A program made the position numbers and the translations under genes. From Candidatus Zixiibacteriota bacterium (GTDB lineage: Bacteria; Zixibacteria; MSB-5A5; GN15; FEB-12), in the NCBI GenBank assembly GCA_044227335.1, contig JBGAWZ010000001.1, positions 1 to 46,674 of the forward strand: DNA of 46,674 nt, given 5' to 3'. Within the stretch, counting starts at the first letter, position 1. Every line of letters starts with the position of its first letter. Below are positions 1-46,674 of this stretch, one piece after another. Under the pieces are notes generated by a model, which searched no databases, had not been told where the DNA came from, and saw only the letters and a list, made by a program, of their open reading frames with translations.

Positions 1-140
1 GATAACAGCGTATCATTCTCGGTGGCGTTCCACGTTAGGTTGAGCGGTGAATGGCTATCGCCGACCGAATCAACAAGGTGAAAGAGTTCAGACTTGTATG
101 CGTTATTGGGCCATGTTGCGGACGTATCACACATATTCCA
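1..140. repeat. Terminal direct repeat, copy 1 (identical to 46535..46674). Overlap of a circular or circularly permuted genome assembly
   Basis: Bases 1-140 read identically to 46535-46674. The repeat lies inside one continuous minus-strand reading frame. Confidence 0.95.
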
Positions 141-2219
141 AGTCAGGAATAGATCGCTTGCCGAGTTATACTTTTCTGGCGACCAGAATATATCTGTGGC
201 CTTGAAGTAGTAACGGTTAAGGCGGATCGCCCTGACCACACGCTGAGAGTCGAGTCGAGCATAGTCATCGTAGGCGTTGCCGAAATCTGTACCCTTTATA
301 ACCAAGAACGCCGTATCCGCAGACGTAAGCCCCGAATTGTTCCCCCCGATAATCAGCGAGGTCATCCCCGCACCCTTGCCGATCACCACGTTTGGAGTGG
401 CCGACTTGTGAACATCGAGTAGGATAGTACCACCCGCGCCCTTGAGGATATTGGAATCGAGTGATGTTGTCGAATCAAAGTCTGCCGAGCCGTTACCGCC
501 ACCACCCGCAGACGACCATGAGAGATTGCCCGACCCGTCATTGACAAGCGTTTGACTTGACGACCCCTGAGCCGCGGGGAGCGTTAGGTCATAGCTTGTA
601 ATCGCCGAGGCATTACCACGAATCCGAGTGCGGCCAGACGTTGCTCCCTGAAATGCGAAATACCCACCGGGAAGCGTCTTAACCGTGTCGGCTAACACCT
701 GTGACGCCGAATCAATGCGTGACTTATTCGTACCGTCGTACATTCTGATACGACCATGGTAGGCGGCAGAGTCAAACTCGGTCAGTCCAGCGTCGGCAGA
801 TATTTGTAGTTTTCCCGATACCGTGAACTTAGTCGTATCGTTCGCGGTGTCCCTTGTCATAGTCAGCGCAACGTCCTGAGTTGGGTTTGTTGTATCAGAC
901 ACAAACTTAAACGTATTCGACTTCATCCGGGCGACAGCAGATCGGAGTGTATCAATCGTAGCTCGCCCATAATCAAATATCTTCGACCCTATCCCCGTAC
1001 CCCTGAGTGTATCAGAGTCGAACGTATGGTTTGAGGATGACCCGATAATAACGGGGACATCCGCCACCCCCCCAACATAGGTTGGATTAAGATACAGGGC
1101 AGAATCCGAATTGATTGATAGGTAGTTGCTATATCCGCGAATCCCCGACACACTATCAATGCGCTTACCGTTTCCCCAAAAACGAATGTTGTTCCCCATA
1201 TTGAGGACGTTGTTCATTTTCAAGCCACCACTATTACCGGCCCCACCAGAGGTGGTTCCACCAGTGCGCCAAATAGTATAGGTAGATGAATCGTAGATCG
1301 TCCCCATCGTATCTTGGGCCGCAGACCTAAAGTTGTAGACATACTGCGTCCCGTTGTTACGCATGACCCGCACCCAATCGGGTGTGAATATCGCCGTATC
1401 TCCCGGATGTGCGCCAGACTTAATGATATTGAGTCCCGTATCACCGCGCATGGTATATGTCGATACATCCCAGAAGCCACCAGTATACGTTGTTGAACCA
1501 ACCACATAATCAGAGTTGTCAAGCGTCTGATCTATACGAGCGTTGTCACCCGATCCGCTACCACCCGAACCAAACGTCCACGAGTTGAGGCCCGCGTCAA
1601 ATACGGGAACCGTAGAGGCCGACGGTGAACCAGTAACCGTATACCCAAATAGGTTGTTGTCGATATAATACTTAGACTTGTATGCTGAGTCAGAGCTTGC
1701 GGTTGTAACGTGGTAGAGATCACTAAACGCAAACGGGGAAGCGGTTGAATCTACTTCAGTCTTATTGATCGACTGCGCTACAATCTCCGAAGTCCCGGTA
1801 GCCGATCCGTTGACAAAGGAACCGATGACAGTAGACAGATACCCGTTGACGTTCTGTAAACCATCACCGTTGAAACTGATATAGGGGGGAAACGTAAACT
1901 CGGTACTGTTGTTGAAAAGAAACTGGCCCGATCCGCCAGTCCCGATACTCAGAGCCCCTTCAACATCTACATTGCTCTTGGCGACGATTGTCTTTTGAAA
2001 TGTCGCGGTATCTCTGAACCATGACCCGCTTGTCGGGCCGCTCAGCTTAAACTTCGCATACCCCGAAGAGTCGTAGATTTTTACAGTGTCGTTTCCATAG
2101 ATGATAATTGTGGTATCACCATGAAACCTTTTAGCGGGTGAAATGACTGCCGGGGAACCCTGCGCGAAGCATTGGACTCCGATCAGTATAAGCACCGCCG
2201 CCAACAAAAGTCTTTTCAT
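1..2219 (-). CDS. Signal-peptide-bearing tail-fibre/receptor-binding-like protein, N-terminal part. It continues across the circular junction into 46240..46534, for about 837 aa in total
   Basis: Open minus-strand frame from ATG 2219 (MKRLLLAAVLILIGVQCFAQGSP...) to the window edge. It is in frame with the MCDTSATW... ORF at the other end (2219-134 = 2085 = 695 codons). Absent from the ORF track only because it is truncated by the window start. Confidence 0.7.
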   Translation of the reverse strand, partial: MKRLLLAAVLILIGVQCFAQGSPAVISPAKRFHGDTTIIIYGNDTVKIYDSSGYAKFKLSGPTSGSWFRDTATFQKTIVAKSNVDVEGALSIGTGGSGQFLFNNSTEFTFPPYISFNGDGLQNVNGYLSTVIGSFVNGSATGTSEIVAQSINKTEVDSTASPFAFSDLYHVTTASSDSAYKSKYYIDNNLFGYTVTGSPSASTVPVFDAGLNSWTFGSGGSGSGDNARIDQTLDNSDYVVGSTTYTGGFWDVSTYTMRGDTGLNIIKSGAHPGDTAIFTPDWVRVMRNNGTQYVYNFRSAAQDTMGTIYDSSTYTIWRTGGTTSGGAGNSGGLKMNNVLNMGNNIRFWGNGKRIDSVSGIRGYSNYLSINSDSALYLNPTYVGGVADVPVIIGSSSNHTFDSDTLRGTGIGSKIFDYGRATIDTLRSAVARMKSNTFKFVSDTTNPTQDVALTMTRDTANDTTKFTVSGKLQISADAGLTEFDSAAYHGRIRMYDGTNKSRIDSASQVLADTVKTLPGGYFAFQGATSGRTRIRGNASAITSYDLTLPAAQGSSSQTLVNDGSGNLSWSSAGGGGNGSADFDSTTSLDSNILKGAGGTILLDVHKSATPNVVIGKGAGMTSLIIGGNNSGLTSADTAFLVIKGTDFGNAYDDYARLDSQRVVRAIRLNRYYFKATDIFWSPEKYNSASDLFLTWNMCDTSATWPNNAYKSELFHLVDSVGDSHSPLNLTWNATENDTLL

Positions 2220-2265
2220 AAGGTACTACGCTTTCCGGGGCCGTTCGCCCCAAAGGTGCTACGCT
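2220..2265 (-). promoter_or_regulatory. Leader element upstream of the fibre gene: direct repeat AGCGTAGCACCTT / GC hairpin GGGGCGAACGGCCCC / direct repeat AAGCGTAGTACCTT abutting the ATG
   Basis: Read on the minus strand. Same architecture as 17126..17170 upstream of the capsid gene. Confidence 0.5.
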
Positions 2266-2347
2266 ATCTCCACGCCCAATGCGTGATGGTCAAAAGAAAC
2301 AGGGCGAACAGTCCCGAATCAATATAAAGAATCGTCTTGGTTTTCAT
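2264..2347 (-). CDS. 27-aa hydrophobic micro-protein (MKTKTILYIDSGLFALFLLTITHWAWR)
   Basis: ATGA overlap with the upstream gene stop, one TM-length hydrophobic stretch. Below the ORF-track size cutoff. Confidence 0.3.
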   Translation of the reverse strand: MKTKTILYIDSGLFALFLLTITHWAWR

Positions 2348-2568
2348 TTCTCCCTCAGTAGAGTCAATATCGAATCCTGTTTGGCGACAATGATGACCGC
2401 AATACTATCCCGCGAGTTGATATATTGCTGTCGCATGGCCTTGACTCTCTCCCGATCCTTTGATTTGTCGAGCGTCAACCACGCGCACCACGCCGCGATA
2501 AACAGAAACAGGACGAGCGGCATCCACTCGAAGGTTATCCGATGGACTCTCTCCGGTTCAACTCTCAT
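2344..2568 (-). CDS. 74-aa membrane protein with an N-proximal TM segment and a charged helical tail (i-spanin/holin-like shape)
   Basis: ATG 2568 overlaps the upstream TGA (ATGA). TM segment is WMPLVLFLFIAAWCAWL. Confidence 0.5.
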   Translation of the reverse strand: MRVEPERVHRITFEWMPLVLFLFIAAWCAWLTLDKSKDRERVKAMRQQYINSRDSIAVIIVAKQDSILTLLREK

Positions 2569-2795
2569 GGGTGCGCTCCTACTTGTGTAAAGAACCACGA
2601 TACAAACGCAGGGACTACTACTCCGACAACCAGTAATATCCCGATCATCTTTGCCCGATCTATGCGGAGTTCGTCAAGTTGCTTTTTGATTCCCCCGTCT
2701 CCATCCTTACCAAAGACAGCGTCCTTGATCTGGCGAACATCGGTACGGACTTCAATCAGTGTGTCGTGGTCGCTTGAGTGTTGTTGTTCCGGCAT
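2565..2795 (-). CDS. 76-aa tail-anchored membrane protein (C-terminal TM segment MIGILLVVGVVVPAFVSWFF)
   Basis: ORF track. Charged N-terminal half followed by a single C-terminal TM segment. Confidence 0.5.
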   Translation of the reverse strand: MPEQQHSSDHDTLIEVRTDVRQIKDAVFGKDGDGGIKKQLDELRIDRAKMIGILLVVGVVVPAFVSWFFTQVGAHP

Positions 2796-2812
2796 TAGGT
2801 ATTCCCCTGTAT

Positions 2813-5800
2813 CTACTGTAATCGGTTGGATGGTTGAGGTTGAGAAGGTTGTGCGCTCCGAGCTTTTGCTAACTTTATCCGTAACTCATTCGCTTTTGCA
2901 GTATCACCAGACTTAACGGCCTGCTTAATTTCCGTCAGTAACTTGTCAATCTGAGACCTTTGCTGTACGCGCCGGTAGTTGGCTTCGGCGGCGGTATTCC
3001 CCGGTGCCGTTCTAACTGGAGAAAACGCATTGATATATGGCGACGGTCTCAATATGACGCGCCCCTTAGCATCCGTGTACGGTTCCACCGTATCGCTTAA
3101 TCCGATCACGCTCTTTTTCAAGTCGTCAATAAATCCTTGCGGCATTTCGCGTGATCCTTTGCGGAAAACGGGATCGAGCATTGTGTTGACCCAAGTTTGA
3201 AATGAAACCAACGGAACGAATTGGCGAACGGGGTTAGACACCACATTCTTAATCAAGCTCTCCTCTCCGGCTACGCCCTTCACTAAATCGTTCACTCCGT
3301 CCATATAAGACTGGTCGGAGAAATACCGGGCGGTTCCTTTTATCATGTCGCCCAACTTATCCCACTGATCGTCTGAGAGTGCTTTCGGTTGCTCGTTGAC
3401 GTAGTAATTAGTAGCCGCCGCCAAAGCGAGAGGGAAAGCAAACGGGCCAAGTTTCGTGTAGCTGTACCAGTCGTTTCCGATCTTAACGGAATATGGCGGG
3501 TGAGCATCATAGAACGCCCGTCGTTGTGATTCTCCTCGTGGCGGGGCCCATGTAACATTCCCTTGAAACGCCCAATACGCCGCGCCCGCGTAGACGGTAC
3601 TCCCGATCATAGTCTTTGCTACCTGTTGCATCTTGGCTGTGTTGCCGGGTATTGTTGCAATACCAAGCGGGGAATACTCCACCCCCATTTTCGCAATCTG
3701 AGAGGGGGTCATCACAAATCGCAAATACCACTTGATCGGCTTTATCCCCTTGATTTCCGCCTCTCTCAACCGAAGCATCTGCGCGGTAACTTGATCGGCG
3801 AATGACAGAAGATGACCTTGACCGGATTCGTTCTTCGGGTCGAGCTTGGCGCGATAGAGCCACTTTTCCGCCTGATCCCGCGCTTGCTCGTTTATCTTTT
3901 CAAGGTCAATCCCCTTGCCTTGTCTCTTAGCTGTGGCCGCTAATTCCTCTTTGATACCACCCTCAAGAAATGCTCGGACAAATTGATCCCCCGCCTCCAT
4001 TGCTCTCGTAATGAAATAAAACTCTTTGACCACCGGGGCATTGGTGGGAATATGCGAAACGTCTGGCCTCTCGGTCGCAGACTTTCCGGTAAAGGCATCC
4101 CGCGCTCTGGCTATGGCATCGGGAGCGGCATTGACTACCCCCTTGAAATACGGTCTCTGATTCGCGTAGACGGTACGCTCCCTACCAATGAGTTTCGACG
4201 CCACAGCATCCATGCCGCCAGTCAATAGAGTTGTCGCCGGTTTGGTGAGTAGTAGGTTGCTGAGGTTACCAGTGAGATTGACTATCTGAGTATTCGGACT
4301 ACTCAACAAATTGATATAGGCGATTTCATCGAGTAAGTCATTGACTTTCCATTTTTCAAAATCTCGGTATGCCTCTGTGACTTGTCGAGCGTCGCGGACA
4401 TCTACTTTCGCCATACGCGCCGCAACTGCGTCAAGATCATGTCCCGCCTTTGTGAGTTTGTCGACTATCTCAACAAAGTATGGCTGTCGCGCTTCTCCGG
4501 CGTTTATTCGATACGCACCAAGTCTCCGGCCTGCGTCGGTCGCCCATGAAGAAGCAACCGCGATATTCTGCCCCAACTGTTTCCATGTTTCTGGCGACGC
4601 CTTCCCCGACTTTTCGATTTCACCGCCAAGTCGCGTCTGTTGCATCCGGGCGGATGTAATAGCTATTTCAGCTTGCTTTGTCGCCGCTCGGTCTGCGATA
4701 ACCGCCAAAGGTTCCGAGACAGCCGCCGCCTGCTCAACCTCTTTGAAGGTAACTGGTGCGCCCTTTTTCTTTGAGAGTTCCGATTGTAGGCGAGTTGCAT
4801 AATCACCAATCACCTTTTTGGTTGCTTCGGGGGCTTCGATCTTGTCAAGGTTTATCCCCGGCGCAACCTTCTCCGGCCTTACCCCCGCTCTCATTTCCTT
4901 GCCGGTCAACTTCCCGCCGCCCTCTTTGAGGGGTGAGCGCATCATCCCCGCACCGAGGACACCTATACCAAGCGCGGCAGAAGCTACGTCTTTGCGGTCG
5001 TCATCGTTCAGCGCACTATACGCCGCCGCGCCAGTGGCTACCCCTGCGGCTCCGAGCGCGATCTTGCCCTTCCCCCCCCCCTGCGGAGATACGGCTGGTT
5101 TGGAGAGTAGGCGTTCGGCCACATATCTATTTGCAACCGACGCTCTAAGAGTAGGGATAATGCGGGGGGCATCAACAGACATACCAACGGGCGGGCCTTC
5201 TTCGATTACTCCCTTTTCGGTAAGTCTCGCCAAACTGAGGGCAAGTTCTTGTATGCGCTTGGCGTCGCGTTCTTCTATACCGAGAGACTTCCGTATACCA
5301 TCAAGTGTAATCGGTCGGTTAATTCTCGTATCGAGACGTGGCTTGTCGAGTGAAAGACCCGATATTTTCTCGTATACAAGGCGGTCTATTGGTTCACTAA
5401 GATCAACAACCGCGTCAACCTTCCCCTCCCACGGCTGTTTCACCTGCGGAGATACGGGGGCGGGTTTGCCACCCTTATCCTTCATCGCTTCGCGGAATTT
5501 CCCGCCGACTAATCCAGCCAGCCCTAAACCCGCCGCGCCAAATCCTGCCGCTTGCGCTCTTTGATCTTCATTACCCGTCAGATAGTACGCACCTGTGGCT
5601 GTGATCCCGGCAATGCCAAGTCCGATCAGTGCTTTTGAAGGTCTGCCGATTCTCCCGCCCGATGCCACAAACTCAAGGTCTGAGCGCGGGAGAGTTGACA
5701 GCTTTTCGTCCGGTATCCGGCCCATTTGCCTGATTTCAGATTGGAGTTGTTCGGTTGGGGCTTCCTTGATCGCCCGCACCTCTGGCGTGCCAGTGGTAGC

Positions 5801-6700
5801 TTTCGGTGTCCTAATCATCGGCTCCGGTGCTTCGCCTACGTCCATGCCTTGCGGAACTGTTTTCCCGCCTCTTTGAATACCTGTGGCGCGGCCAAGCTCG
5901 GAGATAGGTTCGGGGCGTGGTTCGAGTCCAGTTGGGGTAGTCTCTGTGGGGATGGTTTCACGCGGAACCTCGGCAGGCCGCATCCCTCGCCGCACAAGGC
6001 CGGTCGCGCCCTTGAGTCCACCGGCCAACACCATGCCAGTACCGAACGGCGCAAACGGGTCTCGGTTGACCGTCTCTTTGGCTTGGGCTATTTCTTCCGG
6101 CGTCATCATCAGCCCTGCGGCCTTGTCGGCCAAGTCAGCCGGAGCCGTTGTCCAATCGGGGGGATTCTCCGTACCAAGTAGGTTCTGTACGCCATGTCGG
6201 TACAATTCCCCGCCCTGCGGTAAAATGGCCTTACCGCTTTGAATCAGGCCCGTGCCTGCACTTTTGACCGCCCCGCCTACGGTTAGACCCTGTTTTTCGG
6301 GATTGACCAGTTCGTCAGCGAATCGAGCCATGCCGGTAGTTAAAAACTGTGCGCCGCCGATTCCCGCCCGGAACGCCTCGCTACCGCCGCGTCTGAGGCC
6401 GGGGCCGTATTCCCTTTCCTTCTCAATCGAAGGATCGAGAACCGTCTTTTGAATATCTTCGTCTGTCAGCCGCGCCAGTTCGCCCGCTCCGGCCACAAGT
6501 GACTTGATACCACGAACGACAGGGGCAAACATCCGAGTTGGCAAACTGCCAGTCGGTTGCCCGTAATTGGACGGCGGCGGCGTAGCGTCTGCCACGTTGC
6601 CGGAGTCAGCAGTCCGGCCCGCCGCCGATTTAAGACGTAGGTACTCGTCTCGGAGCGAACCGCCCGATTTGAGCTGGATGTATTCGTCTCTCAAAGACAT
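2813..6700 (-). CDS. Large internal virion / DNA-ejection protein (1295 aa, similar in size and position to T7 gp16)
   Basis: ATG 6700 overlaps the upstream TAA (TAATG). Two glycine-zipper TM hairpins (nt 5501..5635 and 4940..5065). It follows two Gly/Gln-rich internal-protein-like genes. No tail tube or sheath genes are present, so a tape-measure role is unlikely. Confidence 0.55.
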   Translation of the reverse strand: MSLRDEYIQLKSGGSLRDEYLRLKSAAGRTADSGNVADATPPPSNYGQPTGSLPTRMFAPVVRGIKSLVAGAGELARLTDEDIQKTVLDPSIEKEREYGPGLRRGGSEAFRAGIGGAQFLTTGMARFADELVNPEKQGLTVGGAVKSAGTGLIQSGKAILPQGGELYRHGVQNLLGTENPPDWTTAPADLADKAAGLMMTPEEIAQAKETVNRDPFAPFGTGMVLAGGLKGATGLVRRGMRPAEVPRETIPTETTPTGLEPRPEPISELGRATGIQRGGKTVPQGMDVGEAPEPMIRTPKATTGTPEVRAIKEAPTEQLQSEIRQMGRIPDEKLSTLPRSDLEFVASGGRIGRPSKALIGLGIAGITATGAYYLTGNEDQRAQAAGFGAAGLGLAGLVGGKFREAMKDKGGKPAPVSPQVKQPWEGKVDAVVDLSEPIDRLVYEKISGLSLDKPRLDTRINRPITLDGIRKSLGIEERDAKRIQELALSLARLTEKGVIEEGPPVGMSVDAPRIIPTLRASVANRYVAERLLSKPAVSPQGGGKGKIALGAAGVATGAAAYSALNDDDRKDVASAALGIGVLGAGMMRSPLKEGGGKLTGKEMRAGVRPEKVAPGINLDKIEAPEATKKVIGDYATRLQSELSKKKGAPVTFKEVEQAAAVSEPLAVIADRAATKQAEIAITSARMQQTRLGGEIEKSGKASPETWKQLGQNIAVASSWATDAGRRLGAYRINAGEARQPYFVEIVDKLTKAGHDLDAVAARMAKVDVRDARQVTEAYRDFEKWKVNDLLDEIAYINLLSSPNTQIVNLTGNLSNLLLTKPATTLLTGGMDAVASKLIGRERTVYANQRPYFKGVVNAAPDAIARARDAFTGKSATERPDVSHIPTNAPVVKEFYFITRAMEAGDQFVRAFLEGGIKEELAATAKRQGKGIDLEKINEQARDQAEKWLYRAKLDPKNESGQGHLLSFADQVTAQMLRLREAEIKGIKPIKWYLRFVMTPSQIAKMGVEYSPLGIATIPGNTAKMQQVAKTMIGSTVYAGAAYWAFQGNVTWAPPRGESQRRAFYDAHPPYSVKIGNDWYSYTKLGPFAFPLALAAATNYYVNEQPKALSDDQWDKLGDMIKGTARYFSDQSYMDGVNDLVKGVAGEESLIKNVVSNPVRQFVPLVSFQTWVNTMLDPVFRKGSREMPQGFIDDLKKSVIGLSDTVEPYTDAKGRVILRPSPYINAFSPVRTAPGNTAAEANYRRVQQRSQIDKLLTEIKQAVKSGDTAKANELRIKLAKARSAQPSQPQPSNRLQ

Positions 6701-7464
6701 TACTGGCCGTTCTTCTGCCGCCAAAGGGCGACGTAATCCTCATATTCTTGGGGGCTTAGACTCCCGTCATTTGGCGGGGGAGCTTGCCGTTTCGACCGTA
6801 GACCCTGATTGATCTGGCCCGCCAATCCCATATTCATAGCAACACCCGGCTCATCTTCCGGTGAAAGTCCAACCTCGGCGGCAATAGAATCTCTACTCAA
6901 TCCGTATTGCGGAAACATCCCCGAATACCGATCAAAAGACCCCTTCATCGTCGGAGTCTTATCCGGTTCTTGACCAGTCGCCGACCACCTATTAAAACGC
7001 CTGTCATAGTCGGACTGGATTTTCTCAGTGAAATTAGGCGGTACGCGGCCCTTATTTGCGCTTTCTTTACTCGCCGCAATCCTTCCAATCAATTCGATTG
7101 CCTTTTCCCGCTCTTCCGGCGTTTTACCGTTGGCGGCAACGTGTTCAAGGTCGGAGTTAAACTTTTCAATTTCGAGGGCAAGCCGGTCACGCGCCGTCGC
7201 GTTCCCCGCCTCTGTCGCCGCCAGTTGGCCGCGCTTAATTTCAGACTCAAGCCCGAACTGCCGCAACTTGTCGCGCTCCAAATTGTAGTTCCGCTCATCG
7301 GCCTGTTCTAATCGGCGCGACTCCAAGCCGAATCTCTGTTGAGCCATTTGGTCTGCCGCCGCCTGCCGCCGCACCAACCCTTTTTGTCTCTGCCATTCGG
7401 GTATGGCCTCAGCCGCGTAGTCAGCCGTCCGAGTCAGTTGGTCGAGGAAATCGTTCAGTGCCAT
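6700..7464 (-). CDS. Internal virion/ejection protein candidate (254 aa, coiled-coil, charged)
   Basis: ORF track. TAATG coupling on both sides. Lies between the nozzle-like gene and the giant ejection protein. Confidence 0.4.
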   Translation of the reverse strand: MALNDFLDQLTRTADYAAEAIPEWQRQKGLVRRQAAADQMAQQRFGLESRRLEQADERNYNLERDKLRQFGLESEIKRGQLAATEAGNATARDRLALEIEKFNSDLEHVAANGKTPEEREKAIELIGRIAASKESANKGRVPPNFTEKIQSDYDRRFNRWSATGQEPDKTPTMKGSFDRYSGMFPQYGLSRDSIAAEVGLSPEDEPGVAMNMGLAGQINQGLRSKRQAPPPNDGSLSPQEYEDYVALWRQKNGQ

Positions 7465-7997
7465 TATCCCCTCACTTGGGCCAAGAACATGGCGATTTCA
7501 TTTTTCAGCTTTTCGTTCTGTAGGTCGAGGTCAACACTGGCCCCGGCTTCCTGATCCAAGATGTTCCCGGTAAACTCCCCAAAGGATCGGCCCTTATCGA
7601 ACCGATTGAACCGATCCCCTTGCTCCCCAAACCTTGAAGCGTCGTGCATGATCGCCATGCGCCGGCGGCTCAGTAGACCCGTCACGTTAAGTGGATTGTT
7701 GGCGCGGGCTTCCAGTCCTCGAATAGCGGTCTTTCGGGTGTTCTTGTACGGATCGCGCTTGAGTAGTTGAGCCAGTGCGCCGACACCTTTCAGGCCGATT
7801 CCAAGTAGAGGATTGGCGGCTCCCGCCGCGTTTCCGGCTGTGTTCAATCCGCTACTCAACCCGCTTTGTGGAGCTTGGTAGTTCTGATACTCAAGCCCGC
7901 CATATTGCGGCCCGTTCATTTGGGGTTTGAAAGACGCGGTGCTTGCCAGCCCTTGTTGATCGTAATTTGTGTAGTCGTCAAACGGATTGTACCCCAT
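7464..7997 (-). CDS. Internal virion protein candidate (177 aa, Gly/Gln/Asn-rich N-terminal half)
   Basis: ORF track, low-complexity composition, position in the operon. Confidence 0.4.
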   Translation of the reverse strand: MGYNPFDDYTNYDQQGLASTASFKPQMNGPQYGGLEYQNYQAPQSGLSSGLNTAGNAAGAANPLLGIGLKGVGALAQLLKRDPYKNTRKTAIRGLEARANNPLNVTGLLSRRRMAIMHDASRFGEQGDRFNRFDKGRSFGEFTGNILDQEAGASVDLDLQNEKLKNEIAMFLAQVRG

Positions 7998-7999
7998 AG

Positions 8000-10579
8000 T
8001 TACCTCGCGCTTCCTACACCTCTGAAGGTGTGAAAAATCTCTATCGCCTGAACCGAGCCGGTAGCGAAATTATACGAACCAATGCCAAGTGATTGCAATG
8101 TAATAGAGAGTCCCAACCCCCAATTCGCCGATGAGACGTACTTCCCACAGTAGCCAGTCGCCAGACTGTCAAAGGCAATCGCGCTCTCTAAAGCCGTTCC
8201 CTTTTCATTCGTGATTTCTCCAAAGAGAATATCAACCCCGGCAACGGCATCCCTCGCCTGTAGATTCACCTGTAGTATCTGATCGTAGTTGAAGTCAGGA
8301 TAGAGTAATGGAGTCTTGTACGCGATGGGACAGTACGCCCCGGTCTGAACATCTTTGCCGCTTGAGTTGGCGTATTTGTAAAGAGTCGATCCGCCCTTTT
8401 TGAAAAAGTAGAGCGTTTGAGTCGGGGTCAGTCCCACTGTGTTTCCGGTATCGTAGAGACACGCCCCCCCAAACGTCATGTTGGTAAAGGTAGACCATGC
8501 CTGCGCCGCAACATCATAAACGTAGGTAGTGTCTCCAATACACCACAGGGCTTGACGTTGATCGGGAAGGTATGCCCCTACGGCTCTGGACAGAGTAGTG
8601 ACCGACATTTTCTTAAAGTTGTCGAGCTTATCGGATACCAGTCCGCTTACGAAAGTTCTCTCAAGGTTCGGGCCTTCGCTTTCGAGGACAACACCGGCCC
8701 GACTCATGTACATATCTCCACTCTCAACTTTAACATGAGAGAGAGGGGCGATCATTCCATAACCTTCTGAAAGTTCGGCGTCCCTGAAATCCAGTCTCAG
8801 GTTGTAACCCCGATCATCTTTCTTGACTCTGATCGCGTTTCGGGTCAGCCACATTCCGGTTATTTGGTGTCCGTCATTCGGATCAAAGTCGGTGTAGTTC
8901 TGTAGCGGATAATTGGCCTGAGAGTCTACAAGCTGTGACGATCTCCAAAGTCGTGATCCGTACCAACCGAGAACTTGGTTGTTGACAGTAAGACCACCAG
9001 AGAATAACCCCGGACTTGTTTGGAGTTTGAACCGCCCGTTGAGATTTGCAGAATCACACCGGATCGAATCGACCAGAGAGTCTTGACTTGTCGGGACTTG
9101 TGCGACCCTTCTGAAATTGACCGCCGAAAGAGAATCGGTCGCTATTCCGTAGATCGGCCACCATTGACCCTTGAGTGTTCGGGCCGGTTGAATGTTCGTC
9201 CATATCGTATCGTATCTTGTGCATTGCCAACCCCCGGCAGTAAAGATTTCCGCCGCGCACACCAAGAAATACTGTCTCGCATATAGGGTAAGCTCAGAGC
9301 GGTAGACGTTCATCAACAAACCAGACTCATTCGCGCCCACGCGAGGAAGTCCTATCGTGATCCGGTGGAATCCGAGCGTCGAATCTTTCCGTTTCTGTCT
9401 AACCCAAAGAGTCCTGCCGGTATCAGATTCTAAACCCGTGAAGGTATCGACTATGGCGGTAGTGTAGGCATACCCCATATTCAGGTTGTCATGGTTCCCC
9501 GCCGCGCCCGCCCACATTTGATTTGCTCCACCAGTCACCGTATCAGAGCGTATAAACGTCGGCGCACTCCATCGTCTGTTTGAAATCACAGCCAGTGAAT
9601 CTCTACCATGAACCGATCTTAATGCAGTGGGATGGAGTAAGGAACCAAGCGAGGCGTCGGCGATGTTATCCGTGTAGGTAACTGTATCTGCCGTATAGTC
9701 CGCGCCGATCTTCAAATATATCTTGGTTGTGCTGATCCGAAACAGTGAGTCATTGTCACTAAACTCCCCCGGATTCGATCTTGTCCGGGCAATGTAGCAG
9801 TAGGCGGAGTCAACAGAGGAAAGCAATGAGTCCCGCACAACCCGCCCAAAGTTGCGGAGTAGCACCTGTCCGTTGCTTACGAAAATAGGGGGAGAGAGCG
9901 TACCGGCCTCAATCGAGTAACTAACACCACTTTTGAAAGCAGTGATGAGGTAGATGGCATATCTGTATTCCCCGTTCAGATTCCCCGATGTTGTAAGAGG
10001 GATCAGCTGGGGCAGTCCCGGAGCTTGCAGGGGGATGTTTCTCGCGTAGGTTCCATCCCAAATTATTCCTGTCTGCTGTCCATTGAAAGCGTAGAGCCGG
10101 TCGTTGAACTGGAAAAACGTGGTCGGTTTCTGTACTGACCAGTTTGTTGCAATCAATCTTGCTGAATCCAGATTCGTAGACCCGTACTGAGTCGCCCACA
10201 GACAACCATATCCTTTTGAGGTTGAATCAGTCGCAAAGACCAAACAGCGTTGACCATTGGCAAGGTTTACAACTCCAATCGCAATGATCGAATCGGCTCC
10301 GCTCTTGACACTGATCGAATCGAAACCCGGTCTCTTTGACAGAGTGCGAATACCGAACTTTGACAGCACGATGTTGTTGCAGATTCGCGCATATCGGGAG
10401 TCAATATCTCCGTCACCATCAACTGTGTTCAGTCCGAGAAACCCCGATATGCGGTCGAACTTCACGGGGTTTGTCTGCGCGTGACAGGTCGAGGACAGCA
10501 GTAGAGCCACGATAAGCAGAACGCCGATGATCGCGCCAAAGAAGGTTATGAATCTGAGGAAGTTCCGCGACTCGCTCAT
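8000..10579 (-). CDS. 859-aa tail nozzle/tubular-protein-B-like candidate (beta-rich, propeller-like) with an N-terminal signal peptide
   Basis: Size and position match podovirus nozzle genes. N-terminus is MSESRNFLRFITFFGAIIGVLLIVALLLSSTCHAQT. ATGA overlap with the upstream gene. Confidence 0.45.
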   Translation of the reverse strand: MSESRNFLRFITFFGAIIGVLLIVALLLSSTCHAQTNPVKFDRISGFLGLNTVDGDGDIDSRYARICNNIVLSKFGIRTLSKRPGFDSISVKSGADSIIAIGVVNLANGQRCLVFATDSTSKGYGCLWATQYGSTNLDSARLIATNWSVQKPTTFFQFNDRLYAFNGQQTGIIWDGTYARNIPLQAPGLPQLIPLTTSGNLNGEYRYAIYLITAFKSGVSYSIEAGTLSPPIFVSNGQVLLRNFGRVVRDSLLSSVDSAYCYIARTRSNPGEFSDNDSLFRISTTKIYLKIGADYTADTVTYTDNIADASLGSLLHPTALRSVHGRDSLAVISNRRWSAPTFIRSDTVTGGANQMWAGAAGNHDNLNMGYAYTTAIVDTFTGLESDTGRTLWVRQKRKDSTLGFHRITIGLPRVGANESGLLMNVYRSELTLYARQYFLVCAAEIFTAGGWQCTRYDTIWTNIQPARTLKGQWWPIYGIATDSLSAVNFRRVAQVPTSQDSLVDSIRCDSANLNGRFKLQTSPGLFSGGLTVNNQVLGWYGSRLWRSSQLVDSQANYPLQNYTDFDPNDGHQITGMWLTRNAIRVKKDDRGYNLRLDFRDAELSEGYGMIAPLSHVKVESGDMYMSRAGVVLESEGPNLERTFVSGLVSDKLDNFKKMSVTTLSRAVGAYLPDQRQALWCIGDTTYVYDVAAQAWSTFTNMTFGGACLYDTGNTVGLTPTQTLYFFKKGGSTLYKYANSSGKDVQTGAYCPIAYKTPLLYPDFNYDQILQVNLQARDAVAGVDILFGEITNEKGTALESAIAFDSLATGYCGKYVSSANWGLGLSITLQSLGIGSYNFATGSVQAIEIFHTFRGVGSAR

Positions 10580-12504
10580 TTCTTCAACTCCTGCCCTCTG
10601 GCTCTGATCGCCGCCACTTCTCTTTCATAGAGCTTTCCGTATCCCTCAACATTCGTCCAGTTGCTCATTATGATCTCACACTTTTGACACGCTTTGTATA
10701 TGAGTAGCTGTCGGTACTCTCTCGCAATATCAGTCGAGTCAGCATCGTTCGTCATGTAGTGGCCGTTGGCGTAGTATTCCACAAGGAACGTATCGACCGC
10801 AATTTCTTTCGGGTGCGTCTGCAATCTCCGACCGAAGGTGAAATAGTATCGAGGTGAAGAGGCATCCCCCCTCTTTTGCAGGACGCCTCCCATTCCACCG
10901 GAGAGATCAAAGAGCGAATCTTCAGAGACGTATATCAAGGGAATCCTGAGCGAGTCTTTGCCCATTTTCTTGAGCGAGTGAATCCGCAGGAAATCGGCGT
11001 TAAGCGCAACCCCCTCTCCCGTACTGGTCATTATCACCGTGTCGTATTTCTCGACGGCAGGGAGTTCTCGACATATCTCCGGTACAGAGGAATTGATTGC
11101 AAACTTGGCGACTCCCAGAGTGATCTTTGCGTTACCAGTCGAGGGAAATCCAAGTTGAGCCATGACCGCCGCCGCGAGTGAGTCAAGTCGATTGGAGATA
11201 TTTGTCAGTGGCAGGGTATCGCCGCAAGCGACTTGTAAGTAGTCCGTGTCGTGAACGGATCGCAATGTACTGGCGGCGTTCTGAATCGAGTCAAGAATAA
11301 CATTGACCGTATCACGAACCTTATCAAGTAGGGTAGTGTCAAACGTGGTAGCCGCTACCGCTTTCACGCTATCACCCGAACCGCCAGCGAATCCGATATA
11401 CTTTGACGTGTCGGCGAATAGGGCCGCTTTCACCTGTGCCGCAGTCGCACCAGACCCAGAAGCCCGGAGTGTGGACGATCCATTCTGCAACGTATCAAGA
11501 ATCGCATAGGTAGAGTCTTTCGTCACGAGGGAGCGATTCAACATCGTATCGCGTTGCGCCACCGTCCACGTCGTATTGGTGTCCACCCGTAAGGACGAAT
11601 TGACATTCTGGAGTGTGTCGAGTATCTCTTGTACAACAAGTTGGAATCTGCCGGTATTGTCGTAGGTTTTCAGGGTATCGAGCAACTCCTGTACGACCAA
11701 CTGGAACCGGGTAGCATTGTCGTACGTTTGGAGCGTATCGAGTATCTCCTGAACATCCGCCTGAAATCTTCCGGCATTGTCATAGACCTGAATTGAGTCT
11801 GCCGAAATGCGGGCATAGATCACCGCGTTGTGTATCGAGTCCCTGACCCAGTTGTCGTAGAGTTGGATACTGTCAAGTATCTCTTGAGCATCGGCTTGAA
11901 ATCGACCGGCGGCATCGTAGGTTTGTAGGGTATCAAGTATTTCCTGAACGTCGGCCTGAAACCGAGTAGCGTTGTCATAGACCTGCAAAGTATCAAGAAT
12001 AGTTTGGGTTGTTGCCCCTAAGTCCTTGGCCGTCTGTGATGTTCCGGCGACAGTCTTTACCTCATCAATCAAAGTATCCGCATATATCTCCATCGAGAAT
12101 TGCGTCTGAAACGGTGCGCCGAGTCGCCATAGAGTCACAACACCGGCGATCTGTCTTGTTGTTGTTCCTGCATTTATGATCCTTGCGGTGTCACAGAATA
12201 CAAACATTGGTGCGCCAACTGTATCGGCGCGTATCCCAAGAGCCGCAAGACCTGCCGCCGTAACGGTTGTCGTGCTTGTCCCGTAAATGACCTGAGATGT
12301 CGCCGCTCCCGTATCAGCACCAGTAGTAGCCCACACCGCAATAGTCGCGCTATCGGGCCATTTGATTGCGTTGTAGACACCCGTATCCATCGCGGGGTTG
12401 AGCGGGAAGTTCACAAGGCGAAGTGCCAACTTCTTACCAAGATCAATAGCTCCCACTTGCGAGGCGATTAGCGTGACAAAAATTAGAGCAATAATCCGCT
12501 TCAT
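10576..12504 (-). CDS. 642-aa fibre-like protein: signal peptide, 20-aa tandem repeats, and a C-terminal domain paralogous to the 228-aa protein at 13271..13957
   Basis: N-terminus MKRIIALIFVTLIASQVGAID. Repeats of the ILDTLQxYDNxxRFQxxVQE type. The C-terminal ~200 aa look roughly half identical, by eye, to the 13271..13957 product. Confidence 0.55.
   Translation of the reverse strand: MKRIIALIFVTLIASQVGAIDLGKKLALRLVNFPLNPAMDTGVYNAIKWPDSATIAVWATTGADTGAATSQVIYGTSTTTVTAAGLAALGIRADTVGAPMFVFCDTARIINAGTTTRQIAGVVTLWRLGAPFQTQFSMEIYADTLIDEVKTVAGTSQTAKDLGATTQTILDTLQVYDNATRFQADVQEILDTLQTYDAAGRFQADAQEILDSIQLYDNWVRDSIHNAVIYARISADSIQVYDNAGRFQADVQEILDTLQTYDNATRFQLVVQELLDTLKTYDNTGRFQLVVQEILDTLQNVNSSLRVDTNTTWTVAQRDTMLNRSLVTKDSTYAILDTLQNGSSTLRASGSGATAAQVKAALFADTSKYIGFAGGSGDSVKAVAATTFDTTLLDKVRDTVNVILDSIQNAASTLRSVHDTDYLQVACGDTLPLTNISNRLDSLAAAVMAQLGFPSTGNAKITLGVAKFAINSSVPEICRELPAVEKYDTVIMTSTGEGVALNADFLRIHSLKKMGKDSLRIPLIYVSEDSLFDLSGGMGGVLQKRGDASSPRYYFTFGRRLQTHPKEIAVDTFLVEYYANGHYMTNDADSTDIAREYRQLLIYKACQKCEIIMSNWTNVEGYGKLYEREVAAIRARGQELKK
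11605..12006 (-). repeat. In-frame 60-nt (20-aa) tandem repeat array, about 6 units with one expanded or degenerate unit. Two more isolated ILD(T/S)(L/I)QN motifs lie downstream
   Basis: Repeated ...ILDTLQ(V/T)YDN(A/T)(T/G)RFQ(A/L)(D/V)VQE... visible in both the protein and the DNA. Confidence 0.85.
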
Positions 12505-13274
12505 TTATTTGTCCTTGAATTGGCAGTTCTTCGCGTTCGATTGTAGGTAGCCGTTGCCACAGGATAAACCGCCTTCGTGTAGACCACCTTCAGCTTCGGA
12601 CGATTCCCACTGGTCGCGTTGTCGTCGGTGTAGATTTGACACAGTTGATCCCATGTAGTGTAACTCCCATACCATGGGAAATAGAAAATGAACCCCCCAT
12701 GCGTTTTAGCTGTGTCGCCCGCATCCATTGTCTGCGCCACCGCCGTCAAATCAAACTTACCAACCGAATCCGTCCCCCAAGAAAATGTTGCCCAGTTGTA
12801 TGTGATACTGACTGTTGTGTCAATGTCGTTAGATACGTTGCGCCCACCGCTTGTGTTCCACGTTGTCAATGCTTTGTAGTTTTCCCAAGAAGCTCCCGTT
12901 TCCGTCCACTTCGTGGGCGACGTGACTCCACGCCTCACCCGCGCACACTTGAATTGACCGGTCGTAGCGCGGTCGAGCGTTCCGAGATTACTTTTCACAA
13001 TAAGCGTACACGCCTTGATGTAGAGATTTGCGCCACCATGATTTAGTGAGTCCCCAAGGGCGTCCCATCGGAATAAGAGATTAGCACTCTGAGAAGTCGG
13101 GACAGAATCATACCACCATGCAGTTGTGTTTGTACCGTAATTCGTCGTAGTCGCCGCCTGATTGATATACGTCATATCACATTCGGGGCCAGTACCAGCC
13201 CCGATAGTGAACGTCGTGTCGGCGAACACCGTGACAGCACACAGTAAGAGAACTATGAGGGCAAGGTATTTCAC
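12501..13274 (-). CDS. 257-aa signal-peptide protein with a DNRLRE-like (carbohydrate-binding-like) domain pattern
   Basis: GTG start with GTGA overlap. N-terminus MKYLALIVLLLCAVTVFADT. Motifs ...TNYG...LLFRWD...GANLYIKACTLIV...NRPKLKVVY resemble the DNRLRE domain consensus recalled from memory. Confidence 0.45.
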   Translation of the reverse strand: MKYLALIVLLLCAVTVFADTTFTIGAGTGPECDMTYINQAATTTNYGTNTTAWWYDSVPTSQSANLLFRWDALGDSLNHGGANLYIKACTLIVKSNLGTLDRATTGQFKCARVRRGVTSPTKWTETGASWENYKALTTWNTSGGRNVSNDIDTTVSITYNWATFSWGTDSVGKFDLTAVAQTMDAGDTAKTHGGFIFYFPWYGSYTTWDQLCQIYTDDNATSGNRPKLKVVYTKAVYPVATATYNRTRRTANSRTNK

Positions 13275-13957
13275 CGCTTGAGCTCCTCGCGTCGTGACAC
13301 CGGAGGCAGTCGCATTTCGTTGTACATACTATCCACCGAAAACGCAGACCTGAAATCCGATAGCTGAATGAGTGCTTTCATTCTCACCTTGAGTAACAAA
13401 GCGGGCCGGTAATCATCTGGAATCAATGTCGTATCTGAATCGGCCCCCAAGTAATTAGGCGTCGCAAAGTATTCGATCAGAAACTTGTCGGGGCTTCCCG
13501 ATTCTCTGAGTCCCTTCGGATGAGTCTGGAATCTTTTCCCAAACGTCGAATACCAGTGCGGGCTTTCGATCTTGTCCCGATCTTGTTTGACTCCCTGCAA
13601 TCCACCCGTCTTTTCAAAGAGACTGTCGGGGTTCGTTACGTCAAGCGGAATCCGTAAAGTATCTCCTATGATCCTCGAAGCTCGGTGTATTCGTAGGAAA
13701 TCAGAGTTGAGAGCCGCGCCTTCCCCTGTTTTGGAAATCAGAACCGTATCGAACTTCTCTATTGCCGGAAAGTCTCGTGACACCTCTACGGCAGATTCGT
13801 TGATAAACATATTCACGTTCGCAGTGGTCAGCTTTCCATTTGTAGACGGTAATCCGAGAGCTGTATATGTATACGCTCTCAGTGAATCCCTACGGGGGGA
13901 GATCGCCCAAGAGGATTGAGCGAGAATGAGTAGAAAGCATACGAGCTTTGTCACCAT
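13271..13957 (-). CDS. 228-aa signal-peptide protein, adaptor-like domain, paralog of the 642-aa protein C-terminus
   Basis: ATG 13957 (TGATG overlap). N-terminus MVTKLVCFLLILAQSSWAIS. Shared blocks are AIEKFDTV..TGEGAALNSDFLRIH..LRIPL..DSLF and FG(K/R)R(F/L)QTHPK. Confidence 0.5.
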   Translation of the reverse strand: MVTKLVCFLLILAQSSWAISPRRDSLRAYTYTALGLPSTNGKLTTANVNMFINESAVEVSRDFPAIEKFDTVLISKTGEGAALNSDFLRIHRASRIIGDTLRIPLDVTNPDSLFEKTGGLQGVKQDRDKIESPHWYSTFGKRFQTHPKGLRESGSPDKFLIEYFATPNYLGADSDTTLIPDDYRPALLLKVRMKALIQLSDFRSAFSVDSMYNEMRLPPVSRREELKR

Positions 13958-14649
13958 CAATATCCATGCAGAGAGTTCATGTTTTGGAATCGTTGCCGCG
14001 TGGATTGATCGAGGGAAGCCGGATCGGATTCCGCGTTTGAACCCTGATAGCTTGAGACCATGTTATTGAAACTGGCCTCCGCCGTTTTCGCGTAACCCGG
14101 AACAAACTTCTTGATGATATTATCGACAATCACACCCTCCCACCCTTTCGGCCACTGTTCACAACTGAGATTGTTCTTTCGATACCGATAGCGGATTGTA
14201 TCGCCAGAAGAGATCGGAGACCCGGCAAGCTCTACGACGGGCTTGTCATTCTGTCTGGCAGTTCTAATCCAATACTTCACAACCGTCAGTAATGACCTGT
14301 CGGGATAGAGCGAGTCAAGTGTGGTATCATCTATTGAATTAAGTAGCTTGAGGGTCGCGCCATATCGAATGTTGATGATGTCCCTTGCGTCCTGTTTCTT
14401 CCCTTCAAGTTTGTACTCGGACACATTCGCCAGAGACCCACCGGGGAAATCCGTCACGTCGCAAGTGAAATCAAAATCTTGGTGAGCACACTCATCCACG
14501 CTAATATCCACCTCTAACTCTACCGCCTTTTGAAGGTCAGCGATAGGATAGTCCTCTTGCACCAAGGCGTTACCAACAACCGCTACTCTTTTAAGTCCGC
14601 GTATTGCGGGTTTAGACATCACAAGAGCGACGAAATCCGCTTTTGTCAC
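13957..14649 (-). CDS. 230-aa head-tail adaptor-like candidate (no signal peptide)
   Basis: GTG start with GTGA overlap. Lies downstream of the capsid genes. Loose pattern resemblance to the 13271..13957 domain. Confidence 0.35.
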   Translation of the reverse strand: MTKADFVALVMSKPAIRGLKRVAVVGNALVQEDYPIADLQKAVELEVDISVDECAHQDFDFTCDVTDFPGGSLANVSEYKLEGKKQDARDIINIRYGATLKLLNSIDDTTLDSLYPDRSLLTVVKYWIRTARQNDKPVVELAGSPISSGDTIRYRYRKNNLSCEQWPKGWEGVIVDNIIKKFVPGYAKTAEASFNNMVSSYQGSNAESDPASLDQSTRQRFQNMNSLHGY

Positions 14650-15035
14650 GCCGTTTTAACTCCGAGTGAAACCAGCGAATCACCCTGAACTTGGAACATC
14701 TCTCCTTCGATGGTTTCGCTCTTGAACGTCTTGACGCTCTTTTTAGCATTGTGAATAGCTGTCAATGAACGGGCTTCTGCCATGCTCTTACAGGGGATCG
14801 CAATCCCGTTCTTGAAAGCATCTGAGTTCTCAACGTGGGCGATTTGTTTCGGGTCGCTCAGAACCATGACGTGCTCACTCGCCCGGAGTGGGACTTCATT
14901 GCGCTGAATATGCCCGCTTTGATACCGAGATTCTTCCACGAGATTAGCGATTTGGTAACCAGCCGCAGGGAACCAGAAAATCTTCTCTCCTGTCTTTAGT
15001 TCCGGGTCTTTCTCTTTGTTCTTGTCGTCAGCCAT
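14646..15035 (-). CDS. 129-aa hypothetical virion-module protein
   Basis: ORF track, strong SD (AAAGGAGAG) before the ATG. Confidence 0.5.
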   Translation of the reverse strand: MADDKNKEKDPELKTGEKIFWFPAAGYQIANLVEESRYQSGHIQRNEVPLRASEHVMVLSDPKQIAHVENSDAFKNGIAIPCKSMAEARSLTAIHNAKKSVKTFKSETIEGEMFQVQGDSLVSLGVKTA

Positions 15036-15050
15036 AAACTCTCCTTTAGT

Positions 15051-15078
15051 TTCGGAGGGGCTGTTACACTCCTCCGAA
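15051..15078 (-). promoter_or_regulatory. Intergenic RNA hairpin (8-bp stem TTCGGAGG/CCTCCGAA, 12-nt loop) 16 nt upstream of the 129-aa gene start
   Basis: Perfect inverted repeat in the 48-nt gap after the 283-aa gene. No U-tract follows. Confidence 0.5.
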
Positions 15079-15083
15079 TTGTT

Positions 15084-15935
15084 TTAGGTAGTGCGACCGT
15101 CGCAACCAATGAAGTTTGCGCCGCGTACATCACCGCCAGTTAGATGCTTGCTGGTTCCATTGCACACGATAGCCGCCGCCGTTGTGGCATTGTCTACGTT
15201 GTCGAATTTCACAACAAGCCGATGACCGAGCATCGCCTTAACGAAAATGCTCTGAGGTGTCGGGGTGTCACCATGAGCTTCCTTCGTCGCGGAAACAAAA
15301 ACATCTGAGTAGACCAAAGTGGCCGTGTTATCGACCGGATTGACCGAATAGACCTTTGTGGTTCCGGCGTTGGTCGCCGTGATAGTGAGTTCGATATAGT
15401 CAAGAGAGTTCTCGACTATCCCCGCACCGGGATTGCCAATCGCGTGATTGAAAGTCCGGCCATTATACTTCCCGGCCCAACCCGTTGAAGGGCGGGCATA
15501 GAAGCGTTCGTTTGTAATCGAAAAACCAGTGTCGAGTAACACCGCCTGATCGATCAACATAGTATAGCCGTCGGCAGTGCGGATGTCCGCTCCGGTCACG
15601 GCGGCTAAGGTATTGTCAGTCGATTCAGACGGCAGGACGCCGACAAGGTAGCATCGCAGATACGGATCGGCGTTAATTTCCGCTTCCAGTTCGCCGAAGG
15701 TGTCCCTTGCGGCGGCGGGAGTCGAAAGGTCAGCCGTGTAGTACGATGTGGTGGCACCGTCAACGTCATCCGCGTAAATGGTAATATCTCCACCAGCCGC
15801 GACTGTTATTTTTGCAAACAGTTTCGGGCCGATGTACTGAATTACCATCGCCGGGAAATTAGTGACGGTCGTAAGATTGAAACTCTTTTGGAGTTTCAGA
15901 GCTTCGCCAGTTTGGAGTTCACGATCAGAAGCCAT
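15084..15935 (-). CDS. 283-aa probable capsid-associated protein (decoration/auxiliary candidate)
   Basis: Immediately follows the capsid gene. Consensus SD TAAGGAGG overlaps the capsid stop. Confidence 0.4.
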   Translation of the reverse strand: MASDRELQTGEALKLQKSFNLTTVTNFPAMVIQYIGPKLFAKITVAAGGDITIYADDVDGATTSYYTADLSTPAAARDTFGELEAEINADPYLRCYLVGVLPSESTDNTLAAVTGADIRTADGYTMLIDQAVLLDTGFSITNERFYARPSTGWAGKYNGRTFNHAIGNPGAGIVENSLDYIELTITATNAGTTKVYSVNPVDNTATLVYSDVFVSATKEAHGDTPTPQSIFVKAMLGHRLVVKFDNVDNATTAAAIVCNGTSKHLTGGDVRGANFIGCDGRTT

Positions 15936-15946
15936 CTGAAACCTCC

Positions 15947-17125
15947 TTAGTTGTAGGCACCGACAAACATCGCATGGCGGGATTCGTTGGCGACCAACAG
16001 AGACCGCGCCGTACGATAAGTGTCAATGATGATTTCAGATTGCCCGATAGGCTTAGCCTCCGGGATGAACTGTTCTGCCGCAAGCTCTTTCAGTGTGATT
16101 CTGTCCATATCCAGAATCCAACCCCAACCGCGAGTCCAAGGATCAGTCAGAAGGGGCAAAGAGACAAGGTTGGCAGTAAGACCGCGTGAGGTGTAGGTCT
16201 TAATATCAAGTCCGAAATTAGACCACTTCGGATCGATACGAAGAGTGTGGAGCGCGAAAGAGTCGATCATGTCGATAACATGACCGGCACAGGCGACAAA
16301 GACGTTGGTCGCATCGGGATTCTGGTCTTTGAAATCTCCCAAGAGATTCCGCCAACCGGATTCAGTGAAGAGGCCGTTGTAGTCTTTGTACAGAGTACCA
16401 TTTCGGAGGAAGTAGGTCAGCCCGCCCGCCATCCCGACAGTCGCCGGGGCGGTTCCAGTCTGAGACCGTCCACCAAAATACATACCCTGTTCGCCCTTGA
16501 CGCGAAACTCGCGGTATTTCTGCTGTTGCAACTGCGTCCGCTTTGATCCGGGGCCGCCAAACCAAGTCGTTTCCGCATTGGCGAGTCGATTGATACCGAA
16601 CTGGAGCTTAATCAGTTGGATGTAGTTGTAAACATTTGTATCAGTCACCGAAGAGGTGCGATACGTTGCATCGTCATTCTCGACGATAGCGGGTGGCAAA
16701 ACCTTTAGCACATCACCGGCGTTCCATGCCGCTCCCGTTGACCCGCCTACGCTACGAGTAATCGTAACGGAGTTGGCCGCCGGAGTAGAGTCAACACTTG
16801 CCAAGTCGAAGGTTCTGGGATTAAACAGAACAGTTCCGGCTACAAGGGTAGGCCCGTTGGCATTAACGGTTAGTGTGGTTCCCGAAGAAGTCACTGCCGC
16901 CGTACACAGTACGGATGTCGGTATGTGTTGCTCTTCGATAAGGTCAACACGGACATTTCTCGCGGGTTCGCGTGAAATGCGGGTCAGGATGGTCGTCAAC
17001 GGCGTAAGCTCTGGAAAAGCTGTCAGCCGCTTAGACCATATATCTGCCGGGACTTCATTGGTTGTGAAAAGGTTCTGAGACCCTCCCGTCACTACGGTCG
17101 ATTGACTCAGAAGATAATCTGGCAT
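15947..17125 (-). CDS. Major capsid protein (HK97-fold, DUF5309/SU10-like pattern)
   Basis: 392 aa. Lies directly after the scaffold-like gene and downstream of the portal. The C-terminal pattern ...GWILDMDRITLKEL...IIIDTYRTARSLLVANESRHAMFVG resembles HK97-like capsid families. Confidence 0.7.
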   Translation of the reverse strand: MPDYLLSQSTVVTGGSQNLFTTNEVPADIWSKRLTAFPELTPLTTILTRISREPARNVRVDLIEEQHIPTSVLCTAAVTSSGTTLTVNANGPTLVAGTVLFNPRTFDLASVDSTPAANSVTITRSVGGSTGAAWNAGDVLKVLPPAIVENDDATYRTSSVTDTNVYNYIQLIKLQFGINRLANAETTWFGGPGSKRTQLQQQKYREFRVKGEQGMYFGGRSQTGTAPATVGMAGGLTYFLRNGTLYKDYNGLFTESGWRNLLGDFKDQNPDATNVFVACAGHVIDMIDSFALHTLRIDPKWSNFGLDIKTYTSRGLTANLVSLPLLTDPWTRGWGWILDMDRITLKELAAEQFIPEAKPIGQSEIIIDTYRTARSLLVANESRHAMFVGAYN

Positions 17126-17170
17126 TAAGGTACTTCGCTTTCAGTGGCCGAGGCCACAAGGTTCTACGTT
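17126..17170 (-). promoter_or_regulatory. Leader element upstream of the capsid gene: AACGTAGAACCTT / hairpin GTGGCCTCGGCCAC / AAGCGAAGTACCTTA abutting the ATG
   Basis: Read on the minus strand. Parallels 2220..2265. No canonical SD is present. Confidence 0.5.
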
Positions 17171-17190
17171 GTCCAGTTTATTAGACTGTG

Positions 17191-18132
17191 TTACCAGACA
17201 AGCGGAATAGTATCAGGCGCGATCTGATCCGCCGTCTTTTTCTCTGCCGCTTTCAATTCGTCTCCAAACAGAATCTTGCCGCTTGGCGCGGGAGACCCGA
17301 TTGGCTTAGGTAATTTATCCAAAGCCGCCAATTTATCCTTGTCGGCTTGTTCTGTGGCTGTCAGTCGGGTTGTTACCGACTTAGCTGTCCGAGCGGCCTC
17401 AAGATTCTTGATAACCAAGCGGACAATGGCGTTTGATTTCCCCGGCACGTTAGCAAAAGGAAGCTGTACCGCCTCTTGCATCACACCGGAAAACTCCGCC
17501 ATAAACGCCTTTGATTCTTCCGGGGTAGTCCCGTTTAATGGAGTGAGTCGGTAAGAATCTACCGGGCCGTCCGGTCTTGAAGCGACAGGATCATATCGAT
17601 AACCAAGAGCCGCGAGATACCCATTCAACCCGTCTAATGACTCGTTGAAATCACGATCCATTTCAGCGTTGAAGGTTTTCTCATACTCGGCGTCCCGCTC
17701 TTTTTGGAGTCGAGCCAGCAAGTTTGCTTCCGCCCTTGCTGTCGCTTGGTCGGCAATAATCGCCGCCGCATTCGGTTTCAGTTGCCCGTATTCGTCATAA
17801 ATAGACGGTTCAGTCACAGGCTGAGTCTCCACCTTAGCGGGAGCCGGAGTGATTTCCTCGGCGGCTACCATCTTCGGGTTCGATCTCAACTTTTCCCTGA
17901 ACTGGTCGAAATTCTTGTCGATCTGGGACAACCTCCCCATTGAAGCCCGATAAGCCGCCAAGACTTGCTCATGTTTTTCAACAGAGACGAATCCTTCGGG
18001 GGCTTTCTCCGGTTCCTTGATAGGTCCCGGTTCGGTCTTTGGCGGATCAGTTATCACCGGTTCCGGCTGTTTTTCAACAGTCGTATCTGGGGCAATCTGA
18101 TTCGCCATTTCTTCGGGGGTTAGTTCAGCCAT
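17191..18132 (-). CDS. Scaffolding protein candidate (313 aa, acidic, Pro/Glu-rich N-terminus, helical)
   Basis: Lies between the portal and capsid genes. Composition is typical of scaffolds. Confidence 0.55.
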   Translation of the reverse strand: MAELTPEEMANQIAPDTTVEKQPEPVITDPPKTEPGPIKEPEKAPEGFVSVEKHEQVLAAYRASMGRLSQIDKNFDQFREKLRSNPKMVAAEEITPAPAKVETQPVTEPSIYDEYGQLKPNAAAIIADQATARAEANLLARLQKERDAEYEKTFNAEMDRDFNESLDGLNGYLAALGYRYDPVASRPDGPVDSYRLTPLNGTTPEESKAFMAEFSGVMQEAVQLPFANVPGKSNAIVRLVIKNLEAARTAKSVTTRLTATEQADKDKLAALDKLPKPIGSPAPSGKILFGDELKAAEKKTADQIAPDTIPLVW

Positions 18133-18135
18133 AAA

Positions 18136-18549
18136 TTACCTCTCTTGCATAGACGCGCCGCCTTGCCCGTGAAATAACGGGGAGAGTGGGCCGTTCTCCA
18201 TGCTCTGAAGACGTTTGAGTAGCGATTCAAGTTCTTTCGAGTGCGTGACAAATTCCTTCTCGGTGGCGTCACAAAGAGTGAGGAAACCGATTATGGCGTT
18301 CCGCCAAGCATAGAGAGAACGTATTTCTTCTTTGAATTTTTCGGGATTAACGCCGCATTGAACCTGTTCGGCATCCAATTCAATCACGGCCTCTAATGAC
18401 AACCGCTTGAGTGACTGCCAGCCCGCAAGTTGTCTCATCCGCACAACTTCTTGATCGGCGTGGAGCTTCGACTGCAATTCGGCGATGATGTCCTTCGCTG
18501 TCCTGCGACTACCGAAATATGTGCCGAGCTTTTTGATAAATCTGTTCAC
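18136..18549 (-). CDS. 137-aa hypothetical head-module protein
   Basis: GTG start with GTGA overlap with the portal stop. Confidence 0.5.
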   Translation of the reverse strand: MNRFIKKLGTYFGSRRTAKDIIAELQSKLHADQEVVRMRQLAGWQSLKRLSLEAVIELDAEQVQCGVNPEKFKEEIRSLYAWRNAIIGFLTLCDATEKEFVTHSKELESLLKRLQSMENGPLSPLFHGQGGASMQER

Positions 18550-20360
18550 CGTCTCGCCTCAACTGCAAGCCGGTTGTTATTCTTGACCGGCTGTTTACCG
18601 CCATTGGCTTTCAGCCGTAGGTTCTCAACGGCGATTGCATTGTCAACTTGAGACTGCTGTGCCTGTTGCTCTGCCTGCATTTGGGCTTGCATTAACGATT
18701 GCTCGTACATCGCCATACCCTCTTGCAAGTTAGTCTCAATCTGCTCCTGCGGCCACTCGTGATCTTCCATGATCTGTTTGGCGTGATTGAAAAGCCCCTG
18801 TTGATACAGGGGGATCAGAACATTTATCAACGCAACGTCGCTTCTCTGTTTCACAAGTAGATTAGCTACTCTATTCGATCCCTTGTAATTCATTCCAATT
18901 CGACAGGGAAGATGTTCGGGGTTGGCCGAAATAAGAGTGTACGCGGCCTCTTGACCAACAATCTCCGCATAATCCTGCGCTGTCCCAAACTGATCGATAT
19001 GGGCAGAGAGTTTCAACCCGAAATCTCGGAGGAAAATATGTTCTCCGAGTTTAACCGTTTGCTCGGTGTTCACATCGCCAATCTGTGAAAGCTGAACGGA
19101 TTCAGTGGCGGTAGAAACTCCCGGATCGGCCTCGCCATAAGAAGGCGGGAACTGTCGCGCCGTTAAGTCCATTGATCTTTCAATCATTGGGATCAACTGG
19201 AAATCTTCGTGCTGTGAAGGGATACCCGGATGGACGTAAAAGTCATCTGTAATCGGTCGCCCGACAGTGGTGCTTACGGGTATTCGATTTGCGGTTGCGA
19301 GAACAATATCGTTTTTATCCATTCCGGGAGACCGGAAAAACACCGCCGGATGTAGACCATAAGCCCTCGCGCCAAACAACAGCGACCACCAATCACCAAG
19401 CATGGTTTGAAGGATTTCGTTTGGCTTTGCTTCCCCCTGTCCCCAGAATCGGTTTTGGGTATGAGCGTCAATCCCATGCACCATGCGGGAAAGATTTATC
19501 CGCCCATGTCCACCTTTGTTTTTTGCGAACGGATTATCTGTTTCCTCAAGAACGTGGTATCCATCCCACACCCAGATATACCGATCATTCGACTGGTAGC
19601 ACATAAGTACGCCCATGTCGTTATCGGTTGTCGGGGCGGGGAGTCCGTATCTTGCGCGGATATTGTACCCGACATGACCAGACTTTGACCCCGCTTCAAT
19701 ACTTGAAGGGTTCGCCAATTCCGCAGGGTCTATTCCAAAGGATTCCGCGATCTGTCTGCGACTTGCGACATCGAAGGTAATCACGAACCGACATCCCCTG
19801 TCGGTTTCAAGATCAGTCGCAAATGGGTCAACGTACACCTCCCACGGCCCGCGAGTCTTTAGCGTAAACCGGAGCTGATTCACAACCTTTGACTCAACGA
19901 CAAATCCCCCCATCGGATGAGGGACGGCGAATTTCTTTACTACAGGGACGCGCTCAGGCCAAGGTTCGATAAAGCACGTCCCGTACAGATTGGCGATCTT
20001 TTCAAGAAGAATCGCCTCAGCATAGAAATTAGCATCTTCCAAGTAGCCCTGTCTCAATCTGTTTTGAATATCGAGGTAGGGCTTCATGTTTTTGTCACTG
20101 GTCGTAAATTCAATCCAAGGGGTAGAGCCGAATAACGCCTTGACTTCTTTTGCCGCCTTAGTCTCTACGATAGAGTAGATTTTCGGTATCTGAATCTGAG
20201 GCAAAGACGAATCCCTGTTGCTCATATCTACATAGGCATGATACAACAGATAATCCCTACCGTATTGCGCGTTGAGCTTGTTCTGCTGTTCCTCGCAATT
20301 CGTGTAGGCCGACCGCACCAGATTCAGGGCGTCGCCATCAAAGTCAAGCGTTGCGGCCAA
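18546..20360 (-). CDS. Portal protein
   Basis: 604 aa, downstream of TerL. Gln-rich helical C-terminus (MQAQMQAEQQAQQSQ) reminiscent of portal barrels. TTG start directly after the TAA of the upstream micro-ORF. Confidence 0.7.
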   Translation of the reverse strand: MAATLDFDGDALNLVRSAYTNCEEQQNKLNAQYGRDYLLYHAYVDMSNRDSSLPQIQIPKIYSIVETKAAKEVKALFGSTPWIEFTTSDKNMKPYLDIQNRLRQGYLEDANFYAEAILLEKIANLYGTCFIEPWPERVPVVKKFAVPHPMGGFVVESKVVNQLRFTLKTRGPWEVYVDPFATDLETDRGCRFVITFDVASRRQIAESFGIDPAELANPSSIEAGSKSGHVGYNIRARYGLPAPTTDNDMGVLMCYQSNDRYIWVWDGYHVLEETDNPFAKNKGGHGRINLSRMVHGIDAHTQNRFWGQGEAKPNEILQTMLGDWWSLLFGARAYGLHPAVFFRSPGMDKNDIVLATANRIPVSTTVGRPITDDFYVHPGIPSQHEDFQLIPMIERSMDLTARQFPPSYGEADPGVSTATESVQLSQIGDVNTEQTVKLGEHIFLRDFGLKLSAHIDQFGTAQDYAEIVGQEAAYTLISANPEHLPCRIGMNYKGSNRVANLLVKQRSDVALINVLIPLYQQGLFNHAKQIMEDHEWPQEQIETNLQEGMAMYEQSLMQAQMQAEQQAQQSQVDNAIAVENLRLKANGGKQPVKNNNRLAVEARR

Positions 20361-20504
20361 TTACTTCTTCTCTTTCGGCTGTTCTTTCTGTGTCATGTTG
20401 ACCATGAGGCCAAATACTTTCTTGAAATCGGTATCGCTCAACTCAAAGCTCTTGCGCTTCGGTTCTCCCTTTTCATCCCATTTGCAGATTACTACGTTAG
20501 CCAT
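20361..20504 (-). CDS. 47-aa hypothetical protein (MANVVICKWDEKGEPKRK...)
   Basis: ATG 20504 preceded by AGGAGA. The longer 100-aa track version overlaps the upstream gene heavily. Confidence 0.45.
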   Translation of the reverse strand: MANVVICKWDEKGEPKRKSFELSDTDFKKVFGLMVNMTQKEQPKEKK

Positions 20505-20835
20505 TTGAATCTCCTGTATTAGTGTTGGTTTGAGTTTTCTCTTGTAAATCGCCCATGGTTGACTTGGGGAACTTAGCAACGGCGACCACTGATCTACATC
20601 CCCGGCAACAATCATTCTTACTTGGGTTATCATGGACGGCCACAACCGCCCGAACGTCATCACTCGTGGTTTCTATCGTCGCCAGTTCTTTGTCTTTGAT
20701 TAGGTGCGATACACAGACCGGCACACCAAAGGCCCGATCTACCGCGTCGGGGTAAGAGTCAAGCCGCTCGTAAAAGTGGAACTCACTCTTTGGGTGCCGG
20801 GAGCCGTTGCCCCATGTGTGGGTTGCGACTATCAT
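20497..20835 (-). CDS. 112-aa hypothetical protein
   Basis: ORF track, ATG start 12 nt after the TerL stop. Confidence 0.4.
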   Translation of the reverse strand: MIVATHTWGNGSRHPKSEFHFYERLDSYPDAVDRAFGVPVCVSHLIKDKELATIETTSDDVRAVVAVHDNPSKNDCCRGCRSVVAVAKFPKSTMGDLQEKTQTNTNTGDSNG

Positions 20836-20847
20836 ATTTGTTTCAGT

Positions 20848-22272
20848 TCACCACCCATCCCCCCTCGCCATCGAATTAGTCGGCACTCCGGTTATCGGAT
20901 TGATGCGGGAACCTTTGGGGAGAACGGCACCGCCGCGCGACTCCTTCCCCTGAGTCCTATCCTTCCATGAGATAATCCCAGCCAGAGCGTCGGTAAACCC
21001 GTCCACAAGATCGTCGTGGTCGCCGGTCGGGAAAAGAGTTAGCTCTTCCAAGAGCCGCCGCCCGCCCGTGTCGGTTGAGTCGATGAAGATTTTCCCCATT
21101 TGACACAAGGGCTGAACCGCGTAGGCCCGCCGCTCTTTGTCTTTGTCGGGCTGAATCTCCTCGATGTTCATAAACTCCCGGTGGTCTCGGAGGTAGATGT
21201 CCAATGCCTCTTTTAACGCCTTCTGATACCCTACAGTCTCCAAACGGAGCTTGTGCGCCCCAACCTCTCGGTACATCCGCGCAATCTCTGAGACGGCTTC
21301 CTGTACCGTCCAGTGGCCTCTCCGTGCCTTGATATAGATATTCGGGTCTTGAGCAAAGGTAGCCGAGGCAGAGACTAAGGCGGTGTAATCCGCAGACTGG
21401 TCTTTTGAGATAGCCGGATCACACGAAAGGACGGTGTAAACACCCGCCCGAAAGTCCTTATCCCTTTGGTATTCGTCAAGTTCCCTGAACCAAGACCGGC
21501 TGAAAATAGGATTTTCGTTGATTAGCGGTATGCCCATAAACTCAGAGGAAAAGGCCAAGTCGCCGACAATGGCTCTCTTTTGGTCGATCCATGCCTTTGA
21601 GAACCGCTCCGGCCACAATGGGACACCATCGGTTTCGATTGTGTAGTTTCGGACAGTCCACGCCGGATTCGCCATGAGTTTGGCGAGTAGACAGAGGGGG
21701 TGTAGATTCGTGCCTGCCACGATGACTTTACCGTCAGGCGTCAAAGAGTTGAGTAGGGCTTTGTAGAACCAGTCTTCTAAGGCGTCGCGCTGGACATCCG
21801 ACCTTACTTGCTCGTCGTTTTCCAAGTCGTCACAGATAATCAGATCAGGGCGCGGGCCGCGAGTCTGGCTCCCTGTCCCTCTGGCTGAAACCTTGACAAT
21901 CGTGCCGTCGGCGCGTTTTAGCTCAATGTCATCCGCTTCCCAACGATCCCCCCGAATATCCCCAAAGTCGGCCAGTAAGAACTCGTTCGACTCGACTTCG
22001 GCCCGGATCATTCGTAGACGGTCACGGGCGTATTTGCCGGTATCAGTCACAATCAGGATGTTGTTGGCCGATCCAGAGTAAACCTCGTACAGAACTTTAG
22101 TTAGGTTGAATATGAAAGACTTGGCAGAACCGCGAAACGACTGGACGGCCAATCTCTGAGGCGGGCTTTGGGCATCCCTATACATCTCCCGGTGAAACCC
22201 CGGAACCACATCGGTCATGTGGTGGACAAGGTATCGACCGGCAAAGAACTCAATTGGGAGAAGGGCTGTCAC
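20848..22272 (-). CDS. terL: Terminase large subunit
   Basis: Walker A-like FRGSAKS, Walker B LIICDDLEND, and C-terminal nuclease motifs VLSCDPA...DYTALV and GDHDDLVDG. Confidence 0.85.
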   Translation of the reverse strand: MTALLPIEFFAGRYLVHHMTDVVPGFHREMYRDAQSPPQRLAVQSFRGSAKSFIFNLTKVLYEVYSGSANNILIVTDTGKYARDRLRMIRAEVESNEFLLADFGDIRGDRWEADDIELKRADGTIVKVSARGTGSQTRGPRPDLIICDDLENDEQVRSDVQRDALEDWFYKALLNSLTPDGKVIVAGTNLHPLCLLAKLMANPAWTVRNYTIETDGVPLWPERFSKAWIDQKRAIVGDLAFSSEFMGIPLINENPIFSRSWFRELDEYQRDKDFRAGVYTVLSCDPAISKDQSADYTALVSASATFAQDPNIYIKARRGHWTVQEAVSEIARMYREVGAHKLRLETVGYQKALKEALDIYLRDHREFMNIEEIQPDKDKERRAYAVQPLCQMGKIFIDSTDTGGRRLLEELTLFPTGDHDDLVDGFTDALAGIISWKDRTQGKESRGGAVLPKGSRINPITGVPTNSMARGDGW

Positions 22273-22702
22273 TCTTTACCTTCTTTGCGTCGAATGGTAT
22301 GCCAAACTTGTCGGCCATGTCCGCCATGCGCTCAATCTGTTGTTCAGCCGCGATTACAACCTTGCCCGTATGTTCGTGCTTTGTCTTTTCTTGGTAAACA
22401 CCGATACCTCTGAAAAAGCCGTTTATCATCGAGGCGTCGGCAGTAAGTAAACCGGTCTGTAGCCCCATTGCGGCGTCTGGGATCATCGAAACAAGGGCGT
22501 TGCGAACCGTTTCCGGCTCAAACTCTTTTCCGAGAAAAGCCGTGAATCTGTTTATGATAATACGGACGGTGTTGCGGTGGTATCCGAACTTTTTGCCGAT
22601 CTCTTCGTGTGACAAGTTCCCGAACTGATAAGACGCCCAGATCACAAAGTCGAGATGAGTCGGCTTATTCTCTAACTTGTCTGCATCTTTTTTCTTAGGC
22701 AT
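22250..22702 (-). CDS. terS: Terminase small subunit candidate (N-terminal HTH)
   Basis: 150 aa, overlaps the terL start. HTH-like segment is LSHEEIGKKFGYHRNTVRIIINR. Confidence 0.5.
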   Translation of the reverse strand: MPKKKDADKLENKPTHLDFVIWASYQFGNLSHEEIGKKFGYHRNTVRIIINRFTAFLGKEFEPETVRNALVSMIPDAAMGLQTGLLTADASMINGFFRGIGVYQEKTKHEHTGKVVIAAEQQIERMADMADKFGIPFDAKKVKSDSPSPN

Positions 22703-22759
22703 TGCAATAAATTGCTATGTTGCACGATTTTGCACTTTGGCGGTTGACTGTCAGTTGAT

Positions 22760-22802
22760 AACTTAAAATACACCCTACCGGGCTGTCATGACCCGGCAGG
22801 GT
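22760..22802 (-). terminator. Rho-independent terminator-like hairpin (11-bp stem with one G-U pair, 9-nt loop, then GUAUUUUAAGUU)
   Basis: ACCCUGCCGGG-UCAUGACAG-CCCGGUAGGGU read on the minus strand, downstream of the tRNA unit. Confidence 0.55.
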
Positions 22803-22903
22803 TAGGGACGAATGGTATGGAATTACGGTCACGCCCAATAAAAGGTCATTGTTGAATAGGTTGTCAATCACAAAGAGGAAATGCGTGCCATTTATTCGAG
22901 ATT

Positions 22904-22953
22904 GAAAAACGGGAGAGGAATCGTGGGCTTGTCGTCCTCCTGATCCCTCTCCC
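22904..22953 (-). terminator. Possible terminator just 3' of the tRNA (8-bp stem GGGAGAGG/CCUCUCCC, long 27-nt loop, then GUUUUUC)
   Basis: Inverted repeat plus U-tract on the minus strand. The long loop lowers confidence. Confidence 0.35.
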
Positions 22954-22965
22954 TGAAAGGTATAA

Positions 22966-23036
22966 TCGGCTCCACAGGAATCGAACCTGCGTGGTCTCGC
23001 TCCCAAAGCGAGTGCCTGTCTCTCGGCCAAGAGCCG
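22966..23036 (-). tRNA. tRNA-Pro (anticodon UGG)
   Basis: Hand-folded cloverleaf. 7-bp acceptor stem CGGCUCU/GGAGCCG (one G-U pair), anticodon stem CUCGC/GCGAG, anticodon loop UUUGGGA. T arm is GCAGG-UUCGAUU-CCUGU with a 5-nt variable loop. The D stem is weak (3 bp) and no CCA is encoded. Confidence 0.7.
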
Positions 23037-23064
23037 ATACCATCAGACCACCCATTTCAAATGG

Positions 23065-23093
23065 TAGTTACAACCCGTAACCCCCCTTGTCAA
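23065..23093 (-). promoter_or_regulatory. Sigma70-like promoter for the tRNA unit (TTGACA - 17 nt - TAACTA)
   Basis: Perfect -35 at 23088..23093 and -10-like hexamer at 23065..23070 on the minus strand, about 28 nt upstream of the tRNA 5' end. Confidence 0.5.
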
Positions 23094-23094
23094 G

Positions 23095-23126
23095 TAAAAA
23101 CCCCGCCCGGATAATTCCGAACGGGG
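23095..23126 (-). terminator. Rho-independent terminator after the methyltransferase operon
   Basis: 10-bp stem CCCCGUUCGG/CCGGGCGGGG (two G-U pairs), 6-nt loop, then UUUUUU, about 30 nt after the stop at 23156. Confidence 0.8.
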
Positions 23127-23155
23127 CCACCGACCGCCATAAACTCAAAAGACGG

Positions 23156-24145
23156 TCAGAGACTAAGCACTTCCTGTTTCAGCCGCTTTTCGGCCATTGT
23201 GATATAGGCCGGATTCAGTTCGATGCCGAGATATTGCCGCCCCGCGTTCTTAGCGACCACCGCCGTTGTGCCGCTTCCCATGAAGGGATCGAGAATAACA
23301 TCACCGACCCTTGAGCCAGCCATGAGACATACCTTCACAAGGTCAGGCGGGAAGGTGGCAAAGTGGGCTTCGGCAAAGGAAACGGTTGGGATAGACCAGA
23401 CCGATCTTTTGTTGCGAGTCTCGGATCCAACACCAAGAGAATCACCCGCCACGTCCTGCCCGCGCCCGTCAACCAAGCTCGCCGCCCCAGTCATTCTCCC
23501 TGCTGGCCTACGGGTTCTGTCGTACTCCGTCCCTACCGATTTCTCCGCTATCGCCTTCGCGTCGTAGTAGTAGGTTGCGGATTTCGACATGAGAAAAATG
23601 TACTCATGCGCTTTCGTTGGCCGGTCAGTCACGCTCTCCGGCATGGGATTTGGCTTTGACCAGATTATGTCAGACCGGAGATACCAGCCGTTTGCCTGCA
23701 ATGCGAGAGCTACGCGCCAGGGGATGCCGATTAGGTCTTTGGGTTTGAGTCCGTCTATCCGATAGCTCGAGGCTGGACGCTCACGCCGCTCATCCCACCC
23801 ACCACGCTCAAAATACTCAGTGTTCTTTTCTCGTTGGACCCCGGGACCGCCATCCAATTCCGGTCGCCTCCCACTATTGCCCCATGATCCAGCATACGAA
23901 TCCCCCAGATTCAGCCACAGCGTCCCGTCTTTTCTCAGCACCCGCCGAACCTCGCGGAATACCTCGACCATCTTGGCAACGTATTCCTCCGGCGTCTTTT
24001 CAAGTCCAAGCTGGCCATCAACGCCGTAGTCGCGGAGTCCCCAATATGGCGGGCTGGTAATGACACACTGGACAGATTCGTCCGGCCAGCCCCGCATTAC
24101 TTCGAGGCAGTCACCCGTTATTATCTGGTTGATCGGCAAATTCAT
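23156..24145 (-). CDS. Beta-class DNA methyltransferase (N6_N4_Mtase type, SPPY motif, possibly N4-cytosine specific)
   Basis: Motif IV VITSPPYWGLRDYG near the N-terminus, motif I DPFMGSGTT near the C-terminus. Confidence 0.85.
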   Translation of the reverse strand: MNLPINQIITGDCLEVMRGWPDESVQCVITSPPYWGLRDYGVDGQLGLEKTPEEYVAKMVEVFREVRRVLRKDGTLWLNLGDSYAGSWGNSGRRPELDGGPGVQREKNTEYFERGGWDERRERPASSYRIDGLKPKDLIGIPWRVALALQANGWYLRSDIIWSKPNPMPESVTDRPTKAHEYIFLMSKSATYYYDAKAIAEKSVGTEYDRTRRPAGRMTGAASLVDGRGQDVAGDSLGVGSETRNKRSVWSIPTVSFAEAHFATFPPDLVKVCLMAGSRVGDVILDPFMGSGTTAVVAKNAGRQYLGIELNPAYITMAEKRLKQEVLSL

Positions 24146-24807
24146 AAGGGTAGTTGTTCCTGTTTCAGCCGCTCCTTGCAGATAGCGACGTACTTGGGTT
24201 CAATCTCAATGCCGATAAACCTTCGTCCGAGTTGCTTTGCGGCGACAAGGGTTGTACCGGAACCAGCGAAGGGGTCGAGGATTGTTGCGTTCGGTTGAGC
24301 AAAATCGGCGATCAATTCTCGCAACAATTTGATCGGCTTTTGTGTAGGGTGGCAACGGTCATCGCGCTCTACACCACAAGACCAAAAACCATGCTTGCCG
24401 TTTGAGTTCCATTCCTTCGCGCCCTGTCCATGCATTATAGCCACACCTTCTCCGGGTTGCCCCGGTCGGTCACCGGTGAATTGTGGTACTCCGTCCGTTC
24501 TTCGCCAAAAACCAGCGCGAACCCAAGAACTACCACTTGCGCGTTTGTAGTCTCCAAACATTTCAAGGGCACAAAAACAGATAACCCAAGAGCGAGAAAT
24601 CCTCAATAATTCGGCGACGAAAGAAAAGTTTGACAGCGGCTCAAACGGTATAGCGGAGGAAGTTTCCCTGAATCCATACCTCGCCCCGTTGTGTGTTTTT
24701 TCGTCATACGGCGGGTCGGTCACAATCAAATCCACGCACTTATCCGGCCAGCCCCGCATGACTTCGAGGCAGTCCCCCGTTATTATCTGGTTGATCGGGA
24801 GCGTCAC
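24142..24807 (-). CDS. Beta-class DNA methyltransferase (DPPY motif, probably N6-adenine)
   Basis: Motifs IVTDPPYDEK and DPFAGSGTT. GTG start. The N-terminal 21 aa are nearly identical to the downstream MTase. Confidence 0.85.
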   Translation of the reverse strand: MTLPINQIITGDCLEVMRGWPDKCVDLIVTDPPYDEKTHNGARYGFRETSSAIPFEPLSNFSFVAELLRISRSWVICFCALEMFGDYKRASGSSWVRAGFWRRTDGVPQFTGDRPGQPGEGVAIMHGQGAKEWNSNGKHGFWSCGVERDDRCHPTQKPIKLLRELIADFAQPNATILDPFAGSGTTLVAAKQLGRRFIGIEIEPKYVAICKERLKQEQLPL

Positions 24808-25154
24808 TTGGGACAGCCCCCGACTTGCTCTGTCTCAAACTGTATCTTCCTCGCGTTCAATTTCCACTGGTGCTTGCCGATTGAGACAATCAACGTGAAT
24901 CCTTTTTCTACCATCTTCTTGAGCCGCTTGTCGGTGTGACCCAATTCATATCTCCATCGGTGTACATCACGCGCCACGTTAGCGGGCGCGGCGTTTATGT
25001 CGATAGATGGACGCGGCCCGTCAACAAGTATCTTCAATGCGCGAAAGTGCGACGGCGTTATCAAAGCCGGGAGTCCATTGACGTAGATAACGTGCCGGTT
25101 GCAGTGACCAAAGCTCTCCATGCGGTCGGTCAGTAGTAGAGTGTGGGCGATCAT
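24804..25154 (-). CDS. 116-aa hypothetical protein, weak winged-helix (OmpR-effector-like) resemblance
   Basis: Pattern VNGLPALITPSHFRALKILV...DVHRWRYELG. By-eye only. Confidence 0.3.
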   Translation of the reverse strand: MIAHTLLLTDRMESFGHCNRHVIYVNGLPALITPSHFRALKILVDGPRPSIDINAAPANVARDVHRWRYELGHTDKRLKKMVEKGFTLIVSIGKHQWKLNARKIQFETEQVGGCPK

Positions 25155-25525
25155 ATAACACCTTCGGATTCTTTGAGAAGTTCGGCGAAAAGGCAGTCAA
25201 CCTTGTGAGTTGATTCCGTGTGAAATGTGTCACCCTCATATACCCTAATGGTTGGTTCGTAGCAATAGGGGCATCCCGGTTCTTCTCCATATGACCCTGC
25301 GGCATTCCCGTTATCCCCTATTCCAACAAGTAACGCCCTCATCCTTCCCACCAAATCAACGAGCTTATCGTGAGAGTTGATAGCGTGGGCGATGGCCGCA
25401 GGGATGTCACTATTTGCTATGTAGACGTGAGCAATTCTACGGTGGATGGAATCGCGTATAAACAACCCGTCCATGAGCTTATCTTCAACCTCCACCGGCG
25501 TCTTAATTACATCAGATATTTTCAT
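25151..25525 (-). CDS. 124-aa hypothetical protein
   Basis: ATG 25525 preceded by AGGAGGGAAGG. The longer 196-aa track ORF would overlap the upstream gene by about 200 nt. Confidence 0.5.
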   Translation of the reverse strand: MKISDVIKTPVEVEDKLMDGLFIRDSIHRRIAHVYIANSDIPAAIAHAINSHDKLVDLVGRMRALLVGIGDNGNAAGSYGEEPGCPYCYEPTIRVYEGDTFHTESTHKVDCLFAELLKESEGVI

Positions 25526-25544
25526 CCTTCCCTCCTGTATGTTT

Positions 25545-26216
25545 TCAACTGGTTTCTCCTGCTCTGATTTTATTCCGGTTCCAAGCCCGGATGCAATTCC
25601 CCCAAGTCTGGTTATTCCGGTGTTGCTCCCATCGGATGTCGGTAGGACACATGAGAATTGCCTCCCTAATTTCGTCGGCCACAGACCGGAGCATAGACAC
25701 CCCCCCGACGTGGGCATATCCAACCTCAAAAGCCGATACAATATCGTCCTTGTTTCTTACCATCCAGTCATTGAAGTTCGCGAGTAGTTGTTGCGCGGGC
25801 GTTACCACTGCTTCTGTCTTATTAGCTTCTTGCTTCTGTAAGTGCGGAAGTTCCGTAGATTTTTCCTCACCATGAGGAATTTTCCGCAGTGTTTCTCGAC
25901 CCTCTTTATTGGGCTTAAGTGATTGCCAGAACAAGAACTTAGCTATTCGGACTTCGATTATCCCATTTTCATCCTCAGTGAAATAAATCTTTCCGTTTGT
26001 GCGGAATTTTCCCACGATCTTCCGCACGCTCTTCCCATCGACACCGCACGCCAGCCCCATTGCTCTCCAACTTTTGAACTTTGGTGCGGAATTTTCCGCA
26101 CCTTTTGCCATTATAATAAACTGCAAAAACACCCCTCTTTCGATGCCTGTTAGTGACATAAACCAAGCGTCCTCAAGCGTCCGAGTCCATATTTTTGCGT
26201 ACTCAAGATAGGGCAT
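25545..26216 (-). CDS. Replisome organizer / replication initiation-like protein (223 aa)
   Basis: Directly downstream of the DnaB-like helicase (TGAttATG). The N-terminal pattern W..TLEDAWFMSLTGIERGVFLQFIIMAKG resembles the phage replisome-organizer N-terminal domain. Confidence 0.45.
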   Translation of the reverse strand: MPYLEYAKIWTRTLEDAWFMSLTGIERGVFLQFIIMAKGAENSAPKFKSWRAMGLACGVDGKSVRKIVGKFRTNGKIYFTEDENGIIEVRIAKFLFWQSLKPNKEGRETLRKIPHGEEKSTELPHLQKQEANKTEAVVTPAQQLLANFNDWMVRNKDDIVSAFEVGYAHVGGVSMLRSVADEIREAILMCPTDIRWEQHRNNQTWGNCIRAWNRNKIRAGETS

Positions 26217-26218
26217 AA

Positions 26219-27634
26219 TCAAACATCCGAACTGCCTCGCCAAGTAGTCCGTTGGTCTGGTTCTGGGCGGGCATTCGCGGAATCATCCTCCCATGTGCCG
26301 GTAACAAACCGCGTCCTCACCCGATCAAACTTGCACCGAACAGACCCTGATTCCCCGTCTTTGTGTTTCGATATAATCACCTCAGCGTTGATAATACCGT
26401 CGGGGTTTTTGCCAAGCTCTTTGAGATATTGGGTAGACTGATCCCCGAATCGTTCTTGGAGTATTACCGCCCGGTTGAAAAGAAACAGCACGAGAGTAGC
26501 GTCTTGTTCGATTGCGCCCGAATCTCGGAGCATAGTCAATCGCGGGCGCGGCCACTTATTTGTACCGGGGTCACAGTCCCCATCATAGGTTCGCGCAAGT
26601 TGAGAGAGTGCGAAGATCGGAATATCCAACTCGCGCCCAAGCTCTTTGATCTGGCGGGAGATTGCCGTCATTTCCTGTGTGCGATTCTCCGGTCTGCCAA
26701 CCGATCTGATTTGTTGGATGTAGTCGAGTACGAGTAGTTTGATATTGTGCTTGCGCTTGTACTGCCGCGCCAGTGATCGAATATCGGTCATTGAAAGAGA
26801 GGCGTTGTCATTGATAAACACTGTCCCCTTGAGTGCGGAAATCTCTCGGCTTGCGTCGGAAATTAACCCCTGCTCGTGATCTGTGAATTTGTGGTCAACG
26901 TGCATGAGTTTGTATTTGTCGAGTCCGGTCTTTGCTGTGAATATCCTTTGAACCATCGACCGCTTTGATTGGTCGAGGGCGCAATAGAGAGAGTTGACAC
27001 CAAATTGGGCGTTGTAGAGACAGGCGTCAAAAGCAAAGGCGGTCTTTCCGAAACGCGGGGGAGCGGCAATCACAACGTAGTCGCTTGGCATGAATCCGGT
27101 AATCCGTTTGTTCAAATCGGATATACGAGTCTCAAGTCCGCGCTCCCACCTGTCTTTGTCCGAGAGGATATCAACCGCGAATCGCTCCGCTATGTCTTTG
27201 AGTGGCTCAGTTTCAACTACCCTCTTGCTTGTCAATTCAAGTAGGGAATGTTCAATAAACTCAATGAGTAGTTCGGGGTCTCGCCCCGGCTTGGCATCTT
27301 CAACCAAGGCCTCGCCGATCTGTCTGATCTTCCCTACTTGGTAGCGGAGATTCAACTGGTCGTAATGGTCTCTGATTGTGTTGACGCTCGACGTAGCGTA
27401 CTGGTCTACGGCCCCAACAAGTGCCGATAGAGTGATTGCGCCACCAGACGCGGCGGCGACCGAAACATAGTCAATCGGTCGGTTCCCCTTGTATAGCCCA
27501 ATCATCACCTGATAAACCGTTTTAGCGAACACCCTCTCAATGGCGGGCATCGGGAGTATCAATTCATCAAGCAAATCGGGCCGCTTGAGAATAGAGGTGA
27601 CATACCCAAGCTCGGTTTCGTCGTGATTTATCAT
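26219..27634 (-). CDS. dnaB: DnaB-like replicative DNA helicase
   Basis: Walker A AAPPRFGKTAFAF, Walker B LLVLDYIQQI, plus SQLAR and RDSGAIEQDA motifs. Start taken at MINHDETELG (27634). An in-frame ATG at 27673 is the alternative. Confidence 0.85.
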   Translation of the reverse strand: MINHDETELGYVTSILKRPDLLDELILPMPAIERVFAKTVYQVMIGLYKGNRPIDYVSVAAASGGAITLSALVGAVDQYATSSVNTIRDHYDQLNLRYQVGKIRQIGEALVEDAKPGRDPELLIEFIEHSLLELTSKRVVETEPLKDIAERFAVDILSDKDRWERGLETRISDLNKRITGFMPSDYVVIAAPPRFGKTAFAFDACLYNAQFGVNSLYCALDQSKRSMVQRIFTAKTGLDKYKLMHVDHKFTDHEQGLISDASREISALKGTVFINDNASLSMTDIRSLARQYKRKHNIKLLVLDYIQQIRSVGRPENRTQEMTAISRQIKELGRELDIPIFALSQLARTYDGDCDPGTNKWPRPRLTMLRDSGAIEQDATLVLFLFNRAVILQERFGDQSTQYLKELGKNPDGIINAEVIISKHKDGESGSVRCKFDRVRTRFVTGTWEDDSANARPEPDQRTTWRGSSDV

Positions 27635-27779
27635 AAGCCACCAAAAATAAGGCCCACCGGACGCGGTATGCACGCCGTAATCTGGTTAGGATTCGACCCG
27701 CGCCGGGGGCTTTTCTGTTTACTTAGGGATTTCCAATTACAGCGTGCATAGTGCAACCTACCATCCTCAAACCGGCCAG

Positions 27780-27977
27780 TCAAGAAGATTCTCGCATCCC
27801 CTTGCCGACATTTATGTGAACGTCCGGGCCGAAGCGCGTACCCTTCTCGGTGCACTCAGCATACGCCTCAGCAAATCCAAGCATAAAAGCCGCGTTCTTT
27901 GACGGGGCCAATACCACCCCCGCCCAATACTCCTGCCCTTTGCTCTTCACTATGACTGGGAACCGATAAAGGTACAT
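27780..27977 (-). CDS. 65-aa hypothetical protein
   Basis: ORF track, SD-like GGGAGTGAGGGA upstream. Confidence 0.45.
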   Translation of the reverse strand: MYLYRFPVIVKSKGQEYWAGVVLAPSKNAAFMLGFAEAYAECTEKGTRFGPDVHINVGKGMRESS

Positions 27978-28015
27978 CTATCCCTCACTCCCGAAAGAAT
28001 TGCGCCCTACGGGGC

Positions 28016-28420
28016 TTATTTGACGTTTAGCGGCCTTTTGGCTGTCCACTTAGAGCTGTCCTTTCCCCGGATTACCCGGTAGAGCCAATGATTGCCAATA
28101 CGGAGGGTGTCGCAGATAGTTGGATAACTCGCGTTACCCCTACACACCACCGTATCGTGTGGGAGTACGAAGCAAGAGTCGATCTTGAGTGGTTGCCTCG
28201 CCACAAAAAAGCTATCGGTTGGCCGCCAGTGTGGTTGGGTGACAATCCTATTTAGAATAGCGGACGTATCGACCCCCGCTACCAGTATAGCCCAAAGCAT
28301 GAATCCGGTGTACACTTCCTCATCTTCCTTAGTTTCATCGCCAAATAGCTCCGCGCCTGTATGTCGGCACACAAGCGCGGGGTTTATGTTGTTGGTTACA
28401 CTCTCGGCGGCCAAGACCAT
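28016..28420 (-). CDS. 134-aa hypothetical protein with one hydrophobic segment
   Basis: Start chosen at the internal ATG 28420 to limit overlap with the upstream gene. Start uncertain. Confidence 0.35.
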   Translation of the reverse strand: MVLAAESVTNNINPALVCRHTGAELFGDETKEDEEVYTGFMLWAILVAGVDTSAILNRIVTQPHWRPTDSFFVARQPLKIDSCFVLPHDTVVCRGNASYPTICDTLRIGNHWLYRVIRGKDSSKWTAKRPLNVK

Positions 28421-28773
28421 TCGCCGACAAGATCGCCGAACTTGCGACTTGTGACCCAAATGGAATCGCATCCGTCAAGAGTACATTGAAGGTTTACGCC
28501 GTGTATGTTCTCACCAAAGCAATGAGGGAATACGCGGGTGACTATCGCGGGCACAATCTCGCCGATAGTTGGATCGTTCCCGATATGTGCTTGTGCACCC
28601 TCCGGCCATTGGCCCGACTCAATCCTCTTTTCGATTGACTGCGAGTTTGTGCGGCGACGCCGGATTTGTTCAACGTCCACTTCTGTAAGTTTGTAATGGA
28701 CTATTCTCCCAATGGTCGGGATAGGCGCAACTGGGGTCTCCGCTTTCTTAGTGCCAACTTCGTCGTCGTACAT
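28396..28773 (-). CDS. 125-aa hypothetical protein
   Basis: ORF track. Confidence 0.45.
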   Translation of the reverse strand: MYDDEVGTKKAETPVAPIPTIGRIVHYKLTEVDVEQIRRRRTNSQSIEKRIESGQWPEGAQAHIGNDPTIGEIVPAIVTRVFPHCFGENIHGVNLQCTLDGCDSIWVTSRKFGDLVGEWSWPPRV

Positions 28774-28784
28774 TTCAATTCTCC

Positions 28785-29075
28785 TTAATGGTTATTCGCT
28801 CTTTTGTCTCGCAGTCTCTCCGCAAGATACGAGCGTGTTTGCAAATCTTGTCTCTGTCTCTGCACATGGAGCGGCGATCTCATTCTACTCAAATCCTGTT
28901 TTATTATCGCCACTGTCAGCCGATCAATGGCCGCGCTGTACTTCTCGGCTCTCTCTGAGCTAACCATGATCGTGTTGTCGCCGCCGCACGTTTCGCACAA
29001 AATTGAATGACCCTCATCGATCCGCTCCATCCCGTTTCGGCACGCCGTCGAGGGGCAGGGAATCCGTTGCATCAT
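28785..29075 (-). CDS. 96-aa zinc-ribbon protein (CPSTAC...CETCGG)
   Basis: ATG 29075 preceded by AAAGGAG. Two Cys pairs. Confidence 0.45.
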   Translation of the reverse strand: MMQRIPCPSTACRNGMERIDEGHSILCETCGGDNTIMVSSERAEKYSAAIDRLTVAIIKQDLSRMRSPLHVQRQRQDLQTRSYLAERLRDKRANNH

Positions 29076-29349
29076 CTTGGTACTCCTTTGGTTTAGGTGT
29101 ACCAATGTTATCGGCAACGGCGGTAGAATCTTTAGCGTGATTCTCCATAAAGTCCAGCACGTCGCGCAGGCAGGAATTGTTGAACGCGCAATTCTCGTTA
29201 GAGCTAAACACCCACTGACGCCACGATCTGTACCAAGAGATTATCCCAAGCTGAACGCCGGACTTGTTGTTGAATATCCGATAAACCGGCTTGCCCTCGA
29301 ATCGTTCGCCGCCGTCTTGTCTGATCGTGATGAACTTGTATTCTTTCAC
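29014..29349 (-). CDS. 111-aa hypothetical protein
   Basis: GTG start preceded by AAAGGAGGTG. Confidence 0.5.
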   Translation of the reverse strand: MKEYKFITIRQDGGERFEGKPVYRIFNNKSGVQLGIISWYRSWRQWVFSSNENCAFNNSCLRDVLDFMENHAKDSTAVADNIGTPKPKEYQDDATDSLPLDGVPKRDGADR

Positions 29350-29403
29350 CTTACACCTCCTTTTTGGTATCTGTATCGGCAGAATTGGCGGGGAGTTTAG
29401 GGG

Positions 29404-29832
29404 TCATTGTCCCTCACAATGATCTGGATGTTTAGTCTTCATATGTGCCGCCATATCTTTGAATGTCCGGTGACAATGCAGACAGACCCCGGCGTGGGCG
29501 CGTTTCTTTACCCTCGTGAGGTGTCCTCGATAGACGATTGCCCTACGTTCCTGATGATCGCGGGCGCGGCGGGTTTCGTCAAGTTGATCGGATAGCCCGA
29601 CGTTGCGAGATTTCAATACAGCTATCTCGCGCTCGGCTTTTTGTAGATTCGTTTCAACCGGAATCATTGAATGACCGAGCGGGCAGAATAGTTGATTCCG
29701 CCCGTTAACGCTCGAATTGTGCCGCCCTTCCCAATATCGGTCCATCAGGTCTTGTGGTACAGCGAATTTGATATGACACACACAACATTCATGCACTACC
29801 AATACCCCGATATATTCCATTGTTGTACTCAT
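29404..29832 (-). CDS. 142-aa zinc-finger/coiled-coil protein
   Basis: CCVCH near the N-terminus, CLHCHRTFKDMAAHMKTKH (C2H2-like) near the C-terminus. Confidence 0.5.
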   Translation of the reverse strand: MSTTMEYIGVLVVHECCVCHIKFAVPQDLMDRYWEGRHNSSVNGRNQLFCPLGHSMIPVETNLQKAEREIAVLKSRNVGLSDQLDETRRARDHQERRAIVYRGHLTRVKKRAHAGVCLHCHRTFKDMAAHMKTKHPDHCEGQ

Positions 29833-30317
29833 ATGGTCACTCTCTCCCCCACGCGATCAAGTAAGGCAATCCACTCTTTAGCAATGTAGTCCTCAACGTG
29901 GTAGATTTCAGACTTGAATACTCCAGCCGCGTCGTAGAAGGCGATAGAATACTCTTTGTCACCGAACGGGCGAACCTGTATCTCGCCTATCTTTTTGCGG
30001 GTGAAACAATTCACGATAGAGTTCCCCTCCATAGAGTGATAGTAATTCCGCGAATACTCCCACACCACCCACTTGATCGTTGTTGGAGCGGGGGGGTTCG
30101 CCGTACAGTCACAGATCACAACTCCGCCCAATGGTATCCCGTGCTTGCCGCATTTGGGGCACTTAGGATATGCGGCGTCCATTGCTTTGTCGTGCCGTTC
30201 ATTAACGTCCCTGTTCACCCGCTCCTGTTCGCGTCCTTCCAGTTCTTCCCGTAACCGTTTCGCGAAGTCGATCAGGGCGTCAAGTCTGCCCTTCATGTGG
30301 TCTAAGCTCTCAGTCAT
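29829..30317 (-). CDS. 162-aa coiled-coil plus zinc-ribbon protein (CPKCGKHG)
   Basis: ORF track, SD AAAGGTGGAGAA. Confidence 0.5.
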   Translation of the reverse strand: MTESLDHMKGRLDALIDFAKRLREELEGREQERVNRDVNERHDKAMDAAYPKCPKCGKHGIPLGGVVICDCTANPPAPTTIKWVVWEYSRNYYHSMEGNSIVNCFTRKKIGEIQVRPFGDKEYSIAFYDAAGVFKSEIYHVEDYIAKEWIALLDRVGERVTI

Positions 30318-30345
30318 TTCTCCACCTTTCGCTCATCAAGTGTTT

Positions 30346-30507
30346 TCATCGGGACTCCCTTAACTTATCGAGTGCCGCCTCCCACCGTTGTCTCGCCTCG
30401 CATCTACGTTCATGGTATCTTGGTTCTTGCGGTAAGAATACGACTTCCATCCACATCTTCTTCGCAATCCTTTCCAGTCTCCTGCGTTCACGACGCTTCA
30501 GTTTCAT
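30346..30507 (-). CDS. 53-aa Arg-rich micro-protein (MKLKRRERRRLERIAKK...)
   Basis: The ATG sits in a repeated junction sequence identical to that of the next upstream gene pair. Below the track cutoff. Confidence 0.35.
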   Translation of the reverse strand: MKLKRRERRRLERIAKKMWMEVVFLPQEPRYHERRCEARQRWEAALDKLRESR

Positions 30508-30844
30508 CACTCCCCTCCGGCGCGATTGTTAGGGTTGCGGTCTTGTCTACTGACATCTCGGCAAGGCACACAATTGGTTGCGATTTGACCATAGCGCAAT
30601 CTTCGCATACCGTTAGAGTGACTGGCTCCATCACGCTCATTGCCAAATCTTCGTTTGGCCCCATAACCGAAGCCAACGCCGCAGACCCAAGCATCATTGT
30701 CAGACCCTGTTGCCTTTCACACTTACGCATATCAACACCGAATCGCTCAATCGTGACCCTCCAAAAAAGCGGTACTCCACCAGCGAGTATTCCCTTCCCG
30801 CACAGGCGGCATTTTGCATTCTCACGAAGCTCACGTTCTTTCAT
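30488..30844 (-). CDS. 118-aa zinc-ribbon protein (CRLCGKG ... CEDC)
   Basis: ATGA overlap with the upstream gene. Confidence 0.5.
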   Translation of the reverse strand: MKERELRENAKCRLCGKGILAGGVPLFWRVTIERFGVDMRKCERQQGLTMMLGSAALASVMGPNEDLAMSVMEPVTLTVCEDCAMVKSQPIVCLAEMSVDKTATLTIAPEGSDETEAS

Positions 30845-31395
30845 CGCTCCCCCTCCGGCGCGATTGTTACGTTACGCCGACCTGTGCCGTCACAGGCGGG
30901 GCAATCCCACACGGACGGCGGTTGACCAGTTTCAGCAACTAATTCTTGCGGACTGTACTTCTTGCCGTTTTTGCACTCCCAGCACGGTATCGTACCGTCT
31001 ACTATGTCTTTGACGTGGCAGAGGATGGTCAAGTCGAGAACGTCAACGTCAATCACTGGTGTCGGGTAATCCTCGTTGTTGGCCCACGCGATCATAAAGC
31101 TGTAATCTCGCCAAACAATCACTCCGAAATCACCGCCCAATATTGGCTCTCCGTCAACCCGAAAGAGTACAACGTGCCCCTCGCAAACTGTTTGCTCTTT
31201 GCCGTCGAGAGTCTTTGCGGTCAAGCCAAAGAGAGGTTGGTAGAGGTCGCCATTTGCAAAATCGTATACCCAACCGAAGTAACCATACAGTAAGTTTTTC
31301 AAATCACGATCTTGAGTACAATACGGCGGCTTGGCGGCCATACCGACCCTCTTATTCGCCGTTGTTCTTTGCGGGATGATTATGTCACTTGCCAT
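30841..31395 (-). CDS. 184-aa protein with a C-terminal CWEC...CPAC zinc ribbon
   Basis: ORF track, ATG within the repeated junction TCACTTGCCAT. Confidence 0.5.
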   Translation of the reverse strand: MASDIIIPQRTTANKRVGMAAKPPYCTQDRDLKNLLYGYFGWVYDFANGDLYQPLFGLTAKTLDGKEQTVCEGHVVLFRVDGEPILGGDFGVIVWRDYSFMIAWANNEDYPTPVIDVDVLDLTILCHVKDIVDGTIPCWECKNGKKYSPQELVAETGQPPSVWDCPACDGTGRRNVTIAPEGER

Positions 31396-31495
31396 CTTTA
31401 CCCCCCAATCCCAGCCCGACCAAAAGACCGATGATTATGCCGACTACCAGAGGTAAAACGAAATGCTTGAAAATGATTTCCATGTCACTTGCCAT
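31385..31495 (-). CDS. 36-aa single-TM micro-protein (MASDMEIIFKHFVLPLVVGIIIGLLVGLGLGGKDGK)
   Basis: Fills the gap between two genes. Start and stop both lie in the repeated CATGGCAAGTGA junctions. Confidence 0.35.
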   Translation of the reverse strand: MASDMEIIFKHFVLPLVVGIIIGLLVGLGLGGKDGK

Positions 31496-31682
31496 GCTTC
31501 ACCTCGACGCGCTGGTATTTGGAAACGCGGTATCTATCGTTTGGATTATTTGCCACCCACTGTAACCGCTCACGCATTGCTTCGCACTTAATTAGCCCCG
31601 TTCCAACGGTCGGCTCCCATCGTTCGCGTTCATCGTTCCACATCTCCACCACCCACACAACCGCTTTACTTTTTCTTGCCAT
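31485..31682 (-). CDS. 65-aa hypothetical protein
   Basis: ORF track. Confidence 0.45.
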   Translation of the reverse strand: MARKSKAVVWVVEMWNDERERWEPTVGTGLIKCEAMRERLQWVANNPNDRYRVSKYQRVEVKHGK

Positions 31683-31863
31683 GCTTCACCACCTTTCGAT
31701 TGGCGAGGCGGACGAGGCGGCGGAGTTTCCAATCCTCGATACACCACCATTCAGACGGCCCCGCCTTGCGGCAGACAAACGTCTGCGCACGGTCGTTCTC
31801 GATCAAAATGTCGTCGCTTATGAGTTTATCGAACCGCAACGGGAAGTGTAGTTTTTTCGCCAT
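31666..31863 (-). CDS. 65-aa hypothetical basic protein
   Basis: ORF track. Confidence 0.45.
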   Translation of the reverse strand: MAKKLHFPLRFDKLISDDILIENDRAQTFVCRKAGPSEWWCIEDWKLRRLVRLANRKVVKHGKKK

Positions 31864-31864
31864 A

Positions 31865-32167
31865 TCACTTACCCCCTGCGGTGCGGCGTCTGATTTCTTC
31901 GGACAGGTTAATCCATCCAGAATCAGCCGCGTGTTTAGCGTATTCTTCCAACAGCCCCCTCAGCTTTGCCACCTCACCCTTGAGTGTGGCGATCTCGGTG
32001 CGGTCGGAGTCGATAGACTCGCGCGTAACTGAAACCATCTCACCAATCTCTCGACCCTCGACCGGGTAACCGCAGGCCTCGTGCATTTCTTCGTAGGTAA
32101 CGGAATGACCGCCCACTTCCTCTTTACAGTACGGACACCACCAATACCCCGCCGCTTTGTTGGTCAT
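31865..32167 (-). CDS. 100-aa zinc-ribbon/coiled-coil protein (CPYC)
   Basis: ORF track. Confidence 0.45.
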   Translation of the reverse strand: MTNKAAGYWWCPYCKEEVGGHSVTYEEMHEACGYPVEGREIGEMVSVTRESIDSDRTEIATLKGEVAKLRGLLEEYAKHAADSGWINLSEEIRRRTAGGK

Positions 32168-32487
32168 TTCGTTACCTCCTTGATCGGCTTCCCGCAGTAG
32201 GGGCAGAACGGCTTGGCCGATAAATCGTAGTACATCGCCACAATAGGTTCATTTTTGCAGTTGATGTAGATATTGGGGTTCAACGTACTATCAAACTTAC
32301 GGAGTTCCCATTCACAGCACTCCTTCTCCTCGGTCAACGAGGCGAGGGCGGCATCAAGCAGTGGTTTTGATCGACAGGTCCACGCGGCGACAAAATCATC
32401 AGAGCCAGACCTGATCTCGGCCTGTATTTGTTGAACCGACCGCACCGCCGCTACCAATCTCTCTACGCTTTCGGGGGTGTAGGTCAT
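32164..32487 (-). CDS. 107-aa protein with a C-terminal CPYCGKP zinc-ribbon half-site
   Basis: ORF track, ATGA coupling. Confidence 0.45.
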   Translation of the reverse strand: MTYTPESVERLVAAVRSVQQIQAEIRSGSDDFVAAWTCRSKPLLDAALASLTEEKECCEWELRKFDSTLNPNIYINCKNEPIVAMYYDLSAKPFCPYCGKPIKEVTK

Positions 32488-32672
32488 GGCTTGGCCTTCT
32501 TTCCTGATAATATAAAGTTCACCCTAAACTCATCAACCTTCTTCATGCAATCGTGGCACAGGTCTTTTGAAATCGTCATGTCGTCACCAATATGCCACTC
32601 CAATATGAGCTTATTCGGCACACCCCCCCTGATTAGCGCGTAGCATCTGTCACAACGGACTTCGGTACTCAC
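32484..32672 (-). CDS. 62-aa zinc-ribbon protein (CDRC ... CHDC)
   Basis: GTG start with GTGA overlap. Confidence 0.5.
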   Translation of the reverse strand: MSTEVRCDRCYALIRGGVPNKLILEWHIGDDMTISKDLCHDCMKKVDEFRVNFILSGKKAKP

Positions 32673-33124
32673 ATCCCCTCCTTATGTTCGGCGAGTGCGG
32701 AGCGGAGGGCTTTCGATGCTTTGTATAGTGCAACGTATTCCGATGATCGGAACGCACTGTCACACCAAACCTTCGCATTGTCTGTGTAAGCATGACGCCG
32801 AGCCGTCAGATGATCCTCGGCTGATTGACGACTAAAGAATGGGCCAGTAATCATGCTCATCAAGAAACCAATATCGAGGCGCATTATTTGCTTTGGATCA
32901 ACAATGTACCAGACGGGTATATCTGTCGCCTCGACATCAATTGACGCGGCTACTGGTCCCACCGCCTCCCTCAGCTTCTTATTGGCCTCTCGCTCGGCGG
33001 CAAGCTCGGTGTCGATGATGGTGGCGATGTCGCCAACATCTTCCGCTATTTCTATTAAGTCATCCCCGTACATCTCGCGCAAATGCTTCTGCACCTTCTC
33101 CGCCGCTTTTTGGCTGTTAGTCAT
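32669..33124 (-). CDS. 151-aa hypothetical protein
   Basis: Start taken at ATG 33124 (MTNSQKAAEK...). The 201-aa track version would swallow the upstream 61-aa gene. Confidence 0.4.
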   Translation of the reverse strand: MTNSQKAAEKVQKHLREMYGDDLIEIAEDVGDIATIIDTELAAEREANKKLREAVGPVAASIDVEATDIPVWYIVDPKQIMRLDIGFLMSMITGPFFSRQSAEDHLTARRHAYTDNAKVWCDSAFRSSEYVALYKASKALRSALAEHKEGM

Positions 33125-33302
33125 GGGCGGCCTCGGAATGTTTACGCACAATTCTGTATGCATTGAGAACAAGTTGGCGACGTTCATCAAGTATGTCATC
33201 CTCGGTTGTTCGCGGACCACCAGACGCAAGGCTAACGCTTGTCTGTCCGTTATTCCAGCCAGACCATTTCTCAATTACGGACTTCGCTTCTTCCAGTTTC
33301 AT
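33117..33302 (-). CDS. 61-aa hypothetical protein
   Basis: ORF track, SD-like AAAGGATGAAGG upstream. Confidence 0.4.
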   Translation of the reverse strand: MKLEEAKSVIEKWSGWNNGQTSVSLASGGPRTTEDDILDERRQLVLNAYRIVRKHSEAAHD

Positions 33303-33395
33303 CCTTCATCCTTTCATTGTTACGGTTTGGGCGGGGCGATAGGACCGACGTTTGCGAGTCGTGCGGTTGATCTAAAGCCACCCCGCCCGTACCGC

Positions 33396-33473
33396 TTATT
33401 CATCCTCGCATACTCCATAGACCACCACCGCCCAAAAGACGAGCTGGCAGAGGGCAAAGAGGGCGTAGGTCAT
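33396..33473 (-). CDS. 25-aa hydrophobic micro-protein (MTYALFALCQLVFWAVVVYGVCEDE)
   Basis: ATG preceded by TGAGGATATG, in which the GAGGA overlaps the upstream stop. Confidence 0.3.
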   Translation of the reverse strand: MTYALFALCQLVFWAVVVYGVCEDE

Positions 33474-33477
33474 ATCC

Positions 33478-33912
33478 TCAGTACGCGACCTTGTCGAGCA
33501 CTTCGACCTTTATGGCGTATTGGAGTTGTTGACTGGTAATGCGACCAATCAAAGCGTCCGCAATTTGCTGGATCAGTTTCCCCTTCTGATTTGCCAGTTG
33601 CTTGCCGACGATCTTTCTCACCTGATCTTTTTGGGCCGCGATCGCATCAACTACCGCCGCGCTTATTGCTTCCTTGAGAGACTTTTCGACGAGCCATTGG
33701 ACGTAACTCAACTTGTTGTAGCTGTCGTAGTTTTCATGTTTACCCTCATGGTTGACCCGTTGCAGTAGAACCTGCTTGACGGCCTCCTCCATGATCTTCC
33801 CTTTGTCACCCAATGCTTCGATAAGCACCTGTGACACCTTCGCCTCAATGATCGGGGCGATTACATCTTTCGGTACATTGACCGTTGCTGTCGTGCTAAC
33901 TACTTCTGCCAT
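33478..33912 (-). CDS. 144-aa helical hypothetical protein
   Basis: ORF track. Confidence 0.5.
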   Translation of the reverse strand: MAEVVSTTATVNVPKDVIAPIIEAKVSQVLIEALGDKGKIMEEAVKQVLLQRVNHEGKHENYDSYNKLSYVQWLVEKSLKEAISAAVVDAIAAQKDQVRKIVGKQLANQKGKLIQQIADALIGRITSQQLQYAIKVEVLDKVAY

Positions 33913-33982
33913 ACATTTCCTTTCATATCCTCAGTTCCATTTGAGGAGAGCCAAGAGCATTGAGAGCATGACGGAAAAGTCC

Positions 33983-34321
33983 TTAGTCATTTTCTTTCAT
34001 GCACTCGACACAGGTTTCAGTCCCCGGCAGAGCCGTGTTGTCGCAGTCCTCAGTCTTACACGGTGTCCCGGTAGTAACTTCGGCGACGGTCGGGGCGGCA
34101 ACTATTTGGCGCGGTAGGATAAAGCCAGAGTCGGGCGGGACTTCATCGGTCGGCCCGCCCCAGCGGTTCAGTGCTTGCGCCAATGCGACAATCGTCATGA
34201 ACTTGATCGGCCCGATTGCCATGCGCGGAGAAAGATACCCGGCTTCCAGTGGGTCAATCGCGCCAGTCGCCTTGATTAAGTCGTCAAGTATCGCGTGTCC
34301 TGTCTCTTCGAGTCGACTCAT
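33983..34321 (-). CDS. 112-aa hypothetical protein with a Cys-rich C-terminus
   Basis: ORF track, ATGA-type coupling with the HNH gene. Confidence 0.45.
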   Translation of the reverse strand: MSRLEETGHAILDDLIKATGAIDPLEAGYLSPRMAIGPIKFMTIVALAQALNRWGGPTDEVPPDSGFILPRQIVAAPTVAEVTTGTPCKTEDCDNTALPGTETCVECMKEND

Positions 34322-34737
34322 TCCTCAACTCCCTTCTGTTTCAGTTCCTCTATGGCCGGTTGCCAGCGAAACTCTTTCCGCCGACCGGCCTCAAATTCCT
34401 GTTTCAGTTCCAATAACAATGCCAACACCCAAGCCCTCGACCTGTGCGCCTCTCTGTGACACAAGGCGCAAAGGGTAATCCCGTTGTGATCTTCATTCGA
34501 TCCGCCGTCAGAGAGATAGCAGATATGGTGCCCTTGCACCTGCATCCGCCAGTACCACGAATTACCACAGCGAATATTTTGGCAGAGGCCTCCGTCAAGT
34601 CCTTTGATACGGTCTTGAAATTCCTTCTTCTCGAAGGCCTTTGCCAGTTTCTTTTTTCGCCGCTCATCGGCATAGCGTGGCTTGGGAAACTTGATGTCAA
34701 GTTGGTCACCGCTTTTTCGCTTGGAGTTGCTCGACAT
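34318..34737 (-). CDS. HNH endonuclease
   Basis: Motif C..RCG...GHHICYLSDGGSNEDHNGITLCALCHREAH. Confidence 0.8.
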   Translation of the reverse strand: MSSNSKRKSGDQLDIKFPKPRYADERRKKKLAKAFEKKEFQDRIKGLDGGLCQNIRCGNSWYWRMQVQGHHICYLSDGGSNEDHNGITLCALCHREAHRSRAWVLALLLELKQEFEAGRRKEFRWQPAIEELKQKGVEE

Positions 34738-35365
34738 AGTTCTTTAACGCCGGGGCTTTCATCTTCCCAATATCGGCGTTACCTCCGTAGGTCATCCGCA
34801 TTTGCGCGATCTTGGTCATGTCCAATATGCCCGCCGCCTCAAGTTCTTGCTCCAACTGGTTTGCCAGTTTGTCGTTTGAGAGATTCTTGGGAGCGGCAGA
34901 GGGAACCGACCGACCGACCGCGCCGCGCTTGTCCTGTTTCTCAAATCTCGCACTCTCAGGATCATCCCCTGTTGGCATGAACATCATCGCCATAATCGCA
35001 TACTTGGTCATTCCTGTTATGGCCGCGTACAGTCCCTTGTCGTCTCTCAGTTGACCGTCACCGATCCAGTGACCGGAAAGAGACTCGCCCGAATCGGCAT
35101 CCCAAAAGGTGTACTCAGCGTTGACAAAGATAAGATAGACCGCCTTGCGATCCCCTCTCGCGTCAATCGTCACAACCTCTTTTGAGGGGATTGAGAATTG
35201 CAGGACAACGCCGTGCTTGTCCATGAGTGGCTTGAACGTCTCTTTGATAAGATTGTCCGGCGCGTAGTGATAGTTGTTCGCCTGATTGAACTCAGTCTTT
35301 TCAATCCGGGCGACCTCTTTCCGAATCGCCACGATCTTCTGTAGAATCTTGATAGGGGGATTCAT
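34706..35365 (-). CDS. erf: ERF-family single-strand annealing recombinase
   Basis: N-terminal pattern ILQKIVAIRKEV..IEK...N....YHYAP and the AAITGMTKYAIMAMMFMPTGDDPE block resemble ERF family conservation. Confidence 0.65.
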   Translation of the reverse strand: MNPPIKILQKIVAIRKEVARIEKTEFNQANNYHYAPDNLIKETFKPLMDKHGVVLQFSIPSKEVVTIDARGDRKAVYLIFVNAEYTFWDADSGESLSGHWIGDGQLRDDKGLYAAITGMTKYAIMAMMFMPTGDDPESARFEKQDKRGAVGRSVPSAAPKNLSNDKLANQLEQELEAAGILDMTKIAQMRMTYGGNADIGKMKAPALKNYVEQLQAKKR

Positions 35366-35970
35366 CGGATTGCTATCGCCTCTTCTTGGTAAATCTCAAC
35401 GCCCTGAATATCTCTCAGGCCGGACTGAACGGCCTTGCGGATCAGCGTTTCGTCAACGATCAAATAATCACGCGGGACTATAGCCGCGTCAATCACTTTG
35501 AACTTCCAAACCTTCTTGCTCACCATGTTGCCAATCATCGACGCTTGCGGCGCGACTTGCTTTGCGACTACAGTGACAGGTTCGACGCCATGTTCTTCGG
35601 CCTTTATGTCGGCCTTGACCTGTTGCTTAGCGGCGAGTTTGTTCAATCGTTCTTGTTCTTTGGCGAGAATCGCCGCTTGTTCGGCGCGATAGTCTTTGAT
35701 CTTAAATCGGAGTCGTTCGTCGGCGACCAGTAGCGGAGCCGCGATTGACTTGAACAGGTCGTTGATCTTCTTGACCTGATCGTTTAGGGGCTTCACAAAG
35801 AACGTCCGCCGATCTTCGATTGACTTCTTTGTGTCCGAAATATCCTTGAGAATCAGCGAGGCGGTCTCGACTCCCTGATCGTCGGCGACAATTAATCCAG
35901 TGGCCCGCCCGACAATATCCCCCGATTGTGTCGTGATCTTCTGAATCTCTGTTGATTGTTCCAGTTCCAT
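35362..35970 (-). CDS. 202-aa recombination-associated coiled-coil protein (DUF1351-like pattern)
   Basis: Directly upstream of the ERF gene. Central coiled coil. C-terminal pattern W.FKVID...VPRDYL.VD...IRKAV. Confidence 0.35.
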   Translation of the reverse strand: MELEQSTEIQKITTQSGDIVGRATGLIVADDQGVETASLILKDISDTKKSIEDRRTFFVKPLNDQVKKINDLFKSIAAPLLVADERLRFKIKDYRAEQAAILAKEQERLNKLAAKQQVKADIKAEEHGVEPVTVVAKQVAPQASMIGNMVSKKVWKFKVIDAAIVPRDYLIVDETLIRKAVQSGLRDIQGVEIYQEEAIAIR

Positions 35971-35992
35971 GTCTCATTCTCCCGTTAAAGTG

Positions 35993-36229
35993 TTAGTTAC
36001 CGTCGATAATCATAAATGGCACAACGCGAAACTCCCGTTGCGGCACCTGTGGCCGGTCAGGATTAGCGGTGCGCTCGGCGTCTATTTTCTTAAGCTCTTC
36101 CATGCGCGACTCTAAATGCTTTGGGGTTGAGTCGGCATCAAACGTCCGCCACTTAGCGTATGGCTTCCCCGAAAGTTTCTGCTGTAGCAGATACCCGTCC
36201 GGCTTGCGGTTTCCAAAGTCGTATTTCAT
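35993..36229 (-). CDS. 78-aa hypothetical protein
   Basis: ORF track, ATGA coupling. Confidence 0.45.
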   Translation of the reverse strand: MKYDFGNRKPDGYLLQQKLSGKPYAKWRTFDADSTPKHLESRMEELKKIDAERTANPDRPQVPQREFRVVPFMIIDGN

Positions 36230-36321
36230 CGGCTCACCGCGTACTGAATCGCAGGAATCAGCATCCCAAATAGTACATATATCCCCCCGGCGATAAGGAT
36301 GGTGCGCTCAAAGGTTCTCAT
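36226..36321 (-). CDS. 31-aa TM micro-protein (MRTFERTILIAGGIYVLFGMLIPAIQYAVSR)
   Basis: ATGA overlaps at both ends. Confidence 0.35.
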   Translation of the reverse strand: MRTFERTILIAGGIYVLFGMLIPAIQYAVSR

Positions 36322-36482
36322 ATGACCCTTCCCCCCGGATTCGCCGGGAACTTGTGAAAGTTGTTGATTACCCATGCGCTATGCGTTGTCGGGTCTGCGT
36401 ATCTCTCGACGTACCGCTTGATCGGCGCGATGATCCACCAAAGCGGTTGACATAGCCACAAGAGGTAGTAGAGGGCGGTCAC
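36318..36482 (-). CDS. 54-aa membrane micro-protein (VTALYYLLWLCQPLWWIIAPIKRY...)
   Basis: GTGA overlap with the RHH gene stop and ATGA overlap downstream. Confidence 0.35.
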   Translation of the reverse strand: MTALYYLLWLCQPLWWIIAPIKRYVERYADPTTHSAWVINNFHKFPANPGGRVI

Positions 36483-36646
36483 TTGCCCGTCTCCAGTTTC
36501 TTGAAATAAGCGTACAGCGCGTCCTCTACCTGTCGAGCGAGAGGGATTCCAATGTCGCGCTTGCGCCGTTCGAGCTTGGCCTTGAGTTGGCCGCTAATGT
36601 CGCAATTCAAATTTGCGGTTGTTTTTTCTGTCTGTGTCTGTGCCAT
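36479..36646 (-). CDS. Ribbon-helix-helix (Arc/CopG-like) transcriptional regulator, 55 aa
   Basis: MAQTQTEKTTANLNCDISGQLKAKLERRKRDIGIPLARQVEDALYAYFKKLETGK. It has a beta-strand/helix/helix layout and is the first gene after the promoter/operator. Below the track cutoff. Confidence 0.6.
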   Translation of the reverse strand: MAQTQTEKTTANLNCDISGQLKAKLERRKRDIGIPLARQVEDALYAYFKKLETGK

Positions 36647-36666
36647 TAGTTTTTCCTTTCGGTGCT

Positions 36667-36728
36667 AAAATACCGCTTGTTGAGACAAGTGCAACATATT
36701 TATTGGACTTGCCACAAAATAAATGTTG
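36667..36728 (-). promoter_or_regulatory. Early promoter (TTGCAC - 16 nt - TATTTT) overlapped by an imperfect inverted repeat (CAACATATTTATT / AATAAATGTTG)
   Basis: -35 at 36689..36694 and -10 at 36667..36672 on the minus strand. Inverted-repeat arms at 36693..36705 and 36718..36728. Confidence 0.5.
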
Positions 36729-36749
36729 GCCGTTTGGCATACCTGTTGC

Positions 36750-36779
36750 TAATAAATATCCCCCCGGCCTTCCGGGGGG
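36750..36779 (-). terminator. Rho-independent terminator after the OMP gene
   Basis: CCCCCCGG-AAGG-CCGGGGGG followed by AUAUUUAUU on the minus strand, 40 nt after the stop at 36819. Confidence 0.8.
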
Positions 36780-36818
36780 TCTGGATGAGAGGGAGATGAG
36801 ACAGCCGCGATGAAGCGG

Positions 36819-37334
36819 TTACTTGGACGGCTTGCTAAAGCGCAGGCCGATATTTATTTGACTGAATCCGCCAGTGCCGGAGCCGGTCGCGTCGGTCATG
36901 GTTAGATCAGCGTAGGCCGAGACTGAAAACGGGATAGTAAAAGCCGGGTTTGGATCGTACCATATTAGACGCTCAACACCAAACCCCAAGAAAAGATCAG
37001 TGCCGTCGTTTACTCCGTCAAGATAATTGGACGCGCCGACATTGGCGAGAAACTTCCACTTGGCTCCGAGATACCAGTCCATGAGGGCGGAAATGTCGAG
37101 GGACGAAACGCCCGGTGTCCCGAAGTTGATACGATGATAGGTTGTCCTGATATACAGACCCTTGTCGGCGTCGATCAGAACTTGCGGGCCGATCACGAAT
37201 GACCCGCCGATATTGTCGAATCCGTCGTTTGTCCATGCCGATCCACCGATGACGGCAGACAGCGGAGCCGGTTTCAACTGAGCAAACGCACTCCCGCAAA
37301 GTAGCAGAGCCGCGATAACAATGTATTTTTTCAT
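36819..37334 (-). CDS. Outer-membrane beta-barrel protein (OmpX/Ail/Lom-like size) with a signal peptide
   Basis: N-terminus MKKYIVIAALLLCGSAFAQLK. Alternating hydrophobic beta-strand pattern with aromatic girdle residues. Ends ...INIGLRFSKPSK. Confidence 0.6.
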   Translation of the reverse strand: MKKYIVIAALLLCGSAFAQLKPAPLSAVIGGSAWTNDGFDNIGGSFVIGPQVLIDADKGLYIRTTYHRINFGTPGVSSLDISALMDWYLGAKWKFLANVGASNYLDGVNDGTDLFLGFGVERLIWYDPNPAFTIPFSVSAYADLTMTDATGSGTGGFSQINIGLRFSKPSK

Positions 37335-37618
37335 AATCCAGTCCCGTCTATTGGTAAGTACCCGCTCTCAAATGCTTTCGCTGGCGAGTAGGAGCGGTAG
37401 CCATCTTCGTACACAACGAGGTAGCCGCCGACTTCTGGTTTGTGTTTCTCGACAAACTCTTTGCCGAGGTTACAACTTGGGTATTGTTCTTTTTCCCACT
37501 GAACAAGGGTATCACCGTCTGGCATTAACGACAGTGCGGCGATCTTCAGTGCGCCGACAATCTTGTGACATTGATATTGCGGCAATTCTACCGCACCAGT
37601 TAGGTCTAACAACATCAT
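37331..37618 (-). CDS. 95-aa hypothetical protein
   Basis: ORF track, SD AAAGGAAAC. Confidence 0.5.
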   Translation of the reverse strand: MMLLDLTGAVELPQYQCHKIVGALKIAALSLMPDGDTLVQWEKEQYPSCNLGKEFVEKHKPEVGGYLVVYEDGYRSYSPAKAFESGYLPIDGTGL

Positions 37619-37633
37619 GTTTCCTTTTGAATC

Positions 37634-37653
37634 GGGGCTGGCACACCAGCCCC
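37634..37653 (-). promoter_or_regulatory. GC-rich hairpin (GGGGCUGG-UGUG-CCAGCCCC) 15 nt upstream of the 95-aa gene start
   Basis: Perfect 8-bp inverted repeat, no U-tract. Confidence 0.5.
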
Positions 37654-37678
37654 AGCTTGTTGACTTGCTATCCCTACC

Positions 37679-37738
37679 TTAGCAGGGCTTGCCCTTGCCT
37701 TTTTTCTTCGGCATTGGGGCTTTCTTCTTTGCTGGCAT
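37679..37738 (-). CDS. 19-aa Lys-rich micro-protein (MPAKKKAPMPKKKGKGKPC)
   Basis: Consensus SD AAAGGAGAA 3 nt before the ATG in an otherwise non-coding gap. Confidence 0.35.
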   Translation of the reverse strand: MPAKKKAPMPKKKGKGKPC

Positions 37739-37782
37739 AGTTCTCCTTTACGGGTTAATCGGCTGACGTTGTGTCGGCCAGT

Positions 37783-38079
37783 TTATACATCCTTCTTTGT
37801 CATCATCGACTTGGCTTTGTCCTCGACAGTCTTGTAGCTCGACGCCGATCCCCAAGCCGCGAGACTTGCGAGAATCATCATCTTGGCTGTCATTGCCGGG
37901 TCGATATAGCGAGCGAATAGGGCCATTCCGCCAAAGCAGAACCCGACACCAAACGCTTTCAGTACCGATTCCTCGTCTTTGAAGATTGCGAACTTGGCGA
38001 GAATCCGGGTAAACCAGTGGGCAAACGGGCCAAGGAAGATCGCCCCAAGCAGGTCTGTCCAGTTTTCAGTTGGTTCCAT
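37783..38079 (-). CDS. 98-aa three-TM membrane protein with a charged C-terminal tail (class-I-holin-like shape)
   Basis: ATG 38079 preceded by GAGAGGTG. Three hydrophobic segments. C-terminus KTVEDKAKSMMTKKDV. Confidence 0.35.
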   Translation of the reverse strand: MEPTENWTDLLGAIFLGPFAHWFTRILAKFAIFKDEESVLKAFGVGFCFGGMALFARYIDPAMTAKMMILASLAAWGSASSYKTVEDKAKSMMTKKDV

Positions 38080-38113
38080 AAACACCTCTCTATAAAAGGT
38101 TCAATTTCGATTG

Positions 38114-38284
38114 TCAAGGTTTTCTGCGACTGGAAGGGCCACGATCGAGGAACTTGCTGTCTGCCGGCGGCTCCGGTTTCTTGTCGTCCTTCGTCATCTT
38201 GTCGATTGCCACGTCAAAGAGTTTGGCCTTCCACTTATCCGGCAATCTCTTGGCTATGAATCCGAGCCACTTAGGGAGTCTCAT
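38114..38284 (-). CDS. 56-aa basic micro-protein (MRLPKWLGFIAKRLPDKWKAKLFD...)
   Basis: ATGA overlap with the upstream stop. Below the track cutoff. Confidence 0.35.
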   Translation of the reverse strand: MRLPKWLGFIAKRLPDKWKAKLFDVAIDKMTKDDKKPEPPADSKFLDRGPSSRRKP

Positions 38285-38574
38285 TGTTTGGCCTTTCGTA
38301 TCAGCTTAACACCATCGACCACACACGCTTTCGGGATAGCTATTGAATCACCTATCTCGTCGGCGGTTTCCGGGTCAACACTTGCCGCGTACTGAGCCGC
38401 AACAACATAGTACGGCATATCCTTCGACGGCCCCTGAATGAAATGCCCTACGGTCTTGACTGTAAAGGGTTTTATTTTCCCCTCCGCCGCGTCAATAACC
38501 GACCGCCAACTTGTGAACGATTGGGGGTCAAGAAACGTGATCTCAACAATGTCGCCGACTTCAAGTTTTGCCAT
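38281..38574 (-). CDS. 97-aa hypothetical protein
   Basis: ORF track. Confidence 0.5.
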   Translation of the reverse strand: MAKLEVGDIVEITFLDPQSFTSWRSVIDAAEGKIKPFTVKTVGHFIQGPSKDMPYYVVAAQYAASVDPETADEIGDSIAIPKACVVDGVKLIRKAKQ

Positions 38575-39676
38575 TGACCCCCCTCAGATATATCGCCGCG
38601 TCCTGCAACGCCTCGACGCCGTGCATCGCCAGAACCTTCTTGCGATCTGGAAACAGGATCACCGTCTGCGGCCCCGGTCTGCCCTCTTTGAAAAAATCCA
38701 TCGAGTAGCCGTCGTCGATCTTGTACGCACCAGTCCGAATAGATATGACCGTCCTCCGGGCTTCCCCCGTTCCCCTCTCAACTGATTCAATGCCCGGATT
38801 GTGTTCGTGTTCGGTTACAATCAAGTCGGCTGTTGGTTCCAATAATTCCATCATTCTATGGTGTGAATTGAACTGGTTCAGCGAGGAATTGAACCGATAA
38901 TGGTGCTTCCACAGAATCTTGTATGCCTGATCCCCAACGGTCAAAGTCAGAACCCCCCCGTGCGGCATATAGCTGAATGAGTAACCTTTTCGTACCCACC
39001 GCTCTACATCAACACCCGTTTTTCTCCGGGCCATTGTGTCGTGATTTCCACCGATAGCCGCGACGACTTTGGGGCCAAGTAGTTTGAGAAGCGAATCCAT
39101 TGCCTCAAGCTGTAAATCAGGCGGGGCGAGTTGACCCATTACAGCCGAGGCGTCTTTGAATCCCGGCACAAACATATCAGTCCGATCACCGGAAATCCCG
39201 CAATAGATGTTCTCTGTCTCAGCTACAAATTGCGCGTCGGCATACAGTCTTTGGTAGTCCGTATGTGCGCTCCCCAAATGCCAATCCCCAAAGAAACATA
39301 ACGCGACAGGGGTTTTTGTTTTAATCGTAGCCGCACAATATAACTCCCTGTCAGAAACGATGTCTCTGATCCCCTGTGCCTCAGTAAATACCCGTCGCCA
39401 ATCATCCGCCGGCAGATTCCCCGGCGTCTTTTTCGACGTGCGGATAATCTGTACCCGGTCGGCGAAAGAGTCTGCCTGCCCGGTGTGTGGCATTAGCGGG
39501 TCAGGACTGGTTTGCCCCTTGTTGTAGCGATGGTACACAGTCGGCATGGTCTTACGGGTGTAGCTTGTCCCGAACTTCTTATTGACCACCACCGCCGTCT
39601 CATTCCAATTCGGTCGCCCGCCCTTTTCTTTCAGGTAGTCAAAGAGGAACCTGACGATTCGTGGGTCAACCCTCAT
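38561..39676 (-). CDS. Calcineurin-like metallophosphoesterase (371 aa) with an N-terminal ~100-aa extension
   Basis: Motifs GDWHLG, GDRTD, GGNHD and TEHEH in canonical order. ATG 39676 preceded by GAGGA. Confidence 0.75.
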   Translation of the reverse strand: MRVDPRIVRFLFDYLKEKGGRPNWNETAVVVNKKFGTSYTRKTMPTVYHRYNKGQTSPDPLMPHTGQADSFADRVQIIRTSKKTPGNLPADDWRRVFTEAQGIRDIVSDRELYCAATIKTKTPVALCFFGDWHLGSAHTDYQRLYADAQFVAETENIYCGISGDRTDMFVPGFKDASAVMGQLAPPDLQLEAMDSLLKLLGPKVVAAIGGNHDTMARRKTGVDVERWVRKGYSFSYMPHGGVLTLTVGDQAYKILWKHHYRFNSSLNQFNSHHRMMELLEPTADLIVTEHEHNPGIESVERGTGEARRTVISIRTGAYKIDDGYSMDFFKEGRPGPQTVILFPDRKKVLAMHGVEALQDAAIYLRGVNGKT

Positions 39677-39980
39677 CAATCCTCATTTCGTTCGCCATGA
39701 GTAACCGGGTGACAACGTGAATCAGTTGGTTCGACCCGCTCTCCTTGTCAACGTGGTTTCCGGTAAGGTACTGCGTTAGGTGAGCGCGGGCGTGGGCCAG
39801 ATGATCCTCGACGGTGTGATCTTTCCATTCCATATCGTGAGGGTGAGTCGTGGCCCCGTGTTCCATGAGCCCTGAGATTTCCGCAAGCGTAGCCGGGAAA
39901 TATCGCTCTAATAGTAGCTTGACACCGGGAGAGAATACAACACTCCCGACTATCGGTTGGTTCCCGTTGTCTCCCGACAT
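39666..39980 (-). CDS. 104-aa DUF5664-like (dATP/dGTP diphosphohydrolase-like, MazG-related) helical protein
   Basis: Pattern FPATLAEISGLMEHGA......W........HLAHARAHL......VDKESGSNQLIHVVTRLLM resembles that family. By-eye only. Confidence 0.4.
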   Translation of the reverse strand: MSGDNGNQPIVGSVVFSPGVKLLLERYFPATLAEISGLMEHGATTHPHDMEWKDHTVEDHLAHARAHLTQYLTGNHVDKESGSNQLIHVVTRLLMANEMRIDEG

Positions 39981-40390
39981 TAAACCTCCACTATCTCCAT
40001 GTGAGGAAGGTCGTCAAACTTATTGTCTTTTAGTCCAGTGTCACTATTCCAATCACCGCCCCAACGTAGCTTGACCCCCTGATGAAATGCCTCGGTCATC
40101 ATAAATCCGGCCAAGTAGGTCATCCTCTCTCGGTCATTCCAGTCGATAAACTCTTTCCCGCCGACGTGTTCATAGGGCACAATATCAACGGCCATACTTG
40201 GGAGTGAGTTGTGTTTACCGGTCGGCCAAGGGGTCTGCGACTTTCCCTCTGAAACCGCCGCGTCCTGTTCCTCTTTTGTCCGGTGTCCGCATATGACTTT
40301 AAGCGGAAACCGTTCCTCTACCGCCATAACAATATTGATAAGTCGGGGATCACATGAGGCGAGTCTGGCAAGTGATTTACTGTCGAGCAT
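39980..40390 (-). CDS. Endolysin, peptidase M15 (VanY / L-alanyl-D-glutamate peptidase-like)
   Basis: Zn-ligand pattern GHR...AVDI...DLPHME, 136 aa, no signal peptide. Confidence 0.75.
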   Translation of the reverse strand: MLDSKSLARLASCDPRLINIVMAVEERFPLKVICGHRTKEEQDAAVSEGKSQTPWPTGKHNSLPSMAVDIVPYEHVGGKEFIDWNDRERMTYLAGFMMTEAFHQGVKLRWGGDWNSDTGLKDNKFDDLPHMEIVEV

Positions 40391-40397
40391 ATTTCAC

Positions 40398-41255
40398 CTA
40401 CCATGTGAGACGATAGTTCGATTGATCCGGTACACTTACATCTCTTGTGATTGCTGAAACCGAACCAGTCCCGATAGAGAGCTTGTACTTGGCCCCCGCG
40501 AAACAGGATGACCACTTGAGTTCTATTGAGAAATACCCGTTGGCCCCCGATACGCATTTCTTTGACCGGGTAATCAGGATCGTCGAGTCGCAAATATCGT
40601 TTACCTTTTCCGGCAGTGTGAAGGTCAATTCAATGTCTGCCGTTTGAAGATTCTTTGACACATCCCCAAGATACCCCCAGACCACACAGGTTTTCGGTGC
40701 TCCGGGGATGACCGAGGTAGAGGACAGGGAATCCCAACTTAGTTGATTGGCGAATGAGACCGGGTAGGTTTCGCCGTCGTAGTAAATGTCAAAGACTGTC
40801 TTGTACTGGGTGTCTCTTTTGGCGATTTGGTAATACGCTCCCACATCGAGGGCTTGAATCGCGCCGAGATTCGTGGTTGTGACAAGCGTCCCGTTCTCCC
40901 AATACTTGCCGATGATAGAATCTACGTCATCCGTGAAATAAGCGACAGTCGGCCAATTCACAGAGAGCTTACTTACCAACAGGTTGTAATCTTCCCGATA
41001 GCTCGTCCACCGTGAGCCGTTGAACTTGTAGAGGAAAAGTATCTGCAACAGAGAATCAGACCCGATCTCATAGGTCGTGTCTATCCCACTGAAACTTGTC
41101 TTGATGATCGAATCGTCAACAGACCCGTCAACGAGCCGGTATATGATACAGGAGTCGTAGACCTGTCCGAGATTCAGATGGACGGGGTAGGTCGCCGCGC
41201 CCGCGATAGACCATATTCCCGACATCAGGAAAATGGTCAATAGCAATCGTTTCAT
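40398..41255 (-). CDS. 285-aa signal-peptide protein, beta-sandwich-like (C-terminal CarboxypepD_reg-like pattern)
   Basis: N-terminus MKRLLLTIFLMSGIWSIAGAATYP. The C-terminal pattern VVWGYL...ELTFTL...ANGYFSIEL..GAKYKLSI is seen by eye. Confidence 0.45.
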   Translation of the reverse strand: MKRLLLTIFLMSGIWSIAGAATYPVHLNLGQVYDSCIIYRLVDGSVDDSIIKTSFSGIDTTYEIGSDSLLQILFLYKFNGSRWTSYREDYNLLVSKLSVNWPTVAYFTDDVDSIIGKYWENGTLVTTTNLGAIQALDVGAYYQIAKRDTQYKTVFDIYYDGETYPVSFANQLSWDSLSSTSVIPGAPKTCVVWGYLGDVSKNLQTADIELTFTLPEKVNDICDSTILITRSKKCVSGANGYFSIELKWSSCFAGAKYKLSIGTGSVSAITRDVSVPDQSNYRLTW

Positions 41256-41623
41256 TTTTTCGCCTCAACTATCAGTGATTTCAAAGTGATCGTCTGATCG
41301 ACCGGAGATTCTGTTTCGGATAGATTCATCCTGAGAAAAGCGGACAGAGACGCTAAGTCGTTTCTTGTGAGAGTGACAGTTACATCCCCGATCTTCACTA
41401 CCCTTTTGGCCGCGTAGATGGTGTCTGATTCGGTGATCTTTATCTCCGTGATCTTCTGTAACCCGTTGCCAAGATCAACCCGCGCTGTATCCGCTTTGAT
41501 GATTCTGAGTTGTTCGACATAGAGTAGCGTCGAATCTTTGGGGGCCGGATTCGGTAGAATCTTCCCGGCCTGAGCTACGTTGATGAATACCAGAATGAGA
41601 ATTGCGCTGACTACTGACTTCAC
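41252..41623 (-). CDS. 123-aa signal-peptide protein
   Basis: GTG start preceded by TAAGGAG. N-terminus MKSVVSAILILVFINVAQAGK. Confidence 0.5.
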   Translation of the reverse strand: MKSVVSAILILVFINVAQAGKILPNPAPKDSTLLYVEQLRIIKADTARVDLGNGLQKITEIKITESDTIYAAKRVVKIGDVTVTLTRNDLASLSAFLRMNLSETESPVDQTITLKSLIVEAKK

Positions 41624-41687
41624 GATAAACTCCTTAGTTTGGGGTTGCCTAAAGAAAAGGATTTGTTTTTTGACAGGTCAAGGGAAA

Positions 41688-44600
41688 TCACGGTTTCACC
41701 TTACCTGTGACTTTGATCTTACCCCTGTAGCTCCGGCTGTAAGTGACTCCACAATCGTCGTCTGTGATCGTACCCGTTCCGGTGGGGTCAATGATGGTCA
41801 GCGTGGCGGGGGAGACACCTGTTATTGATACCGTGAACGCCCGACTTGCCTGACACCCGCTCCGGTTGGTTGTCGGGACTGTGACGGTCGTTGACGTTGA
41901 GCCAATCGGGATAGACTTGCTCCCGCTTGTGGCGGTGTAGTCCGTTCCACTAAGAGCCGTCCCGTTGGCTGTTGAGTAGTTGAACGTGGTCAATACCGCT
42001 TGGGCGGCAGACAGCGTAACCGTGAAGGTAGCCGTACCACCCTCAGTTACTGTGGCGTCACCGATAGAGATTGTGCCAGTAGATGATTGGTTGAACCCCG
42101 CGTTGGCGAGTATCGTGTCTTGTGAAAATACCCGCGCCTGACCGTTGGCGAGAGTGAACGTTGACCCGCCAGACAATGCCGATGGTTTCCAGAAAGCATT
42201 GTAGTTTTGTGGTCCCAGCCCCGCCGAGTCGGCAAAGTTATCAATTAACTCGTACCACGTTCCCGTAGGAAGGGTGACGTTGATATTTGTGGTCGCTCCG
42301 TATATGCCAGCCCCGAATCCACCATACGGAAACCGCATAGCAACAAAGGTTAGGGGTGTACCCGGAGTATTCGGATTATCAAATGTCGCCTTCCATACTT
42401 TATAGGTAGTTCCGCTTCCATCCGTCCCGGTTTGCGACGTATCTCTCGTGTTGTTTGGGACACCGAAGTATTTCCCCCAAGCGTCCGACCACAGAAAATC
42501 AGAGTCCGATAGTTTCGTTACCGTCGAACAAACCCACGATCTTGACGATCCGAAGTTATGATAAAAGTCGTTTGCGTCCTGTGAATACTGTCCCGACTGC
42601 CAACGGGGGAACATCCATAACTGCGATCCATTGGTTCGGGAAAACTCACACATGAGCATCGCACCGAGATAATTCATCTTTTGGCGGTTGATACTTAGGT
42701 GGGCAACGCAGAAACTATCCACCCATCCAACGGGGTAATAACCAAGCACGAGGTTGACCGCGCTATCCTTTAGCGCATAGGCCAACGACGGGAAATACTT
42801 GAGTGCGGAATAGGAATATGAGTAGAAGTTAGACATAGTTTCGTTCAGCATTGAGCCGCGATATACGACCGTTGCGTGCCTACCCTCCACCTTAAACCCG
42901 GAATCAAGTTGTGATGCCTGAAGCCCCCACCAAGAAGCTCCGTTTGGAATCAATATCTTGTTATTCGCGGCCATCGAATCGGAGAGCGTTTTCCCCCATT
43001 TATTCGCCCGCCAAGACACTTGAGAGTCGGGCATATTGGCGATGTTAATTCCAGTGAACGGAACAACAATAGAATCGCGTCCAACCGTCCATTCGCTTGC
43101 GGCGTATGGTTGGAATCCTGCGTTATTAGGGAATAAACCAGTCAGCCGCGTTTCTTCATCCATCATTATTCCGTCCAGCCCCGTACTTGTCATACCAGAC
43201 TTGAACCGACTATACAAATAGGAGCCGAACTGCCAGCGTCGAGCGTCAAATAGGTATCGCAAGTGTATAGACGCCGTGCTTCCCATGTACATTCTGATAA
43301 ACTTGTTTCCGCCCGGAGTGGTATACGGAGCACCATCCGCCGTCCCGGTATTCCCTATAACAATAGCGGAATCCGCCACTTGTGGACCAGTACGAAGAAA
43401 CATGGAATCTACAGGGATACCACTTGATGTAGAAAACGCCGCTATATTCGCGGAATCTGTTCCAGCGCGGGAGTATAAATCGTATCCGATAACTTTTAGG
43501 TTGGGGTTAATCCCCTTCATGTATGATACACCAGACGCATCAGCACAGGTTGTGACGATCATCGAGTATCGGTTAGCAAACCAATCCCTCATCGCTGGCA
43601 CATAGCCCCCAAAATTACATGACCAGATCGGGGCATAGTAAGCGAGGACGCCAATACGTAATTGTTTTGAACGTGGGGCGGGGTTGGTGCCACTCGGAGC
43701 CGTACAGTCTGAACAGGTCGTGGTCCCGTTCCCCTGATATACTCCACTCAATTCTGTACACTGTGCTTCGGTAACAACCGCACAAGTATAGTTATAACAA
43801 CACGCTCCCGTAGGTGTACTTGGCGCACCGCCACAGGTTCCGGTTGTGTAGGATTGGTAGTAGCCAATGTCAAACGGGGCTTTCGATGCTTGGGCTGATC
43901 CGTATACCCCGATAGCGTAGGTGGAGTCACCACAGTTGACAAGGGGTGAGGCCGCGTCGAGTCTGAAATCACCTGCCGCAGAGTCTACGAATCCGAACGC
44001 TGTTTGATCGTGCTTGTTGCTATCGAGTCGTGAGTACGGATAGGTCGCCGATGATGTCCCGTAGTAGTAGCAACTATCGAAAGCGTTCTTCTTGAACTCT
44101 GCAAAGTTGACCGTCACCGTCTGAGTCGATGTCGTACCAAAGATCATTTCCGCCCGATTGAATCCGGTGTTGTTACCGATCAGTATGTTGCCAACCATCT
44201 TGACGCCATTGTACGTCATGTTGCCAACTGCCGTATGCTCAAACCCGACAGCAGACGCGGCGGGAGAACCACCATACTCGGCGTTGATCGTGTTGTAATA
44301 TAGATAGGCGTGAGGCGGGGGAGTCGTACTCGGATAGAACGTAATCGCCGACCGACCACCACCAGAGATAAATCTTATGTCGTTATTGCGGATCGTCCAT
44401 CCAGTGTCTCCCGCATGAAGGATAATCCACTCGTGAGTTGTGGTCGTTCCGTAACCGTAGCAGGAGTCGATCAGTCCGCTAATGTCTGCGGAGCTTGCCG
44501 TTGCGATGGTGAATCCAAAGCCGGTAATCGTACAGTGTTTGATCTGCACATAGTCGCCACCGATCAGAATACCGTAGGAGTTCGCGCCGAATGACACGCT

Positions 44601-45473
44601 GTTTAGTTCTTGAATTGTGCAACCCTGAATGACGGTAGAGTCCTGATTGTTGATGTAGATACCTTTTTGGTCGCCCTCGCTCCCGCCGTTAGCGTCGATA
44701 GTGATTGTTGACGCCCATACCGTATCTTTTATGCCACCAGAAATCAGTACCGCGCCGTTGTTGTTGATGACTGGTAGATTGAACGTACACTGGTCAACCT
44801 TATGCCCCGTCACGCTAATAAATGCCACGTTTGAGGTATCAAAGAAGCACTTGTAAATTGTCGTGGTAGATGCGGCGCGGCCACTGGCGTTAAACTCCAC
44901 GCCGCCGGTAAATGCCGCCCGTATGAATCCCTTGAACCGTACACCCGAAAGCGTGATAGCCGCCGTTGTGTTGCCAACGTAGAATCTACCATACCCGTTC
45001 GTGGCTGGTTGATACATATATATCTGAGCCGCGTTCGCGGGGTTGGTTACGTTGACACTGATCGAAACCGTTGAGTTTGGCCCCGGCTCTACGTCATAAG
45101 TAAATCCCGCGTCATGCTTGAGATAGAGGTATGACGTTGCCGCCATTGTGAGCGTACCACCGTTACTTGAACTGAACGGAGCCGACGCCCTGTTGCCCAA
45201 GACAACCGCGTTACACATAAGACCCATACCCGCCGTGAACGCGAGTGTGCCAGTGGATCGCACAAAGATCATGCGAACAATCGGAGTCGTGATCGAATTG
45301 GCCGCGTCAACGGTAAGTGTATGTCCCGCCGCTACGATTATCGTATCGTTGACACCAAACGACAGGGCTGAGAGATTCCCCGATCCTGACGTGGTAACAG
45401 TCGTCGCCCCCGCCGGTATCGTTATACAGATAACCGACAGCAAAAGTATGGAAACTAATCGTATTTTTACCAT
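41688..45473 (-). CDS. About 1261-aa secreted multidomain protein: signal peptide, right-handed beta-helix, Cys-rich linker, TIM-barrel glycoside-hydrolase-like region, C-terminal Calx-beta domain (depolymerase/tailspike-like)
   Basis: Beta-helix repeats and terminal motif FVDSAAGDFRLDAASPLVNCGD. GLDGIMMDE-type block. Calx-beta at nt 41754..42077 (GDATVTEGGTATFTVTLS...GTALSGTDYTA...ITDDD). ATG 45473, with TTG 45479 as the alternative. Confidence 0.6.
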   Translation of the reverse strand: MVKIRLVSILLLSVICITIPAGATTVTTSGSGNLSALSFGVNDTIIVAAGHTLTVDAANSITTPIVRMIFVRSTGTLAFTAGMGLMCNAVVLGNRASAPFSSSNGGTLTMAATSYLYLKHDAGFTYDVEPGPNSTVSISVNVTNPANAAQIYMYQPATNGYGRFYVGNTTAAITLSGVRFKGFIRAAFTGGVEFNASGRAASTTTIYKCFFDTSNVAFISVTGHKVDQCTFNLPVINNNGAVLISGGIKDTVWASTITIDANGGSEGDQKGIYINNQDSTVIQGCTIQELNSVSFGANSYGILIGGDYVQIKHCTITGFGFTIATASSADISGLIDSCYGYGTTTTHEWIILHAGDTGWTIRNNDIRFISGGGRSAITFYPSTTPPPHAYLYYNTINAEYGGSPAASAVGFEHTAVGNMTYNGVKMVGNILIGNNTGFNRAEMIFGTTSTQTVTVNFAEFKKNAFDSCYYYGTSSATYPYSRLDSNKHDQTAFGFVDSAAGDFRLDAASPLVNCGDSTYAIGVYGSAQASKAPFDIGYYQSYTTGTCGGAPSTPTGACCYNYTCAVVTEAQCTELSGVYQGNGTTTCSDCTAPSGTNPAPRSKQLRIGVLAYYAPIWSCNFGGYVPAMRDWFANRYSMIVTTCADASGVSYMKGINPNLKVIGYDLYSRAGTDSANIAAFSTSSGIPVDSMFLRTGPQVADSAIVIGNTGTADGAPYTTPGGNKFIRMYMGSTASIHLRYLFDARRWQFGSYLYSRFKSGMTSTGLDGIMMDEETRLTGLFPNNAGFQPYAASEWTVGRDSIVVPFTGINIANMPDSQVSWRANKWGKTLSDSMAANNKILIPNGASWWGLQASQLDSGFKVEGRHATVVYRGSMLNETMSNFYSYSYSALKYFPSLAYALKDSAVNLVLGYYPVGWVDSFCVAHLSINRQKMNYLGAMLMCEFSRTNGSQLWMFPRWQSGQYSQDANDFYHNFGSSRSWVCSTVTKLSDSDFLWSDAWGKYFGVPNNTRDTSQTGTDGSGTTYKVWKATFDNPNTPGTPLTFVAMRFPYGGFGAGIYGATTNINVTLPTGTWYELIDNFADSAGLGPQNYNAFWKPSALSGGSTFTLANGQARVFSQDTILANAGFNQSSTGTISIGDATVTEGGTATFTVTLSAAQAVLTTFNYSTANGTALSGTDYTATSGSKSIPIGSTSTTVTVPTTNRSGCQASRAFTVSITGVSPATLTIIDPTGTGTITDDDCGVTYSRSYRGKIKVTGKVKP

Positions 45474-46240
45474 CTCCAATTATCTTTCTGTCGGTAGAAC
45501 AGTTTTTCGGGTGCGCGTAATGTCGTAGTGTGCAATGTTGCAGATCGAATCACCACGTTTGGTGTAGCAGAGGGTGAACCACCACCGCCTGCCGTGTAGC
45601 TTATCCAGAGAGAGTCATAGGACGTTCCGGCTGTTGGGAAATCCATACCCCTCGTCGCTCGATTCGACGGACTTCCAGATACTCCTATTGTCATCATTGT
45701 AATGTTGTTTCCACTCGTCCATCCCGCCCTGTCAATAATCTCTTGTAAGACTGTTTTGGTATGGGCGTATGGCAATTTGTATTTTGTCCCCGCAACCCAC
45801 GACGTTGTGGTGCTTATCCATGCCGTATCTCTTGCTGTCGTAGCGGACGCCCATGCAGACCGAAAGCCTGAAGTGTCAACTACTTGGACGCCATTATCAG
45901 CGTCGTAGGCGGCAATCGCAACGATAAACGAATCCGACGAGTTTGCTCCCGACTTCACCCAATACTCAACCGAGTCAATAGTTGACCCCTGTGGGATGTC
46001 AATGGCAGTGAACCTCGTTGATTTTGCATAGAACCACGCACCCGTCATCCCAAGATATAGTAGCTGAGTTGTGGAGTCCGGGTTCGCACCACCAAGCCAC
46101 GCACCAGTGAATGTCGCATTCGCATTTGCCGCCCCATTCCAGTCATCAGAACTTGCGCTTGGCTTTCCAGTTTCAACCGTACCCCACGCTGATCCCGCCA
46201 TGATGGCGAGATATATGGCGAGATATATGATCCGCTTCAT
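45467..46240 (-). CDS. 257-aa signal-peptide protein, DNRLRE-like/CBM-like pattern
   Basis: True start ATG 46240 (TAATG overlap, AGGAGA SD). N-terminus MKRIIYLAIYLAIMAGSAWGTVE. Confidence 0.5.
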   Translation of the reverse strand: MKRIIYLAIYLAIMAGSAWGTVETGKPSASSDDWNGAANANATFTGAWLGGANPDSTTQLLYLGMTGAWFYAKSTRFTAIDIPQGSTIDSVEYWVKSGANSSDSFIVAIAAYDADNGVQVVDTSGFRSAWASATTARDTAWISTTTSWVAGTKYKLPYAHTKTVLQEIIDRAGWTSGNNITMMTIGVSGSPSNRATRGMDFPTAGTSYDSLWISYTAGGGGSPSATPNVVIRSATLHTTTLRAPEKLFYRQKDNWRW

Positions 46241-46674
46241 TAGTATCTCCTCATGTTGAGATAGGCCCACTCACACCTGACTCGTTTAGCTGATGTCGCC
46301 GTAACCTGTGTCTCAAACCAAAGCATAACCGTCACTACGTCACCGGGGACAATTTGCCTGTCTGTGAAGTTCACCGAATCCTCGGTTGGTGTAAGCGAAT
46401 ACGTCTTACCAATGAACACCGAATCAACCTGAGTACGGTTGACATAAAGTAGCGCGTAGTTCGGGTACATGATCTTCGATGTATCGGTTGACCCTGTACC
46501 CGCGAGTGAATCGGATGCGTATTTCCATTTGAAGGATAACAGCGTATCATTCTCGGTGGCGTTCCACGTTAGGTTGAGCGGTGAATGGCTATCGCCGACC
46601 GAATCAACAAGGTGAAAGAGTTCAGACTTGTATGCGTTATTGGGCCATGTTGCGGACGTATCACACATATTCCA
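46240..46674 (-). CDS. C-terminal part of the fibre-like protein whose N-terminal part is 1..2219 (split only by linearisation of the circle)
   Basis: The frame stays open to the window end, and the last 140 nt duplicate 1..140. Confidence 0.7.
   Translation of the reverse strand, partial: WNMCDTSATWPNNAYKSELFHLVDSVGDSHSPLNLTWNATENDTLLSFKWKYASDSLAGTGSTDTSKIMYPNYALLYVNRTQVDSVFIGKTYSLTPTEDSVNFTDRQIVPGDVVTVMLWFETQVTATSAKRVRCEWAYLNMRRY
46535..46674. repeat. Terminal direct repeat, copy 2 (identical to 1..140)
   Basis: Direct comparison of the two window ends. Confidence 0.95.

Follow-up and report, generated by a model that had tools for sequence, protein, structure and literature searches.

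In long-tailed phages, a connector-closed head and a pre-built tail are joined later, with SPP1 gp15, gp16 and gp17 or lambda gpW, gpFII and gpU as examples, and both pathways are cytoplasmic. We know of no T7- or P22-type tail protein with an export signal, and to our knowledge no signal peptides are reported for the ring and barrel proteins of phicrAss001. In the latter phage (7qog, 7qoj), several such proteins of adaptor fold are stacked below the portal. In known podoviruses, binding of adaptor and nozzle to the portal immediately follows packaging and keeps the DNA inside, and in T7 this assembly of tail parts on the portal takes place in the cytoplasm (PMC6702177). Host Sec and signal peptidase are used by a number of phage proteins, namely filamentous-phage coat proteins, spanins, SAR endolysins and the Q-rule proteins of P. 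gingivalis phages (PMC10367356). However, these are lysis, surface-modifying or filamentous-virion proteins, and none of them belongs to the core of the tail in a tailed phage. In the literature searched, we found no export signals on T7- or P22-type tail proteins, and neither a report nor a precedent of an adaptor or nozzle protein with such a signal.

The stretch of DNA analysed here (46,674 nucleotides, called the window below) presents the entire 46.5-kb genome of an uncultured short-tailed phage (podophage), which is a remote relative of SU10; its 140-bp terminal repeat indicates that the genome is complete or circular. SU10 (Escherichia phage, Kuravirus; PMC9509320; PDB 7z47, 7z4b) shares with it the gene order of head, adaptor, tail and internal proteins, its gp11 adaptor corresponds to the 228-aa protein and its gp17 nozzle to the fold of the 859-aa protein, and relatives of the window phage carry SU10-type capsid and portal proteins. 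The folds and genome positions are shared as well with T7 (gp11 adaptor, gp12 nozzle) and P22 (gp4 and gp10), and the muzzle protein of phicrAss001 resembles the 859-aa nozzle. Unlike the window proteins, SU10 gp11 and gp17 lack a signal peptide under the n/h/c rule used here; moreover, SU10 has one adaptor gene, whereas the window lineage has a signal-bearing adaptor and a signal-less protein upstream of it, and sequence identity between the two phages is 25% or undetectable. No close relative of the window phage was found among deposited phage genomes.

Signal-bearing proteins in the genome

All four genes at 8000-13957 on the minus strand encode proteins with n-h-c signal-peptide-like N-termini (Table 1). 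A preliminary description had reported four consecutive tail-position genes with Sec-type N-termini; the open reading frames and N-termini agree with its quotation, and our rule flags all four. These calls come from our own rule-based n/h/c test, and small residues at -1 and -3 are forced by the rule. On the whole, the test flags 10 of the 60 window proteins, nine of them convincing and one doubtful (the endolysin), while in SU10, taken as the control under the same rule, 2 of 55 proteins are flagged, a holin and one weak false positive, with no true case. The genome thus holds nine such proteins instead of four, the other five being located outside the four-gene block. Among them, the four at 40398..46240 are probably fibre or accessory proteins; they come after the internal proteins across the circular junction, and at the equivalent place the relatives have signal-bearing proteins of 500-1270 aa. 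The fifth, of 171 aa, has no family match. As for the endolysin, its flagged N-terminus (MLDSKSLARLASCDPRLINIVMA/VE) has a hydrophobic run that is short, late and preceded by charged residues, for which reason we judge this signal a false positive. An endolysin without a convincing signal implies that a holin must open the inner membrane, and that lysis is holin-dependent.

The N-termini of the four proteins are translated. The 859-aa gene starts with ATG at 10579 in an ATGA overlap with the TGA of the 642-aa gene, the 642-aa gene with ATG at 12504 in an ATGA overlap with the TGA of the 257-aa gene, the 257-aa gene with GTG at 13274 in a GTGA overlap with the TGA of the 228-aa gene, and the 228-aa gene with ATG at 13957 in a TGATG overlap with the TGA of the 230-aa gene upstream, with TTG at 13960 as an alternative start. 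The earlier statement that such overlaps pin the starts is therefore borne out. Upstream of three of the four starts there is an AGGAG-like Shine-Dalgarno motif, and the four translations contain no downstream Met within more than 30 residues and no internal start past the signals.

Table 1. Features of the window phage, with positions in the window
Feature	Position	Strand	Basis or assignment	Predicted signal peptide
Small membrane proteins	2344-2598 and 2565-2795		small membrane character	
Three signal-less proteins downstream of the nozzle (177, 254, 1303 aa)	2813..7997	minus	internal/ejection, packaged in the head	
859-aa nozzle (tail hub)	8000..10579	minus	AF2 and Foldseek; beta-propeller-rich body	residues 1-34 (nt 10579-10478), .../STCHA/QT, Q at +1
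642-aa repeat-rich protein with C-terminal adaptor domain	10576..12504	minus	BLASTP, phrog_2941	residues 1-19 (nt 12504-12448), MKRIIALIFVTLIASQVGA/ID
257-aa DNRLRE-like protein	12501..13274	minus	NF033679 below cut-off	residues 1-18 (nt 13274-13221), MKYLALIVLLLCAVTVFA/DT
228-aa exported adaptor paralogue (predicted)	13271..13957	minus	PF24175, fold match	residues 1-18 (nt 13957-13904), MVTKLVCFLLILAQSSWA/IS
230-aa signal-less protein, adjoining the 228-aa gene upstream	13957..14649	minus	candidate adaptor paralogue; positional equivalents in L013, L014 and L015 pass PF24175	
Head module without signals	15947..22272	minus	homology and position	
Capsid-position protein, 392 aa	15947-17125	minus	position only	
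Proteins of 137 aa and 313 aa (scaffold-like)	within 15947..22272	minus	signal-less	
Portal	18546-20360	minus	39% identical to L006 portal	
Terminase large subunit	20848-22272	minus	tblastn match to annotated terminases	
171-aa protein	36819..37334	minus		MKKYIVIAALLLCGSAFA/QL, Q at +1
Endolysin, 136 aa	39980..40390	minus	phrog_465, E 1e-30; Peptidase_M15_4 weak	
285-aa signal-bearing protein	40398-41255	minus	N-terminus	
123-aa signal-bearing protein	41252-41623	minus	N-terminus	
1263-aa signal-bearing protein, Calx-beta	41688-45479	minus	PF03160, 27.5 bits	
257-aa signal-bearing protein	45467-46240	minus	N-terminus	

Identity of the proteins

In its mature part, the 228-aa protein is a head-to-tail adaptor of the SU10 type. 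It matches Pfam PF24175 SU10_adaptor with 39.7 bits (cut-off 27), and the best PDB match of its family profile is SU10 gp11 (7z47_A). In the AF2 model (pLDDT 76), the top 17 Foldseek matches in the PDB are all podovirus adaptors, with SU10 gp11 at E 7e-8 and TM 0.54, and the BFVD matches agree with the adaptor fold of a helix bundle plus a beta domain; the helix of residues 2-15 stands apart from the fold, residues 11-20 having an average pLDDT of 65. The predicted structure of the 859-aa protein shows the fold of a podovirus nozzle. Its AF2 model (pLDDT 71) finds podovirus nozzle or hub proteins in all the top 23 PDB matches of Foldseek, with E from 1e-17 to 6.5e-9 and with TM of only 0.2-0.3, low values that we relate to the several domains of the protein. 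The best match is SU10 7z4b_DW (E 1e-17), taken to be the gp17 nozzle by its length (910 residues modelled; gp17 has 1005 aa), followed by the crAss001 muzzle, T7 gp12 and P22 gp10. At the sequence level, there is no Pfam, PHROG or NCBIfam match for the 859-aa protein, no PDB match for its profile, and no significant hhalign result against SU10 gp17. Here too the N-terminal helix of the model is detached from the fold, with residues 30-35 below pLDDT 50. Both assignments had been proposed before, with a structure search suggested as the check, and the search supports the nozzle and the adaptor alike.

The 642-aa protein has 20-residue repeats at about residues 180-310 and ends in a copy of the adaptor, with its residues 436-642 aligned to adaptor residues 19-228 (BLASTP, 43% identity, E 1e-52) and its residues 482-635 matching phrog_2941. 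In one related genome, L001, a signal-bearing orthologue (44%) is located elsewhere. The mature part of the 257-aa protein of the block resembles the DNRLRE domain of NCBIfam NF033679 (E 8.6e-5, 22.7 bits, under the cut-off of 34; profile positions 2-163 of 164), of which it is not a member, and is putatively a glycan-binding beta-sandwich; it has no Pfam or PHROG match. Its gene is not found at this position in the related genomes, where the nozzle directly follows the adaptor.

In the head module, the relatives match PF23899 SU10_portal, and the 392-aa protein has no match in the searches, its assignment to the capsid being positional only. Downstream of the nozzle, the 1303-aa protein matches phrog_6651, an internal virion protein (E 6e-19). 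The four signal genes sit, as had been noted, between head genes and internal proteins. None of the proteins at the 177-, 254- and 1303-aa positions is flagged in the window or in the eight relatives. Overall, the adaptor and the nozzle are both flagged in all nine related genomes, while portal, capsid-position and internal proteins are flagged in none of the nine; the head/tail partition of the signals is strict across these genomes.

Conservation and character of the signals

The signal-like N-termini are not due to chance and are kept lineage-wide. In the adaptor family, 135 of 150 cluster representatives are signal-bearing, the remainder being mostly truncated, and in the nozzle family all 14 proteins keep a signal-like N-terminus at 28-44% identity; together with the nine genomes, this answers the question raised earlier whether the N-termini are conserved in related contigs. 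What is kept in both families is the character of the signal, the sequence itself being unconserved, and the same feature is present on unrelated proteins, i.e. fibre-like, DNRLRE-like and small ones. The n-region carries K or R somewhere in residues 2-6 in 138 of the 144 flagged adaptors, and K or R stands ahead of the hydrophobic core in all four window proteins. The h and c regions of the adaptors together have a median length of 14 residues (IQR 13-16, maximum 21), which is too short for a stable membrane anchor. The hydrophobic cores had been given as 12-20 residues, but the core of the 859-aa protein has about 24, within a range of 22-24 that it shares with its four closest relatives. 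Such a core is long for a cleavable signal and could serve as an uncleaved anchor.

The cleavage motifs are plain in the four window proteins (SWA/I, VFA/D, VGA/I and CHA/Q). Among the 144 adaptors, A is at -1 in 115 and V or A at -3 in 100, figures that are partly circular as the rule requires small residues there. The +1 position is not used by the rule, and here Gln is found in 51 of 144 adaptors (35%) versus 3.4% in the mature parts, an enrichment of about tenfold; it is also found in most distant nozzle homologues, and in only two of the nine window signals. Gln at +1 is the "Q-rule" mark of signal peptidase I in Bacteroidetes (PMC5837995, PMC10653852), also seen in phage Sec substrates with Bacteroidetes hosts, and its enrichment at a position which the rule ignores likely indicates real cleavage. 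A lipoprotein signal is not in evidence, with Cys at +1 in 1 of 144 adaptors and a canonical lipobox in none of the four window N-termini.

The signal is an add-on to a complete domain: in the 642-aa protein, the alignment of the paralogous domain begins at adaptor residue 19, exactly at the predicted cleavage site. The same is indicated by signal-less paralogues that reach Pfam position 1 from residue 1, by the RLDS motif conserved in the adaptor family 5-11 residues past the cleavage site, and by SU10 gp11 and gp17 being without signal. In addition, the cysteine content of the exported proteins is 1.21% versus 0.52%, although several of the counts are odd numbers, and cysteines are gained or lost pairwise in loops of the nozzle family; both give weak support for export.

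A second adaptor copy without signal in related genomes

A signal-less protein lies directly upstream of the exported adaptor in every genome except one short, partial contig. This upstream paralogue is flagged only once (L006), which we judge a false positive. In three related genomes (L013, L014 and L015), the positional equivalents of the 230-aa protein pass PF24175 with 31.5-48.7 bits, with profile position 1 at residue 1, and in L007 the equivalent reaches 20.4 bits, under the cut-off. By these profile matches three of the related genomes, and weakly a fourth, hold a second adaptor copy of PF24175 type that lacks a signal. For the 230-aa protein of the window there is no Pfam match and no significant adaptor match; the comparison of its group with the PF24175-type group by hhalign gives E 1.9e-4 with a probability of 48%. 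The protein is a candidate for a cytoplasmic adaptor paralogue that would be seated on the portal. The preliminary description had passed over this upstream candidate, the adaptor copy ending the 642-aa protein and the five extra signal proteins.

Possible routes of tail assembly

The pattern of signals on core tail parts suggests, short of proof, that tail assembly takes place outside the cytoplasm. Our best explanation, held at a probability of about 0.45, is that the tail is exported through Sec, processed, assembled outside the cytoplasm, and then joined at lysis to adaptor-sealed heads; what we infer here comprises export and signal cleavage, the role of the 230-aa protein as an adaptor, assembly in the periplasm and the union of heads and tails at lysis. 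If this is true, it would be an assembly of the tail outside the cytoplasm, which is not described for tailed phages. The external tail parts would be, lineage-wide, precursors with cleavable Sec/signal-peptidase-I signals, and the exported set would include the 228-aa second adaptor, the 859-aa nozzle, the 642-aa repeat-rich protein, anchored via its adaptor-like domain, the 257-aa DNRLRE-like accessory protein and several fibre-like proteins. The head (portal, capsid and internal ejection proteins) would be built and filled in the cytoplasm and capped by the signal-less, adaptor-like 230-aa protein. After passage through Sec, the tail proteins would be freed of their signals, often with Gln as the newly exposed residue, and would then fold and form the tail in the periplasm. 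Finally the holin, needed by the signal-less endolysin too, would breach the inner membrane, and heads would meet tails and be joined to them by the stacking of two adaptor-type rings.

The stacked adaptor-fold proteins of phicrAss001 are a precedent for two adaptor paralogues, and the joining would work like that of long-tailed phages, with the differences that the tail would lie across the inner membrane and that the window proteins are not homologous to siphovirus connectors. A tail kept in another compartment means that the head must be stable without it, which we infer from the 230-aa protein only. The time from holin triggering to cell rupture is brief, which could make the joining inefficient. 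Among the options first put forward was assembly of the tail in the periplasm or tethered to the membrane; it remains the best reading, with added support from the head/tail signal partition and from a signal-less neighbour which in some relatives is a further copy of the adaptor.

It is unlikely that the signals only target the inner membrane, with tail parts tethered there as signal anchors or jammed Sec substrates, and with heads receiving their tails at the membrane, so that no free tail would exist in the periplasm. Head and tail would be kept near each other in this way, and the length of the hydrophobic core in the window nozzle could be accounted for, as could the general difficulty of exporting large, fast-folding oligomeric beta-propellers by Sec. 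However, a signal anchor puts the body of the protein in the periplasm, so that the compartment problem persists, and typical short signals predominate, with small residues at -1 and -3 and Gln at +1 favouring processing.

We also consider it quite improbable that the N-terminal segments escape cleavage and are retained in the virion, where they would form membrane-active or plugging helices, e.g. a bundle in the tail channel that inserts into the host envelope at infection and replaces the tail needle. Parts that penetrate membranes are indeed required by short-tailed phages (PMC9509320), the Pfam and PHROG searches revealed no needle-like gene, and the stretch of 22-24 residues in the window nozzle and in the four proteins closest to it has the length of a transmembrane helix; most family members, with 13-16 residues in the h and c regions, are nevertheless too short for a membrane span. 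The tenfold enrichment of Gln at +1 is sensible only if signal peptidase exposes this residue (PMC5837995). Moreover, the feature is found on unrelated proteins, only the character of the segment is conserved, and in the AF2 models of both nozzle and adaptor the helix is detached behind a less confident linker.

A dual use has little probability in our view, where exported copies would act outside the virion, e.g. in receptor masking, exclusion of superinfecting phages or envelope remodelling, and virion copies would come from a pool escaping export. Phages do encode Sec substrates altering the cell surface, as the Q-rule proteins of P. gingivalis phages have been interpreted (PMC10367356), and binding to envelope glycans is conceivable for the DNRLRE-like and Calx-beta proteins. 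But the adaptor and the nozzle are not receptor binders and yet are the most consistently signal-bearing, in nine of nine genomes, and virion copies would keep an uncleaved hydrophobic N-terminus; no internal start exists past the signals. The proposal of secreted non-virion factors, also made in the preliminary description, conflicts with the core tail folds of the 859- and 228-aa proteins, and is possible only for the 257-aa DNRLRE-like protein.

An artefact of wrong start codons or chance hydrophobic N-termini is hardly credible, for although the test is rule-based only, with the endolysin and one SU10 protein as probable false positives, the starts overlap upstream stop codons, no Met follows for more than 30 residues, and the feature is seen again in independent homologues (135 of 150 adaptors, 14 of 14 nozzles) as well as in nine genomes.

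Hints on the host

On the third option first put forward, a host with an unusual cell plan, only two hints on the host are at hand: a contig binned in a Krumholzibacteria MAG, and the Q at +1 of the Bacteroidetes type. As far as we know, Bacteroidetes rarely use Shine-Dalgarno-like motifs, and the presence of such motifs ahead of 32 of the 60 window genes would argue against a Bacteroidetes host for this phage.

Signal-like N-termini in the window

All real genes of the window lie on the minus strand. The four tail-region open reading frames listed in the preliminary description are confirmed on the window sequence at the same positions and with the same N-termini. Their starts had been taken as fixed by overlap with the preceding genes, and this holds for all four, which overlap the upstream stop codons by ATGA (859- and 642-aa proteins), GTGA (257-aa protein) and TGATG (228-aa protein); three of them are also preceded by AGGAG-like ribosome-binding sites. 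Since the starts overlap upstream stops, use of a downstream start codon is rejected.

The N-termini were judged by a rule-based test of our own, not a trained predictor, with four requirements: a non-negative n-region, an uncharged hydrophobic core that starts early and averages 2.2 or more on the Kyte-Doolittle scale across 8 residues, a small residue at each of -1 and -3, and no Pro at +1. On the whole, 10 of the 60 window proteins are flagged, including all four reported ones, while the test flags 2 of 55 in the control Escherichia phage SU10, namely one holin and one weak false positive. The one doubtful case in the window is the endolysin (phrog_465), whose flagged N-terminus is no convincing signal peptide. 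Convincing signal-like N-termini are found in nine of about 60 proteins, the four reported and five more. Lipoprotein signals are rejected, as the N-termini have no lipobox. Among the remaining 39 window proteins, no phage-encoded Sec, signal peptidase, Dsb or glutaminyl cyclase gene is identified.

Features of the window and of related contigs (L numbers)
Feature	Position	Strand	Remark
859-aa protein	8000-10579	minus	ORF with signal-like N-terminus
642-aa protein	10576-12504	minus	ORF with signal-like N-terminus
257-aa protein	12501-13274	minus	GTG start; signal-like N-terminus
228-aa protein	13271-13957	minus	ATG start, TTG one codon upstream; signal-like N-terminus
230-aa protein	13957-14649	minus	positional equivalent of the relatives' signal-less paralogues
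Signal-bearing protein	36819-37334	minus	rule-based test
Signal-bearing protein	40398-41255	minus	rule-based test
Signal-bearing protein	41252-41623	minus	rule-based test
Signal-bearing 1263-aa protein	41688-45479	minus	Calx-beta domain
Signal-bearing protein	45467-46240	minus	N-terminus MKRIIYLAIYLAIMAGSAWG
Upstream signal-less proteins	L013:8603-9280, L014:9351-10019, L015:8383-9075		pass PF24175
Portal-adjoining small signal-bearing proteins	L001:4381-4902, L004:3984-5008, L006:4308-4802, L007:4796-5884, L014:3047-4107, L015:4275-5257

Identity of the tail proteins

Sequence methods give no matches for the 859-aa protein, and its family is not significantly similar to SU10 gp17, the nozzle, in sequence comparison. 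Its 13 homologues in 5.8 billion clusters provided the alignment for an AlphaFold model (pLDDT 71), in which an N-terminal helix (2-33) leads by a linker of low confidence (30-35) into a body rich in beta structure. Podovirus nozzle or hub proteins make up all of the 23 best PDB fold matches, among them SU10 virion chain 7z4b_DW (E 1e-17), the phicrAss001 muzzle, cyanophage A4, Kp9, T7 gp12, P22 gp10 and Sf6; low TM-scores (0.2-0.3) such as these are to be expected when a protein has several domains. The predicted structure thus bears out the earlier assignment as a nozzle. In addition, cysteine pairs bracket variable loops in the family (P0001-P0013; residues 441 and 453 in the window protein) and are gained or lost together: VC..12..C occurs in P0001, P0002 and P0005 and is absent from P0003 and P0004, and KC..11..C occurs in P0010 and P0012. 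This is the pattern that would be expected of disulfide-bonded loops in extracytoplasmic proteins.

The 228-aa protein, suggested earlier to be an adaptor, proves to be one by both profile and fold. It scores 39.7 bits against Pfam PF24175 SU10_adaptor (cut-off 27), and the best PDB sequence for a profile of 35 family members is the SU10 adaptor gp11. In its model (pLDDT 76), helix 2-15 stands apart from the fold, whose top matches are head-to-tail adaptors only (Pa223, SU10 gp11 with TM 0.54, A4, KHP30, N4, the phicrAss001 rings, GP4 and DEV), and the BFVD matches agree.

The 642-aa protein begins with a signal and an N-terminal region, after which come at least five 20-residue repeats (QEILDTLQ..., ..RFQADVQEILDTLQTYDNA..) and a C-terminal domain. 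Residues 436-642 match adaptor residues 19-228 with 43% identity (E 1e-52), so that the match spans the whole mature adaptor, precisely from the predicted cleavage site onwards. In L001 the orthologue of the 642-aa protein is found instead among the fibre genes (L001:18611-20662), and it is a speculation that such an adaptor-domain-fused fibre might slot into the adaptor ring. The 257-aa protein resembles the DNRLRE domain along the full profile, below threshold. Since the adaptor is followed directly by the nozzle in most relatives, the 257- and 642-aa genes are additions here in the window.

Partition of signals in related genomes

Eight related contigs were read (L001, L004, L006, L007 and L012 to L015), whose capsids and portals match SU10 families; L001, L006 and L007 come from sediment and anaerobic samples. 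Seven of the eight share a common gene order, and the short, partial L012 is readable only in part. The order runs from head genes through a signal-less protein of 220-238 aa, a signal-bearing adaptor and a signal-bearing nozzle to three signal-less internal proteins and then further large proteins with signals. In nine of nine genomes the test flags both adaptor and nozzle, and in none does it flag the portal, capsid-position or internal proteins.

The signal-less protein (about 225 aa) lies directly upstream of the exported adaptor in all related genomes read except L012. In L013, L014 and L015 it passes PF24175 with residue 1 aligned at profile position 1, and these three genomes therefore have two adaptor paralogues, one with and one without a signal; for L007 this holds weakly. 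The 230-aa protein of the window is tied to the signal-less paralogues by a weak profile match only (E 1.9e-4); comparison of the profile of its group with the exported adaptors is not significant, and no PDB match is found.

Two further kinds of proteins are seen in the relatives. One or two small signal-bearing proteins (150-196 aa), absent from the window, adjoin the portal gene, and in two relatives the interval between capsid and adaptor genes codes for a protein of about 200-236 aa (L001:7920-8630, L006:7852-8454), whose L006 member has a faint glycosyltransferase-like (Anp1) match that might hint at glycosylation of virion parts.

Conservation and character of the signals

The preliminary description had asked whether the hydrophobic N-termini are kept in relatives, and they are. 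All 14 nozzle-family proteins (the 13 homologues and the cluster member P0014; 28-44% identity) have signal-like N-termini. With the adaptor as query, HMMER run exhaustively over 1.84 billion cluster representatives (clusters at 50% identity) yielded 164 relatives, of whose best 150 the test flags 135, the unflagged rest being mostly truncated. Canonical SU10 gp11 and gp17 have no signals by the same test. Pairwise identity does not discriminate the signal from the mature region, the former being of low complexity. That the whole pattern is an artefact is next to negligible in probability beside this conservation.

In the adaptor family the predicted h- and c-regions together have a median length of 14 residues (interquartile range 13-16, maximum 21), as is usual in cleavable signals and not enough for a membrane anchor; the first conserved motif of the mature protein, RLDS[LIM], follows 5-11 residues past the predicted site. 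Tethering to the membrane alone is unlikely at such a length. Gln occupies +1 in 35% of the family, compared with 3.4% Gln in the mature parts, and this position, the exclusion of Pro apart, is not used by the test. Gln at +1 is a hallmark of Bacteroidetes signal-peptidase-I substrates, where it is cyclised to pyroglutamate (PMC5837995; PMC10653852), and its enrichment is the strongest indirect sign of real signal cleavage. Uncleaved N-termini serving as membrane-active helices are distinctly unlikely beside it. Dual use, in which the exported copies would be non-virion proteins, is highly unlikely. The related proposal of secreted, non-virion factors interleaved with the structural genes is rejected for the 859- and 228-aa proteins, which have core tail folds.

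A proposed model of tail assembly outside the cytoplasm

Read most economically, the signals are what they look like, functional Sec/signal peptidase I signals, and the external tail is extracytoplasmic; we consider the signals probably functional and cleaved. The tail is placed outside the cytoplasm because its external parts are all signal-bearing, while head and internal ejection proteins have no signals. The latter, needed beside the DNA, would stay in the cytoplasm, where heads would be filled and capped by the signal-less adaptor-like protein. The short tail (second adaptor ring, nozzle and fibres) would leave the cytoplasm through Sec, be cut by signal peptidase I and be put together in the periplasm, with the exported adaptor on top of this separately built tail; two such stacked rings would resemble the stacked adaptor-fold rings known in phicrAss001. 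Heads and tails would meet only once the inner membrane is breached. As the endolysin has no convincing signal, a holin must open this membrane, which would also allow head-tail contact.

We give the whole model, an exported tail joined to heads at lysis, a probability of about 0.45. In long-tailed phages, heads and tails are as a rule built by separate pathways. The main difficulty is that in known podoviruses adaptor and nozzle bind the portal immediately after packaging, retaining the DNA (PMC6702177). Two-compartment morphogenesis in a tailed-phage lineage, which would be the first extracytoplasmic tail assembly in Caudoviricetes, is put forward tentatively, at somewhat less than even odds.

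In the textbook view, tailed virions are assembled wholly in the cytoplasm. Here conserved export signals sit on the portal-sealing parts, an adaptor copy and the nozzle, in an uncultured lineage of at least 164 sequence clusters (50% identity). If these signals work, the site of tail assembly can shift to the other side of a membrane, tail-less heads must be stable, and lysis must be coupled to head-tail joining. Candidate reasons for exporting tails would then be disulfide- or calcium-dependent folding, N-terminal pyroglutamate capping, or keeping glycan-active or DNA-triggering parts from the cytoplasm. Annotation pipelines in which a signal peptide counts against a role in the virion would misfile such proteins. 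Adaptor and nozzle are known kinds of protein; the signals on them, the relatives' paired adaptor genes and the implied route are, as far as found, new. The full-text literature searched gave no precedent for tail, adaptor or nozzle proteins with signal peptides, the nearest being Q-rule signal proteins (Gln at +1) of unknown function in Porphyromonas phages (PMC10367356).

Relatives and host

Among 50,697 deposited phage genomes, tblastn finds no match to any of three different adaptors, to the nozzle, to the portal or to 6 kb of DNA, and the IMG/VR viral contigs give none with the nozzle or an adaptor alignment as query. Two scans of GTDB representative genomes give no relative, so that neither prophage nor host can be assigned. 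A metagenome scan gives only four short loci, and a word-indexed protein search with the adaptor alone or its alignment gives few matches, none named. A 13-kb all-phage contig that was binned in a Candidatus Krumholzibacteria MAG carries one of the nozzle homologues; the related contig with this binning encodes a Cpn10 (GroES-like) co-chaperonin (L012:187-498). The Q-rule points to Bacteroidota as putative hosts for much of the family. The host of the window itself is uncertain, because Gln occurs at +1 in only two of its nine signals and Shine-Dalgarno-like motifs are present at 32 of 60 genes, compared with 13% at random positions.

Other features of the genome

An exact 140-bp direct terminal repeat (1-140 and 46535-46674) shows the genome to be complete, circular or terminally redundant, with about 46.5 kb; the fibre-like signal-bearing genes at 40-46 kb thus come after the internal proteins across the junction. 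Downstream of the nozzle are three signal-less proteins, the 1303-aa one being an internal virion protein (phrog_6651). The upstream head genes encode the terminase, the portal (by a homology chain), a scaffold-like protein and a capsid-position protein, assigned as capsid by position only.

Neither strand of the region 141-2340 (about 2.2 kb) shows a convincing ORF, which is odd in so tightly packed a phage genome. The AT skew of this region runs contrary to that of the remaining genome, no Rfam family reaches the gathering score in it, and strong repeats are absent. A tRNA-Pro (anticodon TGG; 22965-23037, minus) is found by both ARAGORN and Rfam, and the overlapping 111-aa ORF (22695-23030) is probably spurious. 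Adjoining the endolysin, a 104-aa protein (39666-39980, minus) has a dATP/dGTP diphosphohydrolase N-terminal domain (PF18909, E 1e-11); enzymes of this type occur in base-modifying phages. Two adjacent N6/N4 DNA methylase genes (23156-24145 and 24142-24807, minus) are almost identical in their first 25 residues (MNLPINQIITGDCLEVMRGWPDE.., MTLPINQIITGDCLEVMRGWPDK..), and the pair looks like a tandem duplication.

Follow-up and report, generated by a model that had tools for sequence, protein, structure and literature searches.

In podoviruses of the T7/SU10 type the adaptor (gp11), the nozzle (gp12) and, after the internal core proteins, the fibre (gp17) are encoded in this order, and T7 gp11, gp12 and gp17 have no signal peptide. 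Beta-helix tailspikes and depolymerases such as those of HK620 and Sf6, TSP3 of CBA120 and the Klebsiella K1 lyase possess an N-terminal particle-binding domain. In Porphyromonas gingivalis phages, which infect FCB-group hosts, a few small proteins bear signal peptidase I (SPase I) peptides that expose an N-terminal Gln (PMC10367356). Similar peptides are found in the genome described here, where they mark adaptor-, nozzle-, fibre- and depolymerase-like proteins.

The window, meaning the whole stretch of 46,674 nucleotides analysed, contains a 46,534-bp circle as the genome form, bases 1-140 being identical to 46535-46674. The genome is podovirus-like and belongs to an uncultivated phage, whose host is probably an FCB-group bacterium of Zixibacteria- or Ignavibacteria-like type. 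Its gene order (capsid, adaptor-like, nozzle-like, three ejection-type proteins, fibre-like gene) is that of the T7/SU10-type tail, with the differences that extra signal-peptide proteins lie between adaptor and nozzle and that an SPase I signal peptide has been added at the N-terminus of all external tail proteins. The features concerned are listed below; a slash marks the predicted cleavage site.

2264 to 2795, minus strand: three small membrane-protein open reading frames (76, 84 and 27 aa), immediately preceding gene A
2219 to 1 and 46534 to 46240, minus strand: gene A, 837 aa in all, spanning the circular junction
1 to 2219, minus strand: N-terminal 739 codons of gene A, signal peptide MKRLLLAAVLILIGVQCFA/QG
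46240 to 46534, minus strand: C-terminal part of gene A, beta-sandwich at about residues 710-835, invariant C-terminus YLNMRRY
45467 to 46240, minus strand: gene B, 257 aa, small and beta-rich, signal peptide ...MAGSAWG/TV
41688 to 45473, minus strand: gene C, 1261 aa, ATG start at 45473 (a TTG two codons earlier could also serve)
41252 to 41623, minus strand: gene D, 123 aa, GTG start, signal peptide ...INVAQA/GK
40398 to 41255, minus strand: gene E, 285 aa, five Cys, signal peptide ...WSIAGA/AT, directly upstream of the endolysin
39980 to 40390, minus strand: endolysin, 136 aa, without signal peptide (phrog_465 at 1.1e-30; Peptidase_M15_4 weak)
13271 to 13960, minus strand: portal adaptor-like protein, 229 aa, signal peptide MMVTKLVCFLLILAQSSWA/IS (PF24175; phrog_2941)
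10576 to 13274, minus strand: two more signal-peptide proteins, 642 aa and 257 aa, between nozzle and adaptor
8000 to 10579, minus strand: hub/nozzle protein, 859 aa, signal peptide ...SSTCHA/QT, then the family motif F-x-G-L-N-T

The five minus-strand genes which the preliminary description placed across the junction and ahead of the endolysin are all present at the sizes given there, in the order A, B, C, D, E. Starts and stops in the string from A to the endolysin overlap or lie at most 7 nt apart (7 nt between E and the endolysin); only C and D are set further apart, by 64 nt. With about 8.3 kb, the A-E block makes up 18% of the genome. Its position is kept across the relatives, every one of which has equivalent small single-pass membrane proteins ahead of the signal-peptide block.

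The N-termini of A-E consist of a K/R-containing start and an uncharged hydrophobic run with small residues at -3 and -1, about 19-23 residues in; cleavage is predicted at CFA/QG (A), AWG/TV (B), AGA/TT (C), AQA/GK (D) and AGA/AT (E). SPase I features are thus recognizable in all five, as had been claimed, and the peptides are kept in the orthologues of A, B, C and E (L003, L007, L008) and of B and C (L002, L006), so that judged by sequence they appear to be genuine, conserved Sec/SPase I signal peptides. A crude screen by hydrophobicity and charge flagged ten proteins among 44 open reading frames, exactly the ten counted before as Sec-targeted; its stricter version flagged none of T7 gp11, gp12 and gp17. 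HMM searches recognized no T9SS C-terminal domain in A-E, and Sec delivery would therefore reach only the periplasm until lysis.

Signal peptides of the same kind are present on proteins expected in the particle. The 229-aa protein matches the SU10 adaptor family PF24175 (9.4e-10; 39.7 bits, gathering score 27), and the adaptor role described in SU10 (PMC9509320) is applied to it here. For the 859-aa protein T7 gp12 is the best, albeit weak, match in the T7 proteome; by eye, the gp12 start (IKNLKGGISQQP...) resembles the predicted mature nozzle start IRDF-G-LNT...P-EA...HN. Members of the nozzle family match phrog_578 (Hc3 head closure, the P22 gp10 type), phrog_511 and phrog_3287, and tblastn gave a match to a 'phage stabilization protein'. 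Between the two, the 642-aa protein has an adaptor-like C-terminal domain. In L020-L022, which are more distantly related, signal peptides are missing from terminase, portal, capsid and internal virion proteins but present on the nozzle, on the protein at the adaptor position and on every fibre-like protein further downstream; external tail proteins of the relatives carry them, head and ejection proteins do not. The preliminary description took the signal peptides as a sign that the block may act off the particle. Since adaptor and nozzle, obligatory parts of a virion, bear the same peptides, this argument falls.

Gene A is located after the internal virion proteins, in the position of T7 gp17, with no sequence match to the T7 fibre. 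A variable stretch of about 100 mature residues is followed by a long beta-rich shaft rich in Gly, Ser, Thr and Asn. Seven full-length homologues are 48-58% identical, all seven with a signal peptide. Between phages the first 100 or so mature residues are 21-28% identical and the remainder 53-63%; the nozzles of the phages compared are about 28% identical. This N-terminal divergence, matching that of the nozzle, fits a tail-anchored fibre as far as sequences can tell. For A, AlphaFold gave a poor model (pLDDT 39), the low-confidence terminal sandwich of which had weak Foldseek matches to CBM6, CBM35 and CBM36 modules (E 4e-4 to 1e-2). No match to A or C was found among 50,697 deposited phage records.

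B homologues adjoin C-like genes in six of six genomes. The C-terminal tail of B (ATPNVV[IV]R...RAPE..FYR..NW[RK]W) occurs in the alignment in the podovirus group only, and B gave no DNRLRE, Pfam or PDB match. The DNRLRE label once given to B was attached to the wrong 257-aa protein: NF033679 had no match at E<=5 in B and its orthologues, and the sub-threshold match (22.7 bits, cut-off 34) is in the 257-aa protein at 12501-13274. The latter is 73% identical to L006:7487-8329, which there adjoins B-like and C-like genes.

C is composed of a signal peptide (1-23), a right-handed beta-helix (24-478) whose end (479-545) is highly conserved, a Cys-rich linker (544-593), a barrel-like domain (598-1126) and a Calx-beta domain (1144-1221). 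It had been described as a beta-helix/GH-like/Calx-beta protein. Among the profiles proposed for the block, Calx-beta (PF03160) was found in C at threshold (27.5 bits, gathering score 27), and the modelled region matches CBD1 structures; Beta_helix and the GHL families gave no HMM match, nor did C match Pfam Pectate_lyase. The beta-helix is supported by the AlphaFold model (pLDDT 70-88), which matches lyases and the tailspikes and depolymerases named above (Foldseek E about 2e-3 against PDB, down to 3.6e-5 against BFVD). The GH-like part is suggested by a low-confidence model, whose fold Foldseek matched weakly to barrels of GH66 and GH168 (E near 1e-3). Compared with tailspikes, C has a signal peptide instead of a particle-binding domain, the beta-helix beginning directly behind it, and adds a second, enzyme-like domain and Calx-beta on the C-terminal side.

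Over its whole 529 residues the middle domain of C has homologues in secreted proteins from Zixibacteria and Ignavibacteriales (P0043-P0048; L009-L019; 27-32% identity); for this family there is neither a Pfam model nor, by sequence, a relative of solved structure. These proteins have in common with C the signal-peptide start, an invariant D-E pair (in C within DGIMMDEE) and other residues. They differ in that the domain follows the signal peptide directly and is succeeded by fn3 and FlgD-Ig/CHU_C-like or dockerin-like ends, whereas in C it is fused behind the beta-helix and followed by Calx-beta. The models support the view that C joins folds typical of polysaccharide-acting proteins. To this extent the earlier idea of a glycan-attack toolkit is supported for C.

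Neither D nor E matched a known family. D was found only in the present phage (contig L001 is the same sequence) and is absent from L003 and L008. Orthologues of E are 34% (L003) and 21% (L008) identical, with a conserved C-terminus YR[LV][TK]W.

We tentatively favour the reading in which the block, once exported, supplies the distal part of the tail module and serves host recognition and polysaccharide attack. A would be a trimeric-fibre-type protein, its variable N-terminus fitted to the phage's own tail and its conserved shaft ending in the carbohydrate-binding-module-like sandwich. B and C would form a fixed pair, B as small partner or adaptor of a depolymerase-type C with tailspike-like beta-helix, enzyme-like barrel borrowed from host-type secreted proteins, and Calx-beta; D and E would be accessory proteins. 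We infer that A-E are late products of the closely packed string that also encodes the endolysin, exported by Sec and cleaved by SPase I like adaptor and nozzle; they would consequently fold in the periplasm. The exported proteins would meet DNA-filled heads, and be incorporated into virions, only when lysis opens the inner membrane. Surplus A-E could act as free enzyme, and B-E may have a free secreted role alongside.

Two observations suit other readings. C, without a particle-binding N-terminus and with its N-terminal half and B partner also present in a phage of another tail type (with a tail-tube gene), equally suits a free enzyme; and A-B-C are better conserved than the nozzle among the compared phages, which could mean a self-contained cassette needing no fit to the tail. 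B-E and perhaps A could be free non-virion proteins, exported by Sec, kept in the periplasm and released at lysis to digest or bind extracellular polysaccharide of the host, easing progeny escape and access to neighbouring cells. The conserved signal peptides, the secreted family behind the second domain of C and the position of the block, flanked in both phage types by small membrane proteins on one side and the endolysin on the other, agree with this. We nevertheless consider it rather unlikely: the peptides on adaptor and nozzle do not separate virion from non-virion proteins, and the A N-terminus varies in step with the tail core. Minus A-E, no fibre or receptor-binding candidate is left downstream of the ejection proteins, though the 257- and 642-aa proteins of the first block could serve. 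Moreover, lysis frees cytoplasmic proteins anyway, so that in a two-membrane host export alone gives a free enzyme no gain in access.

The nozzle family (208 representatives, signal peptides counted over 119 long members) bears on whether the segments are used for export at all. An N-terminal hydrophobic segment is present in 109 of the 119, with K/R ahead of it in 103; the median predicted peptide is 18 residues and the median uncharged run 15. The first polar residue behind the segment is Gln in 69 of 109 (63%, against a background of 9.9%; p = 7e-42), and V or A occupies -3 at 48 of these 69 sites, A, G or S occupying -1 at 60. This is the Q-rule of Bacteroidetes SPase I substrates (PMC5837995), a signature tied there to cleavage and periplasmic cyclisation (PMC5837995, PMC10653852). 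It is quite unlikely, somewhat more so than a free role of the proteins, that A-E and the rest of the tail come together in the cytoplasm, as tails of other podoviruses do, and that the particle retains the segments uncleaved, for instance buried at subunit interfaces and helping it to contact or penetrate the membrane when it next infects a cell. Such a course would retain the ordinary order of adaptor and nozzle assembly; the segments are on every external tail protein and not on head or ejection proteins, as for a shared structural or entry role, and about 10 of the 119 nozzles begin directly at the conserved motif, as if the segment were an add-on to a standard nozzle. Against it, the signature is the full one of cleaved SPase I substrates, not of a membrane anchor, with +1 Gln enriched about six-fold; the Sec system would normally capture such sequences, and no enrichment was seen for an internal Met yielding a form without signal peptide.

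Outer-membrane and lipoprotein morons remodel the surface of infected cells, for example to exclude other phages. That the block is cargo of this kind, apart from particle and lysis, is very improbable: the Q-rule proteins of P. gingivalis phages, of unknown function, were interpreted so (PMC10367356) and the present genome has a 171-aa outer-membrane-protein-like gene with signal peptide, but the size of the block, its place within the late structural-lysis string with overlapping starts and stops, its conserved position, a fibre-like protein and a tailspike-like beta-helix among its products, and the lack of any integrase noticed in an unsystematic look at the window speak against it.

For an exported distal tail module, lysis-time joining of heads to a periplasmic adaptor and nozzle has to our knowledge no precedent. 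If heads and tails were joined only at lysis, the packaged DNA would be held meanwhile by other proteins. Since core tail parts bear export tags, the tails of this phage group might, unusually, be put together outside the cytoplasm.

The first 140 bases of the window (1-140) are an exact copy of bases 46535-46674, and the window is therefore a circular assembly of 46,534 bp. The artificial ends of the record cut gene A in two. All long open reading frames (ORFs) are carried by the minus strand. The five genes listed in the preliminary description, designated A to E in the order of reading, were all found there, read across the junction:

2264-2795, minus strand: three small membrane-protein ORFs of 76, 84 and 27 aa, upstream of A
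2219..1 then 46534..46240, minus strand: gene A, 837 aa, across the junction
46240..45467, minus strand: gene B, 257 aa
45473..41688, minus strand: gene C, 1261 aa, ATG start; a TTG two codons upstream is also possible
41623..41252, minus strand: gene D, 123 aa, GTG start
41255..40398, minus strand: gene E, 285 aa
40390..39980, minus strand: endolysin following E, 136 aa, phrog_465 (1e-30)

Starts and stops of A to E overlap or lie a few bases apart, with a 64 nt gap between C and D as the sole exception, so that the five genes are read as one late gene string continuing into the endolysin. Scans of the block for sigma-70 promoters and intrinsic terminators gave background level. Further downstream, the third gene after the endolysin is a holin-like ORF of 100 aa with about three hydrophobic segments; a protein matching the dATP/dGTP diphosphohydrolase N-terminal domain (PF18909, 1e-11) and one that is metallophosphatase-like but narrowly misses the Pfam threshold lie in between (37783-38085, 38561-39679 and 39666-39980, minus strand).

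On the coding strand the gene order starts with the terminase (distant matches to phage terminases, <32% identity), a portal-size, a scaffold-like and a capsid-size gene and three small genes, continues with signal-peptide proteins of 229, 257, 642 and 859 aa followed by proteins of 177, 254 and 1303 aa, and ends with the small membrane proteins and A to E. The 1303-aa protein matches an internal-virion-protein PHROG (6e-19), and the 229-aa protein matches the SU10 adaptor family PF24175 with 39.7 bits against a threshold of 27. The SU10 adaptor is a dodecamer between portal and nozzle with T7 gp11 architecture (PMC9509320). Gene order and adaptor match together indicate a T7-like layout with A at the position of the T7 fibre gene 17. 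The ejection-type proteins of 177, 254 and 1303 aa (2813-7997, minus strand) contain no Cys, while mature C has 22 and the mature 859-aa protein 12. A gene-poor stretch at 30.3-34.7 kb was dismissed as an artefact of greedy ORF choice, as minus-strand ORFs are present there. Two further features of the genome are:

23156-24807, minus strand: two adjacent putative DNA-methyltransferase-like genes of 329 and 221 aa, motifs read by eye
22965-23037, minus strand: tRNA-Pro (TGG), detected by ARAGORN and Rfam

The first 22 residues of the two methyltransferase-like genes, M[NT]LPINQIITGDCLEVMRGWPD, are almost identical, which points to a tandem duplication. A 111-aa ORF at 22695-23030, which overlaps the tRNA, is probably not a gene.

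Proteins A to E each begin with Lys/Arg, followed by an uncharged hydrophobic run and small -3/-1 residues about 19-23 residues in. All five thus display by inspection the features expected of Sec/signal peptidase I substrates (positive start, hydrophobic core of 7-15 residues, small residues at -3/-1, about 18-25 residues in total), in agreement with the cleavable-looking signal peptides ascribed to them. Besides inspection, signal-peptide calls rest on a crude screen, which flags exactly ten of 44 ORFs, the number of Sec-targeted proteins counted previously: A to E, the four proteins at 8000-13960 and an outer-membrane-protein-like gene:

36819-37334, minus strand: 171-aa protein of outer-membrane-protein-like look with a Q-rule signal peptide (GSAFA before, QL after the predicted cleavage site)

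The 171-aa protein is 50% identical to L003:16814-17311 of a related podovirus contig and gave no Pfam, NCBIfam or PHROG match. A second, stricter version of the screen flagged none of the T7 tail proteins. The signal-peptide features are kept despite sequence drift in the orthologues of A, B, C and E on three related podovirus contigs (L003, L007 and L008), in all seven full-length homologues of A, and also, for the B-like and C-like proteins, in the phage L002, which has a tail-tube gene, and in the further relative L006. Gln occupies the predicted +1 position in A, in the 859-aa protein and in the outer-membrane-protein-like protein; together with the Gln enrichment of the nozzle family described below, this lends indirect support to export and cleavage. 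The predicted mature chains would start with QGSP in A, TVET in B, TTVT in C, AATY in E and QTNP in the 859-aa protein. Type IX C-terminal sorting domains (PF18962, CHU_C, TIGR04183/04131) gave no hit in A to E at E<=1, which would limit these proteins to the periplasm before lysis. No C-terminal sorting signal common to the signal-peptide proteins was found; basic-plus-aromatic ends occur only in A, B and E.

The preliminary description had suggested from the signal peptides that the block may be released or displayed before or at lysis and not be carried on the particle. This inference fails, because the adaptor and the 859-aa protein have signal peptides as well. A full HMMER search with the latter delivered a family of 208 cluster representatives, mostly 800-1000 aa long. 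The window protein itself has no PHROG hit; among 53 members of the family, phrog_511 was matched by 17, phrog_3287 by 10 and phrog_578 (Hc3) by 6, in the C-terminal 200 residues. Phrog_578 represents head closure of the P22 gp10 type, and the other two are virion-protein families. One member matches a 'phage stabilization protein' (tblastn), and in the T7 proteome gp12 was the sole match of the family profile below E 0.01, a weak one of 7 bits. A PDB sequence search with the same profile gave no match, nor did tblastn of A, C, the adaptor and the 859-aa protein against 50,697 phage records. By these profile matches the family is a predicted podovirus hub/nozzle of the P22 gp10/T7 gp12 type.

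An N-terminal hydrophobic 9-mer is present in 109 of 119 long nozzle-family members and preceded by Lys/Arg in 103 of these. Gln is the first strongly polar residue past the 9-mer in 69 of the 109 (background 9.9%, p = 7e-42); position -1 before this Gln is A, G or S in 60/69, position -3 is V or A in 48/69, and position -2 is often bulky, most commonly F (18/69). The median predicted signal-peptide length is 18 residues. A 'Q-rule' of signal peptidase I substrates is known from Bacteroidetes and is also high in Ignavibacterium (PMC5837995); as judged from residue frequencies, the N-terminal signature of the nozzle family is this Q-rule. A nozzle form lacking the signal peptide and started from an internal ATG is not supported: of 97 sequences, only 5 have a Met in the linker that separates the peptide from the conserved F-x-G-L-N-T motif, a frequency below background. 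Signal-peptide N-termini are missing from the terminase, portal, capsid and ejection-type proteins of three IMG/VR relatives, but are carried there by the protein in the adaptor position, by the nozzle and by all fibre-like proteins further downstream. The rule of the clade is accordingly that external tail proteins, not non-virion proteins, have signal peptides.

Searches of A, B, D and E against Pfam, PHROGs and NCBIfam HMMs delivered nothing usable. Protein A showed no Pfam or PHROG hit to the T7 gp17 tail-attachment domain (PF03906) and agrees with T7 gp17 only in its position after the ejection proteins and its variable N-terminus. Its AlphaFold model is poor, as expected for a trimeric fibre, and usable only for the last ~125 residues, a sandwich weakly matching CBM6/35/36 modules by Foldseek. 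The DNRLRE domain (NF033679) claimed for B was not recovered: B gave no hit at E<=1, nor did three orthologues at E<=5. The sub-threshold match (22.7 bits, cut-off 34) belongs to the other 257-aa protein (12501-13274, minus strand). That protein is 73% identical to L006:7487-8329, located directly after B-like and C-like genes, so that the two signal-peptide blocks of the window are contiguous in another phage. B has no Pfam match and no PDB match in single-sequence and B-family profile searches. A and B have an exact 8-residue word in common, with ATPNVV[IV] conserved in both families:

about 404-427: SATPNVVI in A, residue 606
about 45548-45571: SATPNVVI in B, residue 224

The longest word shared by A and B in 300 shuffles has 6 residues. 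The word may be a docking or strand-swap element joining B (and C) to A. D and E belong to no recognisable family, and D is confined to the phage of the window.

The beta-helix proposed for C is present as a fold in the AlphaFold model (right-handed, residues 24-478, pLDDT 70-88), while the Pfam family Beta_helix (PF13229) is unmatched. Foldseek relates it to the tailspikes of HK620, Sf6 and CBA120, to numerous phage proteins of the pectate-lyase superfamily and to a Klebsiella K1 lyase. The predicted mature chain starts directly with the helix, and an N-terminal virion-docking domain is absent. L008 has kept the N-terminal region of the helix. A protein of the tail-tube phage L002 shares 36% identity with the N-terminal half of C, the signal peptide being part of the match; its gene, too, has a B homologue as neighbour, and a small membrane protein and the endolysin lie on either side. 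Calx-beta (PF03160) was confirmed at residues 1144-1221, though at a borderline 27.5 bits (gathering score 27); the corresponding model region matches CBD1 structures (Foldseek probability 1.0, TM ~0.6 on target). Between the beta-helix and a barrel-like domain lies a short linker:

43695-43844, minus strand: Cys-rich linker of C, residues 544-593, 50 residues with eight Cys

The linker, TGTCGGAPSTPTGACCYNYTCAVVTEAQC...CSDC, differs at four positions in the sequence P0042 and has the look of a module knotted by disulfides, as would suit a protein that folds outside the cytoplasm.

The middle domain of C (residues 598-1126, 529 residues) was modelled with pLDDT 25-75 as an alternating strand-helix pattern, and this poor model weakly matches GH66, GH168 and amylase barrels (Foldseek, E ~1e-3). 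No Pfam, NCBIfam or PDB sequence match was obtained, the PDB search with the domain profile included. A D-E pair is invariant in 12 sequences of the domain; in C it is D772/E773, within the motif DGIMMDEE (residues 767-774). Bacterial full-length homologues (27-32% identity) consist of a signal peptide directly followed by the domain, with fn3 plus FlgD-Ig/CHU_C-like or dockerin-like ends; the FlgD_ig/CHU_C matches are weak and confined to these homologues. In reference genomes the domain occurs in Zixibacteria and Ignavibacteriales, which suggests a host range from sequence distribution; a single-protein IMG/VR scan with C found nothing. The middle domain points to an unnamed enzyme-like domain family common to Zixibacteria/Ignavibacteriales and their phages.

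A place on the particle is indicated, at least for A, by its gene-order position, by its being the sole fibre candidate after the ejection genes, and by its divergence pattern. Compared with L007 and L008, identity is 21-28% over the first ~100 residues of mature A and 53-63% over the remainder, with the nozzle at 28%; such a pattern would be expected of an anchor specific to the tail that continues into a shaft and tip specific to the host. A free role of B to E is favoured by the missing anchor domain in C, by the occurrence of the B-C pair in phages of different tail types, and by the better conservation of A-B-C than of the tail core. Both sets of observations could be reconciled if C were attached to A through B in a branched arrangement, which is a lead and not a result. 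The reading rated most likely, if tentatively, is that A to E form the distal host-recognition and depolymerase part of the tail, which would be exported by Sec and join the particle at lysis, the surplus acting as free enzyme. That A to E are a purely secreted glycan-attack toolkit, as first described, draws on the same signs of a free role and, given the signal peptides of adaptor and nozzle and the features of A, seems rather unlikely. The cytoplasm is regarded as the site of tailed-phage assembly, and retention of uncleaved N-terminal helices in a tail assembled there, beside the cleavage-site residues and Gln of the nozzle family, is considered unlikely. Phage proteins with signal peptides are usually assigned to lysis or to cargo that modifies the host; for A to E, surface-modifying cargo is very improbable.

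One to three small single-pass membrane proteins lie immediately 5' of the signal-peptide fibre/depolymerase block in the podovirus group, L002 and L006:

window 2264-2795
L002:9708-10004
L006:3077-3340
L003:6415-6702
L007:9612-9824
L008:9576-9988

They may be holin-like or an assembly aid. Extended to the clade (at least 208 nozzle clusters at 50% identity), the export of A to E leads to a wider proposal, possible though doubtful at present, that an uncultivated podovirus clade of FCB-group bacteria exports its whole external tail via Sec, with head-tail joining only at lysis. Portal adaptor, nozzle, fibres and depolymerases would mature in the periplasm, where the signal peptide would be cut, the N-terminal Gln cyclised and disulfides formed. 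The tail would meet the DNA-filled heads of the cytoplasm only once the inner membrane opens at lysis, perhaps assisted by the small membrane proteins just upstream of the fibre block. The literature, of which coverage was incomplete, yielded neither a podovirus adaptor, nozzle or fibre protein described as having a signal peptide nor any account of compartment-split tail assembly in a tailed phage. Porphyromonas phages provide the nearest precedent, with Q-rule proteins of unknown function (PMC10367356).

Throughout a large uncultivated clade, core tail and fibre/depolymerase genes carry predicted signal peptides of canonical, host-adapted type. Their use would split tail assembly between compartments and give the exposed tail proteins periplasmic maturation; if they are unused, podovirus tails would contain a conserved N-terminal element of a new kind. 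In both cases, automatic annotation that equates a signal peptide with 'non-structural' would put wrong labels on the receptor-binding genes of these phages.
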